Positions 1 through 64,000 of a stretch of DNA of 64,000 nucleotides are shown here, one piece after another. The stretch comes from a virus. Below the pieces are notes generated by a model. It had not been told where the DNA came from and made no database searches. It was given only the letters and a program-made list of their open reading frames with translations. Position 1 is the stretch's first letter; every line of letters begins with the position of its first letter. The translations under genes were made by a program, and so were the position numbers. Location of the stretch: the IMG/VR virus record IMGVR_UViG_3300030098_005194, positions 1 through 64,000 of that record; one strand, 5' to 3'.

Positions 1-1
1 C

Positions 2-721
2 ATGACAGCGAATACTGTTACCATAAATGCATCAACGACGAACGCCACCAGTGTCCAGAACACGCAACACGTAGCATCCCACATGTACCACGCATTCAAT
101 GCGGGTGCAGATGCCTGTGAATTGCAGGGAATGGCCCTAGTGAAAAACATGATACTTCGTGTACCCGAAGTTACGCAGACAGTTACCCGTGAGCAATTCA
201 ACGAATTGCTTGCGGAGATAGTGACCAAGGACAAAGACGGAAAGGGTCAGATTGCGTACCCGCAGGTAAATGGGAAGATGAGAACCTTCCGCAACAACCA
301 CCCAAATCTGGGCGGTCTTTCCTTTGGAAAGTGGGTCAGGGATAATGTCCCTAACGGGAAGAATTGGGCAGACAGTGACATCTCCAAGGAGATGGCAACT
401 TACGCCCTGCACCTTGGGGTGGCTCCGGCCACTCCAACCCCTGCGGAAGTCCCTGCACCAACCCTTTCGGGTATTGAGCAAATGATTGCTGATGTGGAAC
501 TACCACCTGCGCCATCTCTGGAGAGCTGGACAGTCAAGGCGGGCGATGAAGTGAGGGAGTACGAGCTTCCTTCCGAGCCCGTAGCCGTAGCCGAGGAAGC
601 TTCGATACTGATGATTAAAGCCGACCTTGTGAAAGCGGGCGTCTACACAGTCGCCCAAGCTGACAGGACTGCTGAGAAGAGGCTCAGAAAGGTTCACGGA
701 ATTATATTCGGCACAAACTGA
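2..721 (+). CDS. hypothetical protein (239 aa; could extend upstream of the window)
   Basis: Long ORF with a Pro/Ala/Thr-rich linker; no recognisable family motif; sits at the window edge. Confidence 0.7.
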   Translation: MTANTVTINASTTNATSVQNTQHVASHMYHAFNAGADACELQGMALVKNMILRVPEVTQTVTREQFNELLAEIVTKDKDGKGQIAYPQVNGKMRTFRNNHPNLGGLSFGKWVRDNVPNGKNWADSDISKEMATYALHLGVAPATPTPAEVPAPTLSGIEQMIADVELPPAPSLESWTVKAGDEVREYELPSEPVAVAEEASILMIKADLVKAGVYTVAQADRTAEKRLRKVHGIIFGTN

Positions 722-1060
722 GCGGGTAACCGCAATCAGTAGCCCAGACATTCGTAACCCCAGTGATGGCGTGAAGCCGGAGGGGGAGTACACAAATACA
801 ACTCATGTCAATTCCGGGGCGGGGGGTTACTCTTCCCCCCGTCCCACCTTCCGCTCATCGGGGCGGGGGTGTTGGCGTTCTACCCGTCCCACCCCCGCCC
901 GCACACTCTCGTTTCTTCCCCGTCCTGCCGAAGCACCGTGCAACCTCGTTGCACAACCATACGGGTGGGAAAAACCACAGGCTTGCGCAGAGAGCGCACG
1001 ATTCGGGCCTGTTGATTATCAATTGTGTGGGCATCGTTGGGGTGTTGTGTCACCCACCCA
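722..1060 (+). ncRNA. candidate structured RNA or structured 3' UTR containing a K-turn
   Basis: GCGG-GTAA-CCGC hairpin (722-733); K-turn pattern CCCC-AGT-GA-TGGC-GTGAA-GCCG-GA-GGGG (758-785); 11-bp stems 816-826/835-845 and 861-871/890-900; GTGCAAC/GTTGCAC (938-954); ACAGGCT/GGCCTGT (977-1012). Confidence 0.5.
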
Positions 1061-1061
1061 C

Positions 1062-1260
1062 CGCATTACGCACACTCGCACACGCCCCCTTACGCGTACG
1101 CATAGGTACGCATAGACGCTTACGCAACGTGGGGCTTGCATCAATACAATCAATTCAATTATTATACATACACAATAATAATGTGTGTGTAATATATGTG
1201 TGTAGGGGCATTGTTGTACACGTTCATGTTTCAAACGTCTATACGAATAATGTGAATAAC
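1062..1260. repeat. TACGCA short repeats followed by an AT-rich tract (origin- or terminus-like)
   Basis: TACGCA at 1067, 1097, 1107 and 1121; GTACGCATAG in tandem at 1096-1115; AT-rich from about 1141 to 1260. Confidence 0.45.
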
Positions 1261-1286
1261 GGGAATAATCACCCAAGGAGCTTTTT

Positions 1287-1303
1287 CTTTAAGTATACCT
1301 AGA
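1287..1303 (+). promoter_or_regulatory. conserved viral promoter motif, copy 1
   Basis: CTTTAAGTATACCTAGA about 15 nt before ATG 1318; matches copies at 5800, 8801 and 22868. Confidence 0.65.
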
Positions 1304-1317
1304 GTCGAAGACTATTG

Positions 1318-2034
1318 ATGACTGTCAAGTTAATCGAAGATACTGAACCTAACCTAGAACGCCCTGTTAATATCGTATATACTACGTGCAATAACTGCGG
1401 AGCAATCTCAAGCATTGCTGACCTTAGCTCACCCACAGACTACGACAATGCGTACGCATTCACAACCCTAGCTTGCTGTGGAAGAACACCTAACTCATGT
1501 ATGAGTTTGCACAATGAAATACCCGATGGCTCCGACTTGTTGTACTACGCATTTAGAGATGAGTATTGGAATGGCTTTCGCACCGCTAAACATAGCAACT
1601 CTCCCTTGCTAAAGAGTGTGATGGGCAGAGCTTGGTCGAATTACACAGTTGCGAAAACGATTGCACAATACCTTGTGGACAATGACATGCAAGATGGTGT
1701 GGACATCTACTTCAACTGTATGAAAGTCAGTCCGATTGCGTTGGTGTTGTATGACAATGACAAGATAGACCTTGAGCAACTGACTATGCATCCTATGGGA
1801 GAGATGCACGGTAGTCCAGAGAACAGGATGGGAGTTTACGTACACTTTGGTACGCAAATGGAAGTGCCAGTGATGGAAGGTCTTCCCATCGCATGGAGAT
1901 TCAACGACATCATGTGGGAGATTGACGATGGACATTGGGAGTTTGTGAATCCCTACGTTGGATGCTTCTACCAAGAGGACGACGTTGGGCAGTACGATAG
2001 TTACGGGAGTTGGATAGATGACAATACACAGTGA
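1318..2034 (+). CDS. hypothetical protein with N-terminal Cys cluster
   Basis: ORF directly after the promoter motif; CNNC and CC residues. Confidence 0.75.
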   Translation: MTVKLIEDTEPNLERPVNIVYTTCNNCGAISSIADLSSPTDYDNAYAFTTLACCGRTPNSCMSLHNEIPDGSDLLYYAFRDEYWNGFRTAKHSNSPLLKSVMGRAWSNYTVAKTIAQYLVDNDMQDGVDIYFNCMKVSPIALVLYDNDKIDLEQLTMHPMGEMHGSPENRMGVYVHFGTQMEVPVMEGLPIAWRFNDIMWEIDDGHWEFVNPYVGCFYQEDDVGQYDSYGSWIDDNTQ

Positions 2035-2097
2035 GATAATTGAGTGGAGAAGACACATGAGAGAATGCGCAGAAGAGGAAGAAAGGAGGAATGAAGA

Positions 2098-2583
2098 ATG
2101 ATAAGAAACTGGATAACGAAGATAGTGAATGAACAAATAACGAACGCCATGAAAGAAGACGGAGAGATAACACGCAAAGTCGCAGGGCAAATAAAACTGC
2201 ATGAACTAGCAGACTACGTAGATGCATCAGATATTGCGGAGCATTTTGATTCGTATGATATTGCACGGGAGATTGACATTGATGACATCGTGTACCACAT
2301 AGACATGAGTGATGTTGCAGGTTACATTGATACGAGCGATATGGCAGACCACTTCTCTGCTCAAGACATCGCACAACACATGGACATCGAGCATGATTGG
2401 GCAGAGGTTGCTCGCAACATGATGGAGGACTTGGAGCCAGAGCATTATGCAGAGCTACTCAGAGTGATGACGAACACTAACCCATTGATTGTGCAGAAGA
2501 TGCACGATATGGCTACCATGTTTGCAGATGTACTCAAGGTACTGCTTGCAGTAGAGGTCATAACGGAAGGCGAGGAAGAATGA
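2098..2583 (+). CDS. hypothetical protein with tandem 9-residue acidic repeats
   Basis: GGAGG upstream; LADYVDASD/IAEHFDSYD/IAREIDIDD/IVYHIDMSD/VAGYIDTSD/MADHFSAQD repeats. Confidence 0.8.
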   Translation: MIRNWITKIVNEQITNAMKEDGEITRKVAGQIKLHELADYVDASDIAEHFDSYDIAREIDIDDIVYHIDMSDVAGYIDTSDMADHFSAQDIAQHMDIEHDWAEVARNMMEDLEPEHYAELLRVMTNTNPLIVQKMHDMATMFADVLKVLLAVEVITEGEEE

Positions 2584-2810
2584 AAGATTACGACGAAGCA
2601 ACATACGAAATTGAATACGGCCCTAAGAGGTTGTACACAGTGATAGAGTGGACTGATGGCAAGAGCCTGTTCCTCGATGGGGATAGTGAGATTATCTTCA
2701 TGGAGGAATACATGGAGGCTAGGCAGTTGAGAGACTGGGAACACATGGAAAGCCTGTTCGGTATAGGCAGTGAGTATCACGGAATTGCAGATGGAGTTGA
2801 TGAAGAATGA
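2580..2810 (+). CDS. hypothetical protein
   Basis: ATGA overlaps with both neighbours. Confidence 0.75.
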   Translation: MKDYDEATYEIEYGPKRLYTVIEWTDGKSLFLDGDSEIIFMEEYMEARQLRDWEHMESLFGIGSEYHGIADGVDEE

Positions 2811-3436
2811 GAGAAGTAGAAAAGATGAGTATGGAAGAATTGCAGAGAGAAGTCAGACGGTTGCGTAACCAAGCTACGAGTTGCGACGAGAAATGGTTCA
2901 ACCCTAACTGGTGGTGGAACGACATTGATTGTGATGAGGCTTTGGACAAGTACATCAACGAGGATTACGGAACACCTGCTAGGGAATTGTTGAAGGAGTT
3001 GTACGAAGGCATCCTATCGCTTGGTGATTTCAGAAGCGGAGTGAACGATTGCAGAGTAACTACGCTGGACACAGTGACCAAGCACCATCCGTCCTACGAT
3101 GAGTTGCTTGAGAACGAGGGTGGTTGCAGAACGACCTTCACTGTGAACACCGGCATGATTGCGCAGAACTCCTTCGGCACTGTTGCACAGGAGGATGGTG
3201 TGGAATTGAAAATGAACATCAGTGTTGGGCCAATGAAGGAAGGTGGTCTGCAACGTGGTTGCTTTGAGTATTACGACAAAGATTGTGAGTGGTACGCAGA
3301 AGGTGGACTGTGGTTTGAGAACAGGGAGCTTGTGGACTTCGATGGCTCTTACTCGTTGTCCAAGTACATAGCTGACTGGCTGATTGAGCAGGGGTTCAAG
3401 GTTTCCCCTATCTATTGGGGAGGGAAGAAAGAATGA
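2807..3436 (+). CDS. hypothetical protein
   Basis: ATGA-coupled 209-aa ORF. Confidence 0.75.
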   Translation: MREVEKMSMEELQREVRRLRNQATSCDEKWFNPNWWWNDIDCDEALDKYINEDYGTPARELLKELYEGILSLGDFRSGVNDCRVTTLDTVTKHHPSYDELLENEGGCRTTFTVNTGMIAQNSFGTVAQEDGVELKMNISVGPMKEGGLQRGCFEYYDKDCEWYAEGGLWFENRELVDFDGSYSLSKYIADWLIEQGFKVSPIYWGGKKE

Positions 3437-5805
3437 CACCGGAAACAATGCACAAAGTTGTCAAGCACTTCTTGACCTACGGCGCACCCAACAGTGAGGA
3501 CTTCATTGGACCGAACAAGTTTGACTGGGACTTCTTCTGTGAGATGGGGGCTAAGAGAGAGCTTACGCAGATGGATGTGTACTGGTGTGCAAAGAGATTG
3601 CAGAAGTACAGTAGGACACAAGTGCCTCTCATCTGTGAGGATTTGGGGATACCACTTGTGAACATCAACGATGTGTACGTAGCTACTATGCTTGAGCTTG
3701 CACAGGACGATGAACCTGCGGTGTATTACACAAGGTACGTCGAGGACTGGCAGAGTGCTAAGGGTTACTCTGGACAGACCAAGCGTATTATTGTGAAGCC
3801 TAAGTTTGGTATGCGCAATGACTTGTACAATCAGCTCAGTGGTGGACTTGGCTTCCCTGCGTTCAAGTATCTGGGTAAGCACATTGGTATGTCCATTAAG
3901 GATGACACTGACACAATCAGAAAAGCATCTGTCATTATCAACGATGCCGGATTTGATACCACGCAACTACTCAGTATGCTTGAGGGTGCAGAGGTCAAGG
4001 AGGAACAACCACAGGACTACACAGTAAGATTGCACAAGGATGCGGTTGCCATGTACATACCTTACGCAAGTAGTGGGGTGCATGCACAGACTAGAATCAG
4101 TGCCAAGTCAAACGATGGTAAGTGGTTGCCTGACACAAAGGAATGGGCAGTGCCACTGGCTACTGTGAGTGACTTCCTAGATGAGATTATGAGTTTCAAT
4201 GCTGAGTTGCACACCATGGTCATGTCCATTGAAGAAGTGAACAACTACGTGTCGAACAAGGCCGAGAGGATAACGATAAGCAGTGCGCCTTCCCTGAGTG
4301 ACGAGAATGTGATTGACTCCATGAGGCAGAGATTGAGCGAGGTGTTCCCAGATGGCATGGAGCTTTACCCATTCCAGTACGCAGGTGTAAGGTTTGGTGA
4401 GCTTTCCAACGGAAGATGGTTGATTGGTGATGAGATGGGACTTGGTAAGACGGTGCAAGCCATTGCGTACATGGGACTTCACCCTGAGCAGATGCCCGCA
4501 CTGATTGTATCACCCGCAGTTGTGAAGTACAACTGGCTGAAGGAGTGTAAGACTTGGCTATCCAATGTGTACACGATGGACGTTGTTGAGAAAACCAACA
4601 GTCCCATACCAGATACGGACATCGTAATCATCAACTACGATTTGATGTCCAAGCAGAAGGACAACCTACTAGGTAGGTTCAAGACGGTTGTGTTCGATGA
4701 GTCGCATTACCTGAAGAATCGTGGTAGCAAGAGCAAGCCTGTGCAGAGAACGAAGGCGTGCATGGAAGTAGCAGAAGAGGCTGAGTGTGTCATCTGCCTT
4801 TCCGGTACTGCGATACCCAACAGACCGATTGAGTTGTGGAACACCATATCAATGCTTAGACCGACAGAGTGGAAAGGTAAGTGGCAAGACTACGTGACTA
4901 CGTACTGTGATGGTTACAGGGGTGACTTCGGTTGGGTTGTTGATGGTGCGTCGAACCAAGATGAGTTGCACAAGAAGACAAGGGACTTCATGATACGCAG
5001 ACTGAAGAAGGAAGTGTTGCCTGACCTACCCGACAAAGTGAGGCAGTACCCGGTTGTTACACCTGACGCTGACATGCTCAAGGAGTACAGGAGAGCTGCG
5101 CAGACTTGGGCAAGGGGGATGAAGAGTGACGATAGACCACCGGGTTACGTACTCAATATGCTGACTGACTTGAGGAACAGATGCGGAGAGATGAAGGCAG
5201 AACCCGCAGCACGATGGGCTCTTGAGTACCTTGAGCAGAATGACACACCCATCATTGTGTACTCACACCACCTGAAGATACACAAGATGATTGAGACGAA
5301 GATGAATGAGATGAGGCAATCGGATATGAACAAAGGTAGGACAAGACACAACAGGGCTTTGCGCATAGCAACCATAGATGGCTCAGTCGCTCCCAAGAAG
5401 AGGCAGGAGATTGTGGAGTCATTCCAGAACAACGAGCTTGATGTGCTTCTCTGTTCCACAATCGCAGCAGGTGTGGGTCTTACGCTCACCGCAGCTGACA
5501 CGGTGCTGTTCGTTGAGAGGGAGTGGGTTCCCGCACACGAAGAGCAAGCCGAGGATAGGGTGAGTAGGATTGGAGCAGAGGACAAGGACACTGTGTGGGC
5601 TGTGTATCTAACGATTGAGAATACGATTGATGCGAAGTTCAACAGGATAGTCGAGAGCAAGCGCAAGGAGATAAAGGCGATACTGGATGGTGGTGAGATT
5701 TGGGAGCGCACAAGCATACTCAACGACTTGCTGAAGGCGATGGTAGATTCGGGTGAGTTACCCAAAGATGCGTTATCCGAATATGTAGAAGGAGATTTAC
5801 TTTAA
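3433..5805 (+). CDS. SNF2/SWI2-family (SF2) helicase-like ATPase, HARP/SMARCAL1-like
   Basis: Motifs GDEMGLGKT, VFDESH, LSGTAIPNRPIELW, STIAAGVGLTLTAAD and QAEDRVSRIG; start placed at the ATGA overlap. Confidence 0.92.
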   Translation: MTPETMHKVVKHFLTYGAPNSEDFIGPNKFDWDFFCEMGAKRELTQMDVYWCAKRLQKYSRTQVPLICEDLGIPLVNINDVYVATMLELAQDDEPAVYYTRYVEDWQSAKGYSGQTKRIIVKPKFGMRNDLYNQLSGGLGFPAFKYLGKHIGMSIKDDTDTIRKASVIINDAGFDTTQLLSMLEGAEVKEEQPQDYTVRLHKDAVAMYIPYASSGVHAQTRISAKSNDGKWLPDTKEWAVPLATVSDFLDEIMSFNAELHTMVMSIEEVNNYVSNKAERITISSAPSLSDENVIDSMRQRLSEVFPDGMELYPFQYAGVRFGELSNGRWLIGDEMGLGKTVQAIAYMGLHPEQMPALIVSPAVVKYNWLKECKTWLSNVYTMDVVEKTNSPIPDTDIVIINYDLMSKQKDNLLGRFKTVVFDESHYLKNRGSKSKPVQRTKACMEVAEEAECVICLSGTAIPNRPIELWNTISMLRPTEWKGKWQDYVTTYCDGYRGDFGWVVDGASNQDELHKKTRDFMIRRLKKEVLPDLPDKVRQYPVVTPDADMLKEYRRAAQTWARGMKSDDRPPGYVLNMLTDLRNRCGEMKAEPAARWALEYLEQNDTPIIVYSHHLKIHKMIETKMNEMRQSDMNKGRTRHNRALRIATIDGSVAPKKRQEIVESFQNNELDVLLCSTIAAGVGLTLTAADTVLFVEREWVPAHEEQAEDRVSRIGAEDKDTVWAVYLTIENTIDAKFNRIVESKRKEIKAILDGGEIWERTSILNDLLKAMVDSGELPKDALSEYVEGDLL

Positions 5806-5837
5806 ATAAGACTAGAATGGAAATAATTGAAGGAGGA
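5800..5837 (+). promoter_or_regulatory. conserved promoter plus leader/SD, copy 2
   Basis: CTTTAAATAAGACTAGAATGGAAATAATTGAAGGAGGA; 37/38 identical to 8801-8838. Confidence 0.75.
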
Positions 5838-5843
5838 AAGAAA

Positions 5844-6281
5844 ATGATGAATGAAGAAAAGATGAATGAAGAAACAAAGAAATGCGCCGACTTAGTTGTT
5901 GGTGAGATGAACGACAGGATAGACGAGCTAAGGAGATTGTACGATGCGTGGTGTCAAGGCGAGGACTACGAGGACGATGCGGAGGACGAGTGGGACAAGA
6001 TTGATTGCGAGTCAATCTACGACCACGGACTGGGCTTCGACTACGTTGAGCCGAACACGTTCGATGAGCAACCGCTAGGCTACTGGCGATACCAGTTGTC
6101 ATGGGGTGGCCCCTCGGACGAGTTCAGGTATGTGGATGATGGAAGCATCGAGTATTGGTACATGGAGTGGTTCGATAGTGCGCACCGCATTCTGACGGGT
6201 CGTGACCACGCATTCATGCAGGAGTTTGCTGAGAGCTTCTTCATGATAACGCACAAGGGAAAGTGGGAGCGTGATTACTGA
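5844..6281 (+). CDS. hypothetical protein
   Basis: GGAGG about 8 nt upstream; RYQLSWGGPSDEFR segment looks like a conserved viral motif. Confidence 0.8.
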   Translation: MMNEEKMNEETKKCADLVVGEMNDRIDELRRLYDAWCQGEDYEDDAEDEWDKIDCESIYDHGLGFDYVEPNTFDEQPLGYWRYQLSWGGPSDEFRYVDDGSIEYWYMEWFDSAHRILTGRDHAFMQEFAESFFMITHKGKWERDY

Positions 6282-6407
6282 ATGAGCGGTGGATGGATTG
6301 CGTACAGGAAAGCAAAGAAGGAGATTGAGATATTGAAAATGAGAATTAAGGATTTGGAAAAAGAAGTGAAAGAAAGTCATAGTCACCGAGAGGAGGAGAT
6401 TGAATGA
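6282..6407 (+). CDS. small coiled-coil protein (41 aa; not in the ORF track)
   Basis: MSGGWIAYRKAKKEIEILKMRIKDLEKEVK...; fills the gap and ATGA-overlaps the next gene. Confidence 0.6.
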   Translation: MSGGWIAYRKAKKEIEILKMRIKDLEKEVKESHSHREEEIE

Positions 6408-6595
6408 GTGAGGACACCGCAACTATAACATGGCATGTGGACGATGTTCAAATGTACATACCAAGACTAACCCGTGACCAAGCTAGAGAAGTGTTACACG
6501 AAACAATACGAAAGCACAACGCTGAATTTGGTGTATCTTGGGATATTTTTGAGGTGTACGCAAACATGATGTTTCCGGTAGGTGATGATGAATGA
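6404..6595 (+). CDS. hypothetical protein
   Basis: ATGA coupling; GGAGG upstream. Confidence 0.7.
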   Translation: MSEDTATITWHVDDVQMYIPRLTRDQAREVLHETIRKHNAEFGVSWDIFEVYANMMFPVGDDE

Positions 6596-7323
6596 GTAAG
6601 GAGATATTTTACGCAGATACAAGAATGGGTACGTTGAGGCACACAGACCCCGACTTCAACTTCAGGGAGTGGTTTGGGGATATCATACTAGCCCGCACAC
6701 TCGCAGACTTCTATGAGTACGAGGCTGATTGCAGTAGGAACCAGTACGAGCAGATGTTGCGTGAGCTTGAGGATGAGGTTACACCGTACATTGACATCAA
6801 TGACATCGAGGATTACGATGAGAGCAGGGATTACACATGGGAGAAGGAAGCGATGGAGATGCCACGTAATGAGTGGTTTGAGTTGTGCGAGGAGGCATTG
6901 CTCAAGTCGCAAAGCACAAGGGACGGAAGGAGCTACGCATATCCTGCTTTTGAGGAATTAACAGACGCAGAGAAGTTTAGAGATAGTGTCGAATGGACAG
7001 TCCTTTGCACATTAGGTAGCACCTACGGTAAGGATGTGAGGAACAAATACGTGCGGTACAAGAAACTCAAGGAGCAGTATGAGGACTTGAAGTTAAGGGA
7101 CTTACACGTTGAACACCATTACATGAACTTCAAAAAATTGGAAGAGAGGAATGAGAAAATGAGAAACGAGATACAAGCAACACTGAACGATATGAACAAA
7201 CAACTCAATTCATTCGGCGATTCTGTGTATTCAAGAATGTCCAATGACCCCAAGATAGAGGGTTGGGTTGAGGCACTTGAGTATGTGCTAGGTCGCATGG
7301 ATGCACAGGGGGAAGAAGAATGA
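6592..7323 (+). CDS. hypothetical protein with C-terminal coiled coil
   Basis: ATGA coupling; GGTGA upstream. Confidence 0.75.
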   Translation: MSKEIFYADTRMGTLRHTDPDFNFREWFGDIILARTLADFYEYEADCSRNQYEQMLRELEDEVTPYIDINDIEDYDESRDYTWEKEAMEMPRNEWFELCEEALLKSQSTRDGRSYAYPAFEELTDAEKFRDSVEWTVLCTLGSTYGKDVRNKYVRYKKLKEQYEDLKLRDLHVEHHYMNFKKLEERNEKMRNEIQATLNDMNKQLNSFGDSVYSRMSNDPKIEGWVEALEYVLGRMDAQGEEE

Positions 7324-7649
7324 AGAAAGATGTGACGGATAAAATAACCAGACAGTCCTTAAAGAAAATTATTAAGCATTTAGATTATTTGTCCACAGAA
7401 AATTTTGGTTCGTTAAGAGAAGCACATGAACATAGAATTGAAGATGCAGGTTGGTTGTATGTAACGGCAAAATCATTGAGCGCAGAAGTTAAGCGGTTGC
7501 GTGTGATTGAGGAACAACGCATAAGGATGGGAAATGTTCTTGCTGATTATTGTATAGATGATGTGTGTGATGAGTTTTTTGAAGGCGACTACTCATTCTA
7601 TGAGAAGTTGGTTAAGGCTTACGGATGGAAAGAAGGTGATGAAGAATGA
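7320..7649 (+). CDS. hypothetical protein
   Basis: ATGA coupling. Confidence 0.7.
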   Translation: MKKDVTDKITRQSLKKIIKHLDYLSTENFGSLREAHEHRIEDAGWLYVTAKSLSAEVKRLRVIEEQRIRMGNVLADYCIDDVCDEFFEGDYSFYEKLVKAYGWKEGDEE

Positions 7650-8062
7650 GTGATAACGGAATAAAACTAATACCAATATGGATTTACTTTACAGAACAGG
7701 GTTTTACGGATGAGGAGATTGAAAACCTTACCCTAAGAGAAATTGAAAATTATCTTAACGAGGTGAGCAAAACGAAGGAATACGTCTGCTCATGGTCAAA
7801 GCTGAGAGTGAAATTGGAGACACTACCAACGATAATGAACTACCATGATGATTACAGGGGAACAATGAAAGAGATACTCAGTAAGTACCCGGACTTGGAC
7901 CCTGACGAAGAAGAGTGGTTCGCTTGGGATTATGTCGGATTGGCTGACGGATGGGGAGATTATGTCACAGGCGGAGGTGTCACCATCAACGAATTCCACG
8001 CAGACTCAAAAGTTCATGACAAGATTGAGTGCGATAACATGACCATCAGGAGGGTGGCTTGA
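7646..8062 (+). CDS. hypothetical protein
   Basis: ATGA coupling; GGTGA upstream. Confidence 0.7.
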   Translation: MSDNGIKLIPIWIYFTEQGFTDEEIENLTLREIENYLNEVSKTKEYVCSWSKLRVKLETLPTIMNYHDDYRGTMKEILSKYPDLDPDEEEWFAWDYVGLADGWGDYVTGGGVTINEFHADSKVHDKIECDNMTIRRVA

Positions 8063-8671
8063 ATGAACATATTCATACTAGATGAGAACCCAGTGAGGGC
8101 AGCACGGGCGATGGACTGTGTGAGAGTACCGAAAATGATTGTCGAGTCAGCGCAGATGATGGCCTCGGCCTTGCGCAGATGGGGAGCCACCGATGAGCAG
8201 ATGCCATTGACTAAGAGTGGCAGTCCATACAAAGGCGGTTATCATCACCACCCATGTACGATTTTTGCGGGAGATACACGTGCCAACTTCAAGTGGTTGG
8301 CTCACCATGCCGAGGCACTGTTGGACGAGTACCACCATAGATTCGGCAAAGTCCATGCTTGCCACAACCCAATCTACCAGATGTCGAGCATGAGCAAGAT
8401 AATTCCCGAAGGCAAACTTACGCCATTCGCACTGGCTATGCCTGATGAGTATAGACCTACGGAACCATCAACATCGCTTCTGGACAATGACACGTTTGCT
8501 AAACAAGGTGTTGGATTCAACTCAGACAATGAGATGATTATCACACACGCAGACGGCGAAGATGCGGTCAAGGCGTACCGTGCCTACTACCACTCCAAGA
8601 TACACAGTGCAGGTGGTGTGCATTACAGACACACAAGCCCGCCTGATTGGTGGATGGGGGTGACGGCATGA
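8063..8671 (+). CDS. pyrimidine-dimer DNA glycosylase / T4 endonuclease V-like family protein
   Basis: MNIFILDENP..AA...KMIVESAQM...HHPCT...ANFKWL...EY..RFGKVH matches the phage family usually annotated as pyrimidine-dimer glycosylase. Confidence 0.7.
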   Translation: MNIFILDENPVRAARAMDCVRVPKMIVESAQMMASALRRWGATDEQMPLTKSGSPYKGGYHHHPCTIFAGDTRANFKWLAHHAEALLDEYHHRFGKVHACHNPIYQMSSMSKIIPEGKLTPFALAMPDEYRPTEPSTSLLDNDTFAKQGVGFNSDNEMIITHADGEDAVKAYRAYYHSKIHSAGGVHYRHTSPPDWWMGVTA

Positions 8672-8853
8672 TAACAGAGAGTGGAACATACATTTGCATC
8701 TTTTGTGCAAGAGAGGACACTTGCGTGAGATTGCCAAAAAGGAAGTGTATTAGCATGATGAATAATATAGATTATAAAGCGTACGTGCAAGAAAGATTCT
8801 CTTTAAATAAGACTAGAATGGAAATAACTGAAGGAGGAGGAAAAAATGAATGA
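8668..8853 (+). CDS. small Cys-containing hypothetical protein
   Basis: ATGA overlap with the upstream gene; CIFC; runs across the next promoter, so less certain. Confidence 0.4.
   Translation: MITESGTYICIFCAREDTCVRLPKRKCISMMNNIDYKAYVQERFSLNKTRMEITEGGGKNE
8801..8838 (+). promoter_or_regulatory. conserved promoter plus leader/SD, copy 3
   Basis: CTTTAAATAAGACTAGAATGGAAATAACTGAAGGAGGA upstream of ATG 8846. Confidence 0.75.
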
Positions 8854-9469
8854 TGATGAAACAAAAGAAAAAGAAATGATAGAATGCTTTGATGGTGTTG
8901 AACGTGAAGTTACGCAAGAAGATTGGAGTGGTGTTGTGGTTGGGTTGGTCGATTTCAACAATTTCCACCCAGAGAAAGGCTTCGCTATGCGTCTGTTCAC
9001 TGATTGGAATAACGTGACGTACAATACCATAGAGTCTGTTATTGAGGGTAGTGGTAAGATTGTGAAGAAGCTTGTGTTAAGTGACAAGTGGAATGACTTT
9101 GTGAAGTATCACAGAGATGATGATTGCGTTGGAGAGTGGTACGAAATACATTATGATGGTGTTGTTGCGGAGGGAGAAAGACCCTACGGTTGTTCGGCAT
9201 CAACGTACAGTTGGAACCGTTGGGTTCAGTACCTACCAACGAGGTCGTGGACATTCCACCGACGTGCAGTGTGGAAGAAGAACGGGGCATCGAACAGCGG
9301 GAAGATAATAACCCGTGAAAGAGCCCGTGAGGAGTTTGAGCAGTATAACACACGCATTGAGATGAGTCCAAAGTACACTGGTGAGCAGAATGGTGGTAAC
9401 ATGAGAGAGAAGGCAGAGATAATGGAAGATAGAGCGAAGGAAGCAGGACTAGAGGTGATTATTGAATGA
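8846..9469 (+). CDS. hypothetical protein
   Basis: First gene after the promoter; GGAGG SD. Confidence 0.8.
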   Translation: MNDDETKEKEMIECFDGVEREVTQEDWSGVVVGLVDFNNFHPEKGFAMRLFTDWNNVTYNTIESVIEGSGKIVKKLVLSDKWNDFVKYHRDDDCVGEWYEIHYDGVVAEGERPYGCSASTYSWNRWVQYLPTRSWTFHRRAVWKKNGASNSGKIITRERAREEFEQYNTRIEMSPKYTGEQNGGNMREKAEIMEDRAKEAGLEVIIE

Positions 9470-11199
9470 GGACGAGAGCAGAAAGAAAAGGATATGTGAA
9501 TTGGGACAGGGCTTTGAGCGCAGGTATAGTGGACGAGAAGGTTGCCTTCACGGACAACCAGACCCTCACCGACCTGACGCTGGGCAACACGAAAGAAACA
9601 ATGGGTAAGTGCTACCCAATGGACTTGGCAGTTGCCTACACATTGGCTTCGGTTGGACCGGACAAGATGTTGAATGCGGAGGATATGGTGAATGAGTACA
9701 CAAGAACTGCGTACGTGATGATGAGTGGCAAGGTCGGATGGGGTGAAGTCCCCAATCCCGATGGGCCAGTCTGTGGTCATGACATGGTGAATGCATGGTT
9801 GTACAAGTGGCCAGAAGCTAGACTGGACAAGCACGGCAGGATTTACTTTGCCAGTAACCACACATACAGGAGTGACTTCACGTTCAGGCTGAACGACAAA
9901 TTTGACCATCACTTCATGAACCCCGTGACTCTGATACACTCTGATACCTTCAAGAAATTGAAGGAGAAGATTGAGTCGGAGCTTGACGTAAAAGAATGGG
10001 GTGTATCAGGTGCGAGTGGTCACTTCCACAGGTCGCAGACATTCGGTGTGTGCAACGAGGCGATGATACCTGATGGCGAGAAGTGCGCACATCACTCCCC
10101 CACCTATGAGACAATGTGGTTCTTGATTAAGGACAATGATGACTACCGCACAATATGGGACGCAGGAGCCGTAAAGCGGGGGTGGAACAACGACCAGTTG
10201 CAGAGTCAATTCGGTTGGGGTGAGAGAAAAAGAATTTCACCTACGCAAGTGACTAGGTTCAGCGAAGTGAGGAGAAGACTAGCCCGTGAAGCTCCCTTGA
10301 AGGGAGTCATCAAGGAAATCAAGAAGTCCCTCACTAGGATGGGCAACTGGTCTTCCGATAGGAGCCTGATTGTGAATGACGCTTGGGAGGACAGGGACAT
10401 CAGCATACCGATTGGTGTGGACGAGAATGGAGAAGAGATGTATGAGAAGGGAGTTAGGCGAGTACCCACTAGGAGGGGCAAGTACACCAAGTACGGTTGG
10501 AAGGACTGGGACTGGGTTGCGAAGGTAGATGTGCAGATACAGGAGTCCAACACTAAAGCTAGGAAGGAAGGTGAGACGCAGTGTTCGATATGCTTCAGCA
10601 AGAATGTGAAGAACGACCTTGGACAAAGTTACTGTGAGTGTGGCAAGGGTTGGAAGTACAATAGATACGAAGTTGAGCGTATGCACGGCCATGAGATTGT
10701 GAAGTTCAGGTGGGAGCCAATAGAGGAGCCCAGTGTGTTTGGGTTCAGTGACTTTGAGTACAGTGGACTCTTCTTCAAGAAGATAAGCGAGGCAACCAAT
10801 GTGAGAAACATGTTCCACAAGGCTCTGAACCACTTCAATGGCACACAGAACAAAAACAGGGTCTGGGACAAAGAGGAGGGCAATTCAATACCTGTCAAGT
10901 TGGACAAAGTTTCAGAAAGAATGGGCATCTCGGAGATAATTCCCAGTGTACCGTTCACTTTACCTTGGGATGCTGACCCGGAATACATAGTTACACCCAC
11001 TGAGATATTACACAAACTGTGCTTTGGTTCTCCTGAAGATTGGGATGAGGCGTTTGAGATAGCTGATGTGCCATCAGCGATGAAATATTCCGGTGGCATG
11101 AGAGTCAGAATGAAGGCCAAGAATGCTGGTTACGTTTCTATGTGGTTGCACAGACCGGATGAGAAGGTAGCTGTTGTTGAAGAGGAGGTGGTAGCATGA
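9466..11199 (+). CDS. hypothetical protein (577 aa) with an internal Zn-ribbon-like CSIC...CEC
   Basis: ATGA coupling; GAGGTGA SD; no family recognised. Confidence 0.8.
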   Translation: MRTRAERKGYVNWDRALSAGIVDEKVAFTDNQTLTDLTLGNTKETMGKCYPMDLAVAYTLASVGPDKMLNAEDMVNEYTRTAYVMMSGKVGWGEVPNPDGPVCGHDMVNAWLYKWPEARLDKHGRIYFASNHTYRSDFTFRLNDKFDHHFMNPVTLIHSDTFKKLKEKIESELDVKEWGVSGASGHFHRSQTFGVCNEAMIPDGEKCAHHSPTYETMWFLIKDNDDYRTIWDAGAVKRGWNNDQLQSQFGWGERKRISPTQVTRFSEVRRRLAREAPLKGVIKEIKKSLTRMGNWSSDRSLIVNDAWEDRDISIPIGVDENGEEMYEKGVRRVPTRRGKYTKYGWKDWDWVAKVDVQIQESNTKARKEGETQCSICFSKNVKNDLGQSYCECGKGWKYNRYEVERMHGHEIVKFRWEPIEEPSVFGFSDFEYSGLFFKKISEATNVRNMFHKALNHFNGTQNKNRVWDKEEGNSIPVKLDKVSERMGISEIIPSVPFTLPWDADPEYIVTPTEILHKLCFGSPEDWDEAFEIADVPSAMKYSGGMRVRMKAKNAGYVSMWLHRPDEKVAVVEEEVVA

Positions 11200-13610
11200 G
11201 CGACGAGTTCGATGCAACTGACTTGTTCAAGGAGATGCTAGCGGAAGAGGACATTGAAGAGACTGTTGCGGTTGTGACCGACAAGAGGAGAGAGGCGATA
11301 AAGTCACAGAAGGCTACTGCGATATTGGACCTGATTGACTTGAGCTACGATGACGATACGCCGCTGTCACAAGTCGGCTATCACATGCCCACTACTGTTC
11401 CCCTCCTGTTGGATGACGACTTCGATGTGGTGGACAAGGCGTTTGAGAAATGCACTGAGAGAAAATACACGGATGTTATTGAGGATACTGCTTTCCTCAG
11501 AACGTGCCCGCTCACACCAAGACACGGTGTGTTGGAATCCCGTGCGGTGAACGAGTATAACATACTCGATGTGTGGGAGAGGCTTGTTGGAGTGATGAAG
11601 AAAGAAGACCCAGAGGGTTGCTTCCTGATGCAAGAGATGCTGAATGCGTACTCTAGTGCAGTGTTGCATCCCAATCAGTACGCCACACTTGGTCTGGGTC
11701 ATGATGGCGTCACGAACGAGAGTGGCTTGCAGTTGAAGTTTCTCATGAGTGACACCGAGGACTATCTGGCGAAGCACAAGATTGCTACTAAGTTGGGTTA
11801 CAAAGACGGGTTTGAGATGGAGTTCGTTGGTACTGAGGGTCATGACTTGCACTCTCAGAATCCTGACCCCGCTAGTGCCTATGCGTATCTGACACAAATC
11901 AGGCAAGCACCACCACCGAGCCCAATCAGCTCCCCGTTCCAGTACATGAGTGGAGATACGCTTGTGACTGCTGACACTGAGGGCTCAATACCACAAGGCA
12001 GTGTGAATGTGAAGAAGGTGTGGGAACCAGAGGGATTGGTCGAAGTCGCTTGGTTGGAAGCCAACATCACGAAGGGGAATGTCCCGAAGGGTTTCGTCAT
12101 TGCGCATGCCAATGGGTCAATGTCCTCACACATAGCTGCCCACGCAAGGGCTCATGGAATACCGTACATTGTGAGTGACAGTGTTAGTGTTGGCGATGTC
12201 TGGGTAGAGGGCAGTGCAGGTTGGGTAGCATGTGAGGATGGGCTCCCCATTGAACCCAGTCCTTACAACCCATACTCCAATGAGTACGCAGTGGCGTTCA
12301 TGTTGGGATTGAAATTGAGCAGAAGGGGGTATATGAGACAACATGGTTGGTTCGCTCACTTCTTCCACCAGTGGTTGGGTAAGAACGCAAATGGAAAGAC
12401 GAGTGCTATGCTAGCCGGAGTATTCGTAGGTTGGGTTGTGAAAGCAACTCTCTCCGTGTGCCTTGCAGAGATGAGACACTCCGAGAGAATCTGTGATGAG
12501 GCTAGCGTGGACATAGTACCTACCCTGCATGCGTTAGTGAGTCCGAATGTCGGTGTGAAGCCAGAGTGGTTTGCTGGACCTTCCCCACAAGAGATAGAGT
12601 GGACCAAGGTTGAGATGGACATGAGGGACAGAAACCACTGGTATGCCAAGATGGAGTACCTTGACTTGACCTACGTTGAGATAAGAGAGGCTCTGAGATG
12701 GTGTGCTAAGATGTTCAAGGATGGCTGGAAAGGTGGTTACGGCGGAGAGAAGTGGATGACCTGCGCTAATTCTGCGGCTGACATTGCAGATGCAATAATA
12801 CAGTTCGTGAATCACAAGAAGGATACCGGCACATTTGACATTGAGACGTTGATGAGAATCACCAGTATGGCTAACGAGGCTGAGAACTGGCAACACAACA
12901 ACGCTGGTCTGTTCACCAAGTTCCTGAGCATGGAGGCATTCGACTACGCAACCAAGAACGAGAAGACAGGAAAGGGTTTGTTCAGCCACAGGCCATCGTC
13001 AATCAGACACATGTTCCGCACCTTCCAGTTGTACAACATGCTTGTTTCAGGCAATGGTTACATGCCTCACCCACAGAGGCCACAGAACGACTGGTTGGAG
13101 ATACTGAACTTCGCTAACAACCAAGCGAATAACACGTTCTTTCGTACAAATCTGATATGTCAGAGCGAGAAAGTACCGATGTCCATCAGGGACAAGGCAA
13201 ATCAGCTAGGCCCCGAAAGGTTGCATCACTCCAATAAGTACACTATGAATGAGGATAACTTTGTTCCATGTGGACATGAGGAGTGCGAGAAGTGCAATAA
13301 GGTGAACTTGAATGAAGATGACAGTATTGGCGTTGACACAAGCATGTTGCTATCGGACGACTCTCCATCTGTGTTCTTCGCATTAGATGATAGCAAGTCA
13401 TCCCCCATTACATATGATGTTTGCAGGAAGATACGCATGAAGGAGTTTGTATCAGTGGAGGAATTTACAATGGCATGGAATGGACTAGTGAACACCGACA
13501 GGAGCCACAAATTGCTCAGGTCCCTGTTGGCGAAGAAGCTGAAGAAACAGATTGCGTTTGACGAAGAATGGATAGAGAGTCTGGGTACACTGATGGGAGG
13601 TGATGAGTAA
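11196..13610 (+). CDS. PEP-synthase/dikinase-like phosphotransferase: ATP-grasp-like region, phospho-His swivel domain, unknown C-terminal domain
   Basis: GSMSSHIAAHARAHGIPYIV matches the PEP-utiliser mobile-domain signature (GGxTSHAAIxARExGIP). FLRTC, FLMQEM..SSAV, EMEF and YLTQIR fall in the same order as PPDK_N ATP-grasp motifs. Confidence 0.7.
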   Translation: MSDEFDATDLFKEMLAEEDIEETVAVVTDKRREAIKSQKATAILDLIDLSYDDDTPLSQVGYHMPTTVPLLLDDDFDVVDKAFEKCTERKYTDVIEDTAFLRTCPLTPRHGVLESRAVNEYNILDVWERLVGVMKKEDPEGCFLMQEMLNAYSSAVLHPNQYATLGLGHDGVTNESGLQLKFLMSDTEDYLAKHKIATKLGYKDGFEMEFVGTEGHDLHSQNPDPASAYAYLTQIRQAPPPSPISSPFQYMSGDTLVTADTEGSIPQGSVNVKKVWEPEGLVEVAWLEANITKGNVPKGFVIAHANGSMSSHIAAHARAHGIPYIVSDSVSVGDVWVEGSAGWVACEDGLPIEPSPYNPYSNEYAVAFMLGLKLSRRGYMRQHGWFAHFFHQWLGKNANGKTSAMLAGVFVGWVVKATLSVCLAEMRHSERICDEASVDIVPTLHALVSPNVGVKPEWFAGPSPQEIEWTKVEMDMRDRNHWYAKMEYLDLTYVEIREALRWCAKMFKDGWKGGYGGEKWMTCANSAADIADAIIQFVNHKKDTGTFDIETLMRITSMANEAENWQHNNAGLFTKFLSMEAFDYATKNEKTGKGLFSHRPSSIRHMFRTFQLYNMLVSGNGYMPHPQRPQNDWLEILNFANNQANNTFFRTNLICQSEKVPMSIRDKANQLGPERLHHSNKYTMNEDNFVPCGHEECEKCNKVNLNEDDSIGVDTSMLLSDDSPSVFFALDDSKSSPITYDVCRKIRMKEFVSVEEFTMAWNGLVNTDRSHKLLRSLLAKKLKKQIAFDEEWIESLGTLMGGDE

Positions 13611-14719
13611 TGCCTATGTGTCACACAGGTAATCCAGTTGTGTTTGTCGCTGATGGTATCACCGTTCACGGTGGAGGCAACATGAGGAATGGTGCTTGGC
13701 AGAACATGGATAGTGTGCCGGATGTTGCTATTGGACCAGAAGGTGTCTTGCAGACCCGCTCAATCAGGGACAGTGTTCCTATGGGATGGTCGTGTGCTGA
13801 TGCATTCAACAAGACCAAGCTACCGAAGTTCGTGGTCATCGACTGGCCTGATTACAGCGTACCCACCAATGCGGGCAAAGAGTTCTGGGTAGCCTTGGTC
13901 AATGACTTGAGGGAACATGATGTCAAAACAGTGTCATGCTCTTGTGCAGGTGGCCACGGTAGGACTGGTGTTCAGTTGTGCATACTAGCCCATCTGATGT
14001 TGGACGAGAAGCAGTGGGAGGACGTGGCTGGTTTGATTGACCACATCAGGTCGGTCTATTGCACACACGCAGTGGAGACGCACGAACAGCAATTGTACAT
14101 TGCAGATGTCACAGGTCTGGAGCCCGGTGAAAATCTCTTCACTGGGGTTGACAGTCACGGGTTCGGTGGCTTCGCATTTGATGATATGGATTACGACGAG
14201 GATGATGACGAGGCTTTGCTTGAGGAGTTGAGGAAGAAAGCGAGCGAGAAGAAAAAGAAAACCAAGAGCAACATGTACAAGGGGACATTTCAGAAGGGGA
14301 TGGTTCTGCTAGGTTGCCCAACGTGTGACAACAGCGACTGGCATGAGTCCCCCGTTGAGAAGGGCTCCGTGAGATGTGGGTGTGGCACGGAGATGACCAA
14401 CATTGAGAACACTTTGAAGGAGCCTACTGTCAAGTGCTTTGAGTGTGGAGACGAGTATCATCCCCTTGAGATGCACAATGGTGAATGTAAGTATTGCTAC
14501 ATGTCGGCCATCGGTGCTGGTGGTAGTATAGTGTCCAACGGTAAAACACCCAAGGACAGGAAGTTCTGGTGTGTGGACACTGGTAGGGAGTGGCCACTGG
14601 CATGTAGCATATTGGACAAGGCAGGTGTCGTTGTGAGCGTGACGCCGAAGAAGACGAAGAAGACGAAGAAGGAGAAAACGAAGATAACAGATTACATAGG
14701 AGGAATGAAAGATGAATGA
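13610..14719 (+). CDS. protein tyrosine/dual-specificity (CX5R) phosphatase with Cys-rich C-terminal region
   Basis: WPD loop (IDWPDYSVP), P-loop CAGGHGRTG, AVETHEQ Q-loop-like; C-terminal CPTC, CGC, CFEC and CKYC; 1-nt TAATG overlap with the upstream gene. Confidence 0.85.
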   Translation: MPMCHTGNPVVFVADGITVHGGGNMRNGAWQNMDSVPDVAIGPEGVLQTRSIRDSVPMGWSCADAFNKTKLPKFVVIDWPDYSVPTNAGKEFWVALVNDLREHDVKTVSCSCAGGHGRTGVQLCILAHLMLDEKQWEDVAGLIDHIRSVYCTHAVETHEQQLYIADVTGLEPGENLFTGVDSHGFGGFAFDDMDYDEDDDEALLEELRKKASEKKKKTKSNMYKGTFQKGMVLLGCPTCDNSDWHESPVEKGSVRCGCGTEMTNIENTLKEPTVKCFECGDEYHPLEMHNGECKYCYMSAIGAGGSIVSNGKTPKDRKFWCVDTGREWPLACSILDKAGVVVSVTPKKTKKTKKEKTKITDYIGGMKDE

Positions 14720-15194
14720 GATAGAGATAGGAAAGAATGGAAAGATGCAAGTGAAAGTGGAGTATGATAGCGGGGAGGCTGAGATGCACGTGCAATGCGT
14801 CACTAAAGAAGTGGTGATGGGTCGCAACAGACACTACGGTTACTCAGTGAAGATAAAGCCACATGAGCAATTCTTCCAATGGTTGCGTGAGCAGGATGCG
14901 GTGTTGAGGTCAGCAGCCTCTGACAGATTGTTGTACACACCATTTGAGTTGATTGAGTATCAGAATGGCGACATTCAGATGTACGTACCGGGCAAGCCAG
15001 CTAATCATCCACAGGGTGCTGTGTTGGATTTATCGCCCAGTGACGAACGTGTGAAGAACCTGATTGTGTTTGCTAAGAAGGCGGGGTTGATTAAGACGGT
15101 TGACCACCCTGAGAGATGGACGCCTTCAGCGACTATGACACTTCAAACTTGGTTTAACGGTGATGTATTTGACACGTTGGAGGAAGAGGAATGA
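14712..15194 (+). CDS. hypothetical protein
   Basis: Overlap-coupled ORF with GGAGG SD. Confidence 0.75.
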   Translation: MNEIEIGKNGKMQVKVEYDSGEAEMHVQCVTKEVVMGRNRHYGYSVKIKPHEQFFQWLREQDAVLRSAASDRLLYTPFELIEYQNGDIQMYVPGKPANHPQGAVLDLSPSDERVKNLIVFAKKAGLIKTVDHPERWTPSATMTLQTWFNGDVFDTLEEEE

Positions 15195-16762
15195 AAGATT
15201 ATGGAGAAATAAACTGCGAAACATGCGATAAGACATTCACGAAATACAGAGTCAATGCTAAATTTTGTTGCCGTGAGTGCAAACTCGCAAAGAAAAGAGC
15301 AGACTATCGTAAGGCTAACCCCCCTAGAAAGCCGAAATTGGTTAGGATAGGGGAGGCAAAGGGTCGCACACAAGACCCAGAGGACCAGAGGGACATAATG
15401 AGAAAACTCAGGGTAGACATAGGATTTCCTGCCTCTGACACTCCATCGACGTGGCGCACTGAGGACTTGTACAAAGTCAAATCCAAAGAGTGGAACAAAG
15501 TCTTCAATCACACACACAGTGATTACTACTTGGGTTTCCTCGATATGTTCGCCATATTGTTCCCCAATGAGTTTAGTGAGATAGAACTATGGAGAGTGGA
15601 TAACAACAACAAGGTTGTGCAATTCACCAAAGCTAATGGTAAGCCTAACTACAAAGTGGTGTATCCCGTTCTAAGGACTTTCTGGAATGCATGGTCTGAA
15701 CACTTGGGTAGAACACCTACCTTGGATGATGTGTATGGAATTTGGGCTAGTTGGTTGTATGGTGAGGTGCGTGATACTTTCATGCCTGACTTTCCATACT
15801 CAGCACTCTTCAATGTGACTACTCCAACGAGTATGGCCCCTTATCATAGGGAAGATGCAGGGGACAGAGCCTATGACTTCGCTAGGGATTTGCACAAGTT
15901 CTTCCTACGTAGGGATGAGAGTGGTAGATTCACGAAAGATGACTGGGACGATATGATGTATATGATGGGTCGGGATAAGTTCGATACATCTAATGCACTA
16001 CTATGGAATGAGAATATGTCAAAGAGATGGATGACCGAGATAGCCCTACCTTGGCTTGGAATAAACCCGACTGGTTTTCCACATGATTCCGATAATGAAA
16101 CCATCCAAAAGTGCTATGCAACATCTCAGGAGTTTCTAGCAGACATACCAAAGTACGAGTCCTTCTGTAAAGTTACTTTTGGTATTGATAATGCAGGGTA
16201 TGGAATGGGTCGCATATGTATGCACCTATGGCCTGAATACGATTGGGATGACTTGCAGTTCGGTGCAGTGTTGATGGGGCAACAGAGAGTGACTAACTAT
16301 CTCAGAAACGCTTTCAGCACAGTCCACCATGAGTATAGAATGCCAATGAGAAATGGAAAGATTGCACGGTACAATGATACCAAGCGACCACTTAGGATAG
16401 ACTCCTTCATTGAAGATGGTGGTCTAGAAACAAGCATTGCATGTGAAGTCCAAGGTGGTCATCACTACGTGGGGTACAACACATCAGTGGATGAGAGAGA
16501 TTATCGTGTGGTGTTAGAGAGGGTGCAATGGTGCGATGCACAGAAGAAGAGGAAAGTAAAGAGGCAGGGACATCGTATGGTGTATATACCAATATCAGAT
16601 TATTGTCACCCTGTAAAGGGAGTGCATGGTAAGTTACCAAAGTGGAACTGGAAGTTGACGACCGCAGAAAACCCGAAGAAAGGTGCAGTTGGCCTTGCGG
16701 AGTTGTTTGAGATGCAAGGCGCAAAGGATGCGGCGAGAAGGATAAGGAGTATGACAGCATGA
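15191..16762 (+). CDS. Zn-finger plus PD-(D/E)xK (Vsr/DUF559-like) endonuclease, possible homing endonuclease
   Basis: N-terminal CETC...KFCCREC; C-terminal LRIDSFI...IACEVQGGHHY...DAQK. Confidence 0.6.
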   Translation: MKDYGEINCETCDKTFTKYRVNAKFCCRECKLAKKRADYRKANPPRKPKLVRIGEAKGRTQDPEDQRDIMRKLRVDIGFPASDTPSTWRTEDLYKVKSKEWNKVFNHTHSDYYLGFLDMFAILFPNEFSEIELWRVDNNNKVVQFTKANGKPNYKVVYPVLRTFWNAWSEHLGRTPTLDDVYGIWASWLYGEVRDTFMPDFPYSALFNVTTPTSMAPYHREDAGDRAYDFARDLHKFFLRRDESGRFTKDDWDDMMYMMGRDKFDTSNALLWNENMSKRWMTEIALPWLGINPTGFPHDSDNETIQKCYATSQEFLADIPKYESFCKVTFGIDNAGYGMGRICMHLWPEYDWDDLQFGAVLMGQQRVTNYLRNAFSTVHHEYRMPMRNGKIARYNDTKRPLRIDSFIEDGGLETSIACEVQGGHHYVGYNTSVDERDYRVVLERVQWCDAQKKRKVKRQGHRMVYIPISDYCHPVKGVHGKLPKWNWKLTTAENPKKGAVGLAELFEMQGAKDAARRIRSMTA

Positions 16763-17007
16763 GAGCAGATGATGTAAAATTGGATTTTGATGGAAGCATA
16801 GTGATTGGAGACACGATACACCCCATGGGTAGTACGATGTGGCAGATTGATGGGATTCCGTTTACTCCAGTAGAAGCAACTATAAACACATGTAAATGTC
16901 GAGAGCCTACGATTGTGTTATTTTGTGAGGAAAGGAACATTGTTGAGATATGTAAAAACTGCAATGAGATAAGGCTATACGAGCCGGAGAGTGAAAGAAA
17001 TGAGTGA
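16759..17007 (+). CDS. small Zn-ribbon-like protein
   Basis: CKC...CKNC; ATGA coupling. Confidence 0.65.
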   Translation: MRADDVKLDFDGSIVIGDTIHPMGSTMWQIDGIPFTPVEATINTCKCREPTIVLFCEERNIVEICKNCNEIRLYEPESERNE

Positions 17008-17719
17008 AAACAGAGATGGAATAATAAATTGGATGAATGAACAGAACAAGAACTGGGCTGAACAGCACTTTGCTAACATGCCCATGAATGGTGTTTGGGC
17101 TGGAGGTCTTGGCTTTGTGATGATGAAAAAATCAGATAGTCAGATTTCTCTAGTCTGTGCGATAGATGACCCTATAGTAAGAACAAATCTAGCAGGTCTA
17201 CAAGTTCTATTGTACGACTTGGGTTACAGCTACGAAGACTTGGACGCCTCTTGGTCAGACCCACCCCAGAGTGAGGAGGAGATGAGAGAGTTTGAGAGAG
17301 TGACTGAGCAATTGGTCATCAATAGTTGGAAGTGCGAGTGTGGTTATCCGATGATGGAGATTAACGTGAGTGATTGCTTTGCTAGGTACATAGAGACGGA
17401 AGAGGTACTGTTGGACAGTGGAGACACTGAAGAGGTCGAGATTTGGACTTACCCCCTGATTTGCACGTGTGGTAGAAGATTGGATGTGAATCCAGATGAC
17501 TTCATCAGAATGCATGGACAGGCAAAGATGCACACACATGACACACCAGATGGAGATGTGATACAAGCATACACCAGATACGAGATATGCAACTGCACTG
17601 ATGAGGAAAGGGAGAAGCTCTTCGTCGTTGGTGACTATTGGCCAGACGAGAGCAACAAACTACCGCCATGGATGAGAGGACTAGTCTGTGGCATCGCAGA
17701 TGGAGACGAAGAGGAATGA
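17000..17719 (+). CDS. hypothetical protein with CxC pairs
   Basis: CECG and CTCG; overlap-coupled. Confidence 0.75.
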   Translation: MSENRDGIINWMNEQNKNWAEQHFANMPMNGVWAGGLGFVMMKKSDSQISLVCAIDDPIVRTNLAGLQVLLYDLGYSYEDLDASWSDPPQSEEEMREFERVTEQLVINSWKCECGYPMMEINVSDCFARYIETEEVLLDSGDTEEVEIWTYPLICTCGRRLDVNPDDFIRMHGQAKMHTHDTPDGDVIQAYTRYEICNCTDEEREKLFVVGDYWPDESNKLPPWMRGLVCGIADGDEEE

Positions 17720-17988
17720 AGAACAAGTATAGATACAACAAATGTGTCTCTTGTAAGAAGAGAAGGAACCTAGTCTGGGACCCTGACCACAAGAGATGCT
17801 ACGATTGCTGGATGAAATACAGAGAGGAGCAGAAGAGATGTGAAGTGGAGACATGTGATAATGTTCTTGAGGATGGGGAAGGCACTACTATCTATCTCTT
17901 CAGCGATTGGGGTGATGTTGTTTGTGATGACTGCAATGAACAGTACAAGAACGGCGAATGGATACCAGACGTGGATGTGAGACATTGA
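17716..17988 (+). CDS. small double Zn-finger protein
   Basis: CVSC..CYDC and CEVETC..CDDC; ATGA overlap start. Confidence 0.7.
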   Translation: MKNKYRYNKCVSCKKRRNLVWDPDHKRCYDCWMKYREEQKRCEVETCDNVLEDGEGTTIYLFSDWGDVVCDDCNEQYKNGEWIPDVDVRH

Positions 17989-18113
17989 TAGCTAATTGTG
18001 GTGTGTGTGGTAAGAAAGCAAAAATTTGGACCACTCTTGATGATTATGATAAGAACGGCAGACACACACTAAGCACATTAGTATGTAAGGATTGTACATT
18101 GGAGGCGTTATGA
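17985..18113 (+). CDS. 42-aa Zn-finger microprotein (TTG start; not in the ORF track)
   Basis: MIANCGVCGKKAKIWTTLDDYDKNGRHTLSTLVCKDCTLEAL; TTGA and ATGA overlaps at its two ends. Confidence 0.65.
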   Translation: MIANCGVCGKKAKIWTTLDDYDKNGRHTLSTLVCKDCTLEAL

Positions 18114-18385
18114 TGAAGGAGATTTGGAGAACAGTTAGCATGGAAAGAAAGTGGAAGGACGGCAAGGGACATGTCGTTTTGAGTGTGCAACCATACTCAG
18201 GCAGAGTCTGGGTGGACATGAGAATGCACAACATGCATAGAGAGGAGGGCCCAACGCATACGAGAAATGGCTTCCGACTCTCTATAGAGCAAGCAGAGGA
18301 AATGGTGAATGCCATGCAAGTGGCAATCACGAAAGGAAAAGAGGAAAGGGAAAGAAATGAAAGGAAACGAGAGGAAAGCAGCTAG
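18110..18385 (+). CDS. PC4/YdbC-like ssDNA-binding protein
   Basis: VVLSVQPYSGRVWVDMR...PTHTRNGFRLSIEQ matches the PC4 pattern (Y.G...vDiR....PT.KG..L); GGAGG SD. Confidence 0.7.
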   Translation: MMKEIWRTVSMERKWKDGKGHVVLSVQPYSGRVWVDMRMHNMHREEGPTHTRNGFRLSIEQAEEMVNAMQVAITKGKEERERNERKREESS

Positions 18386-18626
18386 CATACCACACGCTGA
18401 GTATGAGATACTGAGGGTGCTGAAGAGCGAAGTTGATTTGAGTGAGCTAAAAGAAAGAATGACGAAGATACAGGTTAAGAACGAGAGGGACAAGAAGAGA
18501 CAAGTAACTCTCAATAGGAGGTTTGACAAGGCCGCTGAGAATCTGTGGGTTGTATTTAACAACATGATGGAGATTCGTAGAAAGAAGCTCCCAGAGAGTC
18601 ATCCCAGATACGAGGCGAGCGAATGA
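18357..18626 (+). CDS. hypothetical basic helical protein
   Basis: Overlapping coupled ORF. Confidence 0.7.
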   Translation: MKGNERKAASIPHAEYEILRVLKSEVDLSELKERMTKIQVKNERDKKRQVTLNRRFDKAAENLWVVFNNMMEIRRKKLPESHPRYEASE

Positions 18627-18862
18627 TGCAGCACATTGACATGGGAAATGGTCGTTTGTGTGGAAGCAAAAGCAGGACAGGTTACATGAGTGATGAGGAG
18701 TTTAGTGCATTGCCAAAGTGCCCTGCTTGTTTCAGTTTGGTCGAGGTGAAAATCGCTACACCAGAACCAACTCCTGCATTCAGGGATGTAGAATATAAAG
18801 CGAACGTAAACGTGGTTGGAAAACTAGTTTTGGACGACTATGCAAAGAAGGTGATAGAATGA
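18623..18862 (+). CDS. small His/Cys protein
   Basis: H...C...CPAC; ATGA coupling. Confidence 0.65.
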   Translation: MMQHIDMGNGRLCGSKSRTGYMSDEEFSALPKCPACFSLVEVKIATPEPTPAFRDVEYKANVNVVGKLVLDDYAKKVIE

Positions 18863-19455
18863 AAGAAGCAAAAAATATGGAATGGACAGATGGTGTCGGT
18901 AAGGCACTAAGCACTCTGGGGAGTGTGATAAGCAAGCAAGAGAAAGCAAGGCATGACAAGGGAGAGGATTACTTCTCTGACCCCATGCTGTACGTACAGG
19001 ACCTGAACACTGGGACATCAGTGCTTCTGGTCCCCGATGACAATGAAGGTGGCAAGACCAAGGGTAGGGGCTACAGGCGTTGTAGCTCAGTGAGGCAAAG
19101 GATAGGCACTAAGGTCCCACCTAAGTTACAGGTGACCGTACTATTGGACATGGTTGTTGGTATGTTAGTGCCAAAAGAAGAAGACAGAATGGGTCCACTG
19201 GGTGAAGCCGCTTACAACAGGATAGCAAATGCGATGATTGAGGCACAGAGTGCGGAGAACTGGTTGAAAGAAAACGGCAAGCATGCTAGTAAGGTCAATG
19301 AAATAATTGAGAAGCTACAGGATATGACTTGGACAGAAAGGAGCGGTGATACACTTCTCAACATGAAGGCATTGAAGATGGAGGAAGCTGTGATGAACGA
19401 AAAAGAAATATTAGAGGCAGTGGGTAGACCACTGCAAAAGGAGGTGACTCAATGA
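18859..19455 (+). CDS. hypothetical protein
   Basis: ATGA coupling; GGTGA SD. Confidence 0.75.
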   Translation: MKEAKNMEWTDGVGKALSTLGSVISKQEKARHDKGEDYFSDPMLYVQDLNTGTSVLLVPDDNEGGKTKGRGYRRCSSVRQRIGTKVPPKLQVTVLLDMVVGMLVPKEEDRMGPLGEAAYNRIANAMIEAQSAENWLKENGKHASKVNEIIEKLQDMTWTERSGDTLLNMKALKMEEAVMNEKEILEAVGRPLQKEVTQ

Positions 19456-20129
19456 ATCGACCGCCATTAGAAGCGTGGACTTTTCTCAAGGAAGAGGTTA
19501 GGCTTAGAGGTTCTACTGGGGCGGCTCTCCGCACCTTACCAAGTGGCAGGAGAGTCGTTGTCAAGAGAGGTGGTAGAGCGGGTGGTGACCCTGCAGCACA
19601 CATCATGAACGAGTATGACATGAATCGCTACCTGAATGAGTTGGGCATAGGTGTGCCCTCGGCTGAGATGGTAGTTGAGGATGGAAGACCTACCATGCTG
19701 ACTGACTTTGAGGAAGGCGCTAGAGTGCCAACGGAATCTGATAGATTTAGGTTGCGTGAAGACTTCGTACCACAAGTGGCAATATCCAACTGGGACGTTC
19801 TAGGACGGGACCTTGACAATGTACTCATTAGACCTGATGGCACTCCTAGCTATGTTGATGTTGGCGGTGCAGGTCCATACAGGGCAATGGGAGCGCCAAA
19901 GGGTGACAAGTTCACTGGAGATGTCGGCACTGATATAGCTGGTATGCAATACATGGCTCCCTACACGGACATGGTGTATGGTGACATGACTGATGAGGAG
20001 ATGGGTCGCTCCTACGACAAAGCAGGGGGTGTCGATGCGATGCAAGCTGCTACCCAAGTTCTCAGGGATGCACAGACACGGAACATAATACGACAGAGAG
20101 CGGAAGACCTAGCAAGGAGGGTTGCCTGA
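19452..20129 (+). CDS. atypical kinase, HipA / PI3-PI4-kinase-like fold
   Basis: GSTG loop, VVKR (Lys), MNEY (Glu), LGIGVP, NWDVLGRDLDNV (catalytic D...N), VDVGG (DFG-like). Confidence 0.65.
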   Translation: MNRPPLEAWTFLKEEVRLRGSTGAALRTLPSGRRVVVKRGGRAGGDPAAHIMNEYDMNRYLNELGIGVPSAEMVVEDGRPTMLTDFEEGARVPTESDRFRLREDFVPQVAISNWDVLGRDLDNVLIRPDGTPSYVDVGGAGPYRAMGAPKGDKFTGDVGTDIAGMQYMAPYTDMVYGDMTDEEMGRSYDKAGGVDAMQAATQVLRDAQTRNIIRQRAEDLARRVA

Positions 20130-20464
20130 TGTGGTTGTTTCTGAGTAATGGAATACTAAGTGTGGTCAACCACAGGGACCTTGAGGACACGGTGCTTGTC
20201 AGAGCGAGAGTCAGGGAACACATATCGTACTACTTCGGTAATGAGGGAATATACGTGGACAGAGACGCTGATTATCCTTACAGGTACAATCTACAGAAAG
20301 AGGGATTCAAAGAGTTCCTAGAGGAATATGTAGATGAAATGGAATATGACAACTTCAAGAACAGCGTGAGAAGTAACGACATAAAGAGAACTTGCATGAT
20401 AGTGTGGAACGTGATATGGGACATATTTGACGAGAGAGTGATGGAGAGTGTATTCCGACGTTGA
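20129..20464 (+). CDS. conserved viral protein of unknown function
   Basis: MWLF...G.LSVV...LVRAR...DYPYR...YDNFK pattern typical of a phage hypothetical family. Confidence 0.7.
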   Translation: MWLFLSNGILSVVNHRDLEDTVLVRARVREHISYYFGNEGIYVDRDADYPYRYNLQKEGFKEFLEEYVDEMEYDNFKNSVRSNDIKRTCMIVWNVIWDIFDERVMESVFRR

Positions 20465-20741
20465 GAAGAAGGGATATCACATAGGCTTGATGTTCGGTCT
20501 TACGCCAAGGCAGACCATGGAGGCCATTAGGATATACAAGGACATCAGCACACACCCAGAGTGGGATTGCAGGAGGTCCAATTACACACTGATGGTGGAT
20601 TGCATGTTCATGAAGGCCAAAGAACACAACACAGGCTTGTCACAAGAAACTGCGATTGAGATAACCAAACAAGAGTTTGGTCAATCAACACAACCAAGAC
20701 CTAGTAGGTGGAGGGAATTCTATGAAAAGTACATTCTCTGA
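20448..20741 (+). CDS. single cyclin-fold, TFB/TFIIB-repeat-like protein (tentative)
   Basis: FGLTPRQTMEAIRIYKDI...RRSNYTLMVDCMFMKAKEHNTGLSQ resembles one TFIIB cyclin repeat. Confidence 0.45.
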   Translation: MYSDVEKKGYHIGLMFGLTPRQTMEAIRIYKDISTHPEWDCRRSNYTLMVDCMFMKAKEHNTGLSQETAIEITKQEFGQSTQPRPSRWREFYEKYIL

Positions 20742-22038
20742 CTTGTCTAGCAAGTATGAACTTTACACAAAGGGCACTAAGAAACCACTCCTAAGCTACT
20801 TGAAGCAAGCGAGCAACAGTGATATTGATTCAATTATTAGATTATTCTTTGGTGAAGATTGCGCTAAGTGGAGCTATGGAAAGATGGTTGGTCACGTAGC
20901 AAGTGACACAGGTGTGTTTGCTGAAGTAGTCAAGGACATCGTTGGTGATACGAAGGAGTCTCTGATAGAAAGTCTGGTGTCTGAAAGCGAGGGAGGCAGT
21001 GGTTGGAATCTAGCGGAGGCAGCTTGGGCAATGAAGTCGTTTACCAATCCAGACTTTGGGCAAGATGTCAGTTGGAAGGACTGTGCTAGAGCCATGAATC
21101 AAATAGAAGCCAAGTTATTCTGGAGAACAGTTCTGGGTGCAAGACGTGGCATGAGTAAACATACTTTCCTTAAGGCAGTGAAGAGAAACGGTGTCACGGA
21201 CGAGATGATAAGTCAAGCTAATTTAGTCAATGACAAAATGAACTTGAGAGAAGCGTTTTACACAATGGTGATGAATCCTAGCAATTTCAGTGATGAAAAC
21301 TATGTGTTGTACACGAACAGGAGGTTACTGTCTTGGAACGAAGACATCAATCTAGTAGACTATAACGGTGGATTGTGTCAAGTGATAGAAGGAAAAGGAA
21401 ACAGAGTTTTGCATAGGACTGATGATTATGTTATAGAACACACAAAGGGTGGAGTGGCGTACGATGCATTGTTCTTTGAGGAAGGCTCACTGAAACTGGA
21501 GGAAAGACTGTCCAGACTAGGGGATATGTTGAGTCAAGGTGAAAGTCTGCCATACGATGAAGTTGCGTATCTGAGAAGCATCCCACCTTGGAATGAGATT
21601 GAAGGTTTGTGTGATGAAAACACAGTTCGGTTTCCCAACTTAGCCCCTTACAGGCCAGATGATTATGGTGGGTATCTGATGGTTATCAAGGAACACATTC
21701 AGACAGTTAGACTCTCTTGGTACAAGGTTGTGGGCGGTAGCGTGAACATCGGCTTTGACGCTATGGATGGGACAGATTTGATGCCAACTGGGAGTTTGAC
21801 GATAACCGATTTGAACAAAGTCTCCTCATTTCATAGAACTATGAAAAGATGGAACGTGGAGGAGTTCTCACTTGGTGACTCGCGTATTGAGATACCGGAT
21901 GAACTATGTATCATTGTCGAAATAGTTTCACCATCTTTAGATGGTTCTTCTATGCATTTCAAGCACCCGGTATTTCATCAATTCAACGAGGACAAGGGCA
22001 TAAGCGATATAGTGCAAATCGTGGATGTGATAGCTTGA
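20722..22038 (+). CDS. degenerate ATP-dependent DNA ligase-like protein
   Basis: DBD-like EAKLFWRTVLG..RG; motif IIIa-like YDALFF...LEERLSRL; OB-like IVEI...FKHPVF..FNEDK; no KxDG motif. Confidence 0.6.
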   Translation: MKSTFSDLSSKYELYTKGTKKPLLSYLKQASNSDIDSIIRLFFGEDCAKWSYGKMVGHVASDTGVFAEVVKDIVGDTKESLIESLVSESEGGSGWNLAEAAWAMKSFTNPDFGQDVSWKDCARAMNQIEAKLFWRTVLGARRGMSKHTFLKAVKRNGVTDEMISQANLVNDKMNLREAFYTMVMNPSNFSDENYVLYTNRRLLSWNEDINLVDYNGGLCQVIEGKGNRVLHRTDDYVIEHTKGGVAYDALFFEEGSLKLEERLSRLGDMLSQGESLPYDEVAYLRSIPPWNEIEGLCDENTVRFPNLAPYRPDDYGGYLMVIKEHIQTVRLSWYKVVGGSVNIGFDAMDGTDLMPTGSLTITDLNKVSSFHRTMKRWNVEEFSLGDSRIEIPDELCIIVEIVSPSLDGSSMHFKHPVFHQFNEDKGISDIVQIVDVIA

Positions 22039-22490
22039 GCAACATAAACAATATCCATGAGTGGGAGAGTAGAAGACGCGATGAGCAAATGGAGTCTTGG
22101 CTTGAGTATGTATGGAATAACAAGGACAAGCACAAGAGCCCACAGACGGAGGCTTCCCTCAAAGTAGGAAACATGACTAGACACAACATCTCCGGTGGAA
22201 AGAAGAGTCTAAGGCACAATTACATTGACGGTATTTTCTCAAAAAAGTCAACTAAAGCCGTGGTAAATACTTGGACTTTGTACAATCATTGGAGACATGA
22301 TGCTGGACTATGTAGCACAAGATGTAAGTTCTGTGCTAAGGAAGCAGGGATGACTGTCTTGGAATATGCCGATGAATACACCATATCAAATGGAAAAAGA
22401 ATTTCAGGTCACAGAAACAGATGTTATGTCAGTTATGAGGAAGCAGTTCCAGTCATGCATGAGTTCCTTGATTACATGGAGGGTCATTGA
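22035..22490 (+). CDS. hypothetical protein with Cys cluster
   Basis: TTGA overlap start inferred; HDAGLCSTRCKFC. Confidence 0.6.
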   Translation: MSNINNIHEWESRRRDEQMESWLEYVWNNKDKHKSPQTEASLKVGNMTRHNISGGKKSLRHNYIDGIFSKKSTKAVVNTWTLYNHWRHDAGLCSTRCKFCAKEAGMTVLEYADEYTISNGKRISGHRNRCYVSYEEAVPVMHEFLDYMEGH

Positions 22491-22861
22491 TGGAAAGGGA
22501 TTGGATTGAGATTGGCTCGCTACTGTCTGGCGTGAGATTTCAAGTAAGTGTGAGCAGAGATGGAACGAGAAAGGTAGGATACAGAGTCAGACCATCTATG
22601 ACTCATACCACTAATTCAGACTATCTCTGCAAATTAGTCGGTAGGGATAAAATCCCTAGTAAGGGTATCTACAGGAAGCGGAGTGATTTAGAGAAATGCT
22701 TGTCATTTATAGAGAAAATATGCAATACGTACGAATGTTGGGAACTACTGTACGATAGGAGAGGATACGACAATATTCGTTGGGTGTTAGATAACCCACC
22801 GCCAAGTGATTGGAGTGATTTTATTGAATGGTCAAAACAGTTTGATTTGGCCGTTTTTTGA
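22487..22861 (+). CDS. degenerate LAGLIDADG-fold-like protein (tentative)
   Basis: FQVSVSRDGTRKVGYRVRPSM beta-hairpin pattern; the signature helix lacks the acidic catalytic residue. Confidence 0.35.
   Translation: MMERDWIEIGSLLSGVRFQVSVSRDGTRKVGYRVRPSMTHTTNSDYLCKLVGRDKIPSKGIYRKRSDLEKCLSFIEKICNTYECWELLYDRRGYDNIRWVLDNPPPSDWSDFIEWSKQFDLAVF
22855..22859 (+). terminator. possible oligo-T terminator ending the accessory operon
   Basis: T-run at the gene end, immediately before the next promoter. Confidence 0.3.
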
Positions 22862-22884
22862 GATTCTCTTTAAGTAAGACTAGA
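22861..22884 (+). promoter_or_regulatory. conserved promoter, copy 4 (replication operon)
   Basis: AGATTCTCTTTAAGTAAGACTAGA; 23/24 identical to 8794-8817; ATG at 22899. Confidence 0.75.
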
Positions 22885-22898
22885 AGGAGCAAAAAAAC

Positions 22899-23864
22899 AT
22901 GTGGAGCGAAAAAGCAAGACCTATTCGTATAGATGAGATAGTCGGTCAGACCACGTTGGTCAATGATGTGAAGTCTTGGCTAGTACAGGGTTGGCCCTCT
23001 GCCCTTCTTCTTGTTGGTCCTTATGGTACAGGAAAAACAAGCACAGCTAGGGTGATAGCGAGAGAAATGCTTGGTGAGGATTTTAACGAGTTCAATTATG
23101 TAGAGATAAATGGTAGTGATGACAGAGGTATAGATTTCATCAGGAATGATTTGAAGACCTTACTTAGAACTAAGCCCATTGGTGTTGAGAGAAAGGTGGT
23201 TCTCATTGACGAGGCCGATGGGTTGACACCTGCCGCTCAGGACGCGGCAAAGCAATTGATGGAAACCTATGCAAGCAATGCGTTGGTGATTATGACAGGC
23301 AATGAGCTTGAGAAAATTAGACCAGCTATCCGTTCTAGGTGTAGAACATACACGTTCAAACCAGTGGGAAAGATAGAGGGTGCGGCTAGATTATGGGATG
23401 TTCTATCCCTAGTTGGTGTGAGTGAGGATGTCAAATCAGGTTGGTCCAATGACTTACCTAATCTAGTGGAGATAATGAGCGGCGACCTTCGCGCTTCATT
23501 AAATCTATTAGAGTCGTTACCAAGAGACAAAGAGGCTCTTACTGAGAGACTCAAAGACATAACCGCAATAAAGTCGGATGACTTTGCTATGTTAGCAATA
23601 GAAGGTAAATGGATGAAGATAAGAAGCAATCTTCATGAACTCTTGGACTCAGGAGTACCCCTGCGCTCTGTAATGAGTAGCTTTTACAGAGACATTAGAG
23701 GTATGTTTAATGCTTCAATTACTGATACAACTCTATTCGATATCATGTGTGCGTATGGTGACGTTATGCTCAACATATACACATGGCCACAAGGCGACCA
23801 CGCCTTCTGCGACTATATGGTAGCGAACATGAGAAAGGAAGTGAGAAACAATGAGCGGAATTAA
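22899..23864 (+). CDS. rfcS: replication factor C small subunit (clamp loader)
   Basis: WSEKARP, GPYGTGKT, EINGSDDRGID, IDEAD, IRSRC, GDLR. Confidence 0.93.
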   Translation: MWSEKARPIRIDEIVGQTTLVNDVKSWLVQGWPSALLLVGPYGTGKTSTARVIAREMLGEDFNEFNYVEINGSDDRGIDFIRNDLKTLLRTKPIGVERKVVLIDEADGLTPAAQDAAKQLMETYASNALVIMTGNELEKIRPAIRSRCRTYTFKPVGKIEGAARLWDVLSLVGVSEDVKSGWSNDLPNLVEIMSGDLRASLNLLESLPRDKEALTERLKDITAIKSDDFAMLAIEGKWMKIRSNLHELLDSGVPLRSVMSSFYRDIRGMFNASITDTTLFDIMCAYGDVMLNIYTWPQGDHAFCDYMVANMRKEVRNNERN

Positions 23865-23988
23865 AGGAATAGACATAGAAGAGTTAGGGATAACCATAGG
23901 TCATCAACTACGTTCTATGGTCTTTGAATTACAAGAACTGAATGAAACAATGAAAGAAATGATAATAATCTGGAAGGATATGAAATGA
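23851..23988 (+). CDS. small hypothetical protein (45 aa)
   Basis: Fills the gap; ATGA overlap with the next gene. Confidence 0.5.
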   Translation: MSGIKGIDIEELGITIGHQLRSMVFELQELNETMKEMIIIWKDMK

Positions 23989-25361
23989 ATGAAGAAATGA
24001 AAAATATGATGAATGAAATGGAAAGAGATGATAGTAAGTACAACCCGTTTGCTCAGAGCAAAGCACAACAGATGTCACAGCAGAAACCTGCCTTCCCATC
24101 TGAAGTGCAGAGGAGGCTAGACAAGCACTCCGAAAGAACAGGTGAGTCGAAGAAAGAGGTGGAGCAGTTTTACTTGAACTACATCAAGGAGAATTATGAT
24201 TGTGATGACTGGCAACAAGAGGATGAAGACCTGCTTGTAGACTGGGCCGAGCAGTGCTTTACTATCTTGAGGAGAGGCACAACTGGTGGTGGGCAGAACA
24301 CCACTTCCTTCGTGGGTTGCTTTGTAGGAGTTGATGCTAAGAGTGACAACAGAGGAACCGGACTTCAGAACTGGCTAGTAGGTCTATACAGAAGGGACCC
24401 CAATGAGGCAATGAGCAAGGGCGCTGGTCACTACGTGGCACAAGACGGAAAGTGGGTTATAGAAACTATGGAGAATGGTGTCATAACGACCAACGAAGAT
24501 GCTACTGAAGCACCATCCATGGGTATACATGTCGGTGGTAATGATTACATCTGCTTCGTAAGCAGAGCAGGAAACCCATATAGCACTGATGTGATGGGTA
24601 GATACGCTTGGTTCCTTGGTAATGAACACGGCGAGTTTGAGAATGACATCAAGCTCTGGCGAGTGGATTTGAAGGGAGAGGATACAGAGAGGTCTTTGAG
24701 GATAGGAGAGCCTTGTATCATCACCGTTAGGCCACCAAAGGAGGATGCTAATGAATACAGAAAGGACATCCTAGAAACCAATGAGGGATTCGTTGACACA
24801 ATCAACTACACAGATGAATTCGTAGCAGAAGACTTGCGAAAGGATTTGCATCCCTCCAAGTTCTGGTCATCCACTGTATACCATGAACTGTATGTTCCTC
24901 TTGAGGAGCTAACAGAGGCTTACGAGAACGGACTACGTACCTTCCAGAGTTCGGATGGTATGGGTAAAGTAGGGCCACTGGTGATAACAAGGGGAACAGT
25001 CAACAGGCTAAACACAGAGGCAAGAGAGTCTGAGTACGACCAAGGTGGAAAGCAGTACAGCATGTCACTGACTTGCATGGACCTGCAAAGCATGTACGGA
25101 CAAGGTGCTGGCTCTGAGGTTCTATGCAACGTGGGCAGTGCTGTCCATGACCTAACACATCCCTTTACTTTCGTAGACAGGGAAGGAGAGAGATACGAGT
25201 ACGCAGAAAACACAACTGTGTTTGTTTTCGGTAGAATAGGAATGATGCGTAGAGATAATGATGAGACTCCAAAGATGACAATCTTCGGTGTTTACGCAGA
25301 TTGGAGGAGGGCACGCCCTAGAGCATCTGGTGGTAATTCTAACCCTTCACAGTTTGATTGA
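23985..25361 (+). CDS. probable ssDNA-binding (RPA/OB-fold) protein
   Basis: Beta-rich segments (LVITRGTVNR, VFVFGRI) and position in the replication operon; function inferred from context. Confidence 0.45.
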   Translation: MNEEMKNMMNEMERDDSKYNPFAQSKAQQMSQQKPAFPSEVQRRLDKHSERTGESKKEVEQFYLNYIKENYDCDDWQQEDEDLLVDWAEQCFTILRRGTTGGGQNTTSFVGCFVGVDAKSDNRGTGLQNWLVGLYRRDPNEAMSKGAGHYVAQDGKWVIETMENGVITTNEDATEAPSMGIHVGGNDYICFVSRAGNPYSTDVMGRYAWFLGNEHGEFENDIKLWRVDLKGEDTERSLRIGEPCIITVRPPKEDANEYRKDILETNEGFVDTINYTDEFVAEDLRKDLHPSKFWSSTVYHELYVPLEELTEAYENGLRTFQSSDGMGKVGPLVITRGTVNRLNTEARESEYDQGGKQYSMSLTCMDLQSMYGQGAGSEVLCNVGSAVHDLTHPFTFVDREGERYEYAENTTVFVFGRIGMMRRDNDETPKMTIFGVYADWRRARPRASGGNSNPSQFD

Positions 25362-25372
25362 GGTGAGAAAAA

Positions 25373-25636
25373 ATGACAACGACAAAGAAAGATTTAGAAG
25401 TAGAGAATGCAAATATGAAAGAACAGCTTGCTGATATGACGAACAGATACAACACGCTCATGGAACAGGCCACCCAGTTACAAGAGGTAGCGAGAAATAG
25501 GCTGGTCACGTTGAGACTGTTTGAGGCATTTGCCAACGAAGTTCTAACGTCTACCAGAAAGCTACAGAATGACATAGCTGAAATCAATGCCACAGTAGCA
25601 GAGGCAGCCAGAAGTATGGAAGAGGAGGAAAGATAG
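25373..25636 (+). CDS. coiled-coil protein
   Basis: Heptad pattern; GAGGTGA SD. Confidence 0.75.
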   Translation: MTTTKKDLEVENANMKEQLADMTNRYNTLMEQATQLQEVARNRLVTLRLFEAFANEVLTSTRKLQNDIAEINATVAEAARSMEEEER

Positions 25637-25821
25637 TGTCCAGAGTCGAGGACGAGGTATGTAAGAAGATACAGTTCCGTGCCGAGCTTGGTAAGGAAAA
25701 GTATGGCGTCACAGTAGAGACTGCCCCTCTAACTAAGATGGAGTGGTTAGTTCACGCACAAGAAGAGGCAATGGACCTAGCAGTATACCTACAGAAACTC
25801 ATAGACATGGAGGGGAACTGA
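25636..25821 (+). CDS. all-alpha NTP pyrophosphohydrolase-like (MazG-fold) small protein
   Basis: GKEKYG...EWLVHAQEEAMDLAVYL (EExxD). Confidence 0.6.
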   Translation: MSRVEDEVCKKIQFRAELGKEKYGVTVETAPLTKMEWLVHAQEEAMDLAVYLQKLIDMEGN

Positions 25822-26780
25822 TGGCGGGTTTTGGAAAGGCAAAAGAGAAGCAAGAAGAAATCACAGATGAGCAAGCACCAGCTCATGCAAGAAAGAATCC
25901 GTTTGCCGCCCTTGAAGAAGAGCTACAGAACATGAATAACCAGACAGGTCACACGCTGATGGCTCTGGTGGGACATGAAAACACTGGTAAGTCTGCGGTT
26001 GTGACTGCGGCTTACAGATTGTATCACGATGACTGTCTTGAGAAGGAGATTGAGCCGAAGAAACTTTGGGCTCTTGATTTCGACGGCGGTTTACTGGCTA
26101 ACAAAAGTGCTTTCCACAGTGAAGTGGATGGAATAAAGTGTTGGGAGCCTTACGTGTATACATCGGAGGACAGAACTGCAATAGACTATCAGGAAACTCA
26201 CAACAGAGTGATGAAGTTGTTGCAGTATGCGGTGGCCAACAGTGATACTCTGTGGGGCGTCATAGTCACCGGGCTTGACCAGTGGGATAGTGTATGTATC
26301 AACAACATGAGGATATTCGACCTTGGGTTAGCTAAGGATGGTATCTCAGCGGCAGACAACAGAGGTATTGGCGCAGACGCCAAGAGAGTAGAGTTCCAAT
26401 GGGACTGGGCGATAAGGAAGACTAGGTTCCACCAACTCACAACCCTCTGTCAAGGACTGGTTAAAAGAGGTGTCAAAGTGTTTCTAGAAACTCATCTAGC
26501 ACAGACCCAACAGAATGACGATAGGGCCATGGGAGCTACGCAGTGGCGTCCTGCATGGGAGAAGAACACAGGTGGTTTGGTATTCCAGATATTGGTCTTT
26601 GAAAGAGAGGACTTGAGAGATGAGGACGGTATGCTTACGAAGCAGAGATTCACCGTAACTTATGAGAAGAGCAAGACAGACGCAGCACTACAGGGACAGA
26701 GAAGAACAATCCTAGTCACAGAGATAGGAAAGCCTCCTGTGTGGTATGGGCTACAGGAACTTAACGACGGCACACTGTGA
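25821..26780 (+). CDS. P-loop ATPase, RadA/Sak4 (AAA_24)-like recombinase
   Basis: Walker A GHENTGKS; ALDFDGG; VFLETH. Confidence 0.7.
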   Translation: MAGFGKAKEKQEEITDEQAPAHARKNPFAALEEELQNMNNQTGHTLMALVGHENTGKSAVVTAAYRLYHDDCLEKEIEPKKLWALDFDGGLLANKSAFHSEVDGIKCWEPYVYTSEDRTAIDYQETHNRVMKLLQYAVANSDTLWGVIVTGLDQWDSVCINNMRIFDLGLAKDGISAADNRGIGADAKRVEFQWDWAIRKTRFHQLTTLCQGLVKRGVKVFLETHLAQTQQNDDRAMGATQWRPAWEKNTGGLVFQILVFEREDLRDEDGMLTKQRFTVTYEKSKTDAALQGQRRTILVTEIGKPPVWYGLQELNDGTL

Positions 26781-26784
26781 TAGC

Positions 26785-27543
26785 ATGGGCAAAGCGATAC
26801 TAAGCTCAAAGGAGTGGCTCTCTTTACTCGGCTCAGTGGGAGAAAGGATAGAAGATGTCAAACTCGTTTTGAACAAAAGTGGCACAATGGAGTATGATGT
26901 TGCACACAGCTCACACTATATTCACTACAAGAAGACGTACCCGGAGGCCGTAAAGGAATCTGGTCATCTGACTTTCACTGACCTAAAGAAGACGAAGACC
27001 TTCCTGAAAAAGTGCAAGAGCGATGTGACTATCCAGCAAAGCGCAACTAGGCTGTCTTTGAAGTGTGGTTCAATGAAAATGACATTACCAATACTGGATT
27101 GTAAGAGTACACAACTAGCTCCCACTCTGTCGAAACTAACGCTGAACGCCAAAAACGGTCAGTGGGGGTCTTTTGGTAGAGGAACGTTTACGACACACGG
27201 TGAGACTAGTTTCTCTGATTTGATAGACGGAGCTAACATAGCCAAGTCTCTAAGCGCCGACTCTGATTTCTTAATCAAGGCTAACGCAGATGAGAAAGAG
27301 CTAGTTCTACATGCATACAAGCAGGGTGGAGCCGCAATAATATGCACAGCAACGATAGAGAATGCGCAAGGGCCCAATCATACAGTGTCCTCTAGCTTTG
27401 GTCCTTGGTTGCTCTCATGTCTATCAGTCCTAGAACCCAACATCAAGTCAACCTTCCACTGTGGCGATTCTACTGTTCTAGCAGTGGAGCAAAGCGGTGA
27501 GGGTTGGGAAAGAACGATAGTTGTGATAGACCAACAGGCATAG
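26785..27543 (+). CDS. probable DNA sliding clamp (PCNA-like)
   Basis: About 252 aa with a repeated alpha/beta pattern; directly before PolB and in the same operon as RFC. Confidence 0.55.
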   Translation: MGKAILSSKEWLSLLGSVGERIEDVKLVLNKSGTMEYDVAHSSHYIHYKKTYPEAVKESGHLTFTDLKKTKTFLKKCKSDVTIQQSATRLSLKCGSMKMTLPILDCKSTQLAPTLSKLTLNAKNGQWGSFGRGTFTTHGETSFSDLIDGANIAKSLSADSDFLIKANADEKELVLHAYKQGGAAIICTATIENAQGPNHTVSSSFGPWLLSCLSVLEPNIKSTFHCGDSTVLAVEQSGEGWERTIVVIDQQA

Positions 27544-27551
27544 GTGTTAGA

Positions 27552-29894
27552 ATGATTGTGGACTACTTTCATCCTGATGGGTTTTCATTAGAGGATAAGC
27601 CTCACATATATCTCAGAACAAGGGATAAGGAGGGTAATCTAAGCACGAGGATAATATCACCAGAGGAGGAAGACTACGTTCGACCTTTCTGCTGGATACC
27701 TGCGGGAACACACCCCAGAACACTAATGAGAGTGACGAGTCAGATAAGAGGAATAAGAGTCCATGACATGATTAATGCAACTGGGAAGGATGGTACTGAC
27801 TTAATCAAACTCAGTGTCGATAATCCTGAGTCCCTCTGGCAATTGAAGGACATGATGAAGACATACGAGGCCGATGTGTATTACCAAGACCAAATACTAA
27901 TGGAAATGTACCCAGATAATATACCTGAGTTCCATCCTAGAGTCTGGTACTTTGACCTTGAGTGGGATGTCAAGGAAGATTTCACAACAGTAATGGCAGT
28001 AGACGACACACACGCTGAACACCCGATTGTCTTTGCATGGAGAGAGGGGGTATCGCATAGCATAGATTGGATAGACAGAGAGGGAGGCTACATGTTGCAT
28101 CTATTTGATAGTGAACACGCTATGCACGATGCTTTCCTAAGTCACCTAGATGCCTGTGACCCTGATATTCTAGTAGCTCATGCTATTGCTTGGGCTGATT
28201 TACCACATTTAATTAGAAGACTAACTGAGCCAGATAGATTGAGCCCACTTGGTAGTGTCATCAGACCACATGTGAAGTATGGCTACAAGGAAACATCACA
28301 ACCCATACTTGGTCGCTTGATATTTGACAGTGCCGCCAAAGGTAGCACTGGGAGTGGCTTTGAGTCTCTTTGGATAAAGTCCGGTAGAGGTAACTTACCA
28401 AACAGAAAGTTGGATACGATAGCAAAGGAACTAGGATTTGATGGAAAGTTGGCAGAGGATGATGAAGGAAACAAGCTCGATGTTAGAACTTGGTGGTACA
28501 CGCACTTTGACTTGTTCGTGGATTATTGTTTACGTGACACTACGTTACTAAGAGAATGCTCTGAGAAGCTAAACACGATACCATTCTTTGTGGCTATGCA
28601 AGAGTTTTGCGGTGTGCAATGGAGAAGCACACACAATGTGTCGAATTACGCTAGAGGTTTGTTTGGTAGGTACACTGACTTGAAGGCTCCCTCTTCCTTC
28701 AGATACAATAGGGAGAAATTGAGAGCTGCAAATGTACTAAACACAAAAGCTGGTAGGCATGAGAATGTAGCTCTAGTAGACTTCGCATCACTATACCCTA
28801 GAATCATAGTAGACGGAAACCTATGTCCTACTACCAAGAGAAGGGGGCCCGGAGAGGGGGTCAGACAGTTTCCTGATGGGTCCTACTGGGACACTAAGGA
28901 AAAGGGCGTGTTGCCTACCATAGTAGATGATATGCTATCTCTGAGAAAGAAGTATAAGAAAATGATGAAAGAGGCCACAGATAAGGATGAAGCCTTCAGA
29001 TATGAGATGATGCAACTGGCGGTGAAGGTATGCACCAATGCGCTCTACGGCTATCTATCGCAATCTAAGGTGGGTGGTATGTGGACAGACCCAGATGTTG
29101 GAGCTGCAATCACAGCCATGGGTAGAGCATCGATTGATTTACTGATGGCAGAAAGTGAGAGACAGGGCTATACAGTTTTAGCCGGTCATACTGATTCTTG
29201 TTACATACAAGCGCCTTTTGAAGAGGTGGATAAATTAGTTGAGCTTTTGAATAAAACAATTAGAACCGAACTTGACCTACCAAATATGGATGTTGAGTTT
29301 GAGGCTTTCTTTGACTATTGGTTCACTACTGATGCGAAGAATAGAAATTTTGGTATCATAACTTGGCCACCTACTAAAAGTGGTTCACTAAAGGTAACTG
29401 GTTTTGAACACAAAGCTGCCAATGCATCTCCAGTTACTAGAGAAATTCAAGGCATGATATTTACAAAGATATCAGAAGGTGCGGGAGAAGATGAGATTAG
29501 TGAATTGATTAGACCAATTTCAATTTCTCTTTTGAAAGGTGAATATGAGGCAGATGAGTTGGCTCCATACGGTAGGTTAGGCAAAGAGAAATACGAAAGA
29601 GTACCACCTAACGCAGCCAAAGGGGCACTATACTACAATGAACATTTGGCCTCCACTGACCCAATAAGAGTCAATGACAGCGCTCAATGGTTGTATGTGA
29701 ATGAAGTTCCAGAAAATTTACCTTACACCAATATAGTGTCCTTTAGAAATTCAGAGGAGATTGAGGGCTTTACATTAGATTACTCTACCATGGTTGAGAA
29801 GTTTATCAGAAACAAGATAAAGCCAATCTATGAAGTTATGGAATGGGATTTGGACTATCCCTGTGGCACAAAAGTTCCAAAGAAATACTGGTGA
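27552..29894 (+). CDS. polB: family B DNA polymerase
   Basis: ExoI DLEWD, ExoIII YCLRD, motif A DFASLYP, motif B KVCTNALYG, motif C variant AGHTDS. Confidence 0.96.
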   Translation: MIVDYFHPDGFSLEDKPHIYLRTRDKEGNLSTRIISPEEEDYVRPFCWIPAGTHPRTLMRVTSQIRGIRVHDMINATGKDGTDLIKLSVDNPESLWQLKDMMKTYEADVYYQDQILMEMYPDNIPEFHPRVWYFDLEWDVKEDFTTVMAVDDTHAEHPIVFAWREGVSHSIDWIDREGGYMLHLFDSEHAMHDAFLSHLDACDPDILVAHAIAWADLPHLIRRLTEPDRLSPLGSVIRPHVKYGYKETSQPILGRLIFDSAAKGSTGSGFESLWIKSGRGNLPNRKLDTIAKELGFDGKLAEDDEGNKLDVRTWWYTHFDLFVDYCLRDTTLLRECSEKLNTIPFFVAMQEFCGVQWRSTHNVSNYARGLFGRYTDLKAPSSFRYNREKLRAANVLNTKAGRHENVALVDFASLYPRIIVDGNLCPTTKRRGPGEGVRQFPDGSYWDTKEKGVLPTIVDDMLSLRKKYKKMMKEATDKDEAFRYEMMQLAVKVCTNALYGYLSQSKVGGMWTDPDVGAAITAMGRASIDLLMAESERQGYTVLAGHTDSCYIQAPFEEVDKLVELLNKTIRTELDLPNMDVEFEAFFDYWFTTDAKNRNFGIITWPPTKSGSLKVTGFEHKAANASPVTREIQGMIFTKISEGAGEDEISELIRPISISLLKGEYEADELAPYGRLGKEKYERVPPNAAKGALYYNEHLASTDPIRVNDSAQWLYVNEVPENLPYTNIVSFRNSEEIEGFTLDYSTMVEKFIRNKIKPIYEVMEWDLDYPCGTKVPKKYW

Positions 29895-29899
29895 TTACA

Positions 29900-30913
29900 A
29901 TGACTACTCTATACAAGTATAATCCTAATGAAAATACTTTCACCGAGTCTTCAGACTTCGATGATGAGCTTTTGTTGAAATCGTATGAAGAGAGCAGTTA
30001 CAAGTGGCCAGTAGAAGGTAAAAAACTTAGAATGACAAAATCCACGATAAGTGCATACGAGTGGTGTCCCTACCAATATTTCCTAACCTATGTAATGGGA
30101 CAGAGGGGTGAGGAAACAGAGGCTATGGTTAGAGGTACTAACGTACATAATGTGGTTGAATACTTCTGGCATAAAGTAGATGATGCCATGGATGAAATAA
30201 AGGAGTTGTTAGATGATGACAAACCAGCGATGGCTAGAGAAAAACTCAAAAAACTATTTCCATATCCAGAAGAAGGCTATCACCACAATGAAGAGGTTGT
30301 CATAGACCAGTGGTTTGAGTGGCAATGGGCAAGACTGCTAGTGTGCCATGAGAGCGACATGATTGACTCTTGGAAACCTGTGGGAAATGAGGTTGAAGTA
30401 CATGCTGAAACGACTGTAGAACACGAAGGAAAGATGTATCCTGTGCATCTGAAAGGTTACGTGGATAGAATATTTTCAGATGGGGATGGAGGTTACATAC
30501 TCATGGAATTAAAAACAGGAAAGTGGAAGGAAGCCCCTTACAAATACAGCTCGATGAGATTAGAGATGGAGTTCTACAAGAACATGATTACCTTAGCACA
30601 GAGAGACGAATTTCTCCCTGTTACCCACTGGGCTTGGGAGTATCCATACGGTCAAGTCAATGGTGGTGATGGAGCTGATTGGATAATAGAAGAAACAAAA
30701 ACAAAATCCAAGTATGCCCAGAGGTCACTGGAAAAGAAGATGAAAAAATTACTCAAAGCACATATTGAGCAGGACTTCCCACCAGTCCATAAGGATACAT
30801 GCAGTAAATGGTGTAGGTGTCAGAGTGTGCAGTGCGCTTGGTGTGACTTCGTTCACATATGCCCAGCGTGGAAATCAGATAAATTCCTCATTGAAGAGGA
30901 GGTAAAAACATGA
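29900..30913 (+). CDS. Cas4/RecB-like PD-(D/E)xK exonuclease with Cys cluster
   Basis: WCPYQ, GTNVH, KGYVDR, ELKTGK, CAWCDFVHIC. Confidence 0.85.
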   Translation: MTTLYKYNPNENTFTESSDFDDELLLKSYEESSYKWPVEGKKLRMTKSTISAYEWCPYQYFLTYVMGQRGEETEAMVRGTNVHNVVEYFWHKVDDAMDEIKELLDDDKPAMAREKLKKLFPYPEEGYHHNEEVVIDQWFEWQWARLLVCHESDMIDSWKPVGNEVEVHAETTVEHEGKMYPVHLKGYVDRIFSDGDGGYILMELKTGKWKEAPYKYSSMRLEMEFYKNMITLAQRDEFLPVTHWAWEYPYGQVNGGDGADWIIEETKTKSKYAQRSLEKKMKKLLKAHIEQDFPPVHKDTCSKWCRCQSVQCAWCDFVHICPAWKSDKFLIEEEVKT

Positions 30914-31215
30914 ATGAAAAAGAAAACTATAAGGAAATGCTGAAAGAAACTGAGAATTGGATAAACAAAAGGGTGATGTCTGAAGATATCATGCTGAGAG
31001 GAGAATTACCTAGAGTGAATGTCTATCTCTCTATGATGGGTGTCAAAGGTGATATGCTGAGAGTGGTGAATGGTTACCAGCATACTCTTGATGGTGGTGG
31101 TTTTGCTGCTTTCGATGTGGCTGTAAATCCTGTGGCTTTTGTCAAATACGGAAAATCAGCTCCAGAAGTCATAGGTAATGAAGCCATAGAGAAGTACAAG
31201 AAACTCACTAAGTAG
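30910..31215 (+). CDS. hypothetical protein
   Basis: ATGA coupling; GGAGGT SD. Confidence 0.7.
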   Translation: MNEKENYKEMLKETENWINKRVMSEDIMLRGELPRVNVYLSMMGVKGDMLRVVNGYQHTLDGGGFAAFDVAVNPVAFVKYGKSAPEVIGNEAIEKYKKLTK

Positions 31216-31223
31216 GTGCTTGC

Positions 31224-32318
31224 TTGTCGTTCGTTTATCTGGATTATCCCAGAGAGGTTTTAGAGATAGGCTCCAATGTCCAAAAGGGATACAGGAGAAT
31301 AGTAAACAACTCTGAGGAACTCAGAAAGTATTGGAATGGAAAGAATGGCATAAGTAACATTTACTTCACAGCGTACGGTTACAGGGGTACCACTCCACCA
31401 AGACATCATAGAGTCGATTACAACACACCAGTGATAAGACATTTTGTGATGGATTTTGATTGTAAAGACTTTACACAAAGACAAGTTGACGTTGAGTTCT
31501 CCTTCATGCATGAGCAGGTCAAGAGATTACACAAACACTTTCTTGTCAATGATATATCTCATTACATTTGGTTTAGTGGAGGGGGTTTTCATGTTTGGGT
31601 ACCGCTAGAACAAACTCTGATGCCTAACAATGGATATGAAGTATCCAGAATAAAAGACGGAGGAAAGAGGCTGATAATGAAATGGCACAAGCTGTTGAAC
31701 ATATCATGTAATGACCCTACTGTGGCTTTTGATACGGCTGGTATGATTAGAATACCAAACTCTTACAACATGAGAAGAGGCTGTTGGAGCATACCGTTAG
31801 AAACTAATGAGTTGATAGAATTAGACCAATATGAGTTACTAGACTTAGCTCAGGAACCTAGAGAGGGTTACATATTACATGGTAACAATCCAATAAAATT
31901 AGAGTTGCCGAAAAGAAAGAAGGCTGGTTTAGTCAAGAAAAGAAAAATGATTGACCTACCAGATGTGTCTTTCGATAAATTATTGATTCTACCTTGTTTA
32001 GTGCAAGCTGCTCTTGGAGAGGGCAATCCTACACACAAAGCCAGATTTCATCTGGCAAATTATTTAGCCGCACGTTTGAGATTTTTCTTTTCACCTGAAT
32101 CTGTCAATGATGAGGATAAACAAGAACATGTAGAAAAGATAGTGAGTTTATGCTCTCAGCAAGGCTGGGTTGACTTCGATAAAGGAATTACAACTACACA
32201 GGTAAAAAGTATAGTAAATGGGGGATATTCAATGAGTACATGCAAGACACTGATAAACGAAGGGATGTGTACAGGTATCTGCCGCTATTATGATGGAACG
32301 GCGGAGGACATACTATGA
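31224..32318 (+). CDS. archaeo-eukaryotic primase, PriS catalytic domain fused to a PriL-like C-terminal domain
   Basis: VMDFD, FSGGGFH, RIPNSYN; C-terminal LPC...HKARF...YSMSTC...GMCTGIC. Confidence 0.85.
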   Translation: MSFVYLDYPREVLEIGSNVQKGYRRIVNNSEELRKYWNGKNGISNIYFTAYGYRGTTPPRHHRVDYNTPVIRHFVMDFDCKDFTQRQVDVEFSFMHEQVKRLHKHFLVNDISHYIWFSGGGFHVWVPLEQTLMPNNGYEVSRIKDGGKRLIMKWHKLLNISCNDPTVAFDTAGMIRIPNSYNMRRGCWSIPLETNELIELDQYELLDLAQEPREGYILHGNNPIKLELPKRKKAGLVKKRKMIDLPDVSFDKLLILPCLVQAALGEGNPTHKARFHLANYLAARLRFFFSPESVNDEDKQEHVEKIVSLCSQQGWVDFDKGITTTQVKSIVNGGYSMSTCKTLINEGMCTGICRYYDGTAEDIL

Positions 32319-32491
32319 ATGGGAATGAGTATAGGAAATTAGTGAAAGAAGGTAACTGTACAATCTGTGGAGTAGAAATGACGGTCAAGAACACGGTTGG
32401 TAGATTTTTCAAAGAAAGCAACATAAAGAGATGTGGAAAATGTTACTTGGAATGGAAGAGGATGGAGAGAAAGAAGAATGCCGAAACCTGA
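32315..32491 (+). CDS. 58-aa Zn-finger microprotein (not in the ORF track)
   Basis: MNGNEYRKLVKEGNCTICG...RCGKCY...; ATGA overlap with the primase gene. Confidence 0.65.
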   Translation: MNGNEYRKLVKEGNCTICGVEMTVKNTVGRFFKESNIKRCGKCYLEWKRMERKKNAET

Positions 32492-33176
32492 CTTAATCAT
32501 AGACAGCAACGAAAGGGGTTCATTGTGTGACTCCGTAATAAGAAAAGCAAACAAAGAGGGACTCACTGTTATCAGAAAGGCTCTCATGGTGGGTGACTAT
32601 CTATTAGGTGAGGCATGTATAGAGGCAAAGAGTATCAATGACTTATTTCTGTCTAGCCATAGTGGTCATCTTTGGAGACAACTAGAAAATATGGATGCAA
32701 ATTATCCTAGATTCTTTTTAGTGGTTCATGGCTCAATTTCAAAATATGTAGCCATGGCAAAAAACTCAGGAAGACAAACCACTTATTCCAGAGTGCAAAA
32801 TGAACTCATGGGCACCATAGCTCGTATCATGGCTGACTTTGAGTGCCAAGTTTTCTTCACTGAGAATCACTCAGAGGCAGCCATGTTCATAGTGAAGTTG
32901 CATAACAAGCTACACAAACCAGCCTCAAGTCATGGTGCGAGAGCCATTAGGAGAGTAAGCACAAATGATGTGAGATTGGATGTTCTGCTATCTATACCCG
33001 GTATAGGTAGGGAGATAGGAGAAAGAATGCTGGAGGAGTGTGGGTCAATAGAAGAAATGCTATTCCCTGAATCACTGAGAATGGTTAAGGGACTAGGAGA
33101 GGTAATGAGAACTAGAGTGGTGAACGTGTTTACCAGTGAGGAACCAGTCTTCGTAGAAAGAAGAATAAAAAGATGA
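32478..33176 (+). CDS. XPF/ERCC4-family structure-specific nuclease with HhH2
   Basis: IIDSNE, VGDY, IEAKS, GHLWRQL; HhH motifs IPGIG and VKGLG. Confidence 0.88.
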   Translation: MPKPDLIIDSNERGSLCDSVIRKANKEGLTVIRKALMVGDYLLGEACIEAKSINDLFLSSHSGHLWRQLENMDANYPRFFLVVHGSISKYVAMAKNSGRQTTYSRVQNELMGTIARIMADFECQVFFTENHSEAAMFIVKLHNKLHKPASSHGARAIRRVSTNDVRLDVLLSIPGIGREIGERMLEECGSIEEMLFPESLRMVKGLGEVMRTRVVNVFTSEEPVFVERRIKR

Positions 33177-33194
33177 TATTTTGTTGTTTTCGGC

Positions 33195-33211
33195 TTATAA
33201 AAAAGACTTGA
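33195..33211 (+). promoter_or_regulatory. degenerate copy of the conserved promoter, after a T-rich tract
   Basis: TTATAAAAAAGACTTGA, 13/17 match, in the intergenic gap before the helicase gene. Confidence 0.35.
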
Positions 33212-33278
33212 TAAATCCATGTTTCCAATATATTCTCATACACAATATACATAAGCTGACCTATGTAGGGGTCAAATT

Positions 33279-34676
33279 ATGAGAAACGCGAAGGATTATC
33301 AAGCAGCAAAGAGGTTCCCGATATTCAAGGGATACATTGACCATTTTAATGAGACTTCCATAGATAATGACATACCGGGAATGCTTTCTTTTTTCTTTAT
33401 TCAAGGACAAATAGCCGTGCCATATGTCAGAATACCTTGGGGACCTGCCCATCTTGACCCCAGAAACCACGTCTTTTGGATTCAGTCGAGTAGGACTGGT
33501 AAATCGATTGCTTGGGAATTCATAGGAGACATCCTGAGAGACGTGGGCGTACCTTCCGATTTGTACACCACCGGAACCGATGCAGGGCTCATCGGTGGTT
33601 TTGAGATGGAGGAGGATGAGGATGGCAATAAGCAAGCGATTCTGAAAGAAGGAATGTTGACTGGAAGAAAAGCACTCAACTTCGATGAGGGTTCAATCAT
33701 ATTGAATCCGAATAAACACAGTCAGGAAACCGTGTTGTATCTACAATCCGCTTGTAATCCAGTAGGTAGTAATAATAACAAACTGGTGAAGCACACCAAA
33801 CTTGGTAGAATAGAGACAGAATCTCTAGTGTCACTTTGGATTACGACTTATCCTCCCAGCGGCGTGAAGGAATACGTACTTACTAGAGGTATTTTCCAAA
33901 GAGTGTTGTTGTACTGGAGTCATTGGAACACGGATAGGAGAAAGGCGGTCAGCATGATAAGAGCTGAGAGTGCTTTCAAGAGAACTCCCCCAATGGAGAT
34001 TTCATATGAAGACATAACAGATTACTTCAATGCCTTGGACAAGAGACTTAGGAACAGAGTTCTGTCTGTCACTGAAACTCCTTTCGTAGAGTGGGATGGT
34101 ATGTCTAGAGAAGAGCAAGAGTCCCTAATACAATCGGCTATGACTGAAGTTTTCAAAGCAGATGAGGGAACTTTCTATCCGGCGCTCAGAGACGCGATTG
34201 ACGATTATTACAGTCTTTTATCGGGGTTAAACCCCAGTATTATGGAGGTAGTTGCGTCATTCGTACCTGCCATGGAGAACAACACCATAATTTTCGCAAC
34301 TCACATGGCTATGCTAGATGAATCTTGGATTGTAAAGGGTGAACATGTAGACATGGCTAAGGATATCCTCTATGATATTTTCAAGAATCTCATACTTTGG
34401 TTGGAAGATGAAGTTAACATTGGACCCAAAACTCAAGAGAAGGCAGCGCAGAGAGGAAAGTGGGCGACTGCTTATCATCAAGTTGAAGGCATTGACCTTG
34501 GTAATAGAGGCGATGGCTGGAAAGCAAAAACCAAAGTTCTCAAAATCTATGAAACTCAAAATGATTGTTCTAGGGGTAGTGCCTACAATAACTTTGAAAG
34601 ATGGGGCGAACCCATGTTTGATAACGCAAAGGACGGTAGAGTAGCGTTTATCAGATTGAAGGAGAACTTAGAATGA
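33279..34676 (+). CDS. MCM-like AAA+ replicative helicase (short form)
   Basis: Walker A SSRTGKS, TDAGLIG, KEGML, Walker B LNFDEG, GIFQR arginine-finger-like. Confidence 0.75.
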   Translation: MRNAKDYQAAKRFPIFKGYIDHFNETSIDNDIPGMLSFFFIQGQIAVPYVRIPWGPAHLDPRNHVFWIQSSRTGKSIAWEFIGDILRDVGVPSDLYTTGTDAGLIGGFEMEEDEDGNKQAILKEGMLTGRKALNFDEGSIILNPNKHSQETVLYLQSACNPVGSNNNKLVKHTKLGRIETESLVSLWITTYPPSGVKEYVLTRGIFQRVLLYWSHWNTDRRKAVSMIRAESAFKRTPPMEISYEDITDYFNALDKRLRNRVLSVTETPFVEWDGMSREEQESLIQSAMTEVFKADEGTFYPALRDAIDDYYSLLSGLNPSIMEVVASFVPAMENNTIIFATHMAMLDESWIVKGEHVDMAKDILYDIFKNLILWLEDEVNIGPKTQEKAAQRGKWATAYHQVEGIDLGNRGDGWKAKTKVLKIYETQNDCSRGSAYNNFERWGEPMFDNAKDGRVAFIRLKENLE

Positions 34677-35284
34677 GTGACATATTAGCATTAGACATAG
34701 AAACCAGCAATTATTCGTGGGAAATAGGAGGTTGGAACAATCTCTCTCTTTTTGAGCCAACAGTGGTAGCAACTTGGGATGGAGAGAATGGAAACATATT
34801 CAGTAAAGAGGATTCCGTAACTGTTGAAAATATGAAAACACATGAGTTACATCCACAAATTTTAGGTGATTTTCTACAAGAACACATAGAAAAAGGGGGT
34901 AAAATTTTGGGTCACAATATAATTAGTTTTGACCTACCTGTGATAAGAGACGCTTTAGATTGTTGGGCAGCTAGAGATGTTCTGGGAAAAAGCGAGCAAA
35001 TTATTGACACTAAGATTCTTTTTAGGAAGGCTTCCTTCTCCTATGGAAAATTACTTTCTTCTCTATCTGAGCTTGCCAAACATAACTTAGGGCAAGAAAA
35101 AATGATGCAGAGCGAAGATGCTCCCATCGCTTGGAGAGAAGGAAGATATAACGAAGTGGCAGAATACTGTCTAAAAGATGCACAACTCACCTATGATTTG
35201 TATATGATGGGGCGTGAAAACTGCATGCTCAAATCCAGATGCAAAGAAACTGGTGACATAAAAGAAGTAGAATTGGAGTGGTAA
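34673..35284 (+). CDS. DEDD / RNase H-like 3'-5' exonuclease
   Basis: ALDIET, GHNIISFD, EYCLKD. Confidence 0.85.
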   Translation: MSDILALDIETSNYSWEIGGWNNLSLFEPTVVATWDGENGNIFSKEDSVTVENMKTHELHPQILGDFLQEHIEKGGKILGHNIISFDLPVIRDALDCWAARDVLGKSEQIIDTKILFRKASFSYGKLLSSLSELAKHNLGQEKMMQSEDAPIAWREGRYNEVAEYCLKDAQLTYDLYMMGRENCMLKSRCKETGDIKEVELEW

Positions 35285-35286
35285 AA

Positions 35287-35454
35287 ATGGATATTACGGA
35301 AGAAATAAAATTGAAAAAAGGATTGCACGAACTTTTGGTCTTAGTCACTCAAGGTTCAGCTTTGAGCGACATACAAAGAAACGCATCGAGAATTGCTGTT
35401 GAGGTTGGATGGCCATTCTATCCGTGGGAGAAAAATGGAGATGAGGAAGAATGA
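35287..35454 (+). CDS. 55-aa hypothetical protein (not in the ORF track)
   Basis: [17 protein letters not shown]...GDEEE; ATGA overlap with the chaperonin gene. Confidence 0.6.
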
Positions 35455-36971
35455 GTGAGGAAAGAATAGACCCTCTACATAACAATATCAGAGCAGCTAG
35501 AGCGATAGTCAACACAGTTAGAACAACTCTTGGCCCAAGAGGTCGGGATAAGATGATGGTAGACGCTAGTGGGGACGCCATAATAACGAATGATGGTGCG
35601 ACTATTCTTAGAGAAATTGAGGCAGCACACCCTGCGGCTAAAATGATTATCGATATCAGTAAGACCCAAGAGAGTCTATGTTACGATGGGACTACCAGCA
35701 CAGTCGTTCTAGCGGGACAGATGTTAGCTGACTCAGAGAATCTCTTCAGCAAAGGAGTGCATCCTTCTTTAGTATGCGATGGCTATAACAAAGCAGCAAG
35801 AATGGCTGTTGAATATTTAGATGAGGTTCTCTCAAGAGACGCTGAAGAAGGAGATTTGGAAAAGGTAGCAGAAACTGCAATATCTGGAAAAACATTAGCA
35901 GCAGCTAAAGACATAGTTTCACAACTTTGTGTAGAAGCAGTAAAGATAGCAGGTGATGCTGATAGCGTCAAAGTATTGACATTCCCCGGAGGGGCATTGA
36001 CCGACTCGCATTTGTTCAAAGGTGTAGTTGTGAACAAGGATTACTCAATAGAAATAGAAGTGCCAAAAGAAACTAGAGTTCTACTGTGTATGAGTGGTTT
36101 AGAATATAATAAAGATGAAAGAATACAATTTAATGTAAGTAATATGGAAGACTATTCTAAGTTCAAGTCTCAATCTAAAAATAGAAAAGAGCAACACGAT
36201 TTAGCTAAGGCTATTGTGGAAAAATTACCAGAAGGAGGGGTTTTATTCACTAGGGACAATGTAGATGAAGCGATACTGGCATATCTACACAAACATAACA
36301 TAGGTGTAGTAAAAAGAAATCAAGAAAGCATAATGAGAGCCTTGTCTTCTGCTTTAGGCGCCAACATAGCTCATTCAGTACAAGATTTAGAAGATGCAGT
36401 AGATTGTCAAATAGTTAGAACCAAGCATAATGACATACACTATTTGTTTGTGCAGGGAGAGGTCGAGTCAAAGCAATCTACACTGATTGTTAGAGGTGCA
36501 AGTCATACGACTCTGGATGAAGTAGAGAGAGGTTTTGACGACGCCTTGGGGGTTGTCTCATTAGTCATGAATGGTGGTAAGGTTGTTTCTGGTGGTGGTT
36601 CTACATATGCAGCCATAGCTAGTCATTTGAGAACACAAGCTCCAAAGGTAGAAGGTATGGAACAAATGGCAGTGAATTCCTTTGCAGATACATTGGAAAT
36701 AATACCAGCTACAATAGGCGAGGTTGCTGGACACACGCCTTTGAATTGCATATTTGCTTTGAGACATGCTATATCAGAGGGCAAATTAACAATGGGCCCT
36801 GATGTAGAAAAAATAAATCAAATCGTAGATATGAATGATTTGGGCGTTATAGAACCAGCTCAATTAATCAGACAGTCTATACTAAGCGCCACAGAGGTAA
36901 CAACAGCGATACTCAAAATAGATGATATAGTTGTAAAAAGGGGCAATGGTGATGGGCAGACTCACGGATAA
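35451..36971 (+). CDS. ths: group II chaperonin (thermosome subunit)
   Basis: [29 protein letters not shown]...DEVER..DDA, GGG, VIEP, ILKIDD. Confidence 0.95.
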
Positions 36972-37122
36972 ATTGAATGTGTCTTGTAGAAACTGCAATC
37001 ACAAACACATACCTCGTAGACTGACTGCTAGGTATCATGATGGATTTAGAAAAAGAATACATCTTTGGGAATGTAGGGAATGTAAACATATTTGGAAGGA
37101 TACTGCTTTTTTGAAGAGATGA
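36952..37122 (+). CDS. 56-aa Zn-ribbon protein, TFS/Rpb9 C-ribbon-like (not in the ORF track)
   Basis: CRNC-x25-CRECKHIWK. Confidence 0.6.
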   Translation: MGRLTDKLNVSCRNCNHKHIPRRLTARYHDGFRKRIHLWECRECKHIWKDTAFLKR

Positions 37123-37128
37123 TATTTT

Positions 37129-37911
37129 ATGAACGTCCTAAGTGTTTTTGATGGAATGTCTTGTGGACAAATTGCTCTAGAGAGAGCAGGTATCAATGTC
37201 AAAAATTATTTTGCATCTGAGATTGATAAGTACACTATTCAAATCGCTAAGAAAAACTACCCTGACACAATACATGTTGGTGACGTTACTAAGCTCAAGG
37301 GTTCAGACATACCTGTTGAGATAGACCTACTAATGGGAGGCTCTCCCTGTCAAGGATTTAGTTTTGCTCAAGGTGGTAAGGAGCTTAATTTTGACGACCC
37401 TAGAAGTAGATTGTTTTTTGAGTTTGTTAGATTATTGAAAGAATGTAAACCGAGGTATTTTTTATTGGAAAACGTGAAAATGAATCAAAAATCGCAGGAT
37501 ATAATAACGCGATTTCTAGATGTTGAACCTGTCAAAATCAATAGTGATGTATTTGTAGGGCAGAATAGAGAGCGTTTGTACTGGACTAATTTAGAAATAA
37601 AACCTCTCCCTAAAAGACCAGAATGGGATGGCCAATATTACCAATGGAGGAGGACTTATTTTAGAGAGAATAAATCAGGAGTTTGTCCATGTCTAACTGC
37701 TAATATGGGTACTGGAGGGCATAACGTACCTTTGAAATCAAAAAACTTAGCAGATAAATTAACACCAGTTGAGTGTGAAAGATTACAAACTATACCGGAA
37801 AATTATACTGAAGGTGTATCTAATACACAGAGGTATAAAATGATAGGAAACGGATGGACTGTTGATGTTATTGCACACATTCTTAGTGAGTTATGCTTAG
37901 ATAAAAAATAA
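37129..37911 (+). CDS. C5-cytosine DNA methyltransferase
   Basis: VLSVFDG, GGSPCQ, ENV, QNRER, RLQT, GNGW. Confidence 0.93.
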   Translation: MNVLSVFDGMSCGQIALERAGINVKNYFASEIDKYTIQIAKKNYPDTIHVGDVTKLKGSDIPVEIDLLMGGSPCQGFSFAQGGKELNFDDPRSRLFFEFVRLLKECKPRYFLLENVKMNQKSQDIITRFLDVEPVKINSDVFVGQNRERLYWTNLEIKPLPKRPEWDGQYYQWRRTYFRENKSGVCPCLTANMGTGGHNVPLKSKNLADKLTPVECERLQTIPENYTEGVSNTQRYKMIGNGWTVDVIAHILSELCLDKK

Positions 37912-38128
37912 TATAGTATTGACTTACTTAATATTTTCAGTGGTTTTTAGTTGCGTTTGGCCACTACACAGAATCAGGGGGGTTTCTACAGTAAAAAGCG
38001 GGATGTTTCTTTCGTTCCATTCTCAGTAGTGAGTGTATTTTTCCAATTTTCGTTTTGTATGCACTACCCGTTTTTCCCTCCCTAAGTATCTAAACAAGCA
38101 AAAAGAAAATATAGTATTGGTTTACTTA
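37910..38128 (+). repeat. 21-bp direct repeat (19/21) flanking about 175 nt of non-coding DNA; probable second promoter class
   Basis: AATATAGTATTGACTTACTTA (37910-37930) and AATATAGTATTGGTTTACTTA (38108-38128). Confidence 0.6.
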
Positions 38129-38135
38129 TTACACC

Positions 38136-38429
38136 ATGAGTTTGTTTCGGTGGTTTGCGCGTAAGTTAATGGGTATAATGGGTAATGTGTATGTATGGTT
38201 GGACAAACGGGTAGAATATACCAAAGAAGAAGTCAGCAGTGTACTCGGTTTGCCAATTGATGAGGACCTACAAATAAGCTCAAGATACGAATTATGCAGA
38301 CGTGTAGAAGATACCTTTGGGATACCAAAAGAGTCTTTTTGGAGTTTACATAGCACTCAGAAAATAAGGTTTGCAGTGCAACAAGCTAGAAATCTGCAAG
38401 CAAATAAGGGAGTTGTTGCTAGTGAGTAA
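38136..38429 (+). CDS. hypothetical protein with amphipathic N-terminus (probably leaderless)
   Basis: ATG 7 nt after repeat copy 2; no SD. Confidence 0.7.
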   Translation: MSLFRWFARKLMGIMGNVYVWLDKRVEYTKEEVSSVLGLPIDEDLQISSRYELCRRVEDTFGIPKESFWSLHSTQKIRFAVQQARNLQANKGVVASE

Positions 38430-38713
38430 CTACACTGTTGAAATGGATTTTACAATTTACTACAATCAAGGAGAGGAATACTATGTGTAAACATCCAGAG
38501 TGCAAAAGCTGGACTAACCCGTTCACCAACCTGTGTTTTTACCACACTCTCTGGGGTGACGAGGAATGAGCATCATATATGACCTGATGAAATCCTTGCT
38601 CATGATTAATATTGAAGATTTGGAGGAGATAGAATAGACTCTGATGATGACGTTGGCGGAGTTGAGTTTCCAAGATTCTGGCACTGGGTAGCTACCAAAG
38701 TGGGTCTTCTGCT

Positions 38714-39031
38714 CTAACAGTCCACAGCGTCAGTGAAGCCCTCTTGGGTCTTCAGATGCAGGTAGCACTGCTTCAGTAAGTTATACTGAGTCTTAGTGTT
38801 AGCAGTGTCCAATTCAAATTCGCCATTGAAACTACTGATTGCCGATGCGTCTTGCTCGTAGGCATCGTCACTGGCATACACCTTACCACGATATTTGACA
38901 TTGAATGACTTTACTTTATCACCATCCCCAGTGATATCTACCCTCTTATCCACACGGGCATCAACTATGACGCAATATGCGTAATCGCATGTTATTCCGA
39001 ACTCTGTCTCGTACTCTACCTTCAATGCCAT
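38714..39031 (-). CDS. tail-associated / tail-fibre chaperone-like small protein
   Basis: Last gene of the structural operon; GGAGGAG SD; C-terminal QCYLHLKTQEGFTDAVDC. Confidence 0.55.
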   Translation of the reverse strand: MALKVEYETEFGITCDYAYCVIVDARVDKRVDITGDGDKVKSFNVKYRGKVYASDDAYEQDASAISSFNGEFELDTANTKTQYNLLKQCYLHLKTQEGFTDAVDC

Positions 39032-39071
39032 ACCTTCTCCTCCATATTTTTCTTTATTAAACATTTATCAC

Positions 39072-39677
39072 TTACGAGAATGTGTACTCTATATTTACAG
39101 AAGCAACAGCACTACCACCTGCGCTAGTGGCTGTGCAAGTAATAACCGTGTGCCATACATCACCTGCTGCTGGCATTAAAAATCCAGCCTTACTACCACC
39201 AAAAGTCAATCTAGCCTTTTCACCCACTCCATCATCAGTACCAGAGATAGCGAGAGAGTTTTGTGCTGTGCTTGCCGTCCCTATGATAGAAGCACTATTG
39301 CCGTTTGATAGGCTGTTGTTCTCACCTATGCTAACATCCCACTCAAATGTAGTACCAGCGGGCATACCACCAGCAGCAGAGGTGGTTAAGAAGCCACCAA
39401 ACTCCAAAGTTGCAGCGGATGCATTACCGGTGTACGCAGAAAGCACATCACTTGAGGCTATAGTAGCTTGATAAGCACCATTACTGAAACTGCTACCATC
39501 GTGGGCAAATGGTGAAGAAAATGGCTCAACTTCTGCTATATCAACGGCATCATTGTTACCGCTACCGGAGGAGGGGTCATAATCGAATATTCTCAAACCC
39601 GATGGTGCGGCTACAGTAGCATTTGCCGTTTTCAGTTGTTGTGCGACACCAGCGACACCTACCATTATCGAAGCCAT
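39072..39677 (-). CDS. Ser/Ala/Gly-rich beta-sandwich-like virion protein
   Basis: Composition and position downstream of the fibre genes. Confidence 0.6.
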   Translation of the reverse strand: MASIMVGVAGVAQQLKTANATVAAPSGLRIFDYDPSSGSGNNDAVDIAEVEPFSSPFAHDGSSFSNGAYQATIASSDVLSAYTGNASAATLEFGGFLTTSAAGGMPAGTTFEWDVSIGENNSLSNGNSASIIGTASTAQNSLAISGTDDGVGEKARLTFGGSKAGFLMPAAGDVWHTVITCTATSAGGSAVASVNIEYTFS

Positions 39678-39682
39678 CTCAA

Positions 39683-41329
39683 TCACCCAATGTATATCCA
39701 AGTGTTAGCAGCAACCGCCACATAGGTTCTAGCAGTCTCATCAGACATAGCAGCATGAGCAGTCCACCCTGATGCTATTGCGTTTGATGTACCAAGTGCG
39801 GGTGTTGCTGAACCACCTGTGTTGTTGATGATTGTGTATTGCTGACCCGACTCTGCTGTTGCAGGTAGAGTCAGTGTACCTGCCGTCCAGTAGACGTATG
39901 AGCCGGATTGAGCATCTGTGAGTGTTGTGTTGCCACTTACCGCCTTTACCTTAATCTTGAGAGCCTTGATTCCGTTTGAATCTCCCTTTATCCAAGTAAC
40001 CCCACCATCACCACTACCTATGATAATCTGGTCATCACCTGTTGCGACATCAACATCAAAGTTACCAATTACTAGATTGTTATCTCCCGTAGTGATATTA
40101 TCCCCTGCTTGATACCCAATGCAGATATTGCTATCAGCAGCACCGGACATATTCCCTCCCGCTATATAGCCAATTAGAGTGTTGTTGCCACCACTAGCAA
40201 TACCATCACCAGCCATAGAGCCGATAATTACGTTATAAGAGGCGTTGAGGCTTTTTCCAGCTTCTCTCCCAATAAATACGTTATTTGTACTACTGCTAGC
40301 AGTTGAGCCAGCATTGTAACCTACTGCTGTATTAGAACCCCCGCCGGTCAAAGCAGTTAGGGCACTCCACCCAACAGCAACATTTGCAGAAGCACCTGCT
40401 CCGTTATCTATAGTATATGCACCAATACATACGTTATCTTCTCCGTAAGTTATTGACTTGCCCGCATGATGGCCGATATATACTGCTTCATGTGAGTTAG
40501 TAACGCTTTTACCGGCTTCTGTTCCTATGGCTACGTTACTATGTCCAGAAGTCATACCAGCAGAAAATACATCTTTTCCTATTCCTATGTTATCTGTTGC
40601 ACTACTTAGTGTGCCGCCTTGAGGTGGGGCTGCACCATCCGGTGAAATTAGAATACTGTCTGTGAAGTTAGTGGTGTTGCTGATTACATCTGTTAAATCA
40701 TTGAGAGCAGAAGCACCACCACCTGCATTAGCATCGACATACGCCTTTATGTTTCCTTGAGTTGCCAATTTGGTATCTGATGTACCAAGGTTATCGTTAT
40801 CCTCTATCTCAGTGACCCTAGCCCCACTTCCAATCTGTAATCCTGAATCACTGATATTGAACCTAGCAGTTCCTCCTGTTTGGAAAGACTGCGTATCTGT
40901 GCCAAATGCGATTTTGTTGTTAGTGTCTCCTGAGTGAATTAAGTCACTAGCGAGTGTGACTGTTGAGAACGTCACATCGTCTGAGGTTCCAACAGCCTGA
41001 CCTATTGCTACATCATTTGCATTGACAGTCACACCAGTCCCTGCCCCTACTGCTAGGGTTCTAGTGGATGCGATAGTGCCTCCACCAGTCAGACCATTAC
41101 CAGCAGATATTGAAACGCCACTGTGGTCTATGTGTTCATTTGCCACGAAATCAGAGAAGCCATCATGGAAAGCACCACCTGATACTGCAACTGCTGTTCC
41201 ACCAAGAGTAATTGCATCAGCCTCTAACGTACCATCAACATCTACGTCCCCCGATATATCGAGGCTAGCTGCCGTTACACCTTCGACAACTACAAGCCCT
41301 TTTTTTACCTTAAAATCTTTCTCTGACAA
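39683..41329 (-). CDS. tail fibre / receptor-binding protein with NxxIG beta-roll repeats
   Basis: About 14-aa repeats NVAIG, NVCIG, NVAVG, NTAVG, NVFIG, NTLIG, NICIG. Confidence 0.75.
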   Translation of the reverse strand: MSEKDFKVKKGLVVVEGVTAASLDISGDVDVDGTLEADAITLGGTAVAVSGGAFHDGFSDFVANEHIDHSGVSISAGNGLTGGGTIASTRTLAVGAGTGVTVNANDVAIGQAVGTSDDVTFSTVTLASDLIHSGDTNNKIAFGTDTQSFQTGGTARFNISDSGLQIGSGARVTEIEDNDNLGTSDTKLATQGNIKAYVDANAGGGASALNDLTDVISNTTNFTDSILISPDGAAPPQGGTLSSATDNIGIGKDVFSAGMTSGHSNVAIGTEAGKSVTNSHEAVYIGHHAGKSITYGEDNVCIGAYTIDNGAGASANVAVGWSALTALTGGGSNTAVGYNAGSTASSSTNNVFIGREAGKSLNASYNVIIGSMAGDGIASGGNNTLIGYIAGGNMSGAADSNICIGYQAGDNITTGDNNLVIGNFDVDVATGDDQIIIGSGDGGVTWIKGDSNGIKALKIKVKAVSGNTTLTDAQSGSYVYWTAGTLTLPATAESGQQYTIINNTGGSATPALGTSNAIASGWTAHAAMSDETARTYVAVAANTWIYIG

Positions 41330-41354
41330 ATTACCACCATGATTTCACTTTCCA

Positions 41355-43907
41355 TCATAATACGAGTTGTGTTGCTACTGCTCTGAATTTGTAGTTTTCA
41401 GAAGATGAACCTACTGGGTCATACTTCACAACTACGTTGTCGCTGCTTACTGTGGCTGTGATTGTCGCTAGGTCTGTGGTTGTACTCATGTAACCATATG
41501 TCGTGAGTTGAACATCGGACCCGCTTCTCCATTGGACAAGTGTTTCACCCATCTCAAATTGTGCTGTGCTAGCATCTCCAGTGGTTAGAAGCTCTACTGA
41601 CCACACTATCTTAGCTGCTCTGAAAACAGTCTTATCGAAGGTAAAGAGGTCGATTGCTGCACCACTTGAAGAAGAGGCGCTGTTACTAGAATTAACTCCT
41701 AATACTGATACGCTGTTGACACCTAGAGTAGTCCCATTTACTTGACCAGCCGAACTGTATATCACAGCCTTGCTATTAACTATACTACCAGCGGAAGAAC
41801 CATCCACCAGATTCAGCTCGGTGGCAGTGGATGAGATGTTTGTACCGCCGATATCAAGGGTGGTAGCGCTTAACTCGCCCGCAACAGTGACTATGCCGCT
41901 TGCTACTGTAATCAAGTCGGTGTCTCCAGTGTGACCAATGTTTGAGCCGTTTATGAGGACGTTATCGACTGTCAGGGTTGTCAGTGTACCCACAGATGTC
42001 AAGCTAGAGCTTACGACACCTGACCCCAGCGTTGTTGCATTCAACACTGTCGTGCCATTGATGCTAAGGTGCTTACCATTGGCCAAGTCCAAATCATCTG
42101 AGACTTGGAATCCGTGGCTACTGTCGTACTGAATGCTGTGTAGACTTGTGCCCGGCACGAAGATACCGCTACCGTCAGCAGTTGCTTCAGTGGTGTTGGC
42201 AGAGGAATGTTGCATAGTAGCACCAGCACCCACTGTACCAGAAGTACCATGACCATCTAGCACGAAAGTGTTAGTTGCTACACTGCTTACGGTATATACT
42301 CCATCTGTAATGCTATTACCCATGTTTGAGACAAATATGGATTCGCCATTTGAGAAACCGTGACTTGCAGATGTCACTGTGACCGTCGAGGAGCTTCTAG
42401 CATATGTGGCGTCTTCCATTCCACCAGCTATGCCCAGAAGCATCGATTTGTCTTCGGCCACGATTGCCGTGGTGTTGATTACAGTCTGGTCCCCGTTTAC
42501 AGTTAAATTACCAGTGATTGTCACGTTGTCACCAAAAGTAACCTCTGAGGTTCCATGTCCAATCGTAATCGCTGTGCCAGATATACCAGTCCCTAGCAGA
42601 ATAGCCTCGCTGCTGTTAGCAGTAGAAACTGAAAAATACACATCTGAACCTTGTTTGATTGTGAAAGCAGCATCATCGTTATCATCCATAGCTACGTTTA
42701 TGCTACTACCATCAGCAGATATGCTGTCAAGAGCTATATCCCCGACATTTGTTATATTTCCATCAGATACGCTCAAGCTATCTACTGTGGCCGCACCAGT
42801 GTTAAATGTGCTACTACCGTTGTCTATGTTACCGAATCCTGATGATATTGCCCCAGCGTCTAGTGTGCCAACTGATGTAATCTGCGTTTGTGCTGCATCC
42901 ACAGCAAGCACACCACTTGAAGCAGTTAGTCCAGTGCCATCTATTGCGGCTATGATATCAGCTAACGATTCCTTTCTTGTTGCATTAGAGTCATTTGCAT
43001 CTATTATGGCTATGCTATCATTGGCTATATCCACAGCGGCAGCAGTTAGACCATTCAAATCTAAACTGAAAGTAAGGTCGTAAGGGTCACCATCTGAACC
43101 ATTTGATGTATCAGTCCAATTGATATCAAGACCACCAGTATCAATAAATTTGACTTCTTTATTTTCATCAATGGTAACTTCAGTGCCATCGCCGTCTTCT
43201 AGCACGAATCCGCTCCCCATGCCATCTGCGCCAGAGGCTGAATTAGTTGGCTCCCATACACCACTTGAACCGTTATAAGCCAAAACTTGACCATTAGAAG
43301 GAGTTGTTGCTATTCCTATCTTGGTAATTTCACCCGCGCTATTTATCCTGATGGATGTTTTGCTATCAACGCCATGAGTGCCATCCAGTCCTATTTCAAA
43401 GGTATCAGCGCTGTCATCGATACCCAATCTAAAATTTTTCTCGTTACCAAGAAAACGGAGCATGGTGTCCTCTGCTCCGCTATCACCTATCGATAGGGTT
43501 GGCGTAGTACCAAGGACTTGAACATCCTGATGGAATTCCACTAACTCAGAGCTATTAGTGGTAATAATTTTCATGTAGTTGTCTCCAGTGCTACTCACTA
43601 TACCAAGAGCCCCAGATTGGTTGTCAACGATGGTGATGCCAATGTCAGTGTTGTCAGCAGTAATGGTATCCAATGCTATTGAGCCTACGTTCGTGATATT
43701 CTGGTCGTTGAAAGAAGTGGCTTTATGCAAGGTAATCGCTTCAGAGCTATTTGTCGTATCAAGAGTTATGTAGGCATTAGAGCCCTCTTTCACAACTAAT
43801 GATGTGCTACTGTTATCCAATATCTTCACAGAGGATGCGGCTTTGAACTCCAAATCCCCATTCTCTACAGTCAATCCTTTCTTTACTTTAAAATCACGCT
43901 CGGTCAT
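41355..43907 (-). CDS. tail fibre-like protein (850 aa)
   Basis: Ser/Thr/Gly-rich repeats, GNLTVNG motif, modules shared with neighbours. Confidence 0.75.
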   Translation of the reverse strand: MTERDFKVKKGLTVENGDLEFKAASSVKILDNSSTSLVVKEGSNAYITLDTTNSSEAITLHKATSFNDQNITNVGSIALDTITADNTDIGITIVDNQSGALGIVSSTGDNYMKIITTNSSELVEFHQDVQVLGTTPTLSIGDSGAEDTMLRFLGNEKNFRLGIDDSADTFEIGLDGTHGVDSKTSIRINSAGEITKIGIATTPSNGQVLAYNGSSGVWEPTNSASGADGMGSGFVLEDGDGTEVTIDENKEVKFIDTGGLDINWTDTSNGSDGDPYDLTFSLDLNGLTAAAVDIANDSIAIIDANDSNATRKESLADIIAAIDGTGLTASSGVLAVDAAQTQITSVGTLDAGAISSGFGNIDNGSSTFNTGAATVDSLSVSDGNITNVGDIALDSISADGSSINVAMDDNDDAAFTIKQGSDVYFSVSTANSSEAILLGTGISGTAITIGHGTSEVTFGDNVTITGNLTVNGDQTVINTTAIVAEDKSMLLGIAGGMEDATYARSSSTVTVTSASHGFSNGESIFVSNMGNSITDGVYTVSSVATNTFVLDGHGTSGTVGAGATMQHSSANTTEATADGSGIFVPGTSLHSIQYDSSHGFQVSDDLDLANGKHLSINGTTVLNATTLGSGVVSSSLTSVGTLTTLTVDNVLINGSNIGHTGDTDLITVASGIVTVAGELSATTLDIGGTNISSTATELNLVDGSSAGSIVNSKAVIYSSAGQVNGTTLGVNSVSVLGVNSSNSASSSSGAAIDLFTFDKTVFRAAKIVWSVELLTTGDASTAQFEMGETLVQWRSGSDVQLTTYGYMSTTTDLATITATVSSDNVVVKYDPVGSSSENYKFRAVATQLVL

Positions 43908-43910
43908 CTA

Positions 43911-46346
43911 CTATGCCACCATCCCTTGCCAAGTGACTCTCGCATCGTACTGAACACTGTTTATCTCTGGTGTGATAACTAAATTAAGGTTACCGCTAGA
44001 TACAGTGACGCTATAGGTCGCTTGGAGTGTTTCACTGGCGTTCGATTGCACAACGCCGTATGTTGTTATTCTACCATCAGAACCATCGTGGGTGACCACT
44101 GCTTCTGCCGCCTCAATGACTCTATTACCGGGACTACCACCGCCTGTACCATCATCGCCATCAACTTCTATCAAAAGCTTGGCTGAACGGAATTGGGATA
44201 CGGCAAACAGAGCCATTGTGATTACGTTGCTACCATTGTTGTCGGTGCTAGACAAAGTGCCTGTGACCTCACCAAAGCCCAAGTTGGCTATCTGTAGTGG
44301 AGCCAATGGTGTTGCTTGGTTAATACCGACTTTAGCGGGATTAGACCCGTCAGTATCCACTACGAAATCATTAGTATTGATAGCCACATCGCCTGAGCCT
44401 GTTATCGTTGAGAAGTTTCCAGCACCGTACACAGTGTCAAAGTAACCAGCGGTGAAACGTGTGGCATCTGCACCTATGTTGAAGCTACTGTCTGCGCTAG
44501 GGTATATGTTTTGATTGAAAGTCCAAGCATCATTGGCATTGCTCCATAGAATGCTTCTATCGCTTGCAGATTTGAGGATGAGTCCACCGCCGTCAGCATT
44601 AGCATCACTTGGGCTACCAACTGCATTGAGTTCCACATGCTTGTCATCCACAGTGATAGTGGTGCTTGAGATTGTGGTTGTGCTACCGCTAACAGTTAGG
44701 TCGCCTGTTACAATTAGATTCTGTCCTATCGTAACTGCTGCATCGCTTGGTCCTATCGATGTAATAGTCGGTTGTGCCGCATCAACTCCTATTACAGCGC
44801 TAGATGCAGTCAATCCTGTGCCAGCTAATAGCGTAGCAATATCGTCTATTGATTCCTTTCTTGTGGTATTAGAATCGGTTGCGTCAGCTATAGCGAGGAA
44901 ATCTCCAGATGCTATTGAGGCTGCAGTCAGGGAGTGTATTCCTACTGTGCTTGTGGCAAACAAAGTCGCAAAATTTCCAGTAGTCAGAACAGCATCAGCG
45001 TTTAATCTCAGATAAGTACCACTGCCACTGTCCTTCCACAGTGTATTGGCGGCAGTGCCGGGATTGCTGGAGGTTGGTGTAAACTCAAGACCAGTTGGCG
45101 CTTTTAGGAGCGAGCCGGACATAATGATAGGTCCACCGACATTCAAAGTGTTAGTGCCTGTAGTGAATGAGAGGTCAGTATCGGAAGTGAAACCGCTAGA
45201 CCCATCACTGAGTTGTATAAGTCCAGAAGCCCCTGATGCTGCCGTGGATGCTGATGTAGAGGAGAAAGCGGTGTACCAAGCAGTGCCATTGTAGACTATC
45301 ACAGCACCTGAGTTGCCGTTTATCGTTATGTCATTGGAACCATTCTCAAATGTTATTGCGTTACTGGAGTGCAGATTGCTAACATAAACAACGTGTCCGG
45401 GCGGGAATGGCGAGTCGCTTGTATCAGGAGTCAGAGTTATTGCGCTACTTGGAGTGAGTATGAAGAAGTTGTAACCATCGTACTCAAACGTCAAATCACT
45501 GCTAGGACTAGAGACTAGAGCCTTGTTGGGTCCAAGCCTATGGGTTCTCCTAGAACCACCCTGAGTGCCTGAGAAAAACAGGACATCTTCGCCAGCAGGG
45601 TCACTGCTCATCCAGAGGGCTCCTAAATCTGAAGCTGTAAATGCCCCGTTTTCAGTGCCACCGCCCTGCATACCATCCAAATCCTGATGCTCGTTGATTC
45701 TGTTGGAATCACTCACTGTGGCGCCAACTGCGCCAGTGGACATCCTACCGAGATAGATTGGGGAAGGTCTGATGAAGGTCCTGACATCGTAGATTGTCTG
45801 AATGTCTATGTCCATCGTTGTGCTGTTACTAGCATAATCGGCTTTGACTAAAGCTAATACCACAGTTTGGTCAACGTCGAGTGCGCCTCCCTCGTTCAAG
45901 AACGAGCTTGGCGTTACTGGGAAACTGGAAGTAGCGCTACTTCTCTCTATCCCTATTCTCTTTACGCCCGTAGAATTGTCGGTTGTGACATAAACCACGA
46001 AAATAACGGACTGTCCACTAGTTAGAGCAGAACCGTAACTTGAATTGTCCAAATCGACATTGAATGTGTCTGCTGGTGCGTTCGATGAGTATCCGCCAGC
46101 AAAATCGACTAGTAAGCCGTCTATTACAGCAAATCCTCCTTTTATTCTGATTGTGCTTGCATCGACTTTCGACACTGCACCTGATAAGGAGGCAGGGGTG
46201 TTTCTGATACCAGAGCCAGTTGCATAGTCCTCTAGCATGAAAACGCCGTTTCCATGAGCTGCTTCTAGCATGTTAGTCAGTGATGAGGAAAATATGAATC
46301 CCCCATCCTGCAAGTTGTCTGTGTGTGTTTTCAACGGATTTGACAT
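43911..46346 (-). CDS. tail fibre-like protein (811 aa)
   Basis: GDLTVSG and KVGIN..TP.APLQI fibre motifs; C-terminal domain shared with the 850-aa protein. Confidence 0.75.
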   Translation of the reverse strand: MSNPLKTHTDNLQDGGFIFSSSLTNMLEAAHGNGVFMLEDYATGSGIRNTPASLSGAVSKVDASTIRIKGGFAVIDGLLVDFAGGYSSNAPADTFNVDLDNSSYGSALTSGQSVIFVVYVTTDNSTGVKRIGIERSSATSSFPVTPSSFLNEGGALDVDQTVVLALVKADYASNSTTMDIDIQTIYDVRTFIRPSPIYLGRMSTGAVGATVSDSNRINEHQDLDGMQGGGTENGAFTASDLGALWMSSDPAGEDVLFFSGTQGGSRRTHRLGPNKALVSSPSSDLTFEYDGYNFFILTPSSAITLTPDTSDSPFPPGHVVYVSNLHSSNAITFENGSNDITINGNSGAVIVYNGTAWYTAFSSTSASTAASGASGLIQLSDGSSGFTSDTDLSFTTGTNTLNVGGPIIMSGSLLKAPTGLEFTPTSSNPGTAANTLWKDSGSGTYLRLNADAVLTTGNFATLFATSTVGIHSLTAASIASGDFLAIADATDSNTTRKESIDDIATLLAGTGLTASSAVIGVDAAQPTITSIGPSDAAVTIGQNLIVTGDLTVSGSTTTISSTTITVDDKHVELNAVGSPSDANADGGGLILKSASDRSILWSNANDAWTFNQNIYPSADSSFNIGADATRFTAGYFDTVYGAGNFSTITGSGDVAINTNDFVVDTDGSNPAKVGINQATPLAPLQIANLGFGEVTGTLSSTDNNGSNVITMALFAVSQFRSAKLLIEVDGDDGTGGGSPGNRVIEAAEAVVTHDGSDGRITTYGVVQSNASETLQATYSVTVSSGNLNLVITPEINSVQYDARVTWQGMVA

Positions 46347-46693
46347 TATTTCACCTCTATCAATAATTGGATTTTTATCTCATTCTCAGTTGTTTTGAGA
46401 ATTGGAGCGAAGACGTGTCTGCTTACTGGTGTGAAGCCACTGGTGTCCCTCATCTGAACATAGACTTCCTTGATGGTTTCATCGTAGCTTTCTGTTGTGG
46501 GTAGTGTGGCTTCCACTAACAGACTATTGCTATCAAGTATCTTGACGGTGGGGGTGAGAGTCACAGGGGCTGGTTTTCCGGGTGAGCCATCGCTACTAGT
46601 TGCAGGTGTACCATCGAAACCTACTTTGACTTCGTTTATGTTATTGGCGATAGTCTCCACCAAGAGCCTCTTCAAATAATCATTAACTGCCAT
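46346..46693 (-). CDS. small virion/tail protein
   Basis: 1-nt overlaps with both neighbours. Confidence 0.65.
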   Translation of the reverse strand: MAVNDYLKRLLVETIANNINEVKVGFDGTPATSSDGSPGKPAPVTLTPTVKILDSNSLLVEATLPTTESYDETIKEVYVQMRDTSGFTPVSRHVFAPILKTTENEIKIQLLIEVK

Positions 46694-48087
46694 TAGAACA
46701 CCAAAAACCTCTCATCTGCTTCTTTTTTACCGAGTCCAATCGTTTTTGCACTACCGCCTATACTAACTCTGTTTGCGTTACGGCCTATTAGAAGAGGTGT
46801 ACCGCTAACATCTGTCACAGTGAGGAGAAGGGTGGTCTTTATATCAATTTCATCAAAGAAACCGTAGTCAACTTGCTTTATTTGCTCATTTAGGTCATCG
46901 CTGGTTATCTCTTCAGCTATCGCTTCGTCCTCAAACACGGACCTGATTGCTGTATCAGCACCTGATTCTAGTGTAAGGAAAGTAAAGTCGCTTAGTTGTG
47001 AGGCTAACATGTGGCTAGCTGACATGACGACATATTTTCTGTTGCCGTAACTAACAATCTCTCCCGGTCTTATGAACCAAGATTTTGGATGGCCTTTTGT
47101 TTCCATTCTCGTTGCTAGGAGTCTGTTTGCCTTGAGCATCTGTCTTGCTACGGACCTTGACTCCTGTTCTGACATTATAGAATTATCAAAGTGCGGCATG
47201 GGTTCCTCTGCAATTTCGATATTGAACCTGCCTTGTTGAGTAGCGTCATTGAGAGTAACAGATGAATTGTCATTCAAGGCGATTTGACGACCGACCACTG
47301 TAACTCTGTTTGCACTGTCATCCACTGTGTTGGTATTTTCACTGTCCGTTCTCAAACTCGCTGATAGGAAATGTGGTTTTCTAGAATAGTTGAAAGGTAT
47401 GAACAATAAGTTGCCATGCATGTCGTAATCTAAGATTCTATTATCCCTTCTTCCCAAAGTCGTGAGAGCTGTCATCAGGCTGGCATTGTTGAAATTATGA
47501 GCGAAGAAAGTCTTGCTGTGTTTTTGCCTCTGTGTTGTTGCGTTAGCCACGGACAAAGGCTCGCCTATTGAAAAAGACGTTACTGTGCCATCTAGCTCCT
47601 TGCCGATTTCCAAAGCCAAATCAGTTGTTCTAAATCCTACGTTTATTGGCTGACCCATTTTCACCTCATCAGAAAAACCAAATGTTGACAGATTTTCATT
47701 TTTCATATTTGGCAAATGAACTCTTATTTTTTTATCCAAAACCTCTATTTTTTGTCTTAAAAGACGTTTTTTATTATCATTAGCATCATACAAAATTTCT
47801 GATGAAGAGTCATTTCCATATGGCGTAAAAATATTTTCTTCAAAGGTATGACCCGGAGTTTTTGTGTGTGACACAAGCAAGGAGGACTCCTCTTCCTCTA
47901 TCCTGTAACTGCCTTCTTTTGATACTCTGTAGGAAGTTGTGGAAATTGTGACTTTTGGTTTTTCAGATTGTTGGGACTCGTATTTTCCGTAGTGCAGAGC
48001 GTTGTCAACAAAGACTGGTTTTCTGATATCTACCATAACCTCAGTTAGCGATTCGGAAAAAGCACCCTTGGTCGATTGTATCCTCAT
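46693..48087 (-). CDS. tail/baseplate hub-like protein (tentative)
   Basis: Position in the tail operon; C-terminal IRPGEIVSY..KYVV.SASH pattern. Confidence 0.5.
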   Translation of the reverse strand: MRIQSTKGAFSESLTEVMVDIRKPVFVDNALHYGKYESQQSEKPKVTISTTSYRVSKEGSYRIEEEESSLLVSHTKTPGHTFEENIFTPYGNDSSSEILYDANDNKKRLLRQKIEVLDKKIRVHLPNMKNENLSTFGFSDEVKMGQPINVGFRTTDLALEIGKELDGTVTSFSIGEPLSVANATTQRQKHSKTFFAHNFNNASLMTALTTLGRRDNRILDYDMHGNLLFIPFNYSRKPHFLSASLRTDSENTNTVDDSANRVTVVGRQIALNDNSSVTLNDATQQGRFNIEIAEEPMPHFDNSIMSEQESRSVARQMLKANRLLATRMETKGHPKSWFIRPGEIVSYGNRKYVVMSASHMLASQLSDFTFLTLESGADTAIRSVFEDEAIAEEITSDDLNEQIKQVDYGFFDEIDIKTTLLLTVTDVSGTPLLIGRNANRVSIGGSAKTIGLGKKEADERFLVF

Positions 48088-51000
48088 GGTGAGTCCCCGC
48101 TATGGTCATCAGTTCCGAATGTTACATCACCTTTGTGGCCTTTCGGATGGAGAGTTTGTGAAAATCTTGGTTTTACCGAGAAGTCACCAGCTCTCACTGA
48201 ATCAGCCCTGTGATGCTGTAAGGTGTTCTCAGACACCAATAATCTACCAACACCAGTTGTCAAATCGGTGTTGTCGAAGGAAGACTGCTCGCTTGTTTGT
48301 ATTGTAGGGCCCTGTGAGCTTACAGTCCCGTAATCACTCGTGAACAAGACAACTGGGTAGTAAGGGCCGTTGGCATTCGGATTTGATGAGCCCACATAGA
48401 AAGAAGAGCTAGCTGGATTGTCCACTTCGTAATTGAAGTAACCGTACTTGCCACCAGATGTGAAATTCAGATAGCCTAGTGTGTATTGAGGTGAGCTAGA
48501 GTGTAAATTGTCATTCAGTCTGTACATTTCCACATGTCTGTTGTCCAATTGTCTTATCGGTCTAATTAGGAATTTTACTGACTTATCGGTTCTGTTGTTT
48601 GGTTTTGTTGTGAGTTTTCTAGTGGCGTTTTGATATGGATTGGATGATTTTGTAGGGGAGGCAATGTTGTTCTTGCCCCAACCAGTGTCATCAAAAGAAC
48701 CAGCGTAACTTCTGACTTCCAAGATGTAGGAGCCACCATACGGTCTGAATGAGTTTGTGTGTGAGAATCTCAAAATTCCAGAGGCTAACGAGCCATCAGA
48801 CTGCCTAGAGAAAGACGTTGGTATGTCTATATTAGCTGCAGTTCTGGCATCTCTTTGTAGTGATGCACTCAAAGACACTCTCTGTCCCATGTTACGGTCA
48901 GTGTGGAGGCTGTGTGCCTCTGTTGTGATGGCTACGTGATTCTCCTCCAATCCGTCATACAAGGGGGCGTCTATGCCTATTCTTGGGCTGGTCCTGCTTA
49001 TTGGCTCCAGATGCTTGCTAGAGCCTACTATGGTGTCTGTTCTGCCTCCCACGTTAGCCTCTGGCTTGAGAAGCCCATCCTCTGAGATTGATAGCTTTGA
49101 GCTTATGCCACGCTTTATCTCATCGGCTTGCAGTACATCGTTACGGGGTCTTGTGAAACCAGCGCCAAGAGTTGGCTCACTAGTGTTGGAACTGAGGACT
49201 ACACCAGTTTTTTCATCTGTAACTGAGACATCAGTGAAAATGCATTCGTTGAAGGATGTGGGGTATCTAGAACCCCTCCCGTTGCCCATGCAACCCACCC
49301 TGAGTGAATGTACAGGGGAGAATACGTCCACTAGGTCATTGTTACTACCGTTTAGATTGGAGTCGTTTTGTGTGCCTCCAAATCTAGGAACGGTAAAATC
49401 TGCTGTAACACTTACATTTCCACTGGAATCAATTACGTTTTTGACATTGAAAAGTGGTTTACCACCATTCCAGATTCTATCGAACGGGGTATTGCTACCC
49501 ATCTTGTACGCATTGCCGCAGTCCCATGCTGGTCTGATACCGAATCCACGCACTGGGGCACGCCTTACGTCCTCTCCACGCTCATTACCCCACCAATCTA
49601 CCAAATAGTATTGAGATGCCTCAGATAGCTCTGTAATGCCCTTTGGCTCACTATCGCCCCACCAGTCCCTTTGCACAGTTATAGACTCCGACGTATCAGT
49701 GGCAGGGTTTCTAAGCGTGCGTAACGGTGTACCGAAAGGCCGTGTCATCCTTCTTCCTTGTGCGTAACGCACCTGATGGCCAGCTATGTCGTTGTTCAGC
49801 ATACCAGTGAAATTCGTGCTTCTCTCCAGTATGCCCGTGTAAGTGAGTGGTATGCTTCCATGGCTCTCCATCTGGATTATTGGGCCAGAATCGTAGTTTG
49901 TGGTGTTAAAAGCGCTACCAGAGGCGGTTCCCTCATAGACAGCGCGAGCTGGGAGAAGACCCCATCTGGGTCTGTTGTAGGCTTGCCGTACAGCGATACG
50001 GTATCCAAAGGCTCTTCTCTTTGTATCTGAGGTGGACGAGCTGATTCCGCTAGAAACAGAGTAACTACCGTCATCGTCGTCATCTACCCAATTTAAGCCC
50101 ATTTGGTCATAATCACCCGGTTTGCTCCAAGAAGCAGAAGCTATTGTGTATTCCTCCAAACTACTGGCTTGGGGGCCGCCCCTGCTACCACAAGGCCAGT
50201 ATCTGTTGTATAGGACACTTCCAAACTCGCTACCAGATGCACCTCCAGCATCATTGTTAGCATCAACAGTATGTACACCACCCGTTGCATCAGTAGTTCT
50301 TTGTGCTTTTACTTTGAGTGAAAAAGGACCTAGACTCATTGCATATGTAGCAGAGTGATAATGTATAGTTTCATAATGCTCAGGTAGTGCATTATACCTG
50401 TCAGCATCAACAGGTTCTGCATTCCAAGCACGACTAGTGCTTTCTGAAAATATAGTATATGGCCTACCTAGATTCTCATGCCATAAACATAGGAATGCAT
50501 CTGGTGGATTTAGGTTGTTAGTATCTCTAGTACCTAATTTAATATCATCTAAATTAGTTGCGAATATGCTTTTTGTCCTATCCTTAGCATAAGTATTCTC
50601 AGATATTGTATTGTATGTGCTTGAAAGTGTAATCTCAGCACCGTCAAATATATTGTTTAGGAAGTTGGTACTAGTTGCAGTGCTTGGTAAGGTGAATATA
50701 GTTGGTATATTTATCTCAGATGCACTAAATCCACTACGTGATGTATATGGTGCAGAATACGTTTTTCCGTCCTTTCCGGTGTATTGTAGGTGCTTTCCGA
50801 ATCTAGGTAGACTAGGGAAACTACTTGCATTGTCAACTGTTATTTTTCTCGTACTTGTATTGAATGATTGTACTATACATGTAGGTATATTAGATGTATT
50901 TTGAAGTATATGTGAGTATATGTCGGGGTATATTGTAGGGTATCCTTGCATAGTTAGTGTATTTCCTATACTTCCATATGTACTTCTAGAATGTGAATAG

Positions 51001-54000
51001 TAATTATGAGGCGCACTTTGTGCTAATCCTCTGAAGCCCTCATCATTTGATAAGTCATCACTAGCTATATCTGCGAATAAAACACTCCACCAAGGTACAT
51101 TCAAAGTAACTCCGGGTGTTGAATCTGAAAACATTGGTGAGTAAGGGAATCCCCTTCTTGAAAAGGAAGGACTCTCATTCAAATTTACACCATATGGGTT
51201 GTACAAAAGTAGTTTTGGTATATTTGTAAATTGACTTCCGAAATCAGGATTGATGTCCAGCATCATTTCGTTTATCATTACTTCACACCCTCTGACATCG
51301 GCTTCAGTAGAGCGAGCCAATACTAGTGTCATAGCACCAGTGTTGGATTCATCATGCTTTATTCCGATGACCGTATTGACTTGTTGAGCTGTTAATGCAT
51401 AGGTTGTGTCATCTGCGCCGCCTAGTTGATTGCTGAAAAGATTGGGCTGTATGACAATTTGGTACGCCCCCACTTCAGCCGGGTCTGGGAAGTGATTTGC
51501 TAGCGTGTAGCTGGAGGCAGCCTGTAACGTGATACTGTGTCCACCTGCCTTGTTTATCGTACCAGCATCCCCCTGACTACCCAAAACCCCGTAACCGTCC
51601 CATTTTACAGCAGTTTCAAACATTAATGTGAAAGCACCACCGTGTAAGTCCGAAGGACCGCTAGGTGCAGCGTTTATCGCACTGAAGTTTATTTCTGCTT
51701 CCATTGGGTTTATGCTGTTTCCTATCGATAAGTCATCTTTTGTTGGTACGTTCTCAGCGCTGGCTTTTATTGCGTCCGACAAAATTTTTCCATCCATTGT
51801 CTGTCTTAGCATGTTTTGCTCGGCTCTGTGTTTTTTGTACAGGGACTGGTACACTGGGTGAGCCCAATGGCCCGGTAGCATGGGTTGGGTTGCATTCACG
51901 TAATGATGGCCCATTCTTGGATATGGCATGGGTGTCATTACGGGTTTTGTGTATCTGTCGTAAGCGTTTGTCACACTAGTGATGTACTCAGTATGTGCCA
52001 TATCAGGGGAGTTTCCGCTTACTTCAGCATGGTCACGTAGTCTTCTTGCTGCGAAGAATCTGTTGCTTCCTGCGGGTATGTAAAAAGATGGCACTAGAAG
52101 CAATGTGTCTGACGTAGCAGCTAGAGTTGTGAAATTTGCATCAGCCTTTACACCCGTGAAAGTGCTACCAGAAATGCCTGTATAGGTAGCTACACCGCTT
52201 TCTCCGGTAGTGGGATTGTACAATCTCATGTACCTTCTATCATCATTTTCTTCCCTTGAGCCAAAGTCTCTGGTTTCTTTGAATGTCAAAGTACCATTAG
52301 TCACGCTACCCCCAGTAGTAGCTGCGCTTAACTCAAAGGAAGTGCTGTTCGATATGCTGGATATTATTGCGCCTGTTGGTATGCCTGTACCAGAAACTTG
52401 CATTCCTATAACTAGGGAGGCAGTGCTATCTATCGATACACTGGTAGAGTTATTGTAATCACATGTGGCGTCCGTGAAAGTTCTCTTCCAGACATGTACG
52501 TTTGGAGCGGCGTTTACAGTGACAACTCCACTGGAGAAAGAAACGAATGTCAGAGTTTGTGTCTCTACGTCATTTGCAGCAGAGTTGGAACCAGTAGTGT
52601 ACACGTTTGGATACCTGTGTGTGCTACTATGTCCCATCTTCGTAACATGGAAGAAAAGCGCCCTATCGTGCAATTCATACGAGTTTTTGAGAGTAGCAAC
52701 ATCCAAACCGCCTACCTTTGATTTTTCGTTAACTGGGTCGTAATGCTCCCATCCAACCTCCTCGTAAGTGGGATGTCCCTGCCCAATGCCGTATGTGGTA
52801 TCATAGAAGCTACTCAGCCTAGTTGAGTTATCACCGGGGTGTTGCATGCCACCAGAACCAAAAGTCTCGTTTTGATACGCCTGTATGGGGTCAAAACCAG
52901 AACGAACCACTAAGTTGCCCGGTATGCTATCCGGATTTGGCAGTTGTACCGCTAGTCTTGGTTTGAGTCCAGAATTAGCTAAAGCAGGTCCCGTCTTATT
53001 TTCTGTTACATTACTGAAGACACCAAGACCAGCATCGAACACGGTCGTTGTTTCTTGTGAAGTAAATTGACTGAGATTGAAAGTTCTGATGATTGTACCA
53101 AGCGGGCTTCCTCCTTCTATGACATGCTCTTGCCCAGCATCGTCAACAACCAAAATTTCCTCAAATTGAATTTCTTCATTTGGAATTTGTAAAATATTTT
53201 TTACATTGAAAATATTTTTTTCTGAGAGCTGTGGTTGGGAAATTTCTTGTGCTTGTAACACTGGCATCATAGCAGAATTGGTTGTTTCAAACGAAAAACG
53301 CACATTTCCATAAATTTTTTCTCCAGTCAAATATTTTGTATTGCTTTTTACACGGGTCACGAAAGGCACTGCACCAAGCCCTCTAGCATCCAAAGTAGGT
53401 AGACTTAGGTTACCTCCATCCATTCTTTTCCAAACAATATTTTCTACAGAAAAATTCTTTGCTGCAAATTTTTTCTGAGTTTGGAAACCATTTACATCAG
53501 ACAACCAATACTGATTTGAGAAGCCTGTTTCAGCCGTGTAAGCAGTGCCAGAATATTTGTCTTCAGCCACATTTCTTTCTGCTTCACCAGATTGTAGATT
53601 GAATGAACCGGGAGAGAAATCCAAGTCGTGTATCAAATCACCAGTCTTTGCTCTGTCTGGCGTGGCGTTGGAAAGTTTGGTATCTGAAGAAGGAGCGCTA
53701 TGCATGTACTTGTAAGCAGGAGTCCCTCCAGTTGGGAACAAGTCATCAATCCAATTGGCATCTATGGTATCCACTGGAACTGTTGTGCCATCGGCAATCA
53801 GAGCCTCTACGTTTGGCCCAGCATTTGCTGGCGCTGTGTATCTATCCTGACCGTGAATCCTATCGTCCCATATCGTAGTGCCAGAATCAGAGATGTCCTC
53901 CTCCTGTCTCAAATACAGCCAATCCCCAACAGCGCTTGTACCGTCCCTGTCTCTTTTTGCCACAAGTGCTAGCTCGCTTTCATAAGAAACAACTAGGAAA

Positions 54001-57000
54001 GCAGATGTGTAGACTCCTTGTGATTTTTGTAGCTCGTCGGGTAAAATGCTAGTGTTTGATGTATTTGCGTGCGACATCACATAATTTGTTGGGTCGGAAA
54101 AGAGATTGTTCGGTGCAGCGTCTTCTGCATCTTTGTAGTTGTAACTTCTACCGTATGACGAAAATGTGTTATTAGAATAGATACTATCAATGTATCCTTT
54201 TTGATTTGTAGCACTTTGCCCACCGTCTATGACTGGTGTGCTTTCGGGACTTCCGAACAGTGGTGCAATGAGAGGGAGCTGTCCATACGTATTCATCACA
54301 GTGCCAGCCGACCCATATGGAGAGAAATTCAGGAAGGGGTGGTACGCCCCTAAACCAGCAGCATAACCAGTGGTATTCGTAGTGGTGGTATTTTTTGTGA
54401 CACTGGTTGTAATCTTGAGACTGTTGAGATAGGAGTACCTTTCGCCATGCCATCCAACAGCTCCCACTGGTTTTGTTCTATCTACAGCATCCACTATGCC
54501 TGAGAAGTGAACTTGTGTCATATGCTCACGACCACTACCACTCTCGTTGTCGTATCTAATGACCCCGCTCTTGGACCACACATAGAGGTTCTTTGATGAG
54601 GAAGGTGTGACGCCACCGTTGTCGTGCAAGAAATTTGCGTCAGGAGATGAGGCGTTTTCTTTTCTGTTGGGGGCAAGATAGAATCTTGCTTTGAAATCCG
54701 TTCCACTCAATATTATCTGCTTCATGAAATAACATGCATATGAAGCAGCATTGGTTGTGGAACTATTATCGATGTCACCCCTAATCCAACCTGAAGCTGG
54801 TAGGTTCTCAAGAAGGTCCCTATTGCTTGTGGCAACGCTTTCTATGTAGTACGGATGACTGCTGTTTTGGTATGTACCTGTTGCTGCGCCTATGTCTATC
54901 CAGCCGTATCTGTCTTGTCTCATTGCATTCCCCATGGAAGGCATATGTGTGCCTCCTATTGCCTTCAAAGCGCCTTTTCCGGGGAATGTGTTTATTGCTG
55001 CACCTAGTACGGTGGCAAGCTCCTCTCCATTCTGACAACGTGTAGCATCTACTGCTATGTATTCCATATCGGTGTCTTTGTCGGCTATCGTCGTACTACC
55101 AGTGACAATGCTCTTCAACATCGCTCCAGCCACACGGAAAGCAGTTGGATTGATTTTGCTATATCCACTAACAGATATTCTAGCGTCATTTTTTGGTGGG
55201 TTGAAAGTCAGTTGGTCATCTAACCAAGAACCACCGGGATGGAAGCCACCGTCCATGTGGAACACGGTGTCTGCTGCCATTGCTATACCGAAGCCAATGA
55301 AGGGAGTATGCCTGAGTGGTTGTGTTCTGTCATCAAAAGTAGACTCATCCCAAATCATCTGGCCGTACATTCTACCGTGTGAGGGCCTCTGTTTGTATGT
55401 ACGTCCCAAGGGATAGCCAGCGGGTGATTCCCAGTTCACCATAGCACGCCAATGATAAGCAGCATTTGCTAGATACTCTGTTTTATCGGGTGGCAGGTAA
55501 TCCCTATCCTCGTTGTTTATGTGATTGTGGAAGGCTTTAGTCATCAAAGGAACCTTTGAGAATGAGTTACCAGTGGTAATCACACGACCCGGATGTGGTT
55601 CTTTTGGATTCGATACTGATGTCTCCTCCCTTATTGGGAATGCCTGACCGGGACCAAAAACAAGGTAAGTCGTCTTATTGTCCACTCCATTCACATGGTC
55701 GTCATACCTTGCTGTCGGATGAGGGAACCTCAATACCAAAGGCACTGCTTTTGCCTTGACTACACCAGCGGCATAAGTCGTACCGCCCATATCCAAATCA
55801 GTGCTTAACACGTTATCCTTGTTGAAAAATGGAGGTAGAGCGCTCGCTCTGTGCTGATTGAGCAGAGCTGTACCGGGGAAGAAAGCTAATATGGCATTGC
55901 AGTCCAACATTGCGAAGCTAGTGGATATCTCGTTGGCGTTTTGAATCCCCGCTGTACCAGTGGGCCCGTTAGCGTAAGGGTGGGTGTAGAACTGCGAGTA
56001 GTCATTGTTGCTACCATCATTCACATCCATGACAACGCCACTGAATCCGCCACCGAAGAATAGTGGTACGCTGTGGTCGGGACTAGACTTACCGCCTCTG
56101 AAGAGGACTATTGGTTCTGAGAAGACGCTTCCTATGGAGCGTATGCCAGCGAATTTTCTCTCTAAGTGCAGATGTAAAAACTCGTCTTGTGCGGGTCTTG
56201 TACTGGGCCAATTTACCTCAGTATCAGAAAACCATTTCATACTATTGTTAGAAGCGAAACTAGCGCTGTCATTCACACTTTCAACCACAGCGTACTTCTC
56301 ATTATCGAGATAGACGACTGCTTTCTGACCTATCGAACGAGAAGCATCGCCACTGACAAAACTGCTAGCTGGTATTAGGAAATGATATGCGTTTGTGACA
56401 GTTTTGAATTGATTATTAGTGGCCCAATTTGAATCAGTAAACTCGCTTCTGTCAATTTGTAGAATAGGATTGTCTATCTTTGGGATTATGTGGTCGCCTG
56501 ATACGGAAGTGTAGGACTCACCAGTGAGATTCTTTCTCCATGCTACAGTAGAAACTGGGTTATTATCGCTATCTACGAACACAGGTGTGGCTGTGTTGGT
56601 GTTTGGACCGACTCCCTTCGTTCTTATTTCCAACAGAGTTTTTGGTATGTAACCACAATCTATTCTCATACCAGCGTCTATCTCAGCATCCGTGAATGCA
56701 TCATTAGTACCAAAGTCCCACACACCATCAGCCGTCAACTCAGCTTTCTGTATCTCACCAAACTCCAGATGTGCCGCTTGTATCCCCAAGTCTGGTGCGA
56801 CTACGGCACTAAATAGCTTTGAAAGTGGCGTGACGTTCCTCTCTGTATTGAAAGCAACAATCTGTATGGCATCGGGTGTAACGCCCCACTCACCGAAGGT
56901 TCTACCATCAGCGGCGTACATGGAAGTGCAATCGAAGAAAGTAACGCTATTCGCATCTTCCTTGTTTATTGCAGCCGCCGTAACAGCGCTCATCAACTCA

Positions 57001-60000
57001 TCAGTAACTAAGCAACTCCAGTTGATGGTTGGAGATACTAGCTTAATATCAGTTCCAGATGTAGCTGGCGCATTTTGTACGTTGTAGAAGGTATTTCCAT
57101 CCCTTCTCTCATATGATACCACCCTTCCAACTTCGTCATCTTGGGAAGTTACGGCATCGGTCATTTGTAACACACCATTCTCAAGTGGGAAGCCGAGATA
57201 CCCTAAGATGTCAGGATGGGGATGAGTGAAAGTAAGAGTACCGTTAGTTACTGAACCGCCTGTAGTAGATGCACTCAACTCAAAAGTAGTGGCATTCGTT
57301 ATGCTAGATACAGTAGCACCAGTGGGTATACCTGTTCCCGACACAGCCATGCCCGGTACTAGAAATGCGGTACTATCCATGGTTATGGTCGGGTCATTGT
57401 TGTAATCGCACGTAGCATCAGTGAAGCGGTATGGTGCGCTCAAAGTAGCAGTGAAACTGGTTGATGCGAAAGCCAAAGACATCCTCACTGCAATCTCAGG
57501 CGCTGGCTTCGCATTCCAACGAGCGCCTCTCCAACTCTGGTCAGTGAATGAGCTAACTAACCTACCAGTGGCGTCACCAGAACCCATCATCGAGGTACCA
57601 ATCGTAAAACCACCTTGAGAGGAGGACCTGTCATCGAAGAAGACGCATATCTCATCTTGTAGGGTATCAGGAGTCTTGGTGTTGGTATTGGCGAAGACCT
57701 GTCCCCTTCTGCTGTAGATGAATCTGATACCATGCTCACCACCCAGATGGTCCCTAAGTCTGAAGCCGTAGAGCTGTCCTTTCCCTATGTTCTCCTCGTC
57801 AAGCATATTGGCTGATATGTGTGAAGAGTATGTTCTTGTTGTGCTTGAGCTACCATACCTAGCGTTGTAAGTCGATTCGCCATTCTTGCCAAAGCCCCAA
57901 GTTCCGGCCACTGGAGCCCAACCGGGAACACCAGTTGCCACCAGACCACCGAAGTTTATTCTTGATATCGCTCTCTTCCCAATCCTCAGACCGTTGACCA
58001 GAGTTGAGGTGCTGCCCTCCAAGTCAAAGGAGTCCCTGTTGATGCTGTTGTGATTCTTACCGCTTATGACATCAGAGATAGACATGAAATCGGTCTTTTC
58101 CTCCGTACCAATGTCAGCTACTGATACTACGTCTTCTCCACTCTCATCGCTGTCAATGTACTGCTTGAGCGTGGTGATTGGGGCGAATGGCCTACCGTTC
58201 TTGTCAAGAGGCATGGGAGCAGGATGCATGTTCTCACCCTCCCTCTCGTCTGGAAGGGCCCAGAAATTCCTCCACCTACCACCGTGTCCTATCAGGAACT
58301 CTGGTTTGTACGTAGTCTGAGATGTGCTGTTGTCCAGCCAGACGCAGAAGTTTCTACCTGATGCGCCGGGAACTGTGCTGTGAATCACTATGGTGTGACC
58401 GATATTACCATCAGCATCCTCAACTTCTCTTCCCAAGTGTGCCCTTAGATAGCCCATGTGAGTGCCAGAGTCTGTGCTTGTGAAAGCTTGGTTGACATCC
58501 CACCACACAGCAGGGTCGTGCGCTGAACCACCACCGACTATGGCTGTTGAAGTAACATTCAAACCAGCATCAAAAACTTCTACAGTCTTACCCATTCTAG
58601 CATTCAAAGCACCATACTGATTGATTTTTCTGACTATTTCAGTGACACCTGAAAGCACATCAACAACGCCTTCCTTCTCTGCTATCTCACCTGCGTCTAT
58701 TGTGAGTCTTCTGACGAAATCCATGTCAGTCCATTGTGGTAGGTGTTTGATGCCTCTTAGCCCACTGCTCTGGTTAGCCTCTGCGTGACTGCTTAAGTCT
58801 AGTGAGCTAGAGCGAATGCCCTTGAGACAGAGGAAGGCTGGTATGACACGAGTGCCATCTGGTGTATCGAAGAACGTGGATGGGTCACGTAGTGATTTGC
58901 CTGATACCTCTCTGAACTTAACCAACGAGTCAATAAAGCTCCTAGCGCTTTTTCTTGATAGGGAATGCCTGTCGATGGCTCTGTTCAGCGTAGTTACACT
59001 TTCCTGTGTTCTAGGAGGCGTGCTGAATGAGTAGGATTGATTCGATGCTGCACCATTTATGCTGAAGCCTACGTGAACGTGGTGACCATGTGCCTTACCA
59101 AACAATCTGGAGTAATTATTTATTCTAGCGTTGTTAGTTCTAGTAAATGTCAGTGTCGTATTCGTGTTAGTAGCTGTGGTATCATGACTTAAAGTGAACA
59201 CGGTAGAACTATTGATAGCACTTATTGTTGCACCGCTAGGAATACCAGTGCCAGAAACTCCCATTCCTATTGATAAAAGTGATGTGCTGTCCATCGTAAT
59301 ATGTCTAACACTAGTCGTTGAACCATCACTAAGACCGCTAGTGTGATTAGTATCACAAGTGGCGTCAGTAAAAACGTCAGAATAGACAGTTTGACCTGTG
59401 AGGTCATCGCTCTGCTTGTTGGCTAAGTCATGTGCATATGCGCTCTCTATGAACTTGGATTGCTGTGTTGAGCGAATGTACCTGTTTTGAGAGGGGAAGC
59501 CATTAGCTACGTCTATCTGTGTGGTCCAAGCATATGGAGCGGCACCGTTAGTAGCTGGGAGGCTAACAGCCAAGTCCGTCATAGTCGTGTCAGTGTTTTC
59601 TACTACATGTCTGTTCCAACCTATGTGAGTAGCATCAGCCGATGACTGAACCTGCATGTGAATGTCTTGGAATGCAATGAACTCCCTGTCATGTACAACA
59701 TCATAGAGCAAGACCCTAGCATGTCCCTCATTGGCTAGGTATGGGTCTACGTATGCCACAGTGGGTGCTAGAGAAGCAGATAGACCAAGAGACACATAGT
59801 TCTCCTCAATCGTTCTGTTGACGTGTTGAGCGTAGTTTCTGGCAGTCTCAAGGGCGTTAGCACCTATCAGGAAGTTCTCCAATGGTATGCTGTCTCTGGG
59901 GTTGCTAGCGGCTAAAGTTCCCTCCCCACCATTGAACTCGCTCCAGACCTCACCCTCGTTGTAGACACCCCTGCTCTTGGCAAAGAGTCCCTCAACGGCA

Positions 60001-63000
60001 TGTGGATTGTTGTAGGACATATTGGCCCAGATAGTGTCGCCATCCCTTAGCCCTCCCGGTGCATATGGATTCAACCAAGTAGCGTTTAGGACCGCATCTA
60101 CATCTTTGAAGTCATTGACTAAGACCCCAATCTGAGCCCCACCATCGGCGGCTAGTTGAGTTGTCACGGTGCTATGAAGATTGGTTGTGTCAATCTCAAA
60201 CTTGAGTGCGTTGGTATCGGCTATATGCTCAGTTACGGTTCCTAAGAATCCTACTCTGACATCACCTAGACCATCTGCGTACTTGTAGAATATCTTGTCG
60301 TCCTTTCGCACGTTGAAATCAAACAGGTCATTCACACTGTTCGTTCCAGTGACTGTTAGCGTAGTTCCACCACCACCTGAAACCGAGGAGGCAAAAACAG
60401 CGCCGAAGTAAATGTTGTTCAGAAGCTCCCTGTACAGAGGGTCTACAGTGCTTAGAGCAGGTGGTATGTTATTGGTGAAAGAACCACCAGCATAAGCGGC
60501 TATGTACTCATCATACATTATTCTCCTAGTCCTCTGCTTGAGAACAACCTCAGAGCCAATCAAATCACTAGGCGTGAAGTAACTGCCCGTCTTCTCGTAA
60601 TGTGCTATGACTATCGCTGAGTTAGGTATGGCAGTGTTACTACTAGTGCCAGATATTTCATCAAGATGGCCGTAGTAGTGAAACCTGTATTCAGTGCCAT
60701 TCACATCCACTACAGCTTCATACAATAGACTGCCTATTGTACCCCCGCTCGCTGTATTAGAATTGCGGCTACCAAGATTAGGAAAGCGAGCAAAGTCCTC
60801 TTCAGAAAGTGATACAACATACGTGTGACCTCCTTCAGCATTGTCTCTTTGTATATCAATTCCAACAATCTCTCCCTTTGCCCTCTTAGGTTCAACACGA
60901 GGAGCATGCGGATTGGTTTCGGGACCACTCTTGAAAGAAACAGCGCTGACGTACTGCCTGAGTCCGTAGTCAACATTCCCACCTTGCGTCATTGCGCTGG
61001 CTTGGTCATAATAATACTCACCTCTATTCTCAAAGTCAGATGACGGAGTGTAGACATCTGAGGCCATTGCCGTAGCTGTGTCATCATGTAGTCCAACAAG
61101 CAGGGGTAGTCTTTCAGAGCGCCTGAGTTCATTGAGGAAATTAGTCGAAAACACATATGACAAGTTGGCTGGTACAGTCAAATAGTTGTTAGAAGTATCA
61201 ACTGCGCTGTACACTACCCACTCGCCACTACTCAAGAATGCCCTTCTGTATCTTGGCACCGATGTCAGATTCTTGAAAGAACCACTAGCCGATGGCGCTG
61301 GATACTTCGATGCATCCTCAACGTATATCCTTCTGTTGGAAGAATCCCATTTCACTATTCTGCTGTAAGGCACATGCTCGCCCTTAGCTATGGAGATTGA
61401 GTAAGCCGAGTTAGCCTCCCTGTCTGCTGGCTCGATGCCCTTTGGTCTTCTACCCACAGGGCTAGGATTGTAGGTATGTGCCGTGTGAGTGGCGTCGAGA
61501 TGAATCTTGAAGGCATTGCCGGGTCCAACGAATGTACCACTATCTGGATTATTGAAGAACTGGTTTGAGAAGAATGGTATCTCAACAAGTGCCCTAGTGC
61601 TGGCATACTGAGTACCAAGCTGATAGTCATGTGAGATATCACTGAGGGACTGGAACATTCTGTCATTCACGTTTGTGCCGTTGTCTATCATTGATTCATC
61701 GCCAAAGTCAGGTTCACTGAAGAGAGTGACGTTGAAAGCAAACACACCAGTAATTCCAGTAGCGGAATTGGTTGTTGCTCCTATGTTTTTCAACAAAGGT
61801 AGAATACCAGTGAACTCGTTCCCATCAGATGTGATGAAGTCCCCACTACCAGCAGTAGCATTGGAAAAAGTGAATGTAGTCAAGCTTCTTGAGTCGTATT
61901 TGGCGCTACTGCCATCAGCAAAGTAAACCCTACCAGAATTAGGAAAACCAAAGGTACCCCAGCTCTTCATATCAGATGATTGATTATTAAGCGGTTGCAC
62001 TGTAATGATAAAAGCCCCACTTGAGTGATTGTAGTCAAATTGCTTTGTAGCAACAGCATACGCCCTCCTAGTTGAGAAGGGCTTGTGACTGAAGGGACTC
62101 TTGGTGAAAGTGGGTTTGGTATCCACGCCTCCTTGACCCGGCCCTCCAAGAGTGACGGAAACAACAGGAGCATTAGGCTCAATCTCCTTGACCACGTTGG
62201 AATCAGGGCTACCTGAGCTAATCGCTGAGATGTTTCTACTGCCAATGTTGTTCTGCAAGCCCCAACACTCAACAGTGGTGTAGCTTCTACCCTCTACGTT
62301 ATCCTCCTCTAATACACCTTTCACCTTAGCACGGGACATCATGTAATGAATTGACACTTCATTTGGTGTTCCCTTGGTATTGAGTGCATCCTGAGCGTAG
62401 TGCAACTGGTTGGTTCTAGCCCTGTCGCTTGGATGTATTATCAATCTCATATTGGAGTCAACTGTGGTTATCTCCACATTGTCTATGATGTCAAAGGACT
62501 CGTATATGGGCGAGTTAGAGGAAGTAACCAATACATCTGGTTCACCTGCGTTAGTTCCAGATGATACGACATCCATTCTCTGAAAATCAGAAAAGTCAAC
62601 TAGGTCCTTCTCTGATGGCAAAGGGTCAAAGAAGAGTTTGTGGAATGAGGACTCGTGTGTAGTGGTCTTACTGGTGGAATCCTCTATCACACTAGGTGTG
62701 GTGTTTGTGTTAGTATCAGAGGCATATGGGGTATAACCACTACCGGGTGTTAACGACTCGTCTAGAGTCAAATCGGCATCAAAGCCTTCACTGTTATCGC
62801 CTGAGAGGGAATGTGGGTTCAAAAGCTCCTGCTTGTGCGTGAAATCATCTGTGTTAATGTCTATGTATCCACCGGGTGCATGCAATGTCAAACCAACTCT
62901 AGTGAATGTCAATGTGGTATTCGTGTTAGTGGCCGTTGTGTTCTGACTGAGTGTAAATGTAGTGGAGTTATTGATAGCACTCACAGATGCGCCCGAAGGT

Positions 63001-64000
63001 ATGCCAGCCCCTGAAACCTCCATTCCCACTGCTAAGGAAGAAGTGCTATCCATCGTGATGTGCCTTACACTGGTGGTTGAACCATCACTAACACCGCTAG
63101 TGTGATTGGTATCACAGGTAGCGTCTGTGAAAGTCCCCATTTGAGCATCAATCAAATCATAGATAGTAGTAGCGGCTCCACCAGTGCCGATGGCGGTGTC
63201 CCCGGCTGGCACGGTTTTCTCTACCATTAGACAAGCAACATTGTTTTCTGTTGCCATGCTAGCGCCACTCAAGTCTATGGCGTTGTAGTGTATCTCAACA
63301 TAAGGGGACATGTTGTAGTCAGAACCTGAAAGAGCTGGTACGTTTAGGATTGCCACCCTACTGGTCTTGCTTGGTCTTAGATGATGTGTTCTTACAGTTG
63401 AGTCTAGTGTTGCACCCTTGTCATGTATTGGAGCTTTTAGGAAGAAAGGAGTGAAGTCAAAATTAGTCCCACCTATCGCTATGAGCTTTCTCGTCCCATT
63501 AGCCGTGCTACCAGTGCTTTGATGGGAGTTGTAGATTGTGTTCACAGTGGTACTACTGACCACTCTATTGACTGTGAACCGGCCTATGTTTCTTAGAATG
63601 CTTACCTCTGTGTTTACGGGCAACTGCTCTGCTATACCTTGTTGTGAGTCAACGTAGAGAGCTTTGTATTTATCAGCCACACCATTGATTTCCATGTCTA
63701 TTATTTCCTCATTTGGCTTTGGTAGCATCCTGAGATAGTGGTGACCATCAACATGATTGAGAGTGTGACGCCCGGAGTGACCAATTGATAACTCAGTCGA
63801 TATGGTAGTGGGCCAAGTCACTGCGTAGGGATTGTTTGGTGAATCAGTGCTAATCGCCATTTGTGAGGAGTAGACAAAACCATGTTGTCCCAAAGGTCCT
63901 TCGTCTATAACCATCTGACCAGTTCTATCGATGGCCTTTGAGGAATAGTGTGGAGGCTGGTACGGTTTACCTGTACCAGAGTCTAACAGCAGGTCAGCCC
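48084..64000 (-). CDS. giant virion (tail/adsorption) protein, >5,300 aa, 5'-truncated by the window
   Basis: The frame stays open upstream of ATG 63914 to the window end (ADLLLDSGTGKPYQPPHYSSKAIDRTGQ); Ser/Thr/Gly-rich. Confidence 0.85.
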   Translation of the reverse strand, partial: ADLLLDSGTGKPYQPPHYSSKAIDRTGQMVIDEGPLGQHGFVYSSQMAISTDSPNNPYAVTWPTTISTELSIGHSGRHTLNHVDGHHYLRMLPKPNEEIIDMEINGVADKYKALYVDSQQGIAEQLPVNTEVSILRNIGRFTVNRVVSSTTVNTIYNSHQSTGSTANGTRKLIAIGGTNFDFTPFFLKAPIHDKGATLDSTVRTHHLRPSKTSRVAILNVPALSGSDYNMSPYVEIHYNAIDLSGASMATENNVACLMVEKTVPAGDTAIGTGGAATTIYDLIDAQMGTFTDATCDTNHTSGVSDGSTTSVRHITMDSTSSLAVGMEVSGAGIPSGASVSAINNSTTFTLSQNTTATNTNTTLTFTRVGLTLHAPGGYIDINTDDFTHKQELLNPHSLSGDNSEGFDADLTLDESLTPGSGYTPYASDTNTNTTPSVIEDSTSKTTTHESSFHKLFFDPLPSEKDLVDFSDFQRMDVVSSGTNAGEPDVLVTSSNSPIYESFDIIDNVEITTVDSNMRLIIHPSDRARTNQLHYAQDALNTKGTPNEVSIHYMMSRAKVKGVLEEDNVEGRSYTTVECWGLQNNIGSRNISAISSGSPDSNVVKEIEPNAPVVSVTLGGPGQGGVDTKPTFTKSPFSHKPFSTRRAYAVATKQFDYNHSSGAFIITVQPLNNQSSDMKSWGTFGFPNSGRVYFADGSSAKYDSRSLTTFTFSNATAGSGDFITSDGNEFTGILPLLKNIGATTNSATGITGVFAFNVTLFSEPDFGDESMIDNGTNVNDRMFQSLSDISHDYQLGTQYASTRALVEIPFFSNQFFNNPDSGTFVGPGNAFKIHLDATHTAHTYNPSPVGRRPKGIEPADREANSAYSISIAKGEHVPYSRIVKWDSSNRRIYVEDASKYPAPSASGSFKNLTSVPRYRRAFLSSGEWVVYSAVDTSNNYLTVPANLSYVFSTNFLNELRRSERLPLLVGLHDDTATAMASDVYTPSSDFENRGEYYYDQASAMTQGGNVDYGLRQYVSAVSFKSGPETNPHAPRVEPKRAKGEIVGIDIQRDNAEGGHTYVVSLSEEDFARFPNLGSRNSNTASGGTIGSLLYEAVVDVNGTEYRFHYYGHLDEISGTSSNTAIPNSAIVIAHYEKTGSYFTPSDLIGSEVVLKQRTRRIMYDEYIAAYAGGSFTNNIPPALSTVDPLYRELLNNIYFGAVFASSVSGGGGTTLTVTGTNSVNDLFDFNVRKDDKIFYKYADGLGDVRVGFLGTVTEHIADTNALKFEIDTTNLHSTVTTQLAADGGAQIGVLVNDFKDVDAVLNATWLNPYAPGGLRDGDTIWANMSYNNPHAVEGLFAKSRGVYNEGEVWSEFNGGEGTLAASNPRDSIPLENFLIGANALETARNYAQHVNRTIEENYVSLGLSASLAPTVAYVDPYLANEGHARVLLYDVVHDREFIAFQDIHMQVQSSADATHIGWNRHVVENTDTTMTDLAVSLPATNGAAPYAWTTQIDVANGFPSQNRYIRSTQQSKFIESAYAHDLANKQSDDLTGQTVYSDVFTDATCDTNHTSGLSDGSTTSVRHITMDSTSLLSIGMGVSGTGIPSGATISAINSSTVFTLSHDTTATNTNTTLTFTRTNNARINNYSRLFGKAHGHHVHVGFSINGAASNQSYSFSTPPRTQESVTTLNRAIDRHSLSRKSARSFIDSLVKFREVSGKSLRDPSTFFDTPDGTRVIPAFLCLKGIRSSSLDLSSHAEANQSSGLRGIKHLPQWTDMDFVRRLTIDAGEIAEKEGVVDVLSGVTEIVRKINQYGALNARMGKTVEVFDAGLNVTSTAIVGGGSAHDPAVWWDVNQAFTSTDSGTHMGYLRAHLGREVEDADGNIGHTIVIHSTVPGASGRNFCVWLDNSTSQTTYKPEFLIGHGGRWRNFWALPDEREGENMHPAPMPLDKNGRPFAPITTLKQYIDSDESGEDVVSVADIGTEEKTDFMSISDVISGKNHNSINRDSFDLEGSTSTLVNGLRIGKRAISRINFGGLVATGVPGWAPVAGTWGFGKNGESTYNARYGSSSTTRTYSSHISANMLDEENIGKGQLYGFRLRDHLGGEHGIRFIYSRRGQVFANTNTKTPDTLQDEICVFFDDRSSSQGGFTIGTSMMGSGDATGRLVSSFTDQSWRGARWNAKPAPEIAVRMSLAFASTSFTATLSAPYRFTDATCDYNNDPTITMDSTAFLVPGMAVSGTGIPTGATVSSITNATTFELSASTTGGSVTNGTLTFTHPHPDILGYLGFPLENGVLQMTDAVTSQDDEVGRVVSYERRDGNTFYNVQNAPATSGTDIKLVSPTINWSCLVTDELMSAVTAAAINKEDANSVTFFDCTSMYAADGRTFGEWGVTPDAIQIVAFNTERNVTPLSKLFSAVVAPDLGIQAAHLEFGEIQKAELTADGVWDFGTNDAFTDAEIDAGMRIDCGYIPKTLLEIRTKGVGPNTNTATPVFVDSDNNPVSTVAWRKNLTGESYTSVSGDHIIPKIDNPILQIDRSEFTDSNWATNNQFKTVTNAYHFLIPASSFVSGDASRSIGQKAVVYLDNEKYAVVESVNDSASFASNNSMKWFSDTEVNWPSTRPAQDEFLHLHLERKFAGIRSIGSVFSEPIVLFRGGKSSPDHSVPLFFGGGFSGVVMDVNDGSNNDYSQFYTHPYANGPTGTAGIQNANEISTSFAMLDCNAILAFFPGTALLNQHRASALPPFFNKDNVLSTDLDMGGTTYAAGVVKAKAVPLVLRFPHPTARYDDHVNGVDNKTTYLVFGPGQAFPIREETSVSNPKEPHPGRVITTGNSFSKVPLMTKAFHNHINNEDRDYLPPDKTEYLANAAYHWRAMVNWESPAGYPLGRTYKQRPSHGRMYGQMIWDESTFDDRTQPLRHTPFIGFGIAMAADTVFHMDGGFHPGGSWLDDQLTFNPPKNDARISVSGYSKINPTAFRVAGAMLKSIVTGSTTIADKDTDMEYIAVDATRCQNGEELATVLGAAINTFPGKGALKAIGGTHMPSMGNAMRQDRYGWIDIGAATGTYQNSSHPYYIESVATSNRDLLENLPASGWIRGDIDNSSTTNAASYACYFMKQIILSGTDFKARFYLAPNRKENASSPDANFLHDNGGVTPSSSKNLYVWSKSGVIRYDNESGSGREHMTQVHFSGIVDAVDRTKPVGAVGWHGERYSYLNSLKITTSVTKNTTTTNTTGYAAGLGAYHPFLNFSPYGSAGTVMNTYGQLPLIAPLFGSPESTPVIDGGQSATNQKGYIDSIYSNNTFSSYGRSYNYKDAEDAAPNNLFSDPTNYVMSHANTSNTSILPDELQKSQGVYTSAFLVVSYESELALVAKRDRDGTSAVGDWLYLRQEEDISDSGTTIWDDRIHGQDRYTAPANAGPNVEALIADGTTVPVDTIDANWIDDLFPTGGTPAYKYMHSAPSSDTKLSNATPDRAKTGDLIHDLDFSPGSFNLQSGEAERNVAEDKYSGTAYTAETGFSNQYWLSDVNGFQTQKKFAAKNFSVENIVWKRMDGGNLSLPTLDARGLGAVPFVTRVKSNTKYLTGEKIYGNVRFSFETTNSAMMPVLQAQEISQPQLSEKNIFNVKNILQIPNEEIQFEEILVVDDAGQEHVIEGGSPLGTIIRTFNLSQFTSQETTTVFDAGLGVFSNVTENKTGPALANSGLKPRLAVQLPNPDSIPGNLVVRSGFDPIQAYQNETFGSGGMQHPGDNSTRLSSFYDTTYGIGQGHPTYEEVGWEHYDPVNEKSKVGGLDVATLKNSYELHDRALFFHVTKMGHSSTHRYPNVYTTGSNSAANDVETQTLTFVSFSSGVVTVNAAPNVHVWKRTFTDATCDYNNSTSVSIDSTASLVIGMQVSGTGIPTGAIISSISNSTSFELSAATTGGSVTNGTLTFKETRDFGSREENDDRRYMRLYNPTTGESGVATYTGISGSTFTGVKADANFTTLAATSDTLLLVPSFYIPAGSNRFFAARRLRDHAEVSGNSPDMAHTEYITSVTNAYDRYTKPVMTPMPYPRMGHHYVNATQPMLPGHWAHPVYQSLYKKHRAEQNMLRQTMDGKILSDAIKASAENVPTKDDLSIGNSINPMEAEINFSAINAAPSGPSDLHGGAFTLMFETAVKWDGYGVLGSQGDAGTINKAGGHSITLQAASSYTLANHFPDPAEVGAYQIVIQPNLFSNQLGGADDTTYALTAQQVNTVIGIKHDESNTGAMTLVLARSTEADVRGCEVMINEMMLDINPDFGSQFTNIPKLLLYNPYGVNLNESPSFSRRGFPYSPMFSDSTPGVTLNVPWWSVLFADIASDDLSNDEGFRGLAQSAPHNYYSHSRSTYGSIGNTLTMQGYPTIYPDIYSHILQNTSNIPTCIVQSFNTSTRKITVDNASSFPSLPRFGKHLQYTGKDGKTYSAPYTSRSGFSASEINIPTIFTLPSTATSTNFLNNIFDGAEITLSSTYNTISENTYAKDRTKSIFATNLDDIKLGTRDTNNLNPPDAFLCLWHENLGRPYTIFSESTSRAWNAEPVDADRYNALPEHYETIHYHSATYAMSLGPFSLKVKAQRTTDATGGVHTVDANNDAGGASGSEFGSVLYNRYWPCGSRGGPQASSLEEYTIASASWSKPGDYDQMGLNWVDDDDDGSYSVSSGISSSTSDTKRRAFGYRIAVRQAYNRPRWGLLPARAVYEGTASGSAFNTTNYDSGPIIQMESHGSIPLTYTGILERSTNFTGMLNNDIAGHQVRYAQGRRMTRPFGTPLRTLRNPATDTSESITVQRDWWGDSEPKGITELSEASQYYLVDWWGNERGEDVRRAPVRGFGIRPAWDCGNAYKMGSNTPFDRIWNGGKPLFNVKNVIDSSGNVSVTADFTVPRFGGTQNDSNLNGSNNDLVDVFSPVHSLRVGCMGNGRGSRYPTSFNECIFTDVSVTDEKTGVVLSSNTSEPTLGAGFTRPRNDVLQADEIKRGISSKLSISEDGLLKPEANVGGRTDTIVGSSKHLEPISRTSPRIGIDAPLYDGLEENHVAITTEAHSLHTDRNMGQRVSLSASLQRDARTAANIDIPTSFSRQSDGSLASGILRFSHTNSFRPYGGSYILEVRSYAGSFDDTGWGKNNIASPTKSSNPYQNATRKLTTKPNNRTDKSVKFLIRPIRQLDNRHVEMYRLNDNLHSSSPQYTLGYLNFTSGGKYGYFNYEVDNPASSSFYVGSSNPNANGPYYPVVLFTSDYGTVSSQGPTIQTSEQSSFDNTDLTTGVGRLLVSENTLQHHRADSVRAGDFSVKPRFSQTLHPKGHKGDVTFGTDDHSGDSP
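52281..63131 (-). repeat. four dispersed FTDATCD...TLTF modules within the giant protein
   Basis: Copies at 62904-63131 and 59145-59372 (76 aa each), and 57228-57425 and 52281-52478 (66 aa each). Confidence 0.85.

What the first reader, a model, noticed from the sequence alone, without database searches (positions are those of the whole stretch)
722..1060. Densely structured ~340-nt non-coding block with a canonical kink-turn
Seen: right after the ORF1 stop come a GNRA-capped hairpin and a K-turn pattern (C-stem CCCC/GGGG, 3-nt AGU bulge, tandem G-A/A-G, NC stem UGGC/GCCG; 758-785). These are followed by two related 11-bp GC stems with GGGCGGGGG arms, a three-way junction closed by CCCGT/ACGGG (919-965), and a stem enclosing TGCGC-AGAGA-GCGCA (977-1012). 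The G-U pairs and K-turn polarity work on the + strand. Known: K-turns bind archaeal L7Ae. Inference: a novel viral ncRNA or regulatory 3' UTR that recruits or sequesters host L7Ae.
Basis: partly seen in the sequence, partly recalled or inferred. Interest (0 to 1): 0.75.

Follow-up and report, generated by a model that had tools for sequence, protein, structure and literature searches.

The report
Conserved intergenic control block, K-turn-like hairpin
A 590-base non-coding spacer between two early genes of a marine archaeal tailed virus is strongly conserved and holds a textbook kink-turn hairpin and one or two very stable GC hairpins, but it looks more like a composite 3'-UTR/terminator plus DNA-level control region than like one folded 340-nt RNA, and binding of the host protein L7Ae remains untested.

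Summary
The window is the first 64 kb of a 102-kb marine archaeal tailed virus, magrovirus group A-like. The block is non-coding and under strong purifying selection: 2-9% variable columns, against 39% at neighbouring third codon positions. "Densely structured" holds only partly. Fold significance comes from the two GC hairpins, and one of them is a 54-nt indel missing in most relatives. The common short form folds at chance level (z about -1.4), and 921-1080 is also at chance. Five relatives at 85-90% identity show no compensatory change. The K-turn hairpin (758-785) fits the consensus and is invariant, but such a pattern is expected about 1.7 times per genome by chance. The block lies between two copies of one archaeal promoter. 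Its 3' half shares motifs with the presumably untranscribed region upstream of ORF1. A distant relative has the same promoter-gene-spacer-promoter layout. Best reading, confidence about 0.45: an ORF1 3' UTR with K-turn and GC-clamp hairpins (722-917), followed by DNA-level operators or a possible origin (919-1314). L7Ae recruitment stays possible but unshown. No Rfam or cellular homologue was found.

The parts
2..721 (+). ORF1 (239 aa), a real gene of unknown function with its own leaderless-type promoter. The block begins at its stop codon (719-721).
   Evidence: 37 homologues down to 58% identity, with conserved segments and alternative C-terminal modules. No Pfam or PHROG hit. The AF2 model has no significant fold match.
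722..733 (+). GNRA-capped 4-bp hairpin GCGG-GUAA-CCGC directly after the stop codon
   Evidence: Sequence. In L013 the loop changes GUAA to GUGA, still GNRA; one pair becomes U.G and one pair is lost.
758..785 (+). K-turn-consensus hairpin: CCCC / AGU bulge / GA / UGGC-GUGAA-GCCG / GA / GGGG. It can be extended by GUA/UAC at 754-756/789-791.
   Evidence: Sequence. It is the local MFE in isolation. 747-781 is invariant, and 745-796 has 1 variable column of 51 plus a G-run length change. The pattern is at chance frequency genome-wide.
797..852 (+). 54-55-nt indel that carries GC hairpin 1 (816-826/835-845). It is a diverged tandem copy of hairpin 2.
   Evidence: Direct repeat D1 and inverted repeat I8. 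Present in the window, L010, L012 and run X7. Absent in L011, L013, L014 and the run X20 contig.
861..900 (+). GC hairpin 2: 11-bp perfect stem GGGCGGGGGUG/CACCCCCGCCC with an inner 4-bp stem. A pyrimidine/T-rich stretch CUCUCGUUUCUUCC follows.
   Evidence: strongest perfect hairpin in 102 kb. C899U gives G.U in 3 of 5 sequences. L013 has a 4-nt deletion that leaves a 9-bp stem. Loop positions 872 and 881 vary.
919..965 (+). Candidate three-way junction: CCCGU/ACGGG closing UGC-CGAA-GCA and GUGCAAC-CUC-GUUGCAC. The last of these is also a perfect DNA palindrome.
   Evidence: all pairs are invariant except G927A, which breaks a pair in L012 and X20. The triloop varies at 946 and 947. The local fold z-score is at chance.
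948..972 (.). GTTGCACAAC + CCATACGGGTGGGAAA, motifs that recur upstream of the ORF1 promoter
   Evidence: blastn-short against L010:2258-2690 gives 15/16 and 10/10 matches. Both copies are conserved in relatives. Unique in the genome.
977..1012 (+). Stem ACAGGC/GCCUGU enclosing the palindrome TGCGC-AGAGA-GCGCA
   Evidence: C982U gives U.G in L011. 983-1014 is invariant.
1063..1126 (.). TTACGC/TACGCA iterons, including tandem GTACGCATAG x2 (1096-1115). This is the least conserved part of the block.
   Evidence: 24% of columns are variable.
1141..1204 (.). AT-rich stretch (23-40% GC) with short repeats. It is a possible unwinding element or promoter-upstream region.
   Evidence: Highly conserved: 8% variable over 1141-1285.
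1282..1290 (+). TTTTTCTTT, the first oligo-T run after the ORF1 stop. Candidate archaeal terminator for the ORF1 transcript.
   Evidence: Sequence. Invariant in 5 sequences. Absent from the copy of the promoter region upstream of ORF1. Its function is inferred.
1286..1312 (+). Promoter element TCTTTAAGTATACCTAGAGTCGAAGAC, with a TATA-like TTTAAGTATA about 20 nt before the ORF2 start. A second identical copy lies just upstream of ORF1.
   Evidence: 27/27 identity with L010:2655-2681. The variable tetranucleotide co-varies between the two copies within each genome.
1315..2034 (+). ORF2 (239 aa; CxxC...CC motif), the downstream early gene
   Evidence: Homologues at 76-87% identity.

Best explanation
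The block is a composite, selectively maintained intergenic control region between two early genes, ORF1 and ORF2, that carry the same leaderless-type archaeal promoter. It is not one folded 340-nt RNA. Part 1 (722 to about 917) is transcribed as the 3' UTR of ORF1. It carries an invariant K-turn-consensus hairpin and one GC-clamp hairpin, two in some strains. These hairpins most likely define or protect the mRNA 3' end and insulate the ORF2 promoter from read-through. Part 2 (919-1314) works mainly as DNA. It holds palindromes (GTGCAAC-N3-GTTGCAC, TGCGC-N5-GCGCA), motifs shared with the region upstream of the ORF1 promoter, TACGCA iterons, an AT-rich stretch, a T-run and the TATA element. Together these form the binding platform that controls the ORF2 promoter, and possibly replication initiation. 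What is shown: the block is non-coding, conserved, has duplicated promoters, shares motifs with the upstream region, has a variable hairpin copy number and shows no covariation. What is inferred: transcription through the block, the terminator or insulator role, and DNA-level binding. If the K-turn RNA is made, published K-turn rules say L7Ae would bind it. Whether the virus uses that binding is open.
For: The virus is an archaeal tailed virus of magrovirus group A type. Its MCP is 34% identical to HCTV-1/HVTV-1. It encodes PolB, an SNF2 helicase, RFC and a thermosome subunit, it comes from marine runs, and these features match PMC5434244. Variable columns are 0.02 for 745-796, 0.09 for 919-1060 and 0.08 for 1141-1285, against 0.19 at ORF2 codon positions 1+2 and 0.39 at position 3. 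An identical 27-nt promoter element lies before ORF1 and ORF2, with concerted variants. The region upstream of ORF1 is equally conserved (94%) and shares CCATACGG[GT]TGGGAAA, GTTGCACAAC, TGCGCAA and TACGCA with the block. A distant relative, G004, has the same layout: an iteron region, promoter, gene, about 875 nt of spacer that starts with two strong hairpins plus a T7 run and continues with palindromes and repeats, then the same promoter again. No T-run of 4 or more occurs between the ORF1 stop and 1282. Fold significance is confined to the GC hairpins. Hairpin 1 is an indel. Only 3 of 18 substitutions fall in the named stems, where 45% would be expected (binomial p=0.011). Three of the one-sided stem changes are C-to-U opposite G.
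Against: There are no transcript data of any kind. The hairpin-2 tail (UUUCUU) is a weak archaeal terminator. The motifs shared with the upstream region lie at different distances from the TATA box (about 65 nt against about 325 nt), so a common operator geometry is not shown. The K-turn segment is the most conserved stretch and has no DNA-level repeat to explain that, which fits an RNA-level role better. Substitutions avoiding stems, and G.U-compatible changes, would also fit a larger functional RNA. Segment-wise mosaicism exists in these genomes: 2807-3436 is 92-96% identical even at third positions. Part of the conservation could therefore reflect recent exchange.
Confidence: 0.45

Rival explanations
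1. The block, or at least 745-1060, is a functional structured RNA, either a processed ncRNA or a regulatory 3' UTR. Its K-turn recruits or sequesters host L7Ae, for example to nucleate an RNP or to titrate L7Ae away from host rRNA, sRNP or RNase P assembly.
For: The K-turn pattern fits the full consensus and exists only on the + strand. It has -1b:-1n = C:G and 3n = G, the two features reported to give folding in metal ions alone, and every K-turn tested folds with L7Ae (PMC6298567). 747-781 is invariant, making this the most conserved part of the block. The + strand folds better than the - strand in the window. One-sided changes at 723, 899 and 982 keep pairing only as G.U on the + strand. 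Loop positions vary while stems do not. The virus has no L7Ae gene of its own, so any binding would involve the host protein.
Against: There are zero compensatory changes in 64 pairs or in the RNAalifold consensus. The minus-strand consensus energy is as good. The short form is not more stable than shuffles. The K-turn pattern frequency equals chance expectation. In the thermodynamic ensemble of longer transcripts the K-turn hairpin is out-competed, with pair probability 0.03 or less. There is no upstream promoter conserved among relatives. No homologue was found in four more distant relatives. The 3' half shares motifs with presumably untranscribed DNA.
Confidence: 0.22
2. The whole block acts as DNA and is the replication origin of the virus, or a part of it. 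The GC inverted repeats extrude or bind an initiator, the TACGCA iterons and palindromes are initiator sites, and 1141-1204 is the unwinding element.
For: Its elements occur once per genome: the strongest hairpin in 102 kb and motifs found only here. It combines iterons with an AT-rich stretch. It lies at the head of the replication-gene block, next to the point of divergent transcription. It is highly conserved without coding. Analogous repeat-rich spacers occur in G004.
Against: No Orc1/Cdc6-type initiator or recognisable ORB box was identified, although not every ORF was scanned. The iterons are the least conserved part. GC skew follows gene orientation and does not locate an origin. The C899T change weakens the DNA palindrome but is neutral in RNA. 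The G-quadruplex motif on the minus strand (883-900) is lost in 3 of 5 relatives.
Confidence: 0.2
3. The block has no specific function. It is a GC-rich spacer whose hairpins and K-turn pattern are chance features, and it looks conserved only because of recent recombination among strains.
For: The K-turn is at chance frequency. Most of the block folds at chance level. Mosaic high-identity segments exist elsewhere.
Against: Conservation starts exactly at the ORF1 stop, where two relatives carry unrelated ORF1 3' ends. It holds on both sides against 39-60% variable third positions. Substitutions avoid stems. Motifs are shared and conserved in a second region.
Confidence: 0.08
4. The block encodes a protein: ORF 771-1115 or 805-1302 on the + strand, or 855-1034, 880-1053 or 1019-1276 on the - strand.
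For: Open frames of 57-165 codons exist.
Against: The ATG at 805 lies in the 54-nt indel. A 1-nt indel at 782, a 4-nt deletion at 896-899 and a 1-nt deletion at 970 shift the frames. The translations are low-complexity, all changes are nonsynonymous, and the 85-aa minus ORF is truncated in L012.
Confidence: 0.02

Closest known systems
K-turn stem-loops bound by L7Ae in the 5' UTRs of archaeal l7ae mRNAs (Daume et al. 2017, PMC5539422; Huang, Ashraf and Lilley 2019, PMC6298567)
   Same: A short mRNA-borne hairpin with a 3-nt bulge followed by tandem G.A/A.G pairs, with the terminal loop on the NC helix. It sits in an untranslated region of an archaeal-type transcript.
   Different: Those elements overlap the ribosome-binding site and are predicted not to fold without protein, because they lack 3n=G and -1b:-1n=C:G. 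The viral hairpin lies 37 nt after a stop codon, has GC-only stems and carries both pro-folding features. It therefore looks like a constitutive K-turn, not a switch.
Box C/D K-turn (C box RUGAUGA with D box CUGA)
   Same: The bulged strand AGUGAUGG matches RUGAUGA at 6 of 7 positions. The overall shape equals the minimal box C/D K-turn hairpins used as L7Ae binders (my own knowledge).
   Different: There is no CUGA D box (CGGA instead), no C'/D' pair, no guide regions and no Rfam hit. 3b:3n is U.G instead of U.U.
Promoter-gene-terminator modules of early or accessory regions in tailed phages and archaeal viruses
   Same: A repeated promoter before successive small genes, stable hairpins after the stop codon, and a conserved spacer with operators. 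The distant relative G004 has a hairpin plus T7 terminator at the same place.
   Different: The spacer is unusually long (593 nt), is more conserved than the flanking genes, and is GC-rich (60-70% in a 45% genome).
Archaeal replication origins (ORB repeats flanking an AT-rich unwinding element)
   Same: Iterons, G-rich strings, inverted repeats and an AT-rich stretch in one conserved intergenic region near replication genes.
   Different: No ORB consensus and no adjacent orc1/cdc6 gene were found. The repeats are direct and not inverted around the AT-rich part.

Membership tests
Kink-turn (K-turn) RNA motif | Watson-Crick C helix, 3-nt bulge, tandem sheared G.A/A.G, then NC helix, on one strand polarity | tested here: met
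   758-785: CCCC-AGU-GA-UGGC ... GCCG-GA-GGGG. My pattern scan finds it as the only GC-stemmed instance.
Kink-turn (K-turn) RNA motif | Sequence features that favour folding: -1b:-1n = C:G; 3b:3n not Watson-Crick, with 3n = G | tested here: met
   C761:G782 and U767.G779, judged against the rules quoted from PMC6298567.
Kink-turn (K-turn) RNA motif | Occurrence above chance, and conservation or covariation of the stems | tested here: inconclusive
   1.7 expected per genome against 2 seen. Invariant in 5 relatives, so no covariation is possible. Absent from analogous spacers of distant relatives.
Kink-turn (K-turn) RNA motif | Kinked 3-D geometry with A-minor contacts; binding by L7Ae | not testable with these tools
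   Needs probing, FRET or a gel shift with Poseidoniales L7Ae.
Box C/D sRNA | C (RUGAUGA) and D (CUGA) boxes at the ends, internal C'/D' boxes, 10-12-nt guides | tested here: not met
   No CUGA partner and no second box pair by reading. No Rfam match even at E<=10.
H/ACA sRNA | Lower stem, pseudouridylation pocket, upper stem with K-turn/K-loop, ACA box about 14 nt from the pocket | tested here: not met
   ACA follows the C stem by only 4-6 nt, and no lower stem or pocket can be drawn. No Rfam match.
Any curated RNA family (RNase P, SRP, introns, riboswitches, large phage ncRNAs) | Covariance-model match | tested here: not met
   0 hits at gathering score in 64 kb. Only noise (22 bits or less) at E<=10 in 600-1400. 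No tRNA or tmRNA.
Structured ncRNA in general | Fold more stable than shuffled sequence, and compensatory base changes | tested here: inconclusive
   z=-4.1 in the window but -0.7 to -1.4 in the short forms. 0 compensatory changes in 64 pairs, 3 G.U-compatible changes, 2 breaks. Divergence is too low for power.
Archaeal replication origin | AT-rich unwinding element flanked by repeated initiator boxes, next to an initiator gene | tested here: inconclusive
   An AT-rich stretch and iterons are present. No ORB consensus and no Orc1/Cdc6 hit among the ORFs scanned. Skew is uninformative.
Magrovirus (group A-like) genome | About 100-kb tailed virus, MCP about 33% identical to haloarchaeal siphoviruses, archaeal replisome genes, thermosome and SNF2 helicase, marine origin | tested here: met
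   compared with PMC5434244. No tree was built.

The most novel reading that the evidence does not exclude
A marine archaeal virus places a constitutively folding K-turn in the 3' UTR of an immediate-early transcript to capture host L7Ae. This would either build a viral RNP on the flanking GC-clamped RNA or drain L7Ae from host ribosome, sRNP or RNase P assembly. It would be the first viral K-turn/L7Ae hijack described in archaea.
Probability: 0.12. Interest if true: 0.75.

Novelty: new member of a known kind. Interest (0 to 1): 0.35.

Why it matters
Magroviruses are among the most abundant archaeal viruses in the surface ocean, and nothing is known about how their early genes are controlled or where they start replication. 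This block, the twin promoter and the shared upstream motifs give a concrete, conserved candidate control region to test. If the invariant K-turn really engages L7Ae, it would show a virus exploiting a universal archaeal RNA-binding protein. I found no paper linking L7Ae or K-turns with archaeal viruses. On present evidence that remains a minority possibility. The ordinary reading, a terminator or 3' UTR plus operators or an origin, is more likely.

Tried and rejected
- **Rfam:** no hits at gathering score or at E<=10, only noise. ARAGORN found no tRNA or tmRNA.
- **Coding:** rejected on both strands.
- **Expression:** no RNA holder was listed. The metatranscriptome run X21, from the same sample as a DNA holder, laid no contig on 600-1400. 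This says nothing on expression.
- **The look-up of encoding contigs:** Contigs of the more diverged ORF1 and ORF2 homologues could therefore not be fetched.
- **IMG/VR scans that found nothing:** ORF2, ORF1, the exact K-turn 28-mer, the promoter pattern and the ORF1 family alignment.
- **More distant relatives G001-G004:** no homologue of the block by blastn or nhmmer, by the covariance model R1 or by the K-turn scan.
- **Host-derived RNA:** BLAST of the block against 401 Thermoplasmatota genomes gave only short chance-level hits: 29 genomes at E<=0.05 per genome, scattered over the query. Two hits on the K-turn segment lie in coding DNA.
- **Phage collection:** no match.
- **Viral L7Ae gene:** none found.
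- **G-quadruplex on the minus strand (883-900):** real in the window but lost in 3 of 5 relatives.
- **Box C/D and H/ACA readings:** rejected by inspection.
- **Global long-range helices:** the 12-bp helix 757-768/1032-1043 in the single-sequence MFE is not kept in the RNAalifold consensus or in longer contexts.
- **GC skew:** follows gene orientation only.
- **Sigma-70 promoter and terminator scan:** not informative for an archaeal virus.
- **ORF1 structure:** moderate confidence but no fold match. There are weak PD-(D/E)XK and SAP-like hints below any threshold. The ORF2 model was too poor to use.
- **Protein atlas:** unreachable.

Full report
**What the window is.** The window is bases 1-64000 of a 102,396-bp IMG/VR virus record classed as linear and 97% complete. 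The record holds a leftward structural module with a major capsid protein, protease, portal and large terminase. It also holds a rightward replication module with family-B DNA polymerase, SNF2 helicase, RFC-like clamp loader, PD-(D/E)XK and ERCC4 nucleases, a thermosome-type chaperonin and a C5 methylase. The capsid protein is 34% identical to those of the haloarchaeal siphoviruses HCTV-1 and HVTV-1. The DNA occurs in marine metagenome runs from several studies. These traits match magrovirus group A as described in PMC5434244: about 100 kb, halovirus-like MCP at about 33% identity, thermosome and SNF2 helicase. The host is therefore probably a Poseidoniales (Marine Group II) archaeon. That is an inference, since no tree was built.

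**Observation.** The region from the ORF1 stop (719-721) to the ORF2 start (1315) is 593 nt, the longest gap at the head of the + strand block. It reaches 60-70% GC in a 45% GC genome. It is not coding. The ATG of ORF 805-1302 lies inside a 54-nt indel. A 1-nt G-run change (782), a 4-nt deletion (896-899, L013) and a 1-nt deletion (970, L012) shift all long frames. The translations are low-complexity, and every substitution in the minus-strand frames is nonsynonymous.

**Relatives and conservation.** Homologues of ORF2 led to five metagenome loci. L010 is the same virus and extends 2,686 nt upstream of window position 1. L011-L014 are 85-90% identical over 2 kb. The spacer is much more conserved than its neighbours:

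| Region | Fraction of variable alignment columns |
|---|---|
| 745-796 | 0.02 |
| 919-1060 | 0.09 |
| 1141-1285 | 0.08 |
| 849-918 | 0.15 |
| 1061-1140 | 0.24 |
| ORF2 codon positions 1+2 | 0.19 |
| ORF2 third positions | 0.39 |
| Last 170 nt of ORF1 | 0.51 |

Conservation begins exactly at the ORF1 stop. Upstream of that point, two relatives carry an unrelated ORF1 C-terminus. One caveat applies. These genomes are mosaics, and 2807-3436 is 90-96% identical even at third positions.

**Is it densely structured?** For 722-1060 the + strand folds with z=-4.1 and the - strand with z=-1.75. In 120-nt windows only 801-960 is significant, and 921-1080 gives z between -0.3 and -0.8. Hairpin 1 (816-845) is part of a 54-55-nt indel. 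It is present in the window, L010, L012 and run X7, and absent from L011, L013, L014 and a contig of run X20. The short form folds no better than shuffles: z of -0.7 to -1.4 on + and -0.4 to -0.6 on -. RNAalifold gives similar energies on both strands and no covariation.

The three one-sided changes are all C-to-U opposite G, so they keep pairing only as + strand RNA. Only 3 of 18 substitutions in 745-1012 fall in the named stems, which make up 45% of positions (binomial p=0.011). That fits a constraint on the inverted repeats. It does not separate RNA helices from DNA palindromes, because several of them are perfect palindromes: GTGCAAC/GTTGCAC, TGCGC/GCGCA and GGGCGGGGGTG/CACCCCCGCCC. Hairpin 2 is the strongest perfect hairpin in the whole 102-kb record.

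**The K-turn.** 758-785 reads CCCC-AGU-GA-UGGC-GUGAA-GCCG-GA-GGGG, and the motif exists only on the + strand. It has -1b:-1n = C:G and 3n = G. According to PMC6298567 these two features confer folding in metal ions alone, and every K-turn tested folds with L7Ae. The segment is invariant in all relatives, with 747-781 forming a 35-nt identical run. A K-turn hairpin pattern with 4-bp stems is nevertheless expected 1.7 times per 102 kb by chance, and 2 are seen. In the energy model the hairpin is the local optimum in isolation but is out-competed in longer transcripts; the model does not score G.A pairs. No similar hairpin occurs in the analogous spacers of distant relatives. It is not a box C/D or H/ACA RNA, and nothing in Rfam matches. 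The virus encodes no L7Ae homologue.

**Context that changes the reading.**
- A 27-nt element, TCTTTAAGTATACCTAGAGTCGAAGAC, has a TATA-like box about 20 nt before the start codon, which is typical of leaderless archaeal mRNAs (my own knowledge). It occurs immediately before both ORF2 and ORF1. Its variable tetranucleotide is the same in both copies within each genome, ACC(T) or GGA(T). The two copies therefore evolve in concert.
- Between the ORF1 stop and 1282 there is no T-run longer than 3. TTTTTCTTT at 1282-1290 abuts the ORF2 TATA box and is missing from the ORF1 copy. The block is thus very probably transcribed as the ORF1 3' UTR, which is an inference.
- The 430-nt region upstream of the ORF1 promoter (L010:2258-2687) lies between divergent genes and is presumably mostly untranscribed. 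It is as conserved as the block, at 94%. It shares CCATACGG[GT]TGGGAAA (15/16), GTTGCACAAC, TGCGCAA and TACGCA motifs with positions 948-1126 of the block, and these motifs are otherwise unique in the genome.
- A distant relative, G004, has a helicase 42% identical to this virus's. It shows the same layout with unrelated sequences: an iteron-rich divergent region, a promoter, a gene, and an 875-nt spacer that opens with two strong hairpins and a T7 run and continues with palindromes and repeats, followed by the same promoter again.

**Homologues elsewhere.** None were found in four more distant relatives by blastn, nhmmer or a covariance model of 855-1016. None were found in IMG/VR by pattern or flanking-protein scans. 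None were found in the phage collection. BLAST against 401 Thermoplasmatota genomes gave only chance-level short hits. The ORF1 family does have members down to 58% identity.

**Verdict.** The block is real, non-coding, single-copy and under selection. The best-supported reading, at about 0.45, is a composite. Part 1 is an ORF1 3' UTR with an invariant K-turn-type hairpin and one or two GC-clamp hairpins, acting as a 3'-end or insulator structure. Part 2 is a DNA-level control region for the second copy of the early promoter, possibly also serving replication. Three rivals remain: a true L7Ae-binding structured RNA (about 0.22), a purely DNA-level origin (about 0.20), and no specific function (about 0.08). 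Coding is excluded (about 0.02). The L7Ae idea is neither refuted nor supported beyond motif fit and invariance.

Noticed in passing
window 1286-1312 and L010:2655-2681: The same 27-nt promoter element precedes ORF1 and ORF2. Its variable tetranucleotide (ACCT or GGAT) matches between the two copies within each genome, which suggests gene conversion or co-selection. The IMG/VR contig starts right after the upstream copy, so the assembly probably broke at this repeat.
   Followed up: partly
L010:1-2686: The same virus in another assembly carries 2.7 kb upstream of window position 1 that megablast does not find in the 102-kb record. It holds leftward genes whose products start with MNAFESAWLSLLK, MTPFQDAWNLLK and MGSAFNTAWTVLK, the tag-like motif another first-reader note describes at the far end of the genome.
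   Followed up: partly
window 550-721 (ORF1 3' end); alignment A6: The ORF1 family has at least three unrelated C-terminal tails swapped onto a conserved body. The exchange point is just before the stop codon, where the conserved spacer begins.
   Followed up: partly
L027 (contig NZMJ01000138.1): A 21.8-kb contig with a chaperonin 100% identical to the virus's is filed in a MAG labelled Maricaulis sp. This is almost certainly a mis-binned piece of this virus.
   Followed up: no
window 48084-64000 and beyond (to 65177), minus strand: A single open frame of about 5,700 codons lies in the structural module.
   Followed up: no
window 883-900, minus strand: GGGCGGGGGTGGGACGGG is one of only two canonical G-quadruplex motifs in the 102-kb record. 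It overlaps the 3' arm of hairpin 2 but is lost through C899T in three of five relatives.
   Followed up: yes
window 17720-18622 and 22039-22486: Two further long stretches (903 and 448 nt) have no convincing + strand ORF in the replication block. They were not examined.
   Followed up: no
L007:956-1830 and G004:32690-33220: A distant relative has iterons (GTGCTATGG), perfect palindromes (CGAACATGTTCG x2) and GAATAAAGTGAATA repeats around a duplicated promoter. The last repeat resembles GAATAATGTGAATAA at window 1245-1259.
   Followed up: partly
window 1315-2034 (ORF2): The ORF2 product carries conserved cysteines (CNNC ... CCGRTPNSC) that suggest a zinc-binding domain. It has no family match, and the AlphaFold model was poor.
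   Followed up: partly

What the first reader, a model, noticed from the sequence alone, without database searches (positions are those of the whole stretch)
11196..14719. Candidate viral phospho-switch: a dikinase-type 'writer' coupled to a WPD-loop CX5R phosphatase 'eraser'
Seen: the 804-aa protein carries a phospho-His swivel signature (SSH312IAAHARAHGIP), preceded by motifs in ATP-grasp order (FLRT, LMQEM..SSAV, EMEF, YLTQIR). It is followed by about 450 aa with no pyruvate-binding TIM-barrel motifs. Its stop overlaps the start (TAATG) of a phosphatase with W79-P-D, C112AGGHGR118 and a Q-loop-like motif, then an acidic/basic linker and four Cys pairs. Known: ATP-grasp plus His-swivel enzymes (PEP synthase, PPDK, rifampin phosphotransferase, glucan water dikinase) pass the ATP beta-phosphate via His to a substrate chosen by a third domain. 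CX5R enzymes dephosphorylate proteins, lipids, glucans or RNA ends. Inference: a co-expressed, reversible phosphorylation module acting on an unknown host or viral target (protein, nucleotide/nucleic-acid end or lipid), possibly for host takeover or anti-defence. I know of no description of such a pair in archaeal viruses.
Basis: partly seen in the sequence, partly recalled or inferred. Interest (0 to 1): 0.88.

Follow-up and report, generated by a model that had tools for sequence, protein, structure and literature searches.

The report
Viral dikinase–phosphatase phosphotransfer gene module
An archaeal-virus genome carries an ATP-driven, histidine-shuttling phosphate-adding enzyme next to a cysteine phosphatase; the same uncharacterised pair occurs in many bacterial and archaeal viruses, where its cultured-phage version is mislabelled as a sugar-metabolism gene.

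Summary
ORF A (11196-13610, 804 aa) folds confidently as a PPDK/rifampin-phosphotransferase-type ATP-grasp (about 25-245), a phosphohistidine swivel domain (about 250-350, His312 invariant) and an all-helical domain (about 358-625) with no relative found. ORF B (13610-14719) is a catalytically complete PTP-fold CX5R phosphatase. Its ATG shares one base with A's stop (TAATG).

The two genes are adjacent in 32/32 magrovirus-type loci, 59/62 further viral loci and 6/6 bacterial-genome loci. They are the only genes shared across those contexts.

In cultured Vibrio, Stenotrophomonas, Rhizobium and Rhodobacter phages the same parts are separate genes: a "PPDK" without a pyruvate barrel, one or two B-type phosphatases, and a stand-alone helical-domain protein (hhalign 95.5%). 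ORF A is therefore a fusion form of a widespread three-part system that the literature reads as a glycolytic auxiliary gene.

The substrate is unknown. A reversible "writer/eraser" switch is neither shown nor favoured. I favour a transient phosphate handle on a nucleotide or nucleic-acid substrate, at low confidence; two carrier phages have heavily modified DNA.

This scan found a related fused form before on other DNA (e1-768891).

Verdict: real, widespread, uncharacterised and experimentally tractable.

The parts
11196..13610 (+). ORF A, 804 aa: fused dikinase head plus helical acceptor-type domain plus lineage-specific tail
   Evidence: ORF. Family of 784 representative clusters at E<=1e-3. 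AF2 model pLDDT 86.8, pTM 0.82.
11265..11930 (+). Residues about 24-245: PPDK_N-type ATP-grasp nucleotide-binding domain. Invariant K39, R102, E207/E209, Q234/R236.
   Evidence: Foldseek top hits are PPDK 1dik (5.6e-5), RPH 5hv1 and PEPS 2ols. VIA Z 13.4/11.2/10.8, against <=9.5 for generic ATP-grasps. Invariant columns. No Pfam PPDK_N hit at sequence level.
11940..12245 (+). Residues about 249-350: phosphohistidine swivel domain with G307-S-x-x-S311-H312 and R318
   Evidence: Pfam PEP-utilizers E 0.0084 at residues 304-327, below the cutoff, matched by 10 of 35 members. H312 invariant in A1, A2 and A4. The VIA alignments to RPH and PPDK extend to residues 348-356 and cover their His domains. 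hhalign aligns this segment to the TSH motif of the canonical phage PPDK-like protein.
12267..13070 (+). Residues about 358-625: conserved all-helical domain, the third component. Invariant or near-invariant E425, R427, R479, W511, G516, G517, W520, N560, H567, N568, K575.
   Evidence: Conservation. Domain model pLDDT 88, pTM 0.90. No fold relative: Foldseek nothing at E<=1e-3, best VIA-wide Z 7.5 to generic helical bundles. It exists as a stand-alone protein in cultured phages: hhalign 95.5%, E 1.5e-8; HMM 1e-10 to 1e-12.
13071..13607 (+). Residues about 626-804: magrovirus-lineage extension with a small Cys cluster (C692, C697, C700)
   Evidence: Absent from the 541-aa (L033) and 569-aa (podovirus) homologs. 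The Cys residues are nearly invariant within the ~800-aa group.
13610..14719 (+). ORF B, 369 aa: PTP-fold cysteine phosphatase (residues 1-175), then an acidic/Lys-rich linker and two Zn-ribbon-like Cys pairs
   Evidence: Pfam Y_phosphatase E 1.9e-5, 24.8 bits against a cutoff of 20.9. PDB phmmer: LAR 3e-7, also SsoPTP. Invariant D81, C112, R118, E156, Q160. The tail is absent from short homologs.
13592..13612 (+). A/B junction: GGAGGTGA Shine-Dalgarno-like sequence inside A's end, and the TAATG stop/start overlap
   Evidence: Sequence read. Overlapping or abutting junctions in all 32 magrovirus-type loci, ATGA in 20 of them.
14712..15194 (+). 160-aa gene that follows B in magrovirus-type loci only. 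A lineage-specific companion, not part of the universal module.
   Evidence: tblastn in 30 of 32 loci with downstream DNA. Clustering puts it in 39 loci, none of them diverse. Its HMM finds nothing convincing outside the lineage.
9466..11199 (+). 577-aa gene conserved near the pair in magrovirus-type loci but at varying positions. Not part of the universal module.
   Evidence: It lies upstream in L001, L010, L011, L014, L028 and L031 and about 3 kb downstream elsewhere. Only a weak Mom-family hit, E 0.053. No PDB or NCBIfam hit.

Best explanation
ORF A and ORF B are a fused form of a three-part viral phosphoryl-transfer system.

Step 1 (inferred from fold and invariant residues). The ATP-grasp head of A binds ATP and pyrophosphorylates or phosphorylates His312 on the swivel domain, as PPDK, PEP synthase and rifampin phosphotransferase do.

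Step 2 (inferred from domain order, and from the fact that this domain is a separate gene in split systems). The swivel domain carries the phosphate to the helical domain (about 358-625). There a pocket lined by E425, R427, R479, W511, GG516-517, H567, N568 and K575 holds an acceptor, which becomes phosphorylated.

Step 3 (enzyme class shown by sequence; role inferred). The co-translated PTP-fold phosphatase B hydrolyses a phosphomonoester in the same pathway. In this reading the phosphate is a transient activating or directing handle, or is trimmed from the product. It is not a regulatory mark that is switched on and off.

The module occurs in viruses of both archaea and bacteria, and it sits among replication and packaging genes. 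Two cultured carriers have heavily modified DNA. I therefore think the acceptor is most likely a nucleotide or a nucleic-acid-linked group used to modify or protect the viral genome.

Sub-confidences:
- Dikinase-type phospho-His enzyme: about 0.85.
- Active Cys phosphatase: about 0.9.
- The two (three) parts work together: about 0.9.
- Sequential handle logic rather than a switch: about 0.5.
- Nucleotide or nucleic-acid acceptor: about 0.3.
For: Fold:
- AF2 model pLDDT 86.8, pTM 0.82.
- Foldseek's top solved hits are PPDK, RPH and PEP synthase.
- VIA Z 13.4 (RPH, 279 aligned residues, model 13-348) and Z 11.2 (PPDK, model 23-356). Generic ATP-grasps score <=9.5 and align only to about 36-245.

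Catalytic residues:
- H312 and the set K39/R102/E209/Q234/R236 are invariant in three independent alignments.
- The motif order [D/E]xEF[T/V] ... QxR ... SH matches the consensus of the canonical phage PPDK-like proteins.

Phosphatase:
- Pfam hit above its cutoff, and PDB PTP hits.
- D81/C112/R118/Q160 invariant in 59 partners.

Linkage:
- B is adjacent in 32/32 loci, 59/62 loci and 6/6 loci.
- A and B are the only families shared between magrovirus-type and diverse loci.
- The pair is also present in a 41-kb freshwater podovirus.
- The stop/start overlap with an internal SD.

Third component:
- The stand-alone helical protein in Vibrio phage J26 aligns at 95.5% probability, E 1.5e-8, on all three signature motifs.
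- It lies beside a canonical PPDK_N + PEP-utilizers protein that lacks a TIM barrel, and beside B-type phosphatases.
- It occurs in 41 cultured phage records.

DNA link (circumstantial):
- DLP3 DNA resists 15 of 15 restriction enzymes (PMC7326821). DLP5 DNA is cut by only 4 of 36 (PMC5834331).
- The module neighbours DNA polymerase, terminase, PD-(D/E)XK nucleases and replicative ATPases.

Precedent for the handle logic (my own knowledge, not tested here): CreHI dikinase with CreD phosphohydrolase in p-cresol catabolism. Other dikinase-plus-phosphatase operons were noted earlier in this scan.
Against: - No acceptor has been identified, and the helical domain has no relative of known function.
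- A's ATP-grasp is not detectable by sequence: no PPDK_N Pfam hit, no PDB hit even with a profile, and hhalign to split-type PPDK-like proteins is not significant outside the His segment. The head assignment therefore rests on a predicted structure plus motifs.
- The window's own genome encodes no thymidylate-synthase-type hydroxymethylase, so the known hydroxymethyl-pyrimidine hypermodification route is not available there.
- No third gene is consistently linked in the diverse loci.
- The modified DNA of DLP3 and DLP5 could be due to their glycosyltransferase and sugar genes instead.
- B's best solved-structure matches are classical protein-tyrosine phosphatases, which fits a protein substrate just as well.
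Confidence: 0.4

Rival explanations
1. Reversible protein phospho-switch. A phosphorylates a host or viral protein through His312. B removes the same phosphate, giving temporal control of a takeover or anti-defence target.
For: B has the WPD loop, CX5R and Q-loop of classical protein-tyrosine phosphatases, and its best PDB matches are LAR/PTPRF and SsoPTP. Swivel-His domains can phosphorylate proteins, as PTS Enzyme I does with HPr (my own knowledge). The helical bundle could be a protein-docking or HPt-like module.
Against: The two genes are co-translated from overlapping codons in nearly every genome. Both activities would then be present together, and acting on a single site they would only burn ATP. 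No dikinase-family enzyme driven by an ATP-grasp head is known to phosphorylate proteins. The target would have to be shared by Poseidoniales archaea and diverse bacteria. In split systems there are two B-type phosphatases per dikinase, which is odd for a simple eraser.
Confidence: 0.12
2. Nucleic-acid end-healing module that works like T4 Pnkp. A phosphorylates 5'-OH ends and B removes 3'- or 2',3'-cyclic phosphates (or 5' phosphates). This would repair RNA or DNA cut by host anticodon nucleases or HEPN-type defences, and a host or viral ligase would then seal the break.
For: A kinase plus a phosphatase acting on different ends is the one established reason for viruses to keep both activities together (my own knowledge of T4 Pnkp). 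B and its homologs match Pfam PTP-SAK best; that family is named after the 'Swiss Army Knife' RNA-repair proteins. One diverse locus has a T4-type RNA ligase and a HAD_SAK_2 RNA-repair domain next to the pair. B's magrovirus tail has Lys-rich linkers and Zn ribbons. The substrate would be universal across both host domains.
Against: The own genome has no Rnl2-type ligase or RtcB. A ligase neighbour was seen in only 1 of 46 distinct diverse loci. No dikinase is known to act on polynucleotide ends. The helical domain shows no known nucleic-acid-binding fold. The window's own B scores below the PTP-SAK cutoff (19.1 against 27).
Confidence: 0.15
3. Small-molecule dikinase with a dedicated phosphatase (RPH/CreHI/phenylphosphate-synthase type). 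A phosphorylates a metabolite, a signalling molecule or a host-made anti-viral compound. B recycles or completes the conversion.
For: The closest solved structures include rifampin phosphotransferase (Z 13.4) and HpeI (Z 8.0). The Atlas feature search on the helical domain points weakly to 'Rph_4th' clusters (score 0.87, below the tool's trust level). Earlier scan notes report RPH-like split dikinases with partner phosphatases in CPR bacteria (not tested here).
Against: RPH does not appear among the fold matches of the helical domain or in profile searches of the PDB. A single small molecule common to marine archaea, vibrios, acidobacteria and rhizobia would be needed. The module lies in replication and packaging regions rather than with metabolic genes.
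Confidence: 0.15
4. A genuine pyruvate phosphate dikinase or PEP synthase, acting as an auxiliary metabolic gene that boosts host glycolysis or gluconeogenesis. This is the published reading for the cultured-phage homologs, and the phosphatase is read as a phosphorus-scavenging AMG.
For: Annotation and discussion in PMC12038007, PMC9229204 and PMC10671443. PMC11706807 cites a 'phosphatase' AMG in group A magroviruses. The N-terminal two domains do share the PPDK fold.
Against: Neither A nor the cultured-phage 'PPDK' has the PEP/pyruvate-binding TIM barrel. For A there is no PEP-utilizers_C hit and the C-terminal half is all-helical. For J26 ORF98 only PPDK_N and PEP-utilizers are found, followed by an unassigned ~190-aa tail. 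The obligate partners, a PTP and the helical domain, have no role in pyruvate/PEP interconversion. A cytoplasmic CX5R PTP fold is not a phosphate-scavenging enzyme type.
Confidence: 0.03

Closest known systems
Pyruvate phosphate dikinase / PEP synthase (PPDK_N ATP-grasp, PEP-utilizers swivel His, PEP-utilizers_C TIM barrel)
   Same: The domain order is the same: ATP-grasp, then swivel His, then a third domain. VIA Z is 11.2 to 1dik over model residues 23-356 and 10.8 to 2ols. The G-S-x-x-S-H...R swivel motif is shared. The invariant K, R, ExE and QxR residues come in the order of PPDK's ATP-site residues (the PPDK residue roles are from my own knowledge).
   Different: There is no TIM-barrel PEP/pyruvate domain. 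In its place is an about 270-residue helical domain with its own invariant polar residues. The head is not recognisable by sequence. A PTP phosphatase is an obligate neighbour.
Rifampin phosphotransferase (RPH-Lm, 5HV1/5HV3/5FBS) and RPH-like small-molecule dikinases (HpeHI, CreHI, PpsAB)
   Same: It is the best structural match: Z 13.4, 279 aligned residues, covering both the ATP-grasp and the His domain. It uses water-dikinase-type chemistry on a non-pyruvate acceptor held by a dedicated domain. Some members work in pathways that include a separate phosphohydrolase (my own knowledge).
   Different: RPH's domain order is ATP-grasp, acceptor domain, then His. Here the His domain precedes the acceptor-type domain. 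The helical domain does not match RPH's rifampin-binding domain in fold or profile searches; there is only a sub-threshold Atlas lead.
'Pyruvate phosphate dikinase' plus 'tyrosine phosphatase' cluster of cultured siphoviruses (Vibrio phages J26/Virtus/VHS1/SIO-2, Stenotrophomonas DLP3/DLP5, Rhizobium RHph_Y1_11, Rhodobacter RcZahn)
   Same: It has the same three parts: a dikinase head, a helical domain with E-x-RH, GG-x-x-W and HNNG-x-x-FNK (hhalign 95.5%, E 1.5e-8), and B-family phosphatases (HMM E from 1.3e-8 for J26 down to 1e-23 for RcZahn/RHph). It has the same position among replication and packaging genes.
   Different: It is split into separate genes, with a canonical, Pfam-recognisable PPDK_N head carrying its own ~190-aa tail. 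It often has two phosphatases and small intervening ORFs. Here the head is highly divergent and is fused to the helical domain.
Glucan water dikinase with SEX4/LSF2/laforin glucan phosphatases
   Same: To my knowledge it is the only well-studied natural pairing of a swivel-His dikinase with a CX5R-type phosphatase on one substrate class.
   Different: Pfam finds no carbohydrate-binding module in either A or B. GWD has a different domain order. Those plant genes are not operonic.
T4 polynucleotide kinase-phosphatase (Pnkp)
   Same: A virus-encoded kinase and phosphatase kept together. It offers a rationale in which the two act on different ends of one broken substrate.
   Different: Pnkp uses a P-loop kinase and a HAD/DxD phosphatase in a single polypeptide. 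Neither fold is present here.

Membership tests
PPDK/PEPS/RPH-type swivel-His dikinases | PPDK_N-type ATP-grasp nucleotide-binding domain | tested here: met
   Met by predicted structure: Foldseek's top hits are PPDK, RPH and PEPS, and VIA gives Z 13.4, 11.2 and 10.8 over residues about 13-356. At sequence level there is no PPDK_N Pfam hit and hhalign to canonical phage PPDK-like proteins is not significant.
PPDK/PEPS/RPH-type swivel-His dikinases | Mobile phosphohistidine domain with a conserved catalytic His in a G-G/S-x-x-S/T-H motif | tested here: met
   H312 and S311 are invariant in A1; H312 stays invariant in A2, and the equivalent His in the separate A4 alignment of distant homologs. 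The Pfam PEP-utilizers hit is weak, E 0.0084 and below the cutoff, and is matched by 10 of 35 members. The structural alignments extend through the His domains of RPH and PPDK.
PPDK/PEPS/RPH-type swivel-His dikinases | Autophosphorylation on His from the beta-phosphate of ATP | not testable with these tools
   This needs [beta-32P]ATP labelling and an H312A control.
Pyruvate phosphate dikinase / PEP synthase proper | C-terminal PEP/pyruvate-binding TIM barrel (PEP-utilizers_C) | tested here: not met
   There is no Pfam hit at E<=1. Residues 358-804 are all-helical in two confident models. The fold searches return no TIM barrel.
Rifampin phosphotransferase family | RPH-type acceptor-binding domain | tested here: inconclusive
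   The Atlas feature search gives Rph_4th clusters at 0.87, below the tool's 0.9 trust level. RPH is not listed among the VIA-wide or Foldseek matches of the helical domain, and the profile search of the PDB finds nothing.
Protein-tyrosine-phosphatase superfamily (CX5R cysteine phosphatases) | P-loop C-X5-R-(S/T) with a nucleophilic Cys | tested here: met
   C112-AGGHG-R118-T119. C112, R118 and G120 are invariant and T119 is present in at least 90% of 59 partners. Pfam Y_phosphatase scores 24.8 bits against a cutoff of 20.9.
Protein-tyrosine-phosphatase superfamily (CX5R cysteine phosphatases) | General-acid Asp on a WPD-type loop, and a Q-loop glutamine | tested here: met
   D81 and Q160 are invariant, and W79 is present in at least 90%. 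phmmer aligns WPD and the Q-region to LAR.
PTP-SAK clade (PF22784) | Score above the family's gathering cutoff | tested here: inconclusive
   The window's B scores 19.1 bits against a cutoff of 27. Several homologs and the J26 phosphatase exceed the cutoff, at 39.5 and 43.6 bits.
Thymidine hypermodification pathway (5-HMUDK kinase plus aGPT-Pplase) | P-loop 5-hmdU DNA kinase, aGPT-Pplase domains and a hydroxymethylase of the thymidylate-synthase family in the genome | tested here: not met
   A, B and their neighbours give no such Pfam hits. The 97%-complete own genome has no Thymidylat_synt match, and the positive controls rang.
Glucan water dikinase / glucan phosphatase pair | Carbohydrate-binding modules (CBM45/CBM20/CBM48) on the kinase or the phosphatase | tested here: not met
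   There is no CBM hit in A or B at E<=1.
Known anti-phage defence systems (PADLOC-DB) | Match to any defence-system protein model | tested here: not met
   None for A, B, the J26 helical protein, the J26 PPDK-like protein or the two neighbours.

The most novel reading that the evidence does not exclude
The three-part module (dikinase head, helical transferase-like domain, PTP phosphatase) is a previously unrecognised pathway for covalent modification or protection of viral genomes. It would use phosphohistidine dikinase chemistry to activate a nucleotide or DNA-linked group. It would be shared by tailed viruses of archaea and bacteria, and it would explain the restriction-resistant DNA of carriers such as DLP3 and DLP5.
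Probability: 0.2. Interest if true: 0.9.

Novelty: new variant of a known kind. Interest (0 to 1): 0.72.

Why it matters
The module is widespread. It has 784 representative clusters at 50% identity. It is present in abundant marine archaeal viruses, in many uncultured phages including a 448-kb contig, in prophage-like regions of several bacterial phyla, and in 41 cultured phage records.

No function has been tested. Its cultured-phage version is routinely reported as a glycolytic 'auxiliary metabolic gene'. The domain content contradicts that reading, so ecological inferences built on it are probably wrong.

Two results make the system directly testable in tractable Vibrio, Stenotrophomonas and Rhodobacter phages. 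The unassigned half of the protein is recognised here as an autonomous, conserved third component. The phosphatase is shown to be an obligate partner.

If the acceptor turns out to be DNA or a nucleotide, this would add a new enzymatic logic to viral genome modification. If it is a protein or an RNA end, it would be a new kind of host-takeover or repair system.

Tried and rejected
- Complex prediction on full-length A plus B residues 1-185 gave no verdict (score 0.01). I use it neither for nor against binding.
Contexts of distant homologs came from the search for related loci and search_dna_similar instead.
- The look-up of sequencing runs listed no RNA holder.
- PDB sequence searches with A alone, with profile A1 and with the C-domain profile A3 gave nothing meaningful.
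- Pfam scans of seven long (1,100-1,400 aa) homologs found no fused domain. Long B homologs showed only PTP and Zn-ribbon hits.
- tblastn of A and of two distant homologs against cultured phages found only four near-identical podoviruses. The link to cultured siphoviruses came only through the helical-domain HMM.
- hhalign of the A family against split-type PPDK-like proteins aligned only the His segment, and not significantly. J26's own 190-aa tail does not match the helical domain.
It worked with A8.
- The own genome has no Thymidylat_synt, Rnl2-type RNA ligase or RtcB. The Rnl1 search is uninformative because no control rang.
- PADLOC gave nothing.
- The 160-aa and 577-aa neighbours have no PDB or NCBIfam match and are lineage-specific.
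- The Atlas 'Rph_4th' lead (0.87) could not be confirmed.
- The VIA-wide matches of the helical domain to GPCR-like bundles (Z <=7.5) are at the noise level for helical folds. The domain is not membrane-like in J26, where the maximum Kyte-Doolittle 19-residue window is 1.19.
- I considered regulation of A by B through a PDRP-like Thr two residues before the His, and set it aside because that position is variable.
- The Burroughs & Aravind RNA-repair paper could not be read because the id was not held.

Full report
**What is there.** The window is part of a 102-kb virus record that is 97% complete. It encodes a family B DNA polymerase, an SNF2 helicase and a thermosome-type chaperonin. Philosof et al. 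describe that combination for group A magroviruses of Marine Group II archaea (PMC5434244). The junction reads GGGAGGTGATGAGTAATG. The stop and start codons share one base, and a Shine-Dalgarno-like GGAGGTGA lies inside A's last codons.

**ORF B is a phosphatase.**
- Pfam Y_phosphatase scores above its gathering cutoff (E 1.9e-5, 24.8 against 20.9 bits).
- phmmer finds LAR/PTPRF (3e-7) and the archaeal SsoPTP, with WPD, CX5R and the Q-region aligned.
- Across 59 partners from very different viruses, D81, C112, R118, E156 and Q160 are invariant. W79, H116, T119, R147 and C151 are nearly so.
- The family-specific motif R147-x3-C151-x4-E156-x3-Q160 recurs in all of them.
- The Lys-rich linker and Zn-ribbon tail occur only in some lineages.

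**ORF A is a dikinase-type enzyme with an unassigned third domain.**
- Sequence methods barely see it. There is only a sub-threshold PEP-utilizers hit at residues 304-327 (E 0.0084), and no PDB hit even with a profile.
- With a 61-sequence alignment, AlphaFold2 gives a confident model (pLDDT 86.8, pTM 0.82).
- Foldseek's five hits at E<=0.001 are four PPDK entries and rifampin phosphotransferase.
- VIA-align gives Z 13.4 to RPH (279 residues aligned, model 13-348), Z 11.2 to PPDK (model 23-356 on chain 2-515) and Z 10.8 to PEP synthase. Generic ATP-grasp enzymes reach at most 9.5 and cover only residues about 36-245.
- His312 is invariant in an alignment of close relatives, one of mixed relatives and one of distant relatives. 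So are K39, R102, E209, Q234 and R236.
- The order of those residues and their local motifs (ExEF[VT], QxR, SH) mirror the consensus of canonical phage PPDK-like proteins.
- Residues 358-804 are all-helical. Only residues about 358-625 are conserved family-wide, because the homologs in L033 and in a podovirus are 541 and 569 aa long.
- Folded alone (pLDDT 88, pTM 0.90), this domain has no Foldseek match at E<=0.001. Its best VIA-wide Z is 7.5, to generic helical bundles, which is below the noise level quoted for helical folds.
- It carries its own invariant polar set: E425, R427, R479, W511, G516, G517, H567, N568 and K575.

**The pairing is not an accident of synteny.**
- The A family is large: 784 representative clusters at E<=1e-3.
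- In 34 magrovirus-type loci, B lies directly downstream in all 32 that have downstream DNA. The junctions overlap or abut, and 20 of them are ATGA. The 577-aa neighbour, in contrast, changes position.
- A profile of the distant ~600-aa class yielded 63 further loci. A B-family phosphatase is adjacent in 59 of the 62 that are not truncated. It is usually downstream and overlapping. It is upstream in three loci and on the other strand in one, and it is absent from one virus type, L048-L050.
- Clustering all genes from 97 loci shows that A and B are the only families shared between the magrovirus-type and the diverse loci.
- The pair is also present in a 41-kb circular freshwater podovirus.
- It is present in six of six bacterial-genome loci with downstream DNA: Acidobacteriota, Chloroflexota, Salinarimonas and Altimarinota. 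A seventh locus, from a Thioalkalivibrio MAG, is cut before the downstream gene.

**The same system exists in split form in cultured phages.**
- Papers on Vibrio and Stenotrophomonas phages mention a short 'pyruvate phosphate dikinase' near a 'tyrosine phosphatase'.
- In Vibrio phage vB_VneS_J26, the 691-aa 'PPDK' has strong PPDK_N (1e-45) and PEP-utilizers (2e-19) hits but no TIM barrel.
- Its neighbouring phosphatase is B-like: blastp 7e-6 including the R...H..ET..Q motif, and HMM 1e-8.
- The next gene, annotated 'putative membrane protein', is a stand-alone homolog of A's helical domain. hhalign gives 95.5% probability and E 1.5e-8, aligning E-x-RH, GG-x-x-W and HNNG-x-x-FNK.
- That protein occurs in 41 cultured phage records: Vibrio 34, Stenotrophomonas 4, Rhizobium 2 and Rhodobacter 1.
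- In RcZahn and RHph_Y1_11 the order is terminase, 'PPDK', two small ORFs, PTP, helical protein, a second PTP, then DNA polymerase.
- ORF A is therefore a fusion of a very divergent dikinase head with the helical component.
- The published reading as a glycolytic auxiliary gene does not fit the domain content.
- An earlier follow-up in this scan (e1-768891) reported a single protein in another genome that fuses a dikinase, a CX5R phosphatase and an undescribed ~260-residue domain. It noted the same parts as separate phage genes. My result agrees and adds the archaeal-virus form.

**How it probably works.**
- *Shown:* the folds, the invariant catalytic residues, the obligate linkage and the autonomy of the helical domain.
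- *Inferred:* ATP loads His312, the swivel carries the phosphate to the helical domain's pocket, an acceptor is phosphorylated there, and B hydrolyses a phosphomonoester in the same pathway.
- I favour a sequential 'phosphate handle' logic over a reversible switch. The genes are co-translated, so opposing activities on a single site would be futile. Precedents for dikinases with partner phosphatases are also sequential (CreHI with CreD, from my own knowledge; other operons noted).
- The acceptor is unknown.
- *Arguments for a nucleotide or nucleic-acid acceptor:* the module occurs in viruses of both domains. It lies among polymerase, terminase, nuclease and replicative ATPase genes. Magrovirus B has a Lys-rich, Zn-ribbon tail. 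DLP3 and DLP5 have heavily modified DNA (PMC7326821; PMC5834331).
- *Arguments against:* the own genome has no hydroxymethylase of the thymidylate-synthase family. There is no consistent third gene. DLP3 and DLP5 also carry sugar-transfer genes that could explain their modified DNA.
- *End healing, in the manner of T4 Pnkp:* this is attractive because B belongs to the PTP-SAK neighbourhood and one locus carries an RNA ligase plus a HAD_SAK_2 domain. But ligases are otherwise absent.
- *A protein target:* this remains possible, because B looks like a classical PTP.

**What did not help.** The complex prediction gave no verdict. No RNA run was listed. PADLOC found nothing. The magrovirus-specific neighbours stayed unassigned.

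**Verdict.** The thing itself is a new variant within the swivel-His dikinase kind. It has a new acceptor-type domain and an obligate PTP partner. It is widespread in viruses of two domains, mis-annotated in the literature, and ready for experiment in cultured phages.

Noticed in passing
window 48084-63914 (- strand): A single open reading frame of 5,276 aa, running on to the window's end as 5,304 aa. It is an exceptionally large gene for a ~100-kb archaeal virus. It lies next to three 548-850-aa genes on the same strand.
   Followed up: no
window 1-38000 versus 38000-64000: GC skew is strongly positive (about +0.2) up to about 38 kb. It then drops to near zero or negative, at the point where gene orientation switches from + to -.
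   Followed up: no
L100 (Vibrio phage vB_VneS_J26, PP534163) 14495-19505; also DLP3 gp141: Several annotations in this cluster look wrong. The 'pyruvate phosphate dikinase' lacks the pyruvate/PEP barrel. The 'putative membrane protein' is the helical-domain homolog and is not hydrophobic. 'Pyruvate decarboxylase' and 'CsrA' have no Pfam support. In DLP3, the protein at the corresponding position is named 'thymidylate synthase' yet carries a PTP conserved domain according to its own paper; this may explain why PHROG 17568, which matches B at 9.5e-10, is labelled thymidylate synthase.
   Followed up: partly
L108 (Rhodobacter phage RcZahn) 4301-6764; L109 (Rhizobium phage RHph_Y1_11) 4294-7188: The split systems carry two B-family phosphatases flanking the helical-domain gene, whereas the fused systems have one. 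In addition, the 102-aa RcZahn gp7 weakly matches the N-terminal part of the B domain (E 3e-4).
   Followed up: partly
L048-L050 (IMG/VR contigs 3300036958_000687, 3300025882_000396, 3300010351_001658): One virus type has a ~513-aa A homolog with no B-family phosphatase within the fetched flanks. It is the only clear exception to the pairing.
   Followed up: no
L060 (IMGVR_UViG_3300009545_000018, 447,763 bp): The pair also occurs on a jumbo-phage-sized contig.
   Followed up: no
window 9466-11199 and 14712-15194: A 577-aa protein (with a Cys-rich segment and a weak Mom-family hit, E 0.053) and a 160-aa protein accompany the pair throughout magrovirus-type genomes and nowhere else. The 577-aa gene changes position relative to the pair.
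   Followed up: partly
window 13610-13640 (B residues 4-12): B's N-terminus has a conserved C4-H5-x-G7-N8 motif. C4 is invariant among the 30 aligned sequences (magrovirus-type plus two short outliers), and the motif remains the consensus in the 59-sequence set. Its role is unexplained and it lies away from the CX5R site.
   Followed up: no
window 46693-48087 (- strand): A 463-aa protein with a sub-threshold Imm33-like domain hit (E 3.2e-5, 24.2 against 27 bits).
   Followed up: no
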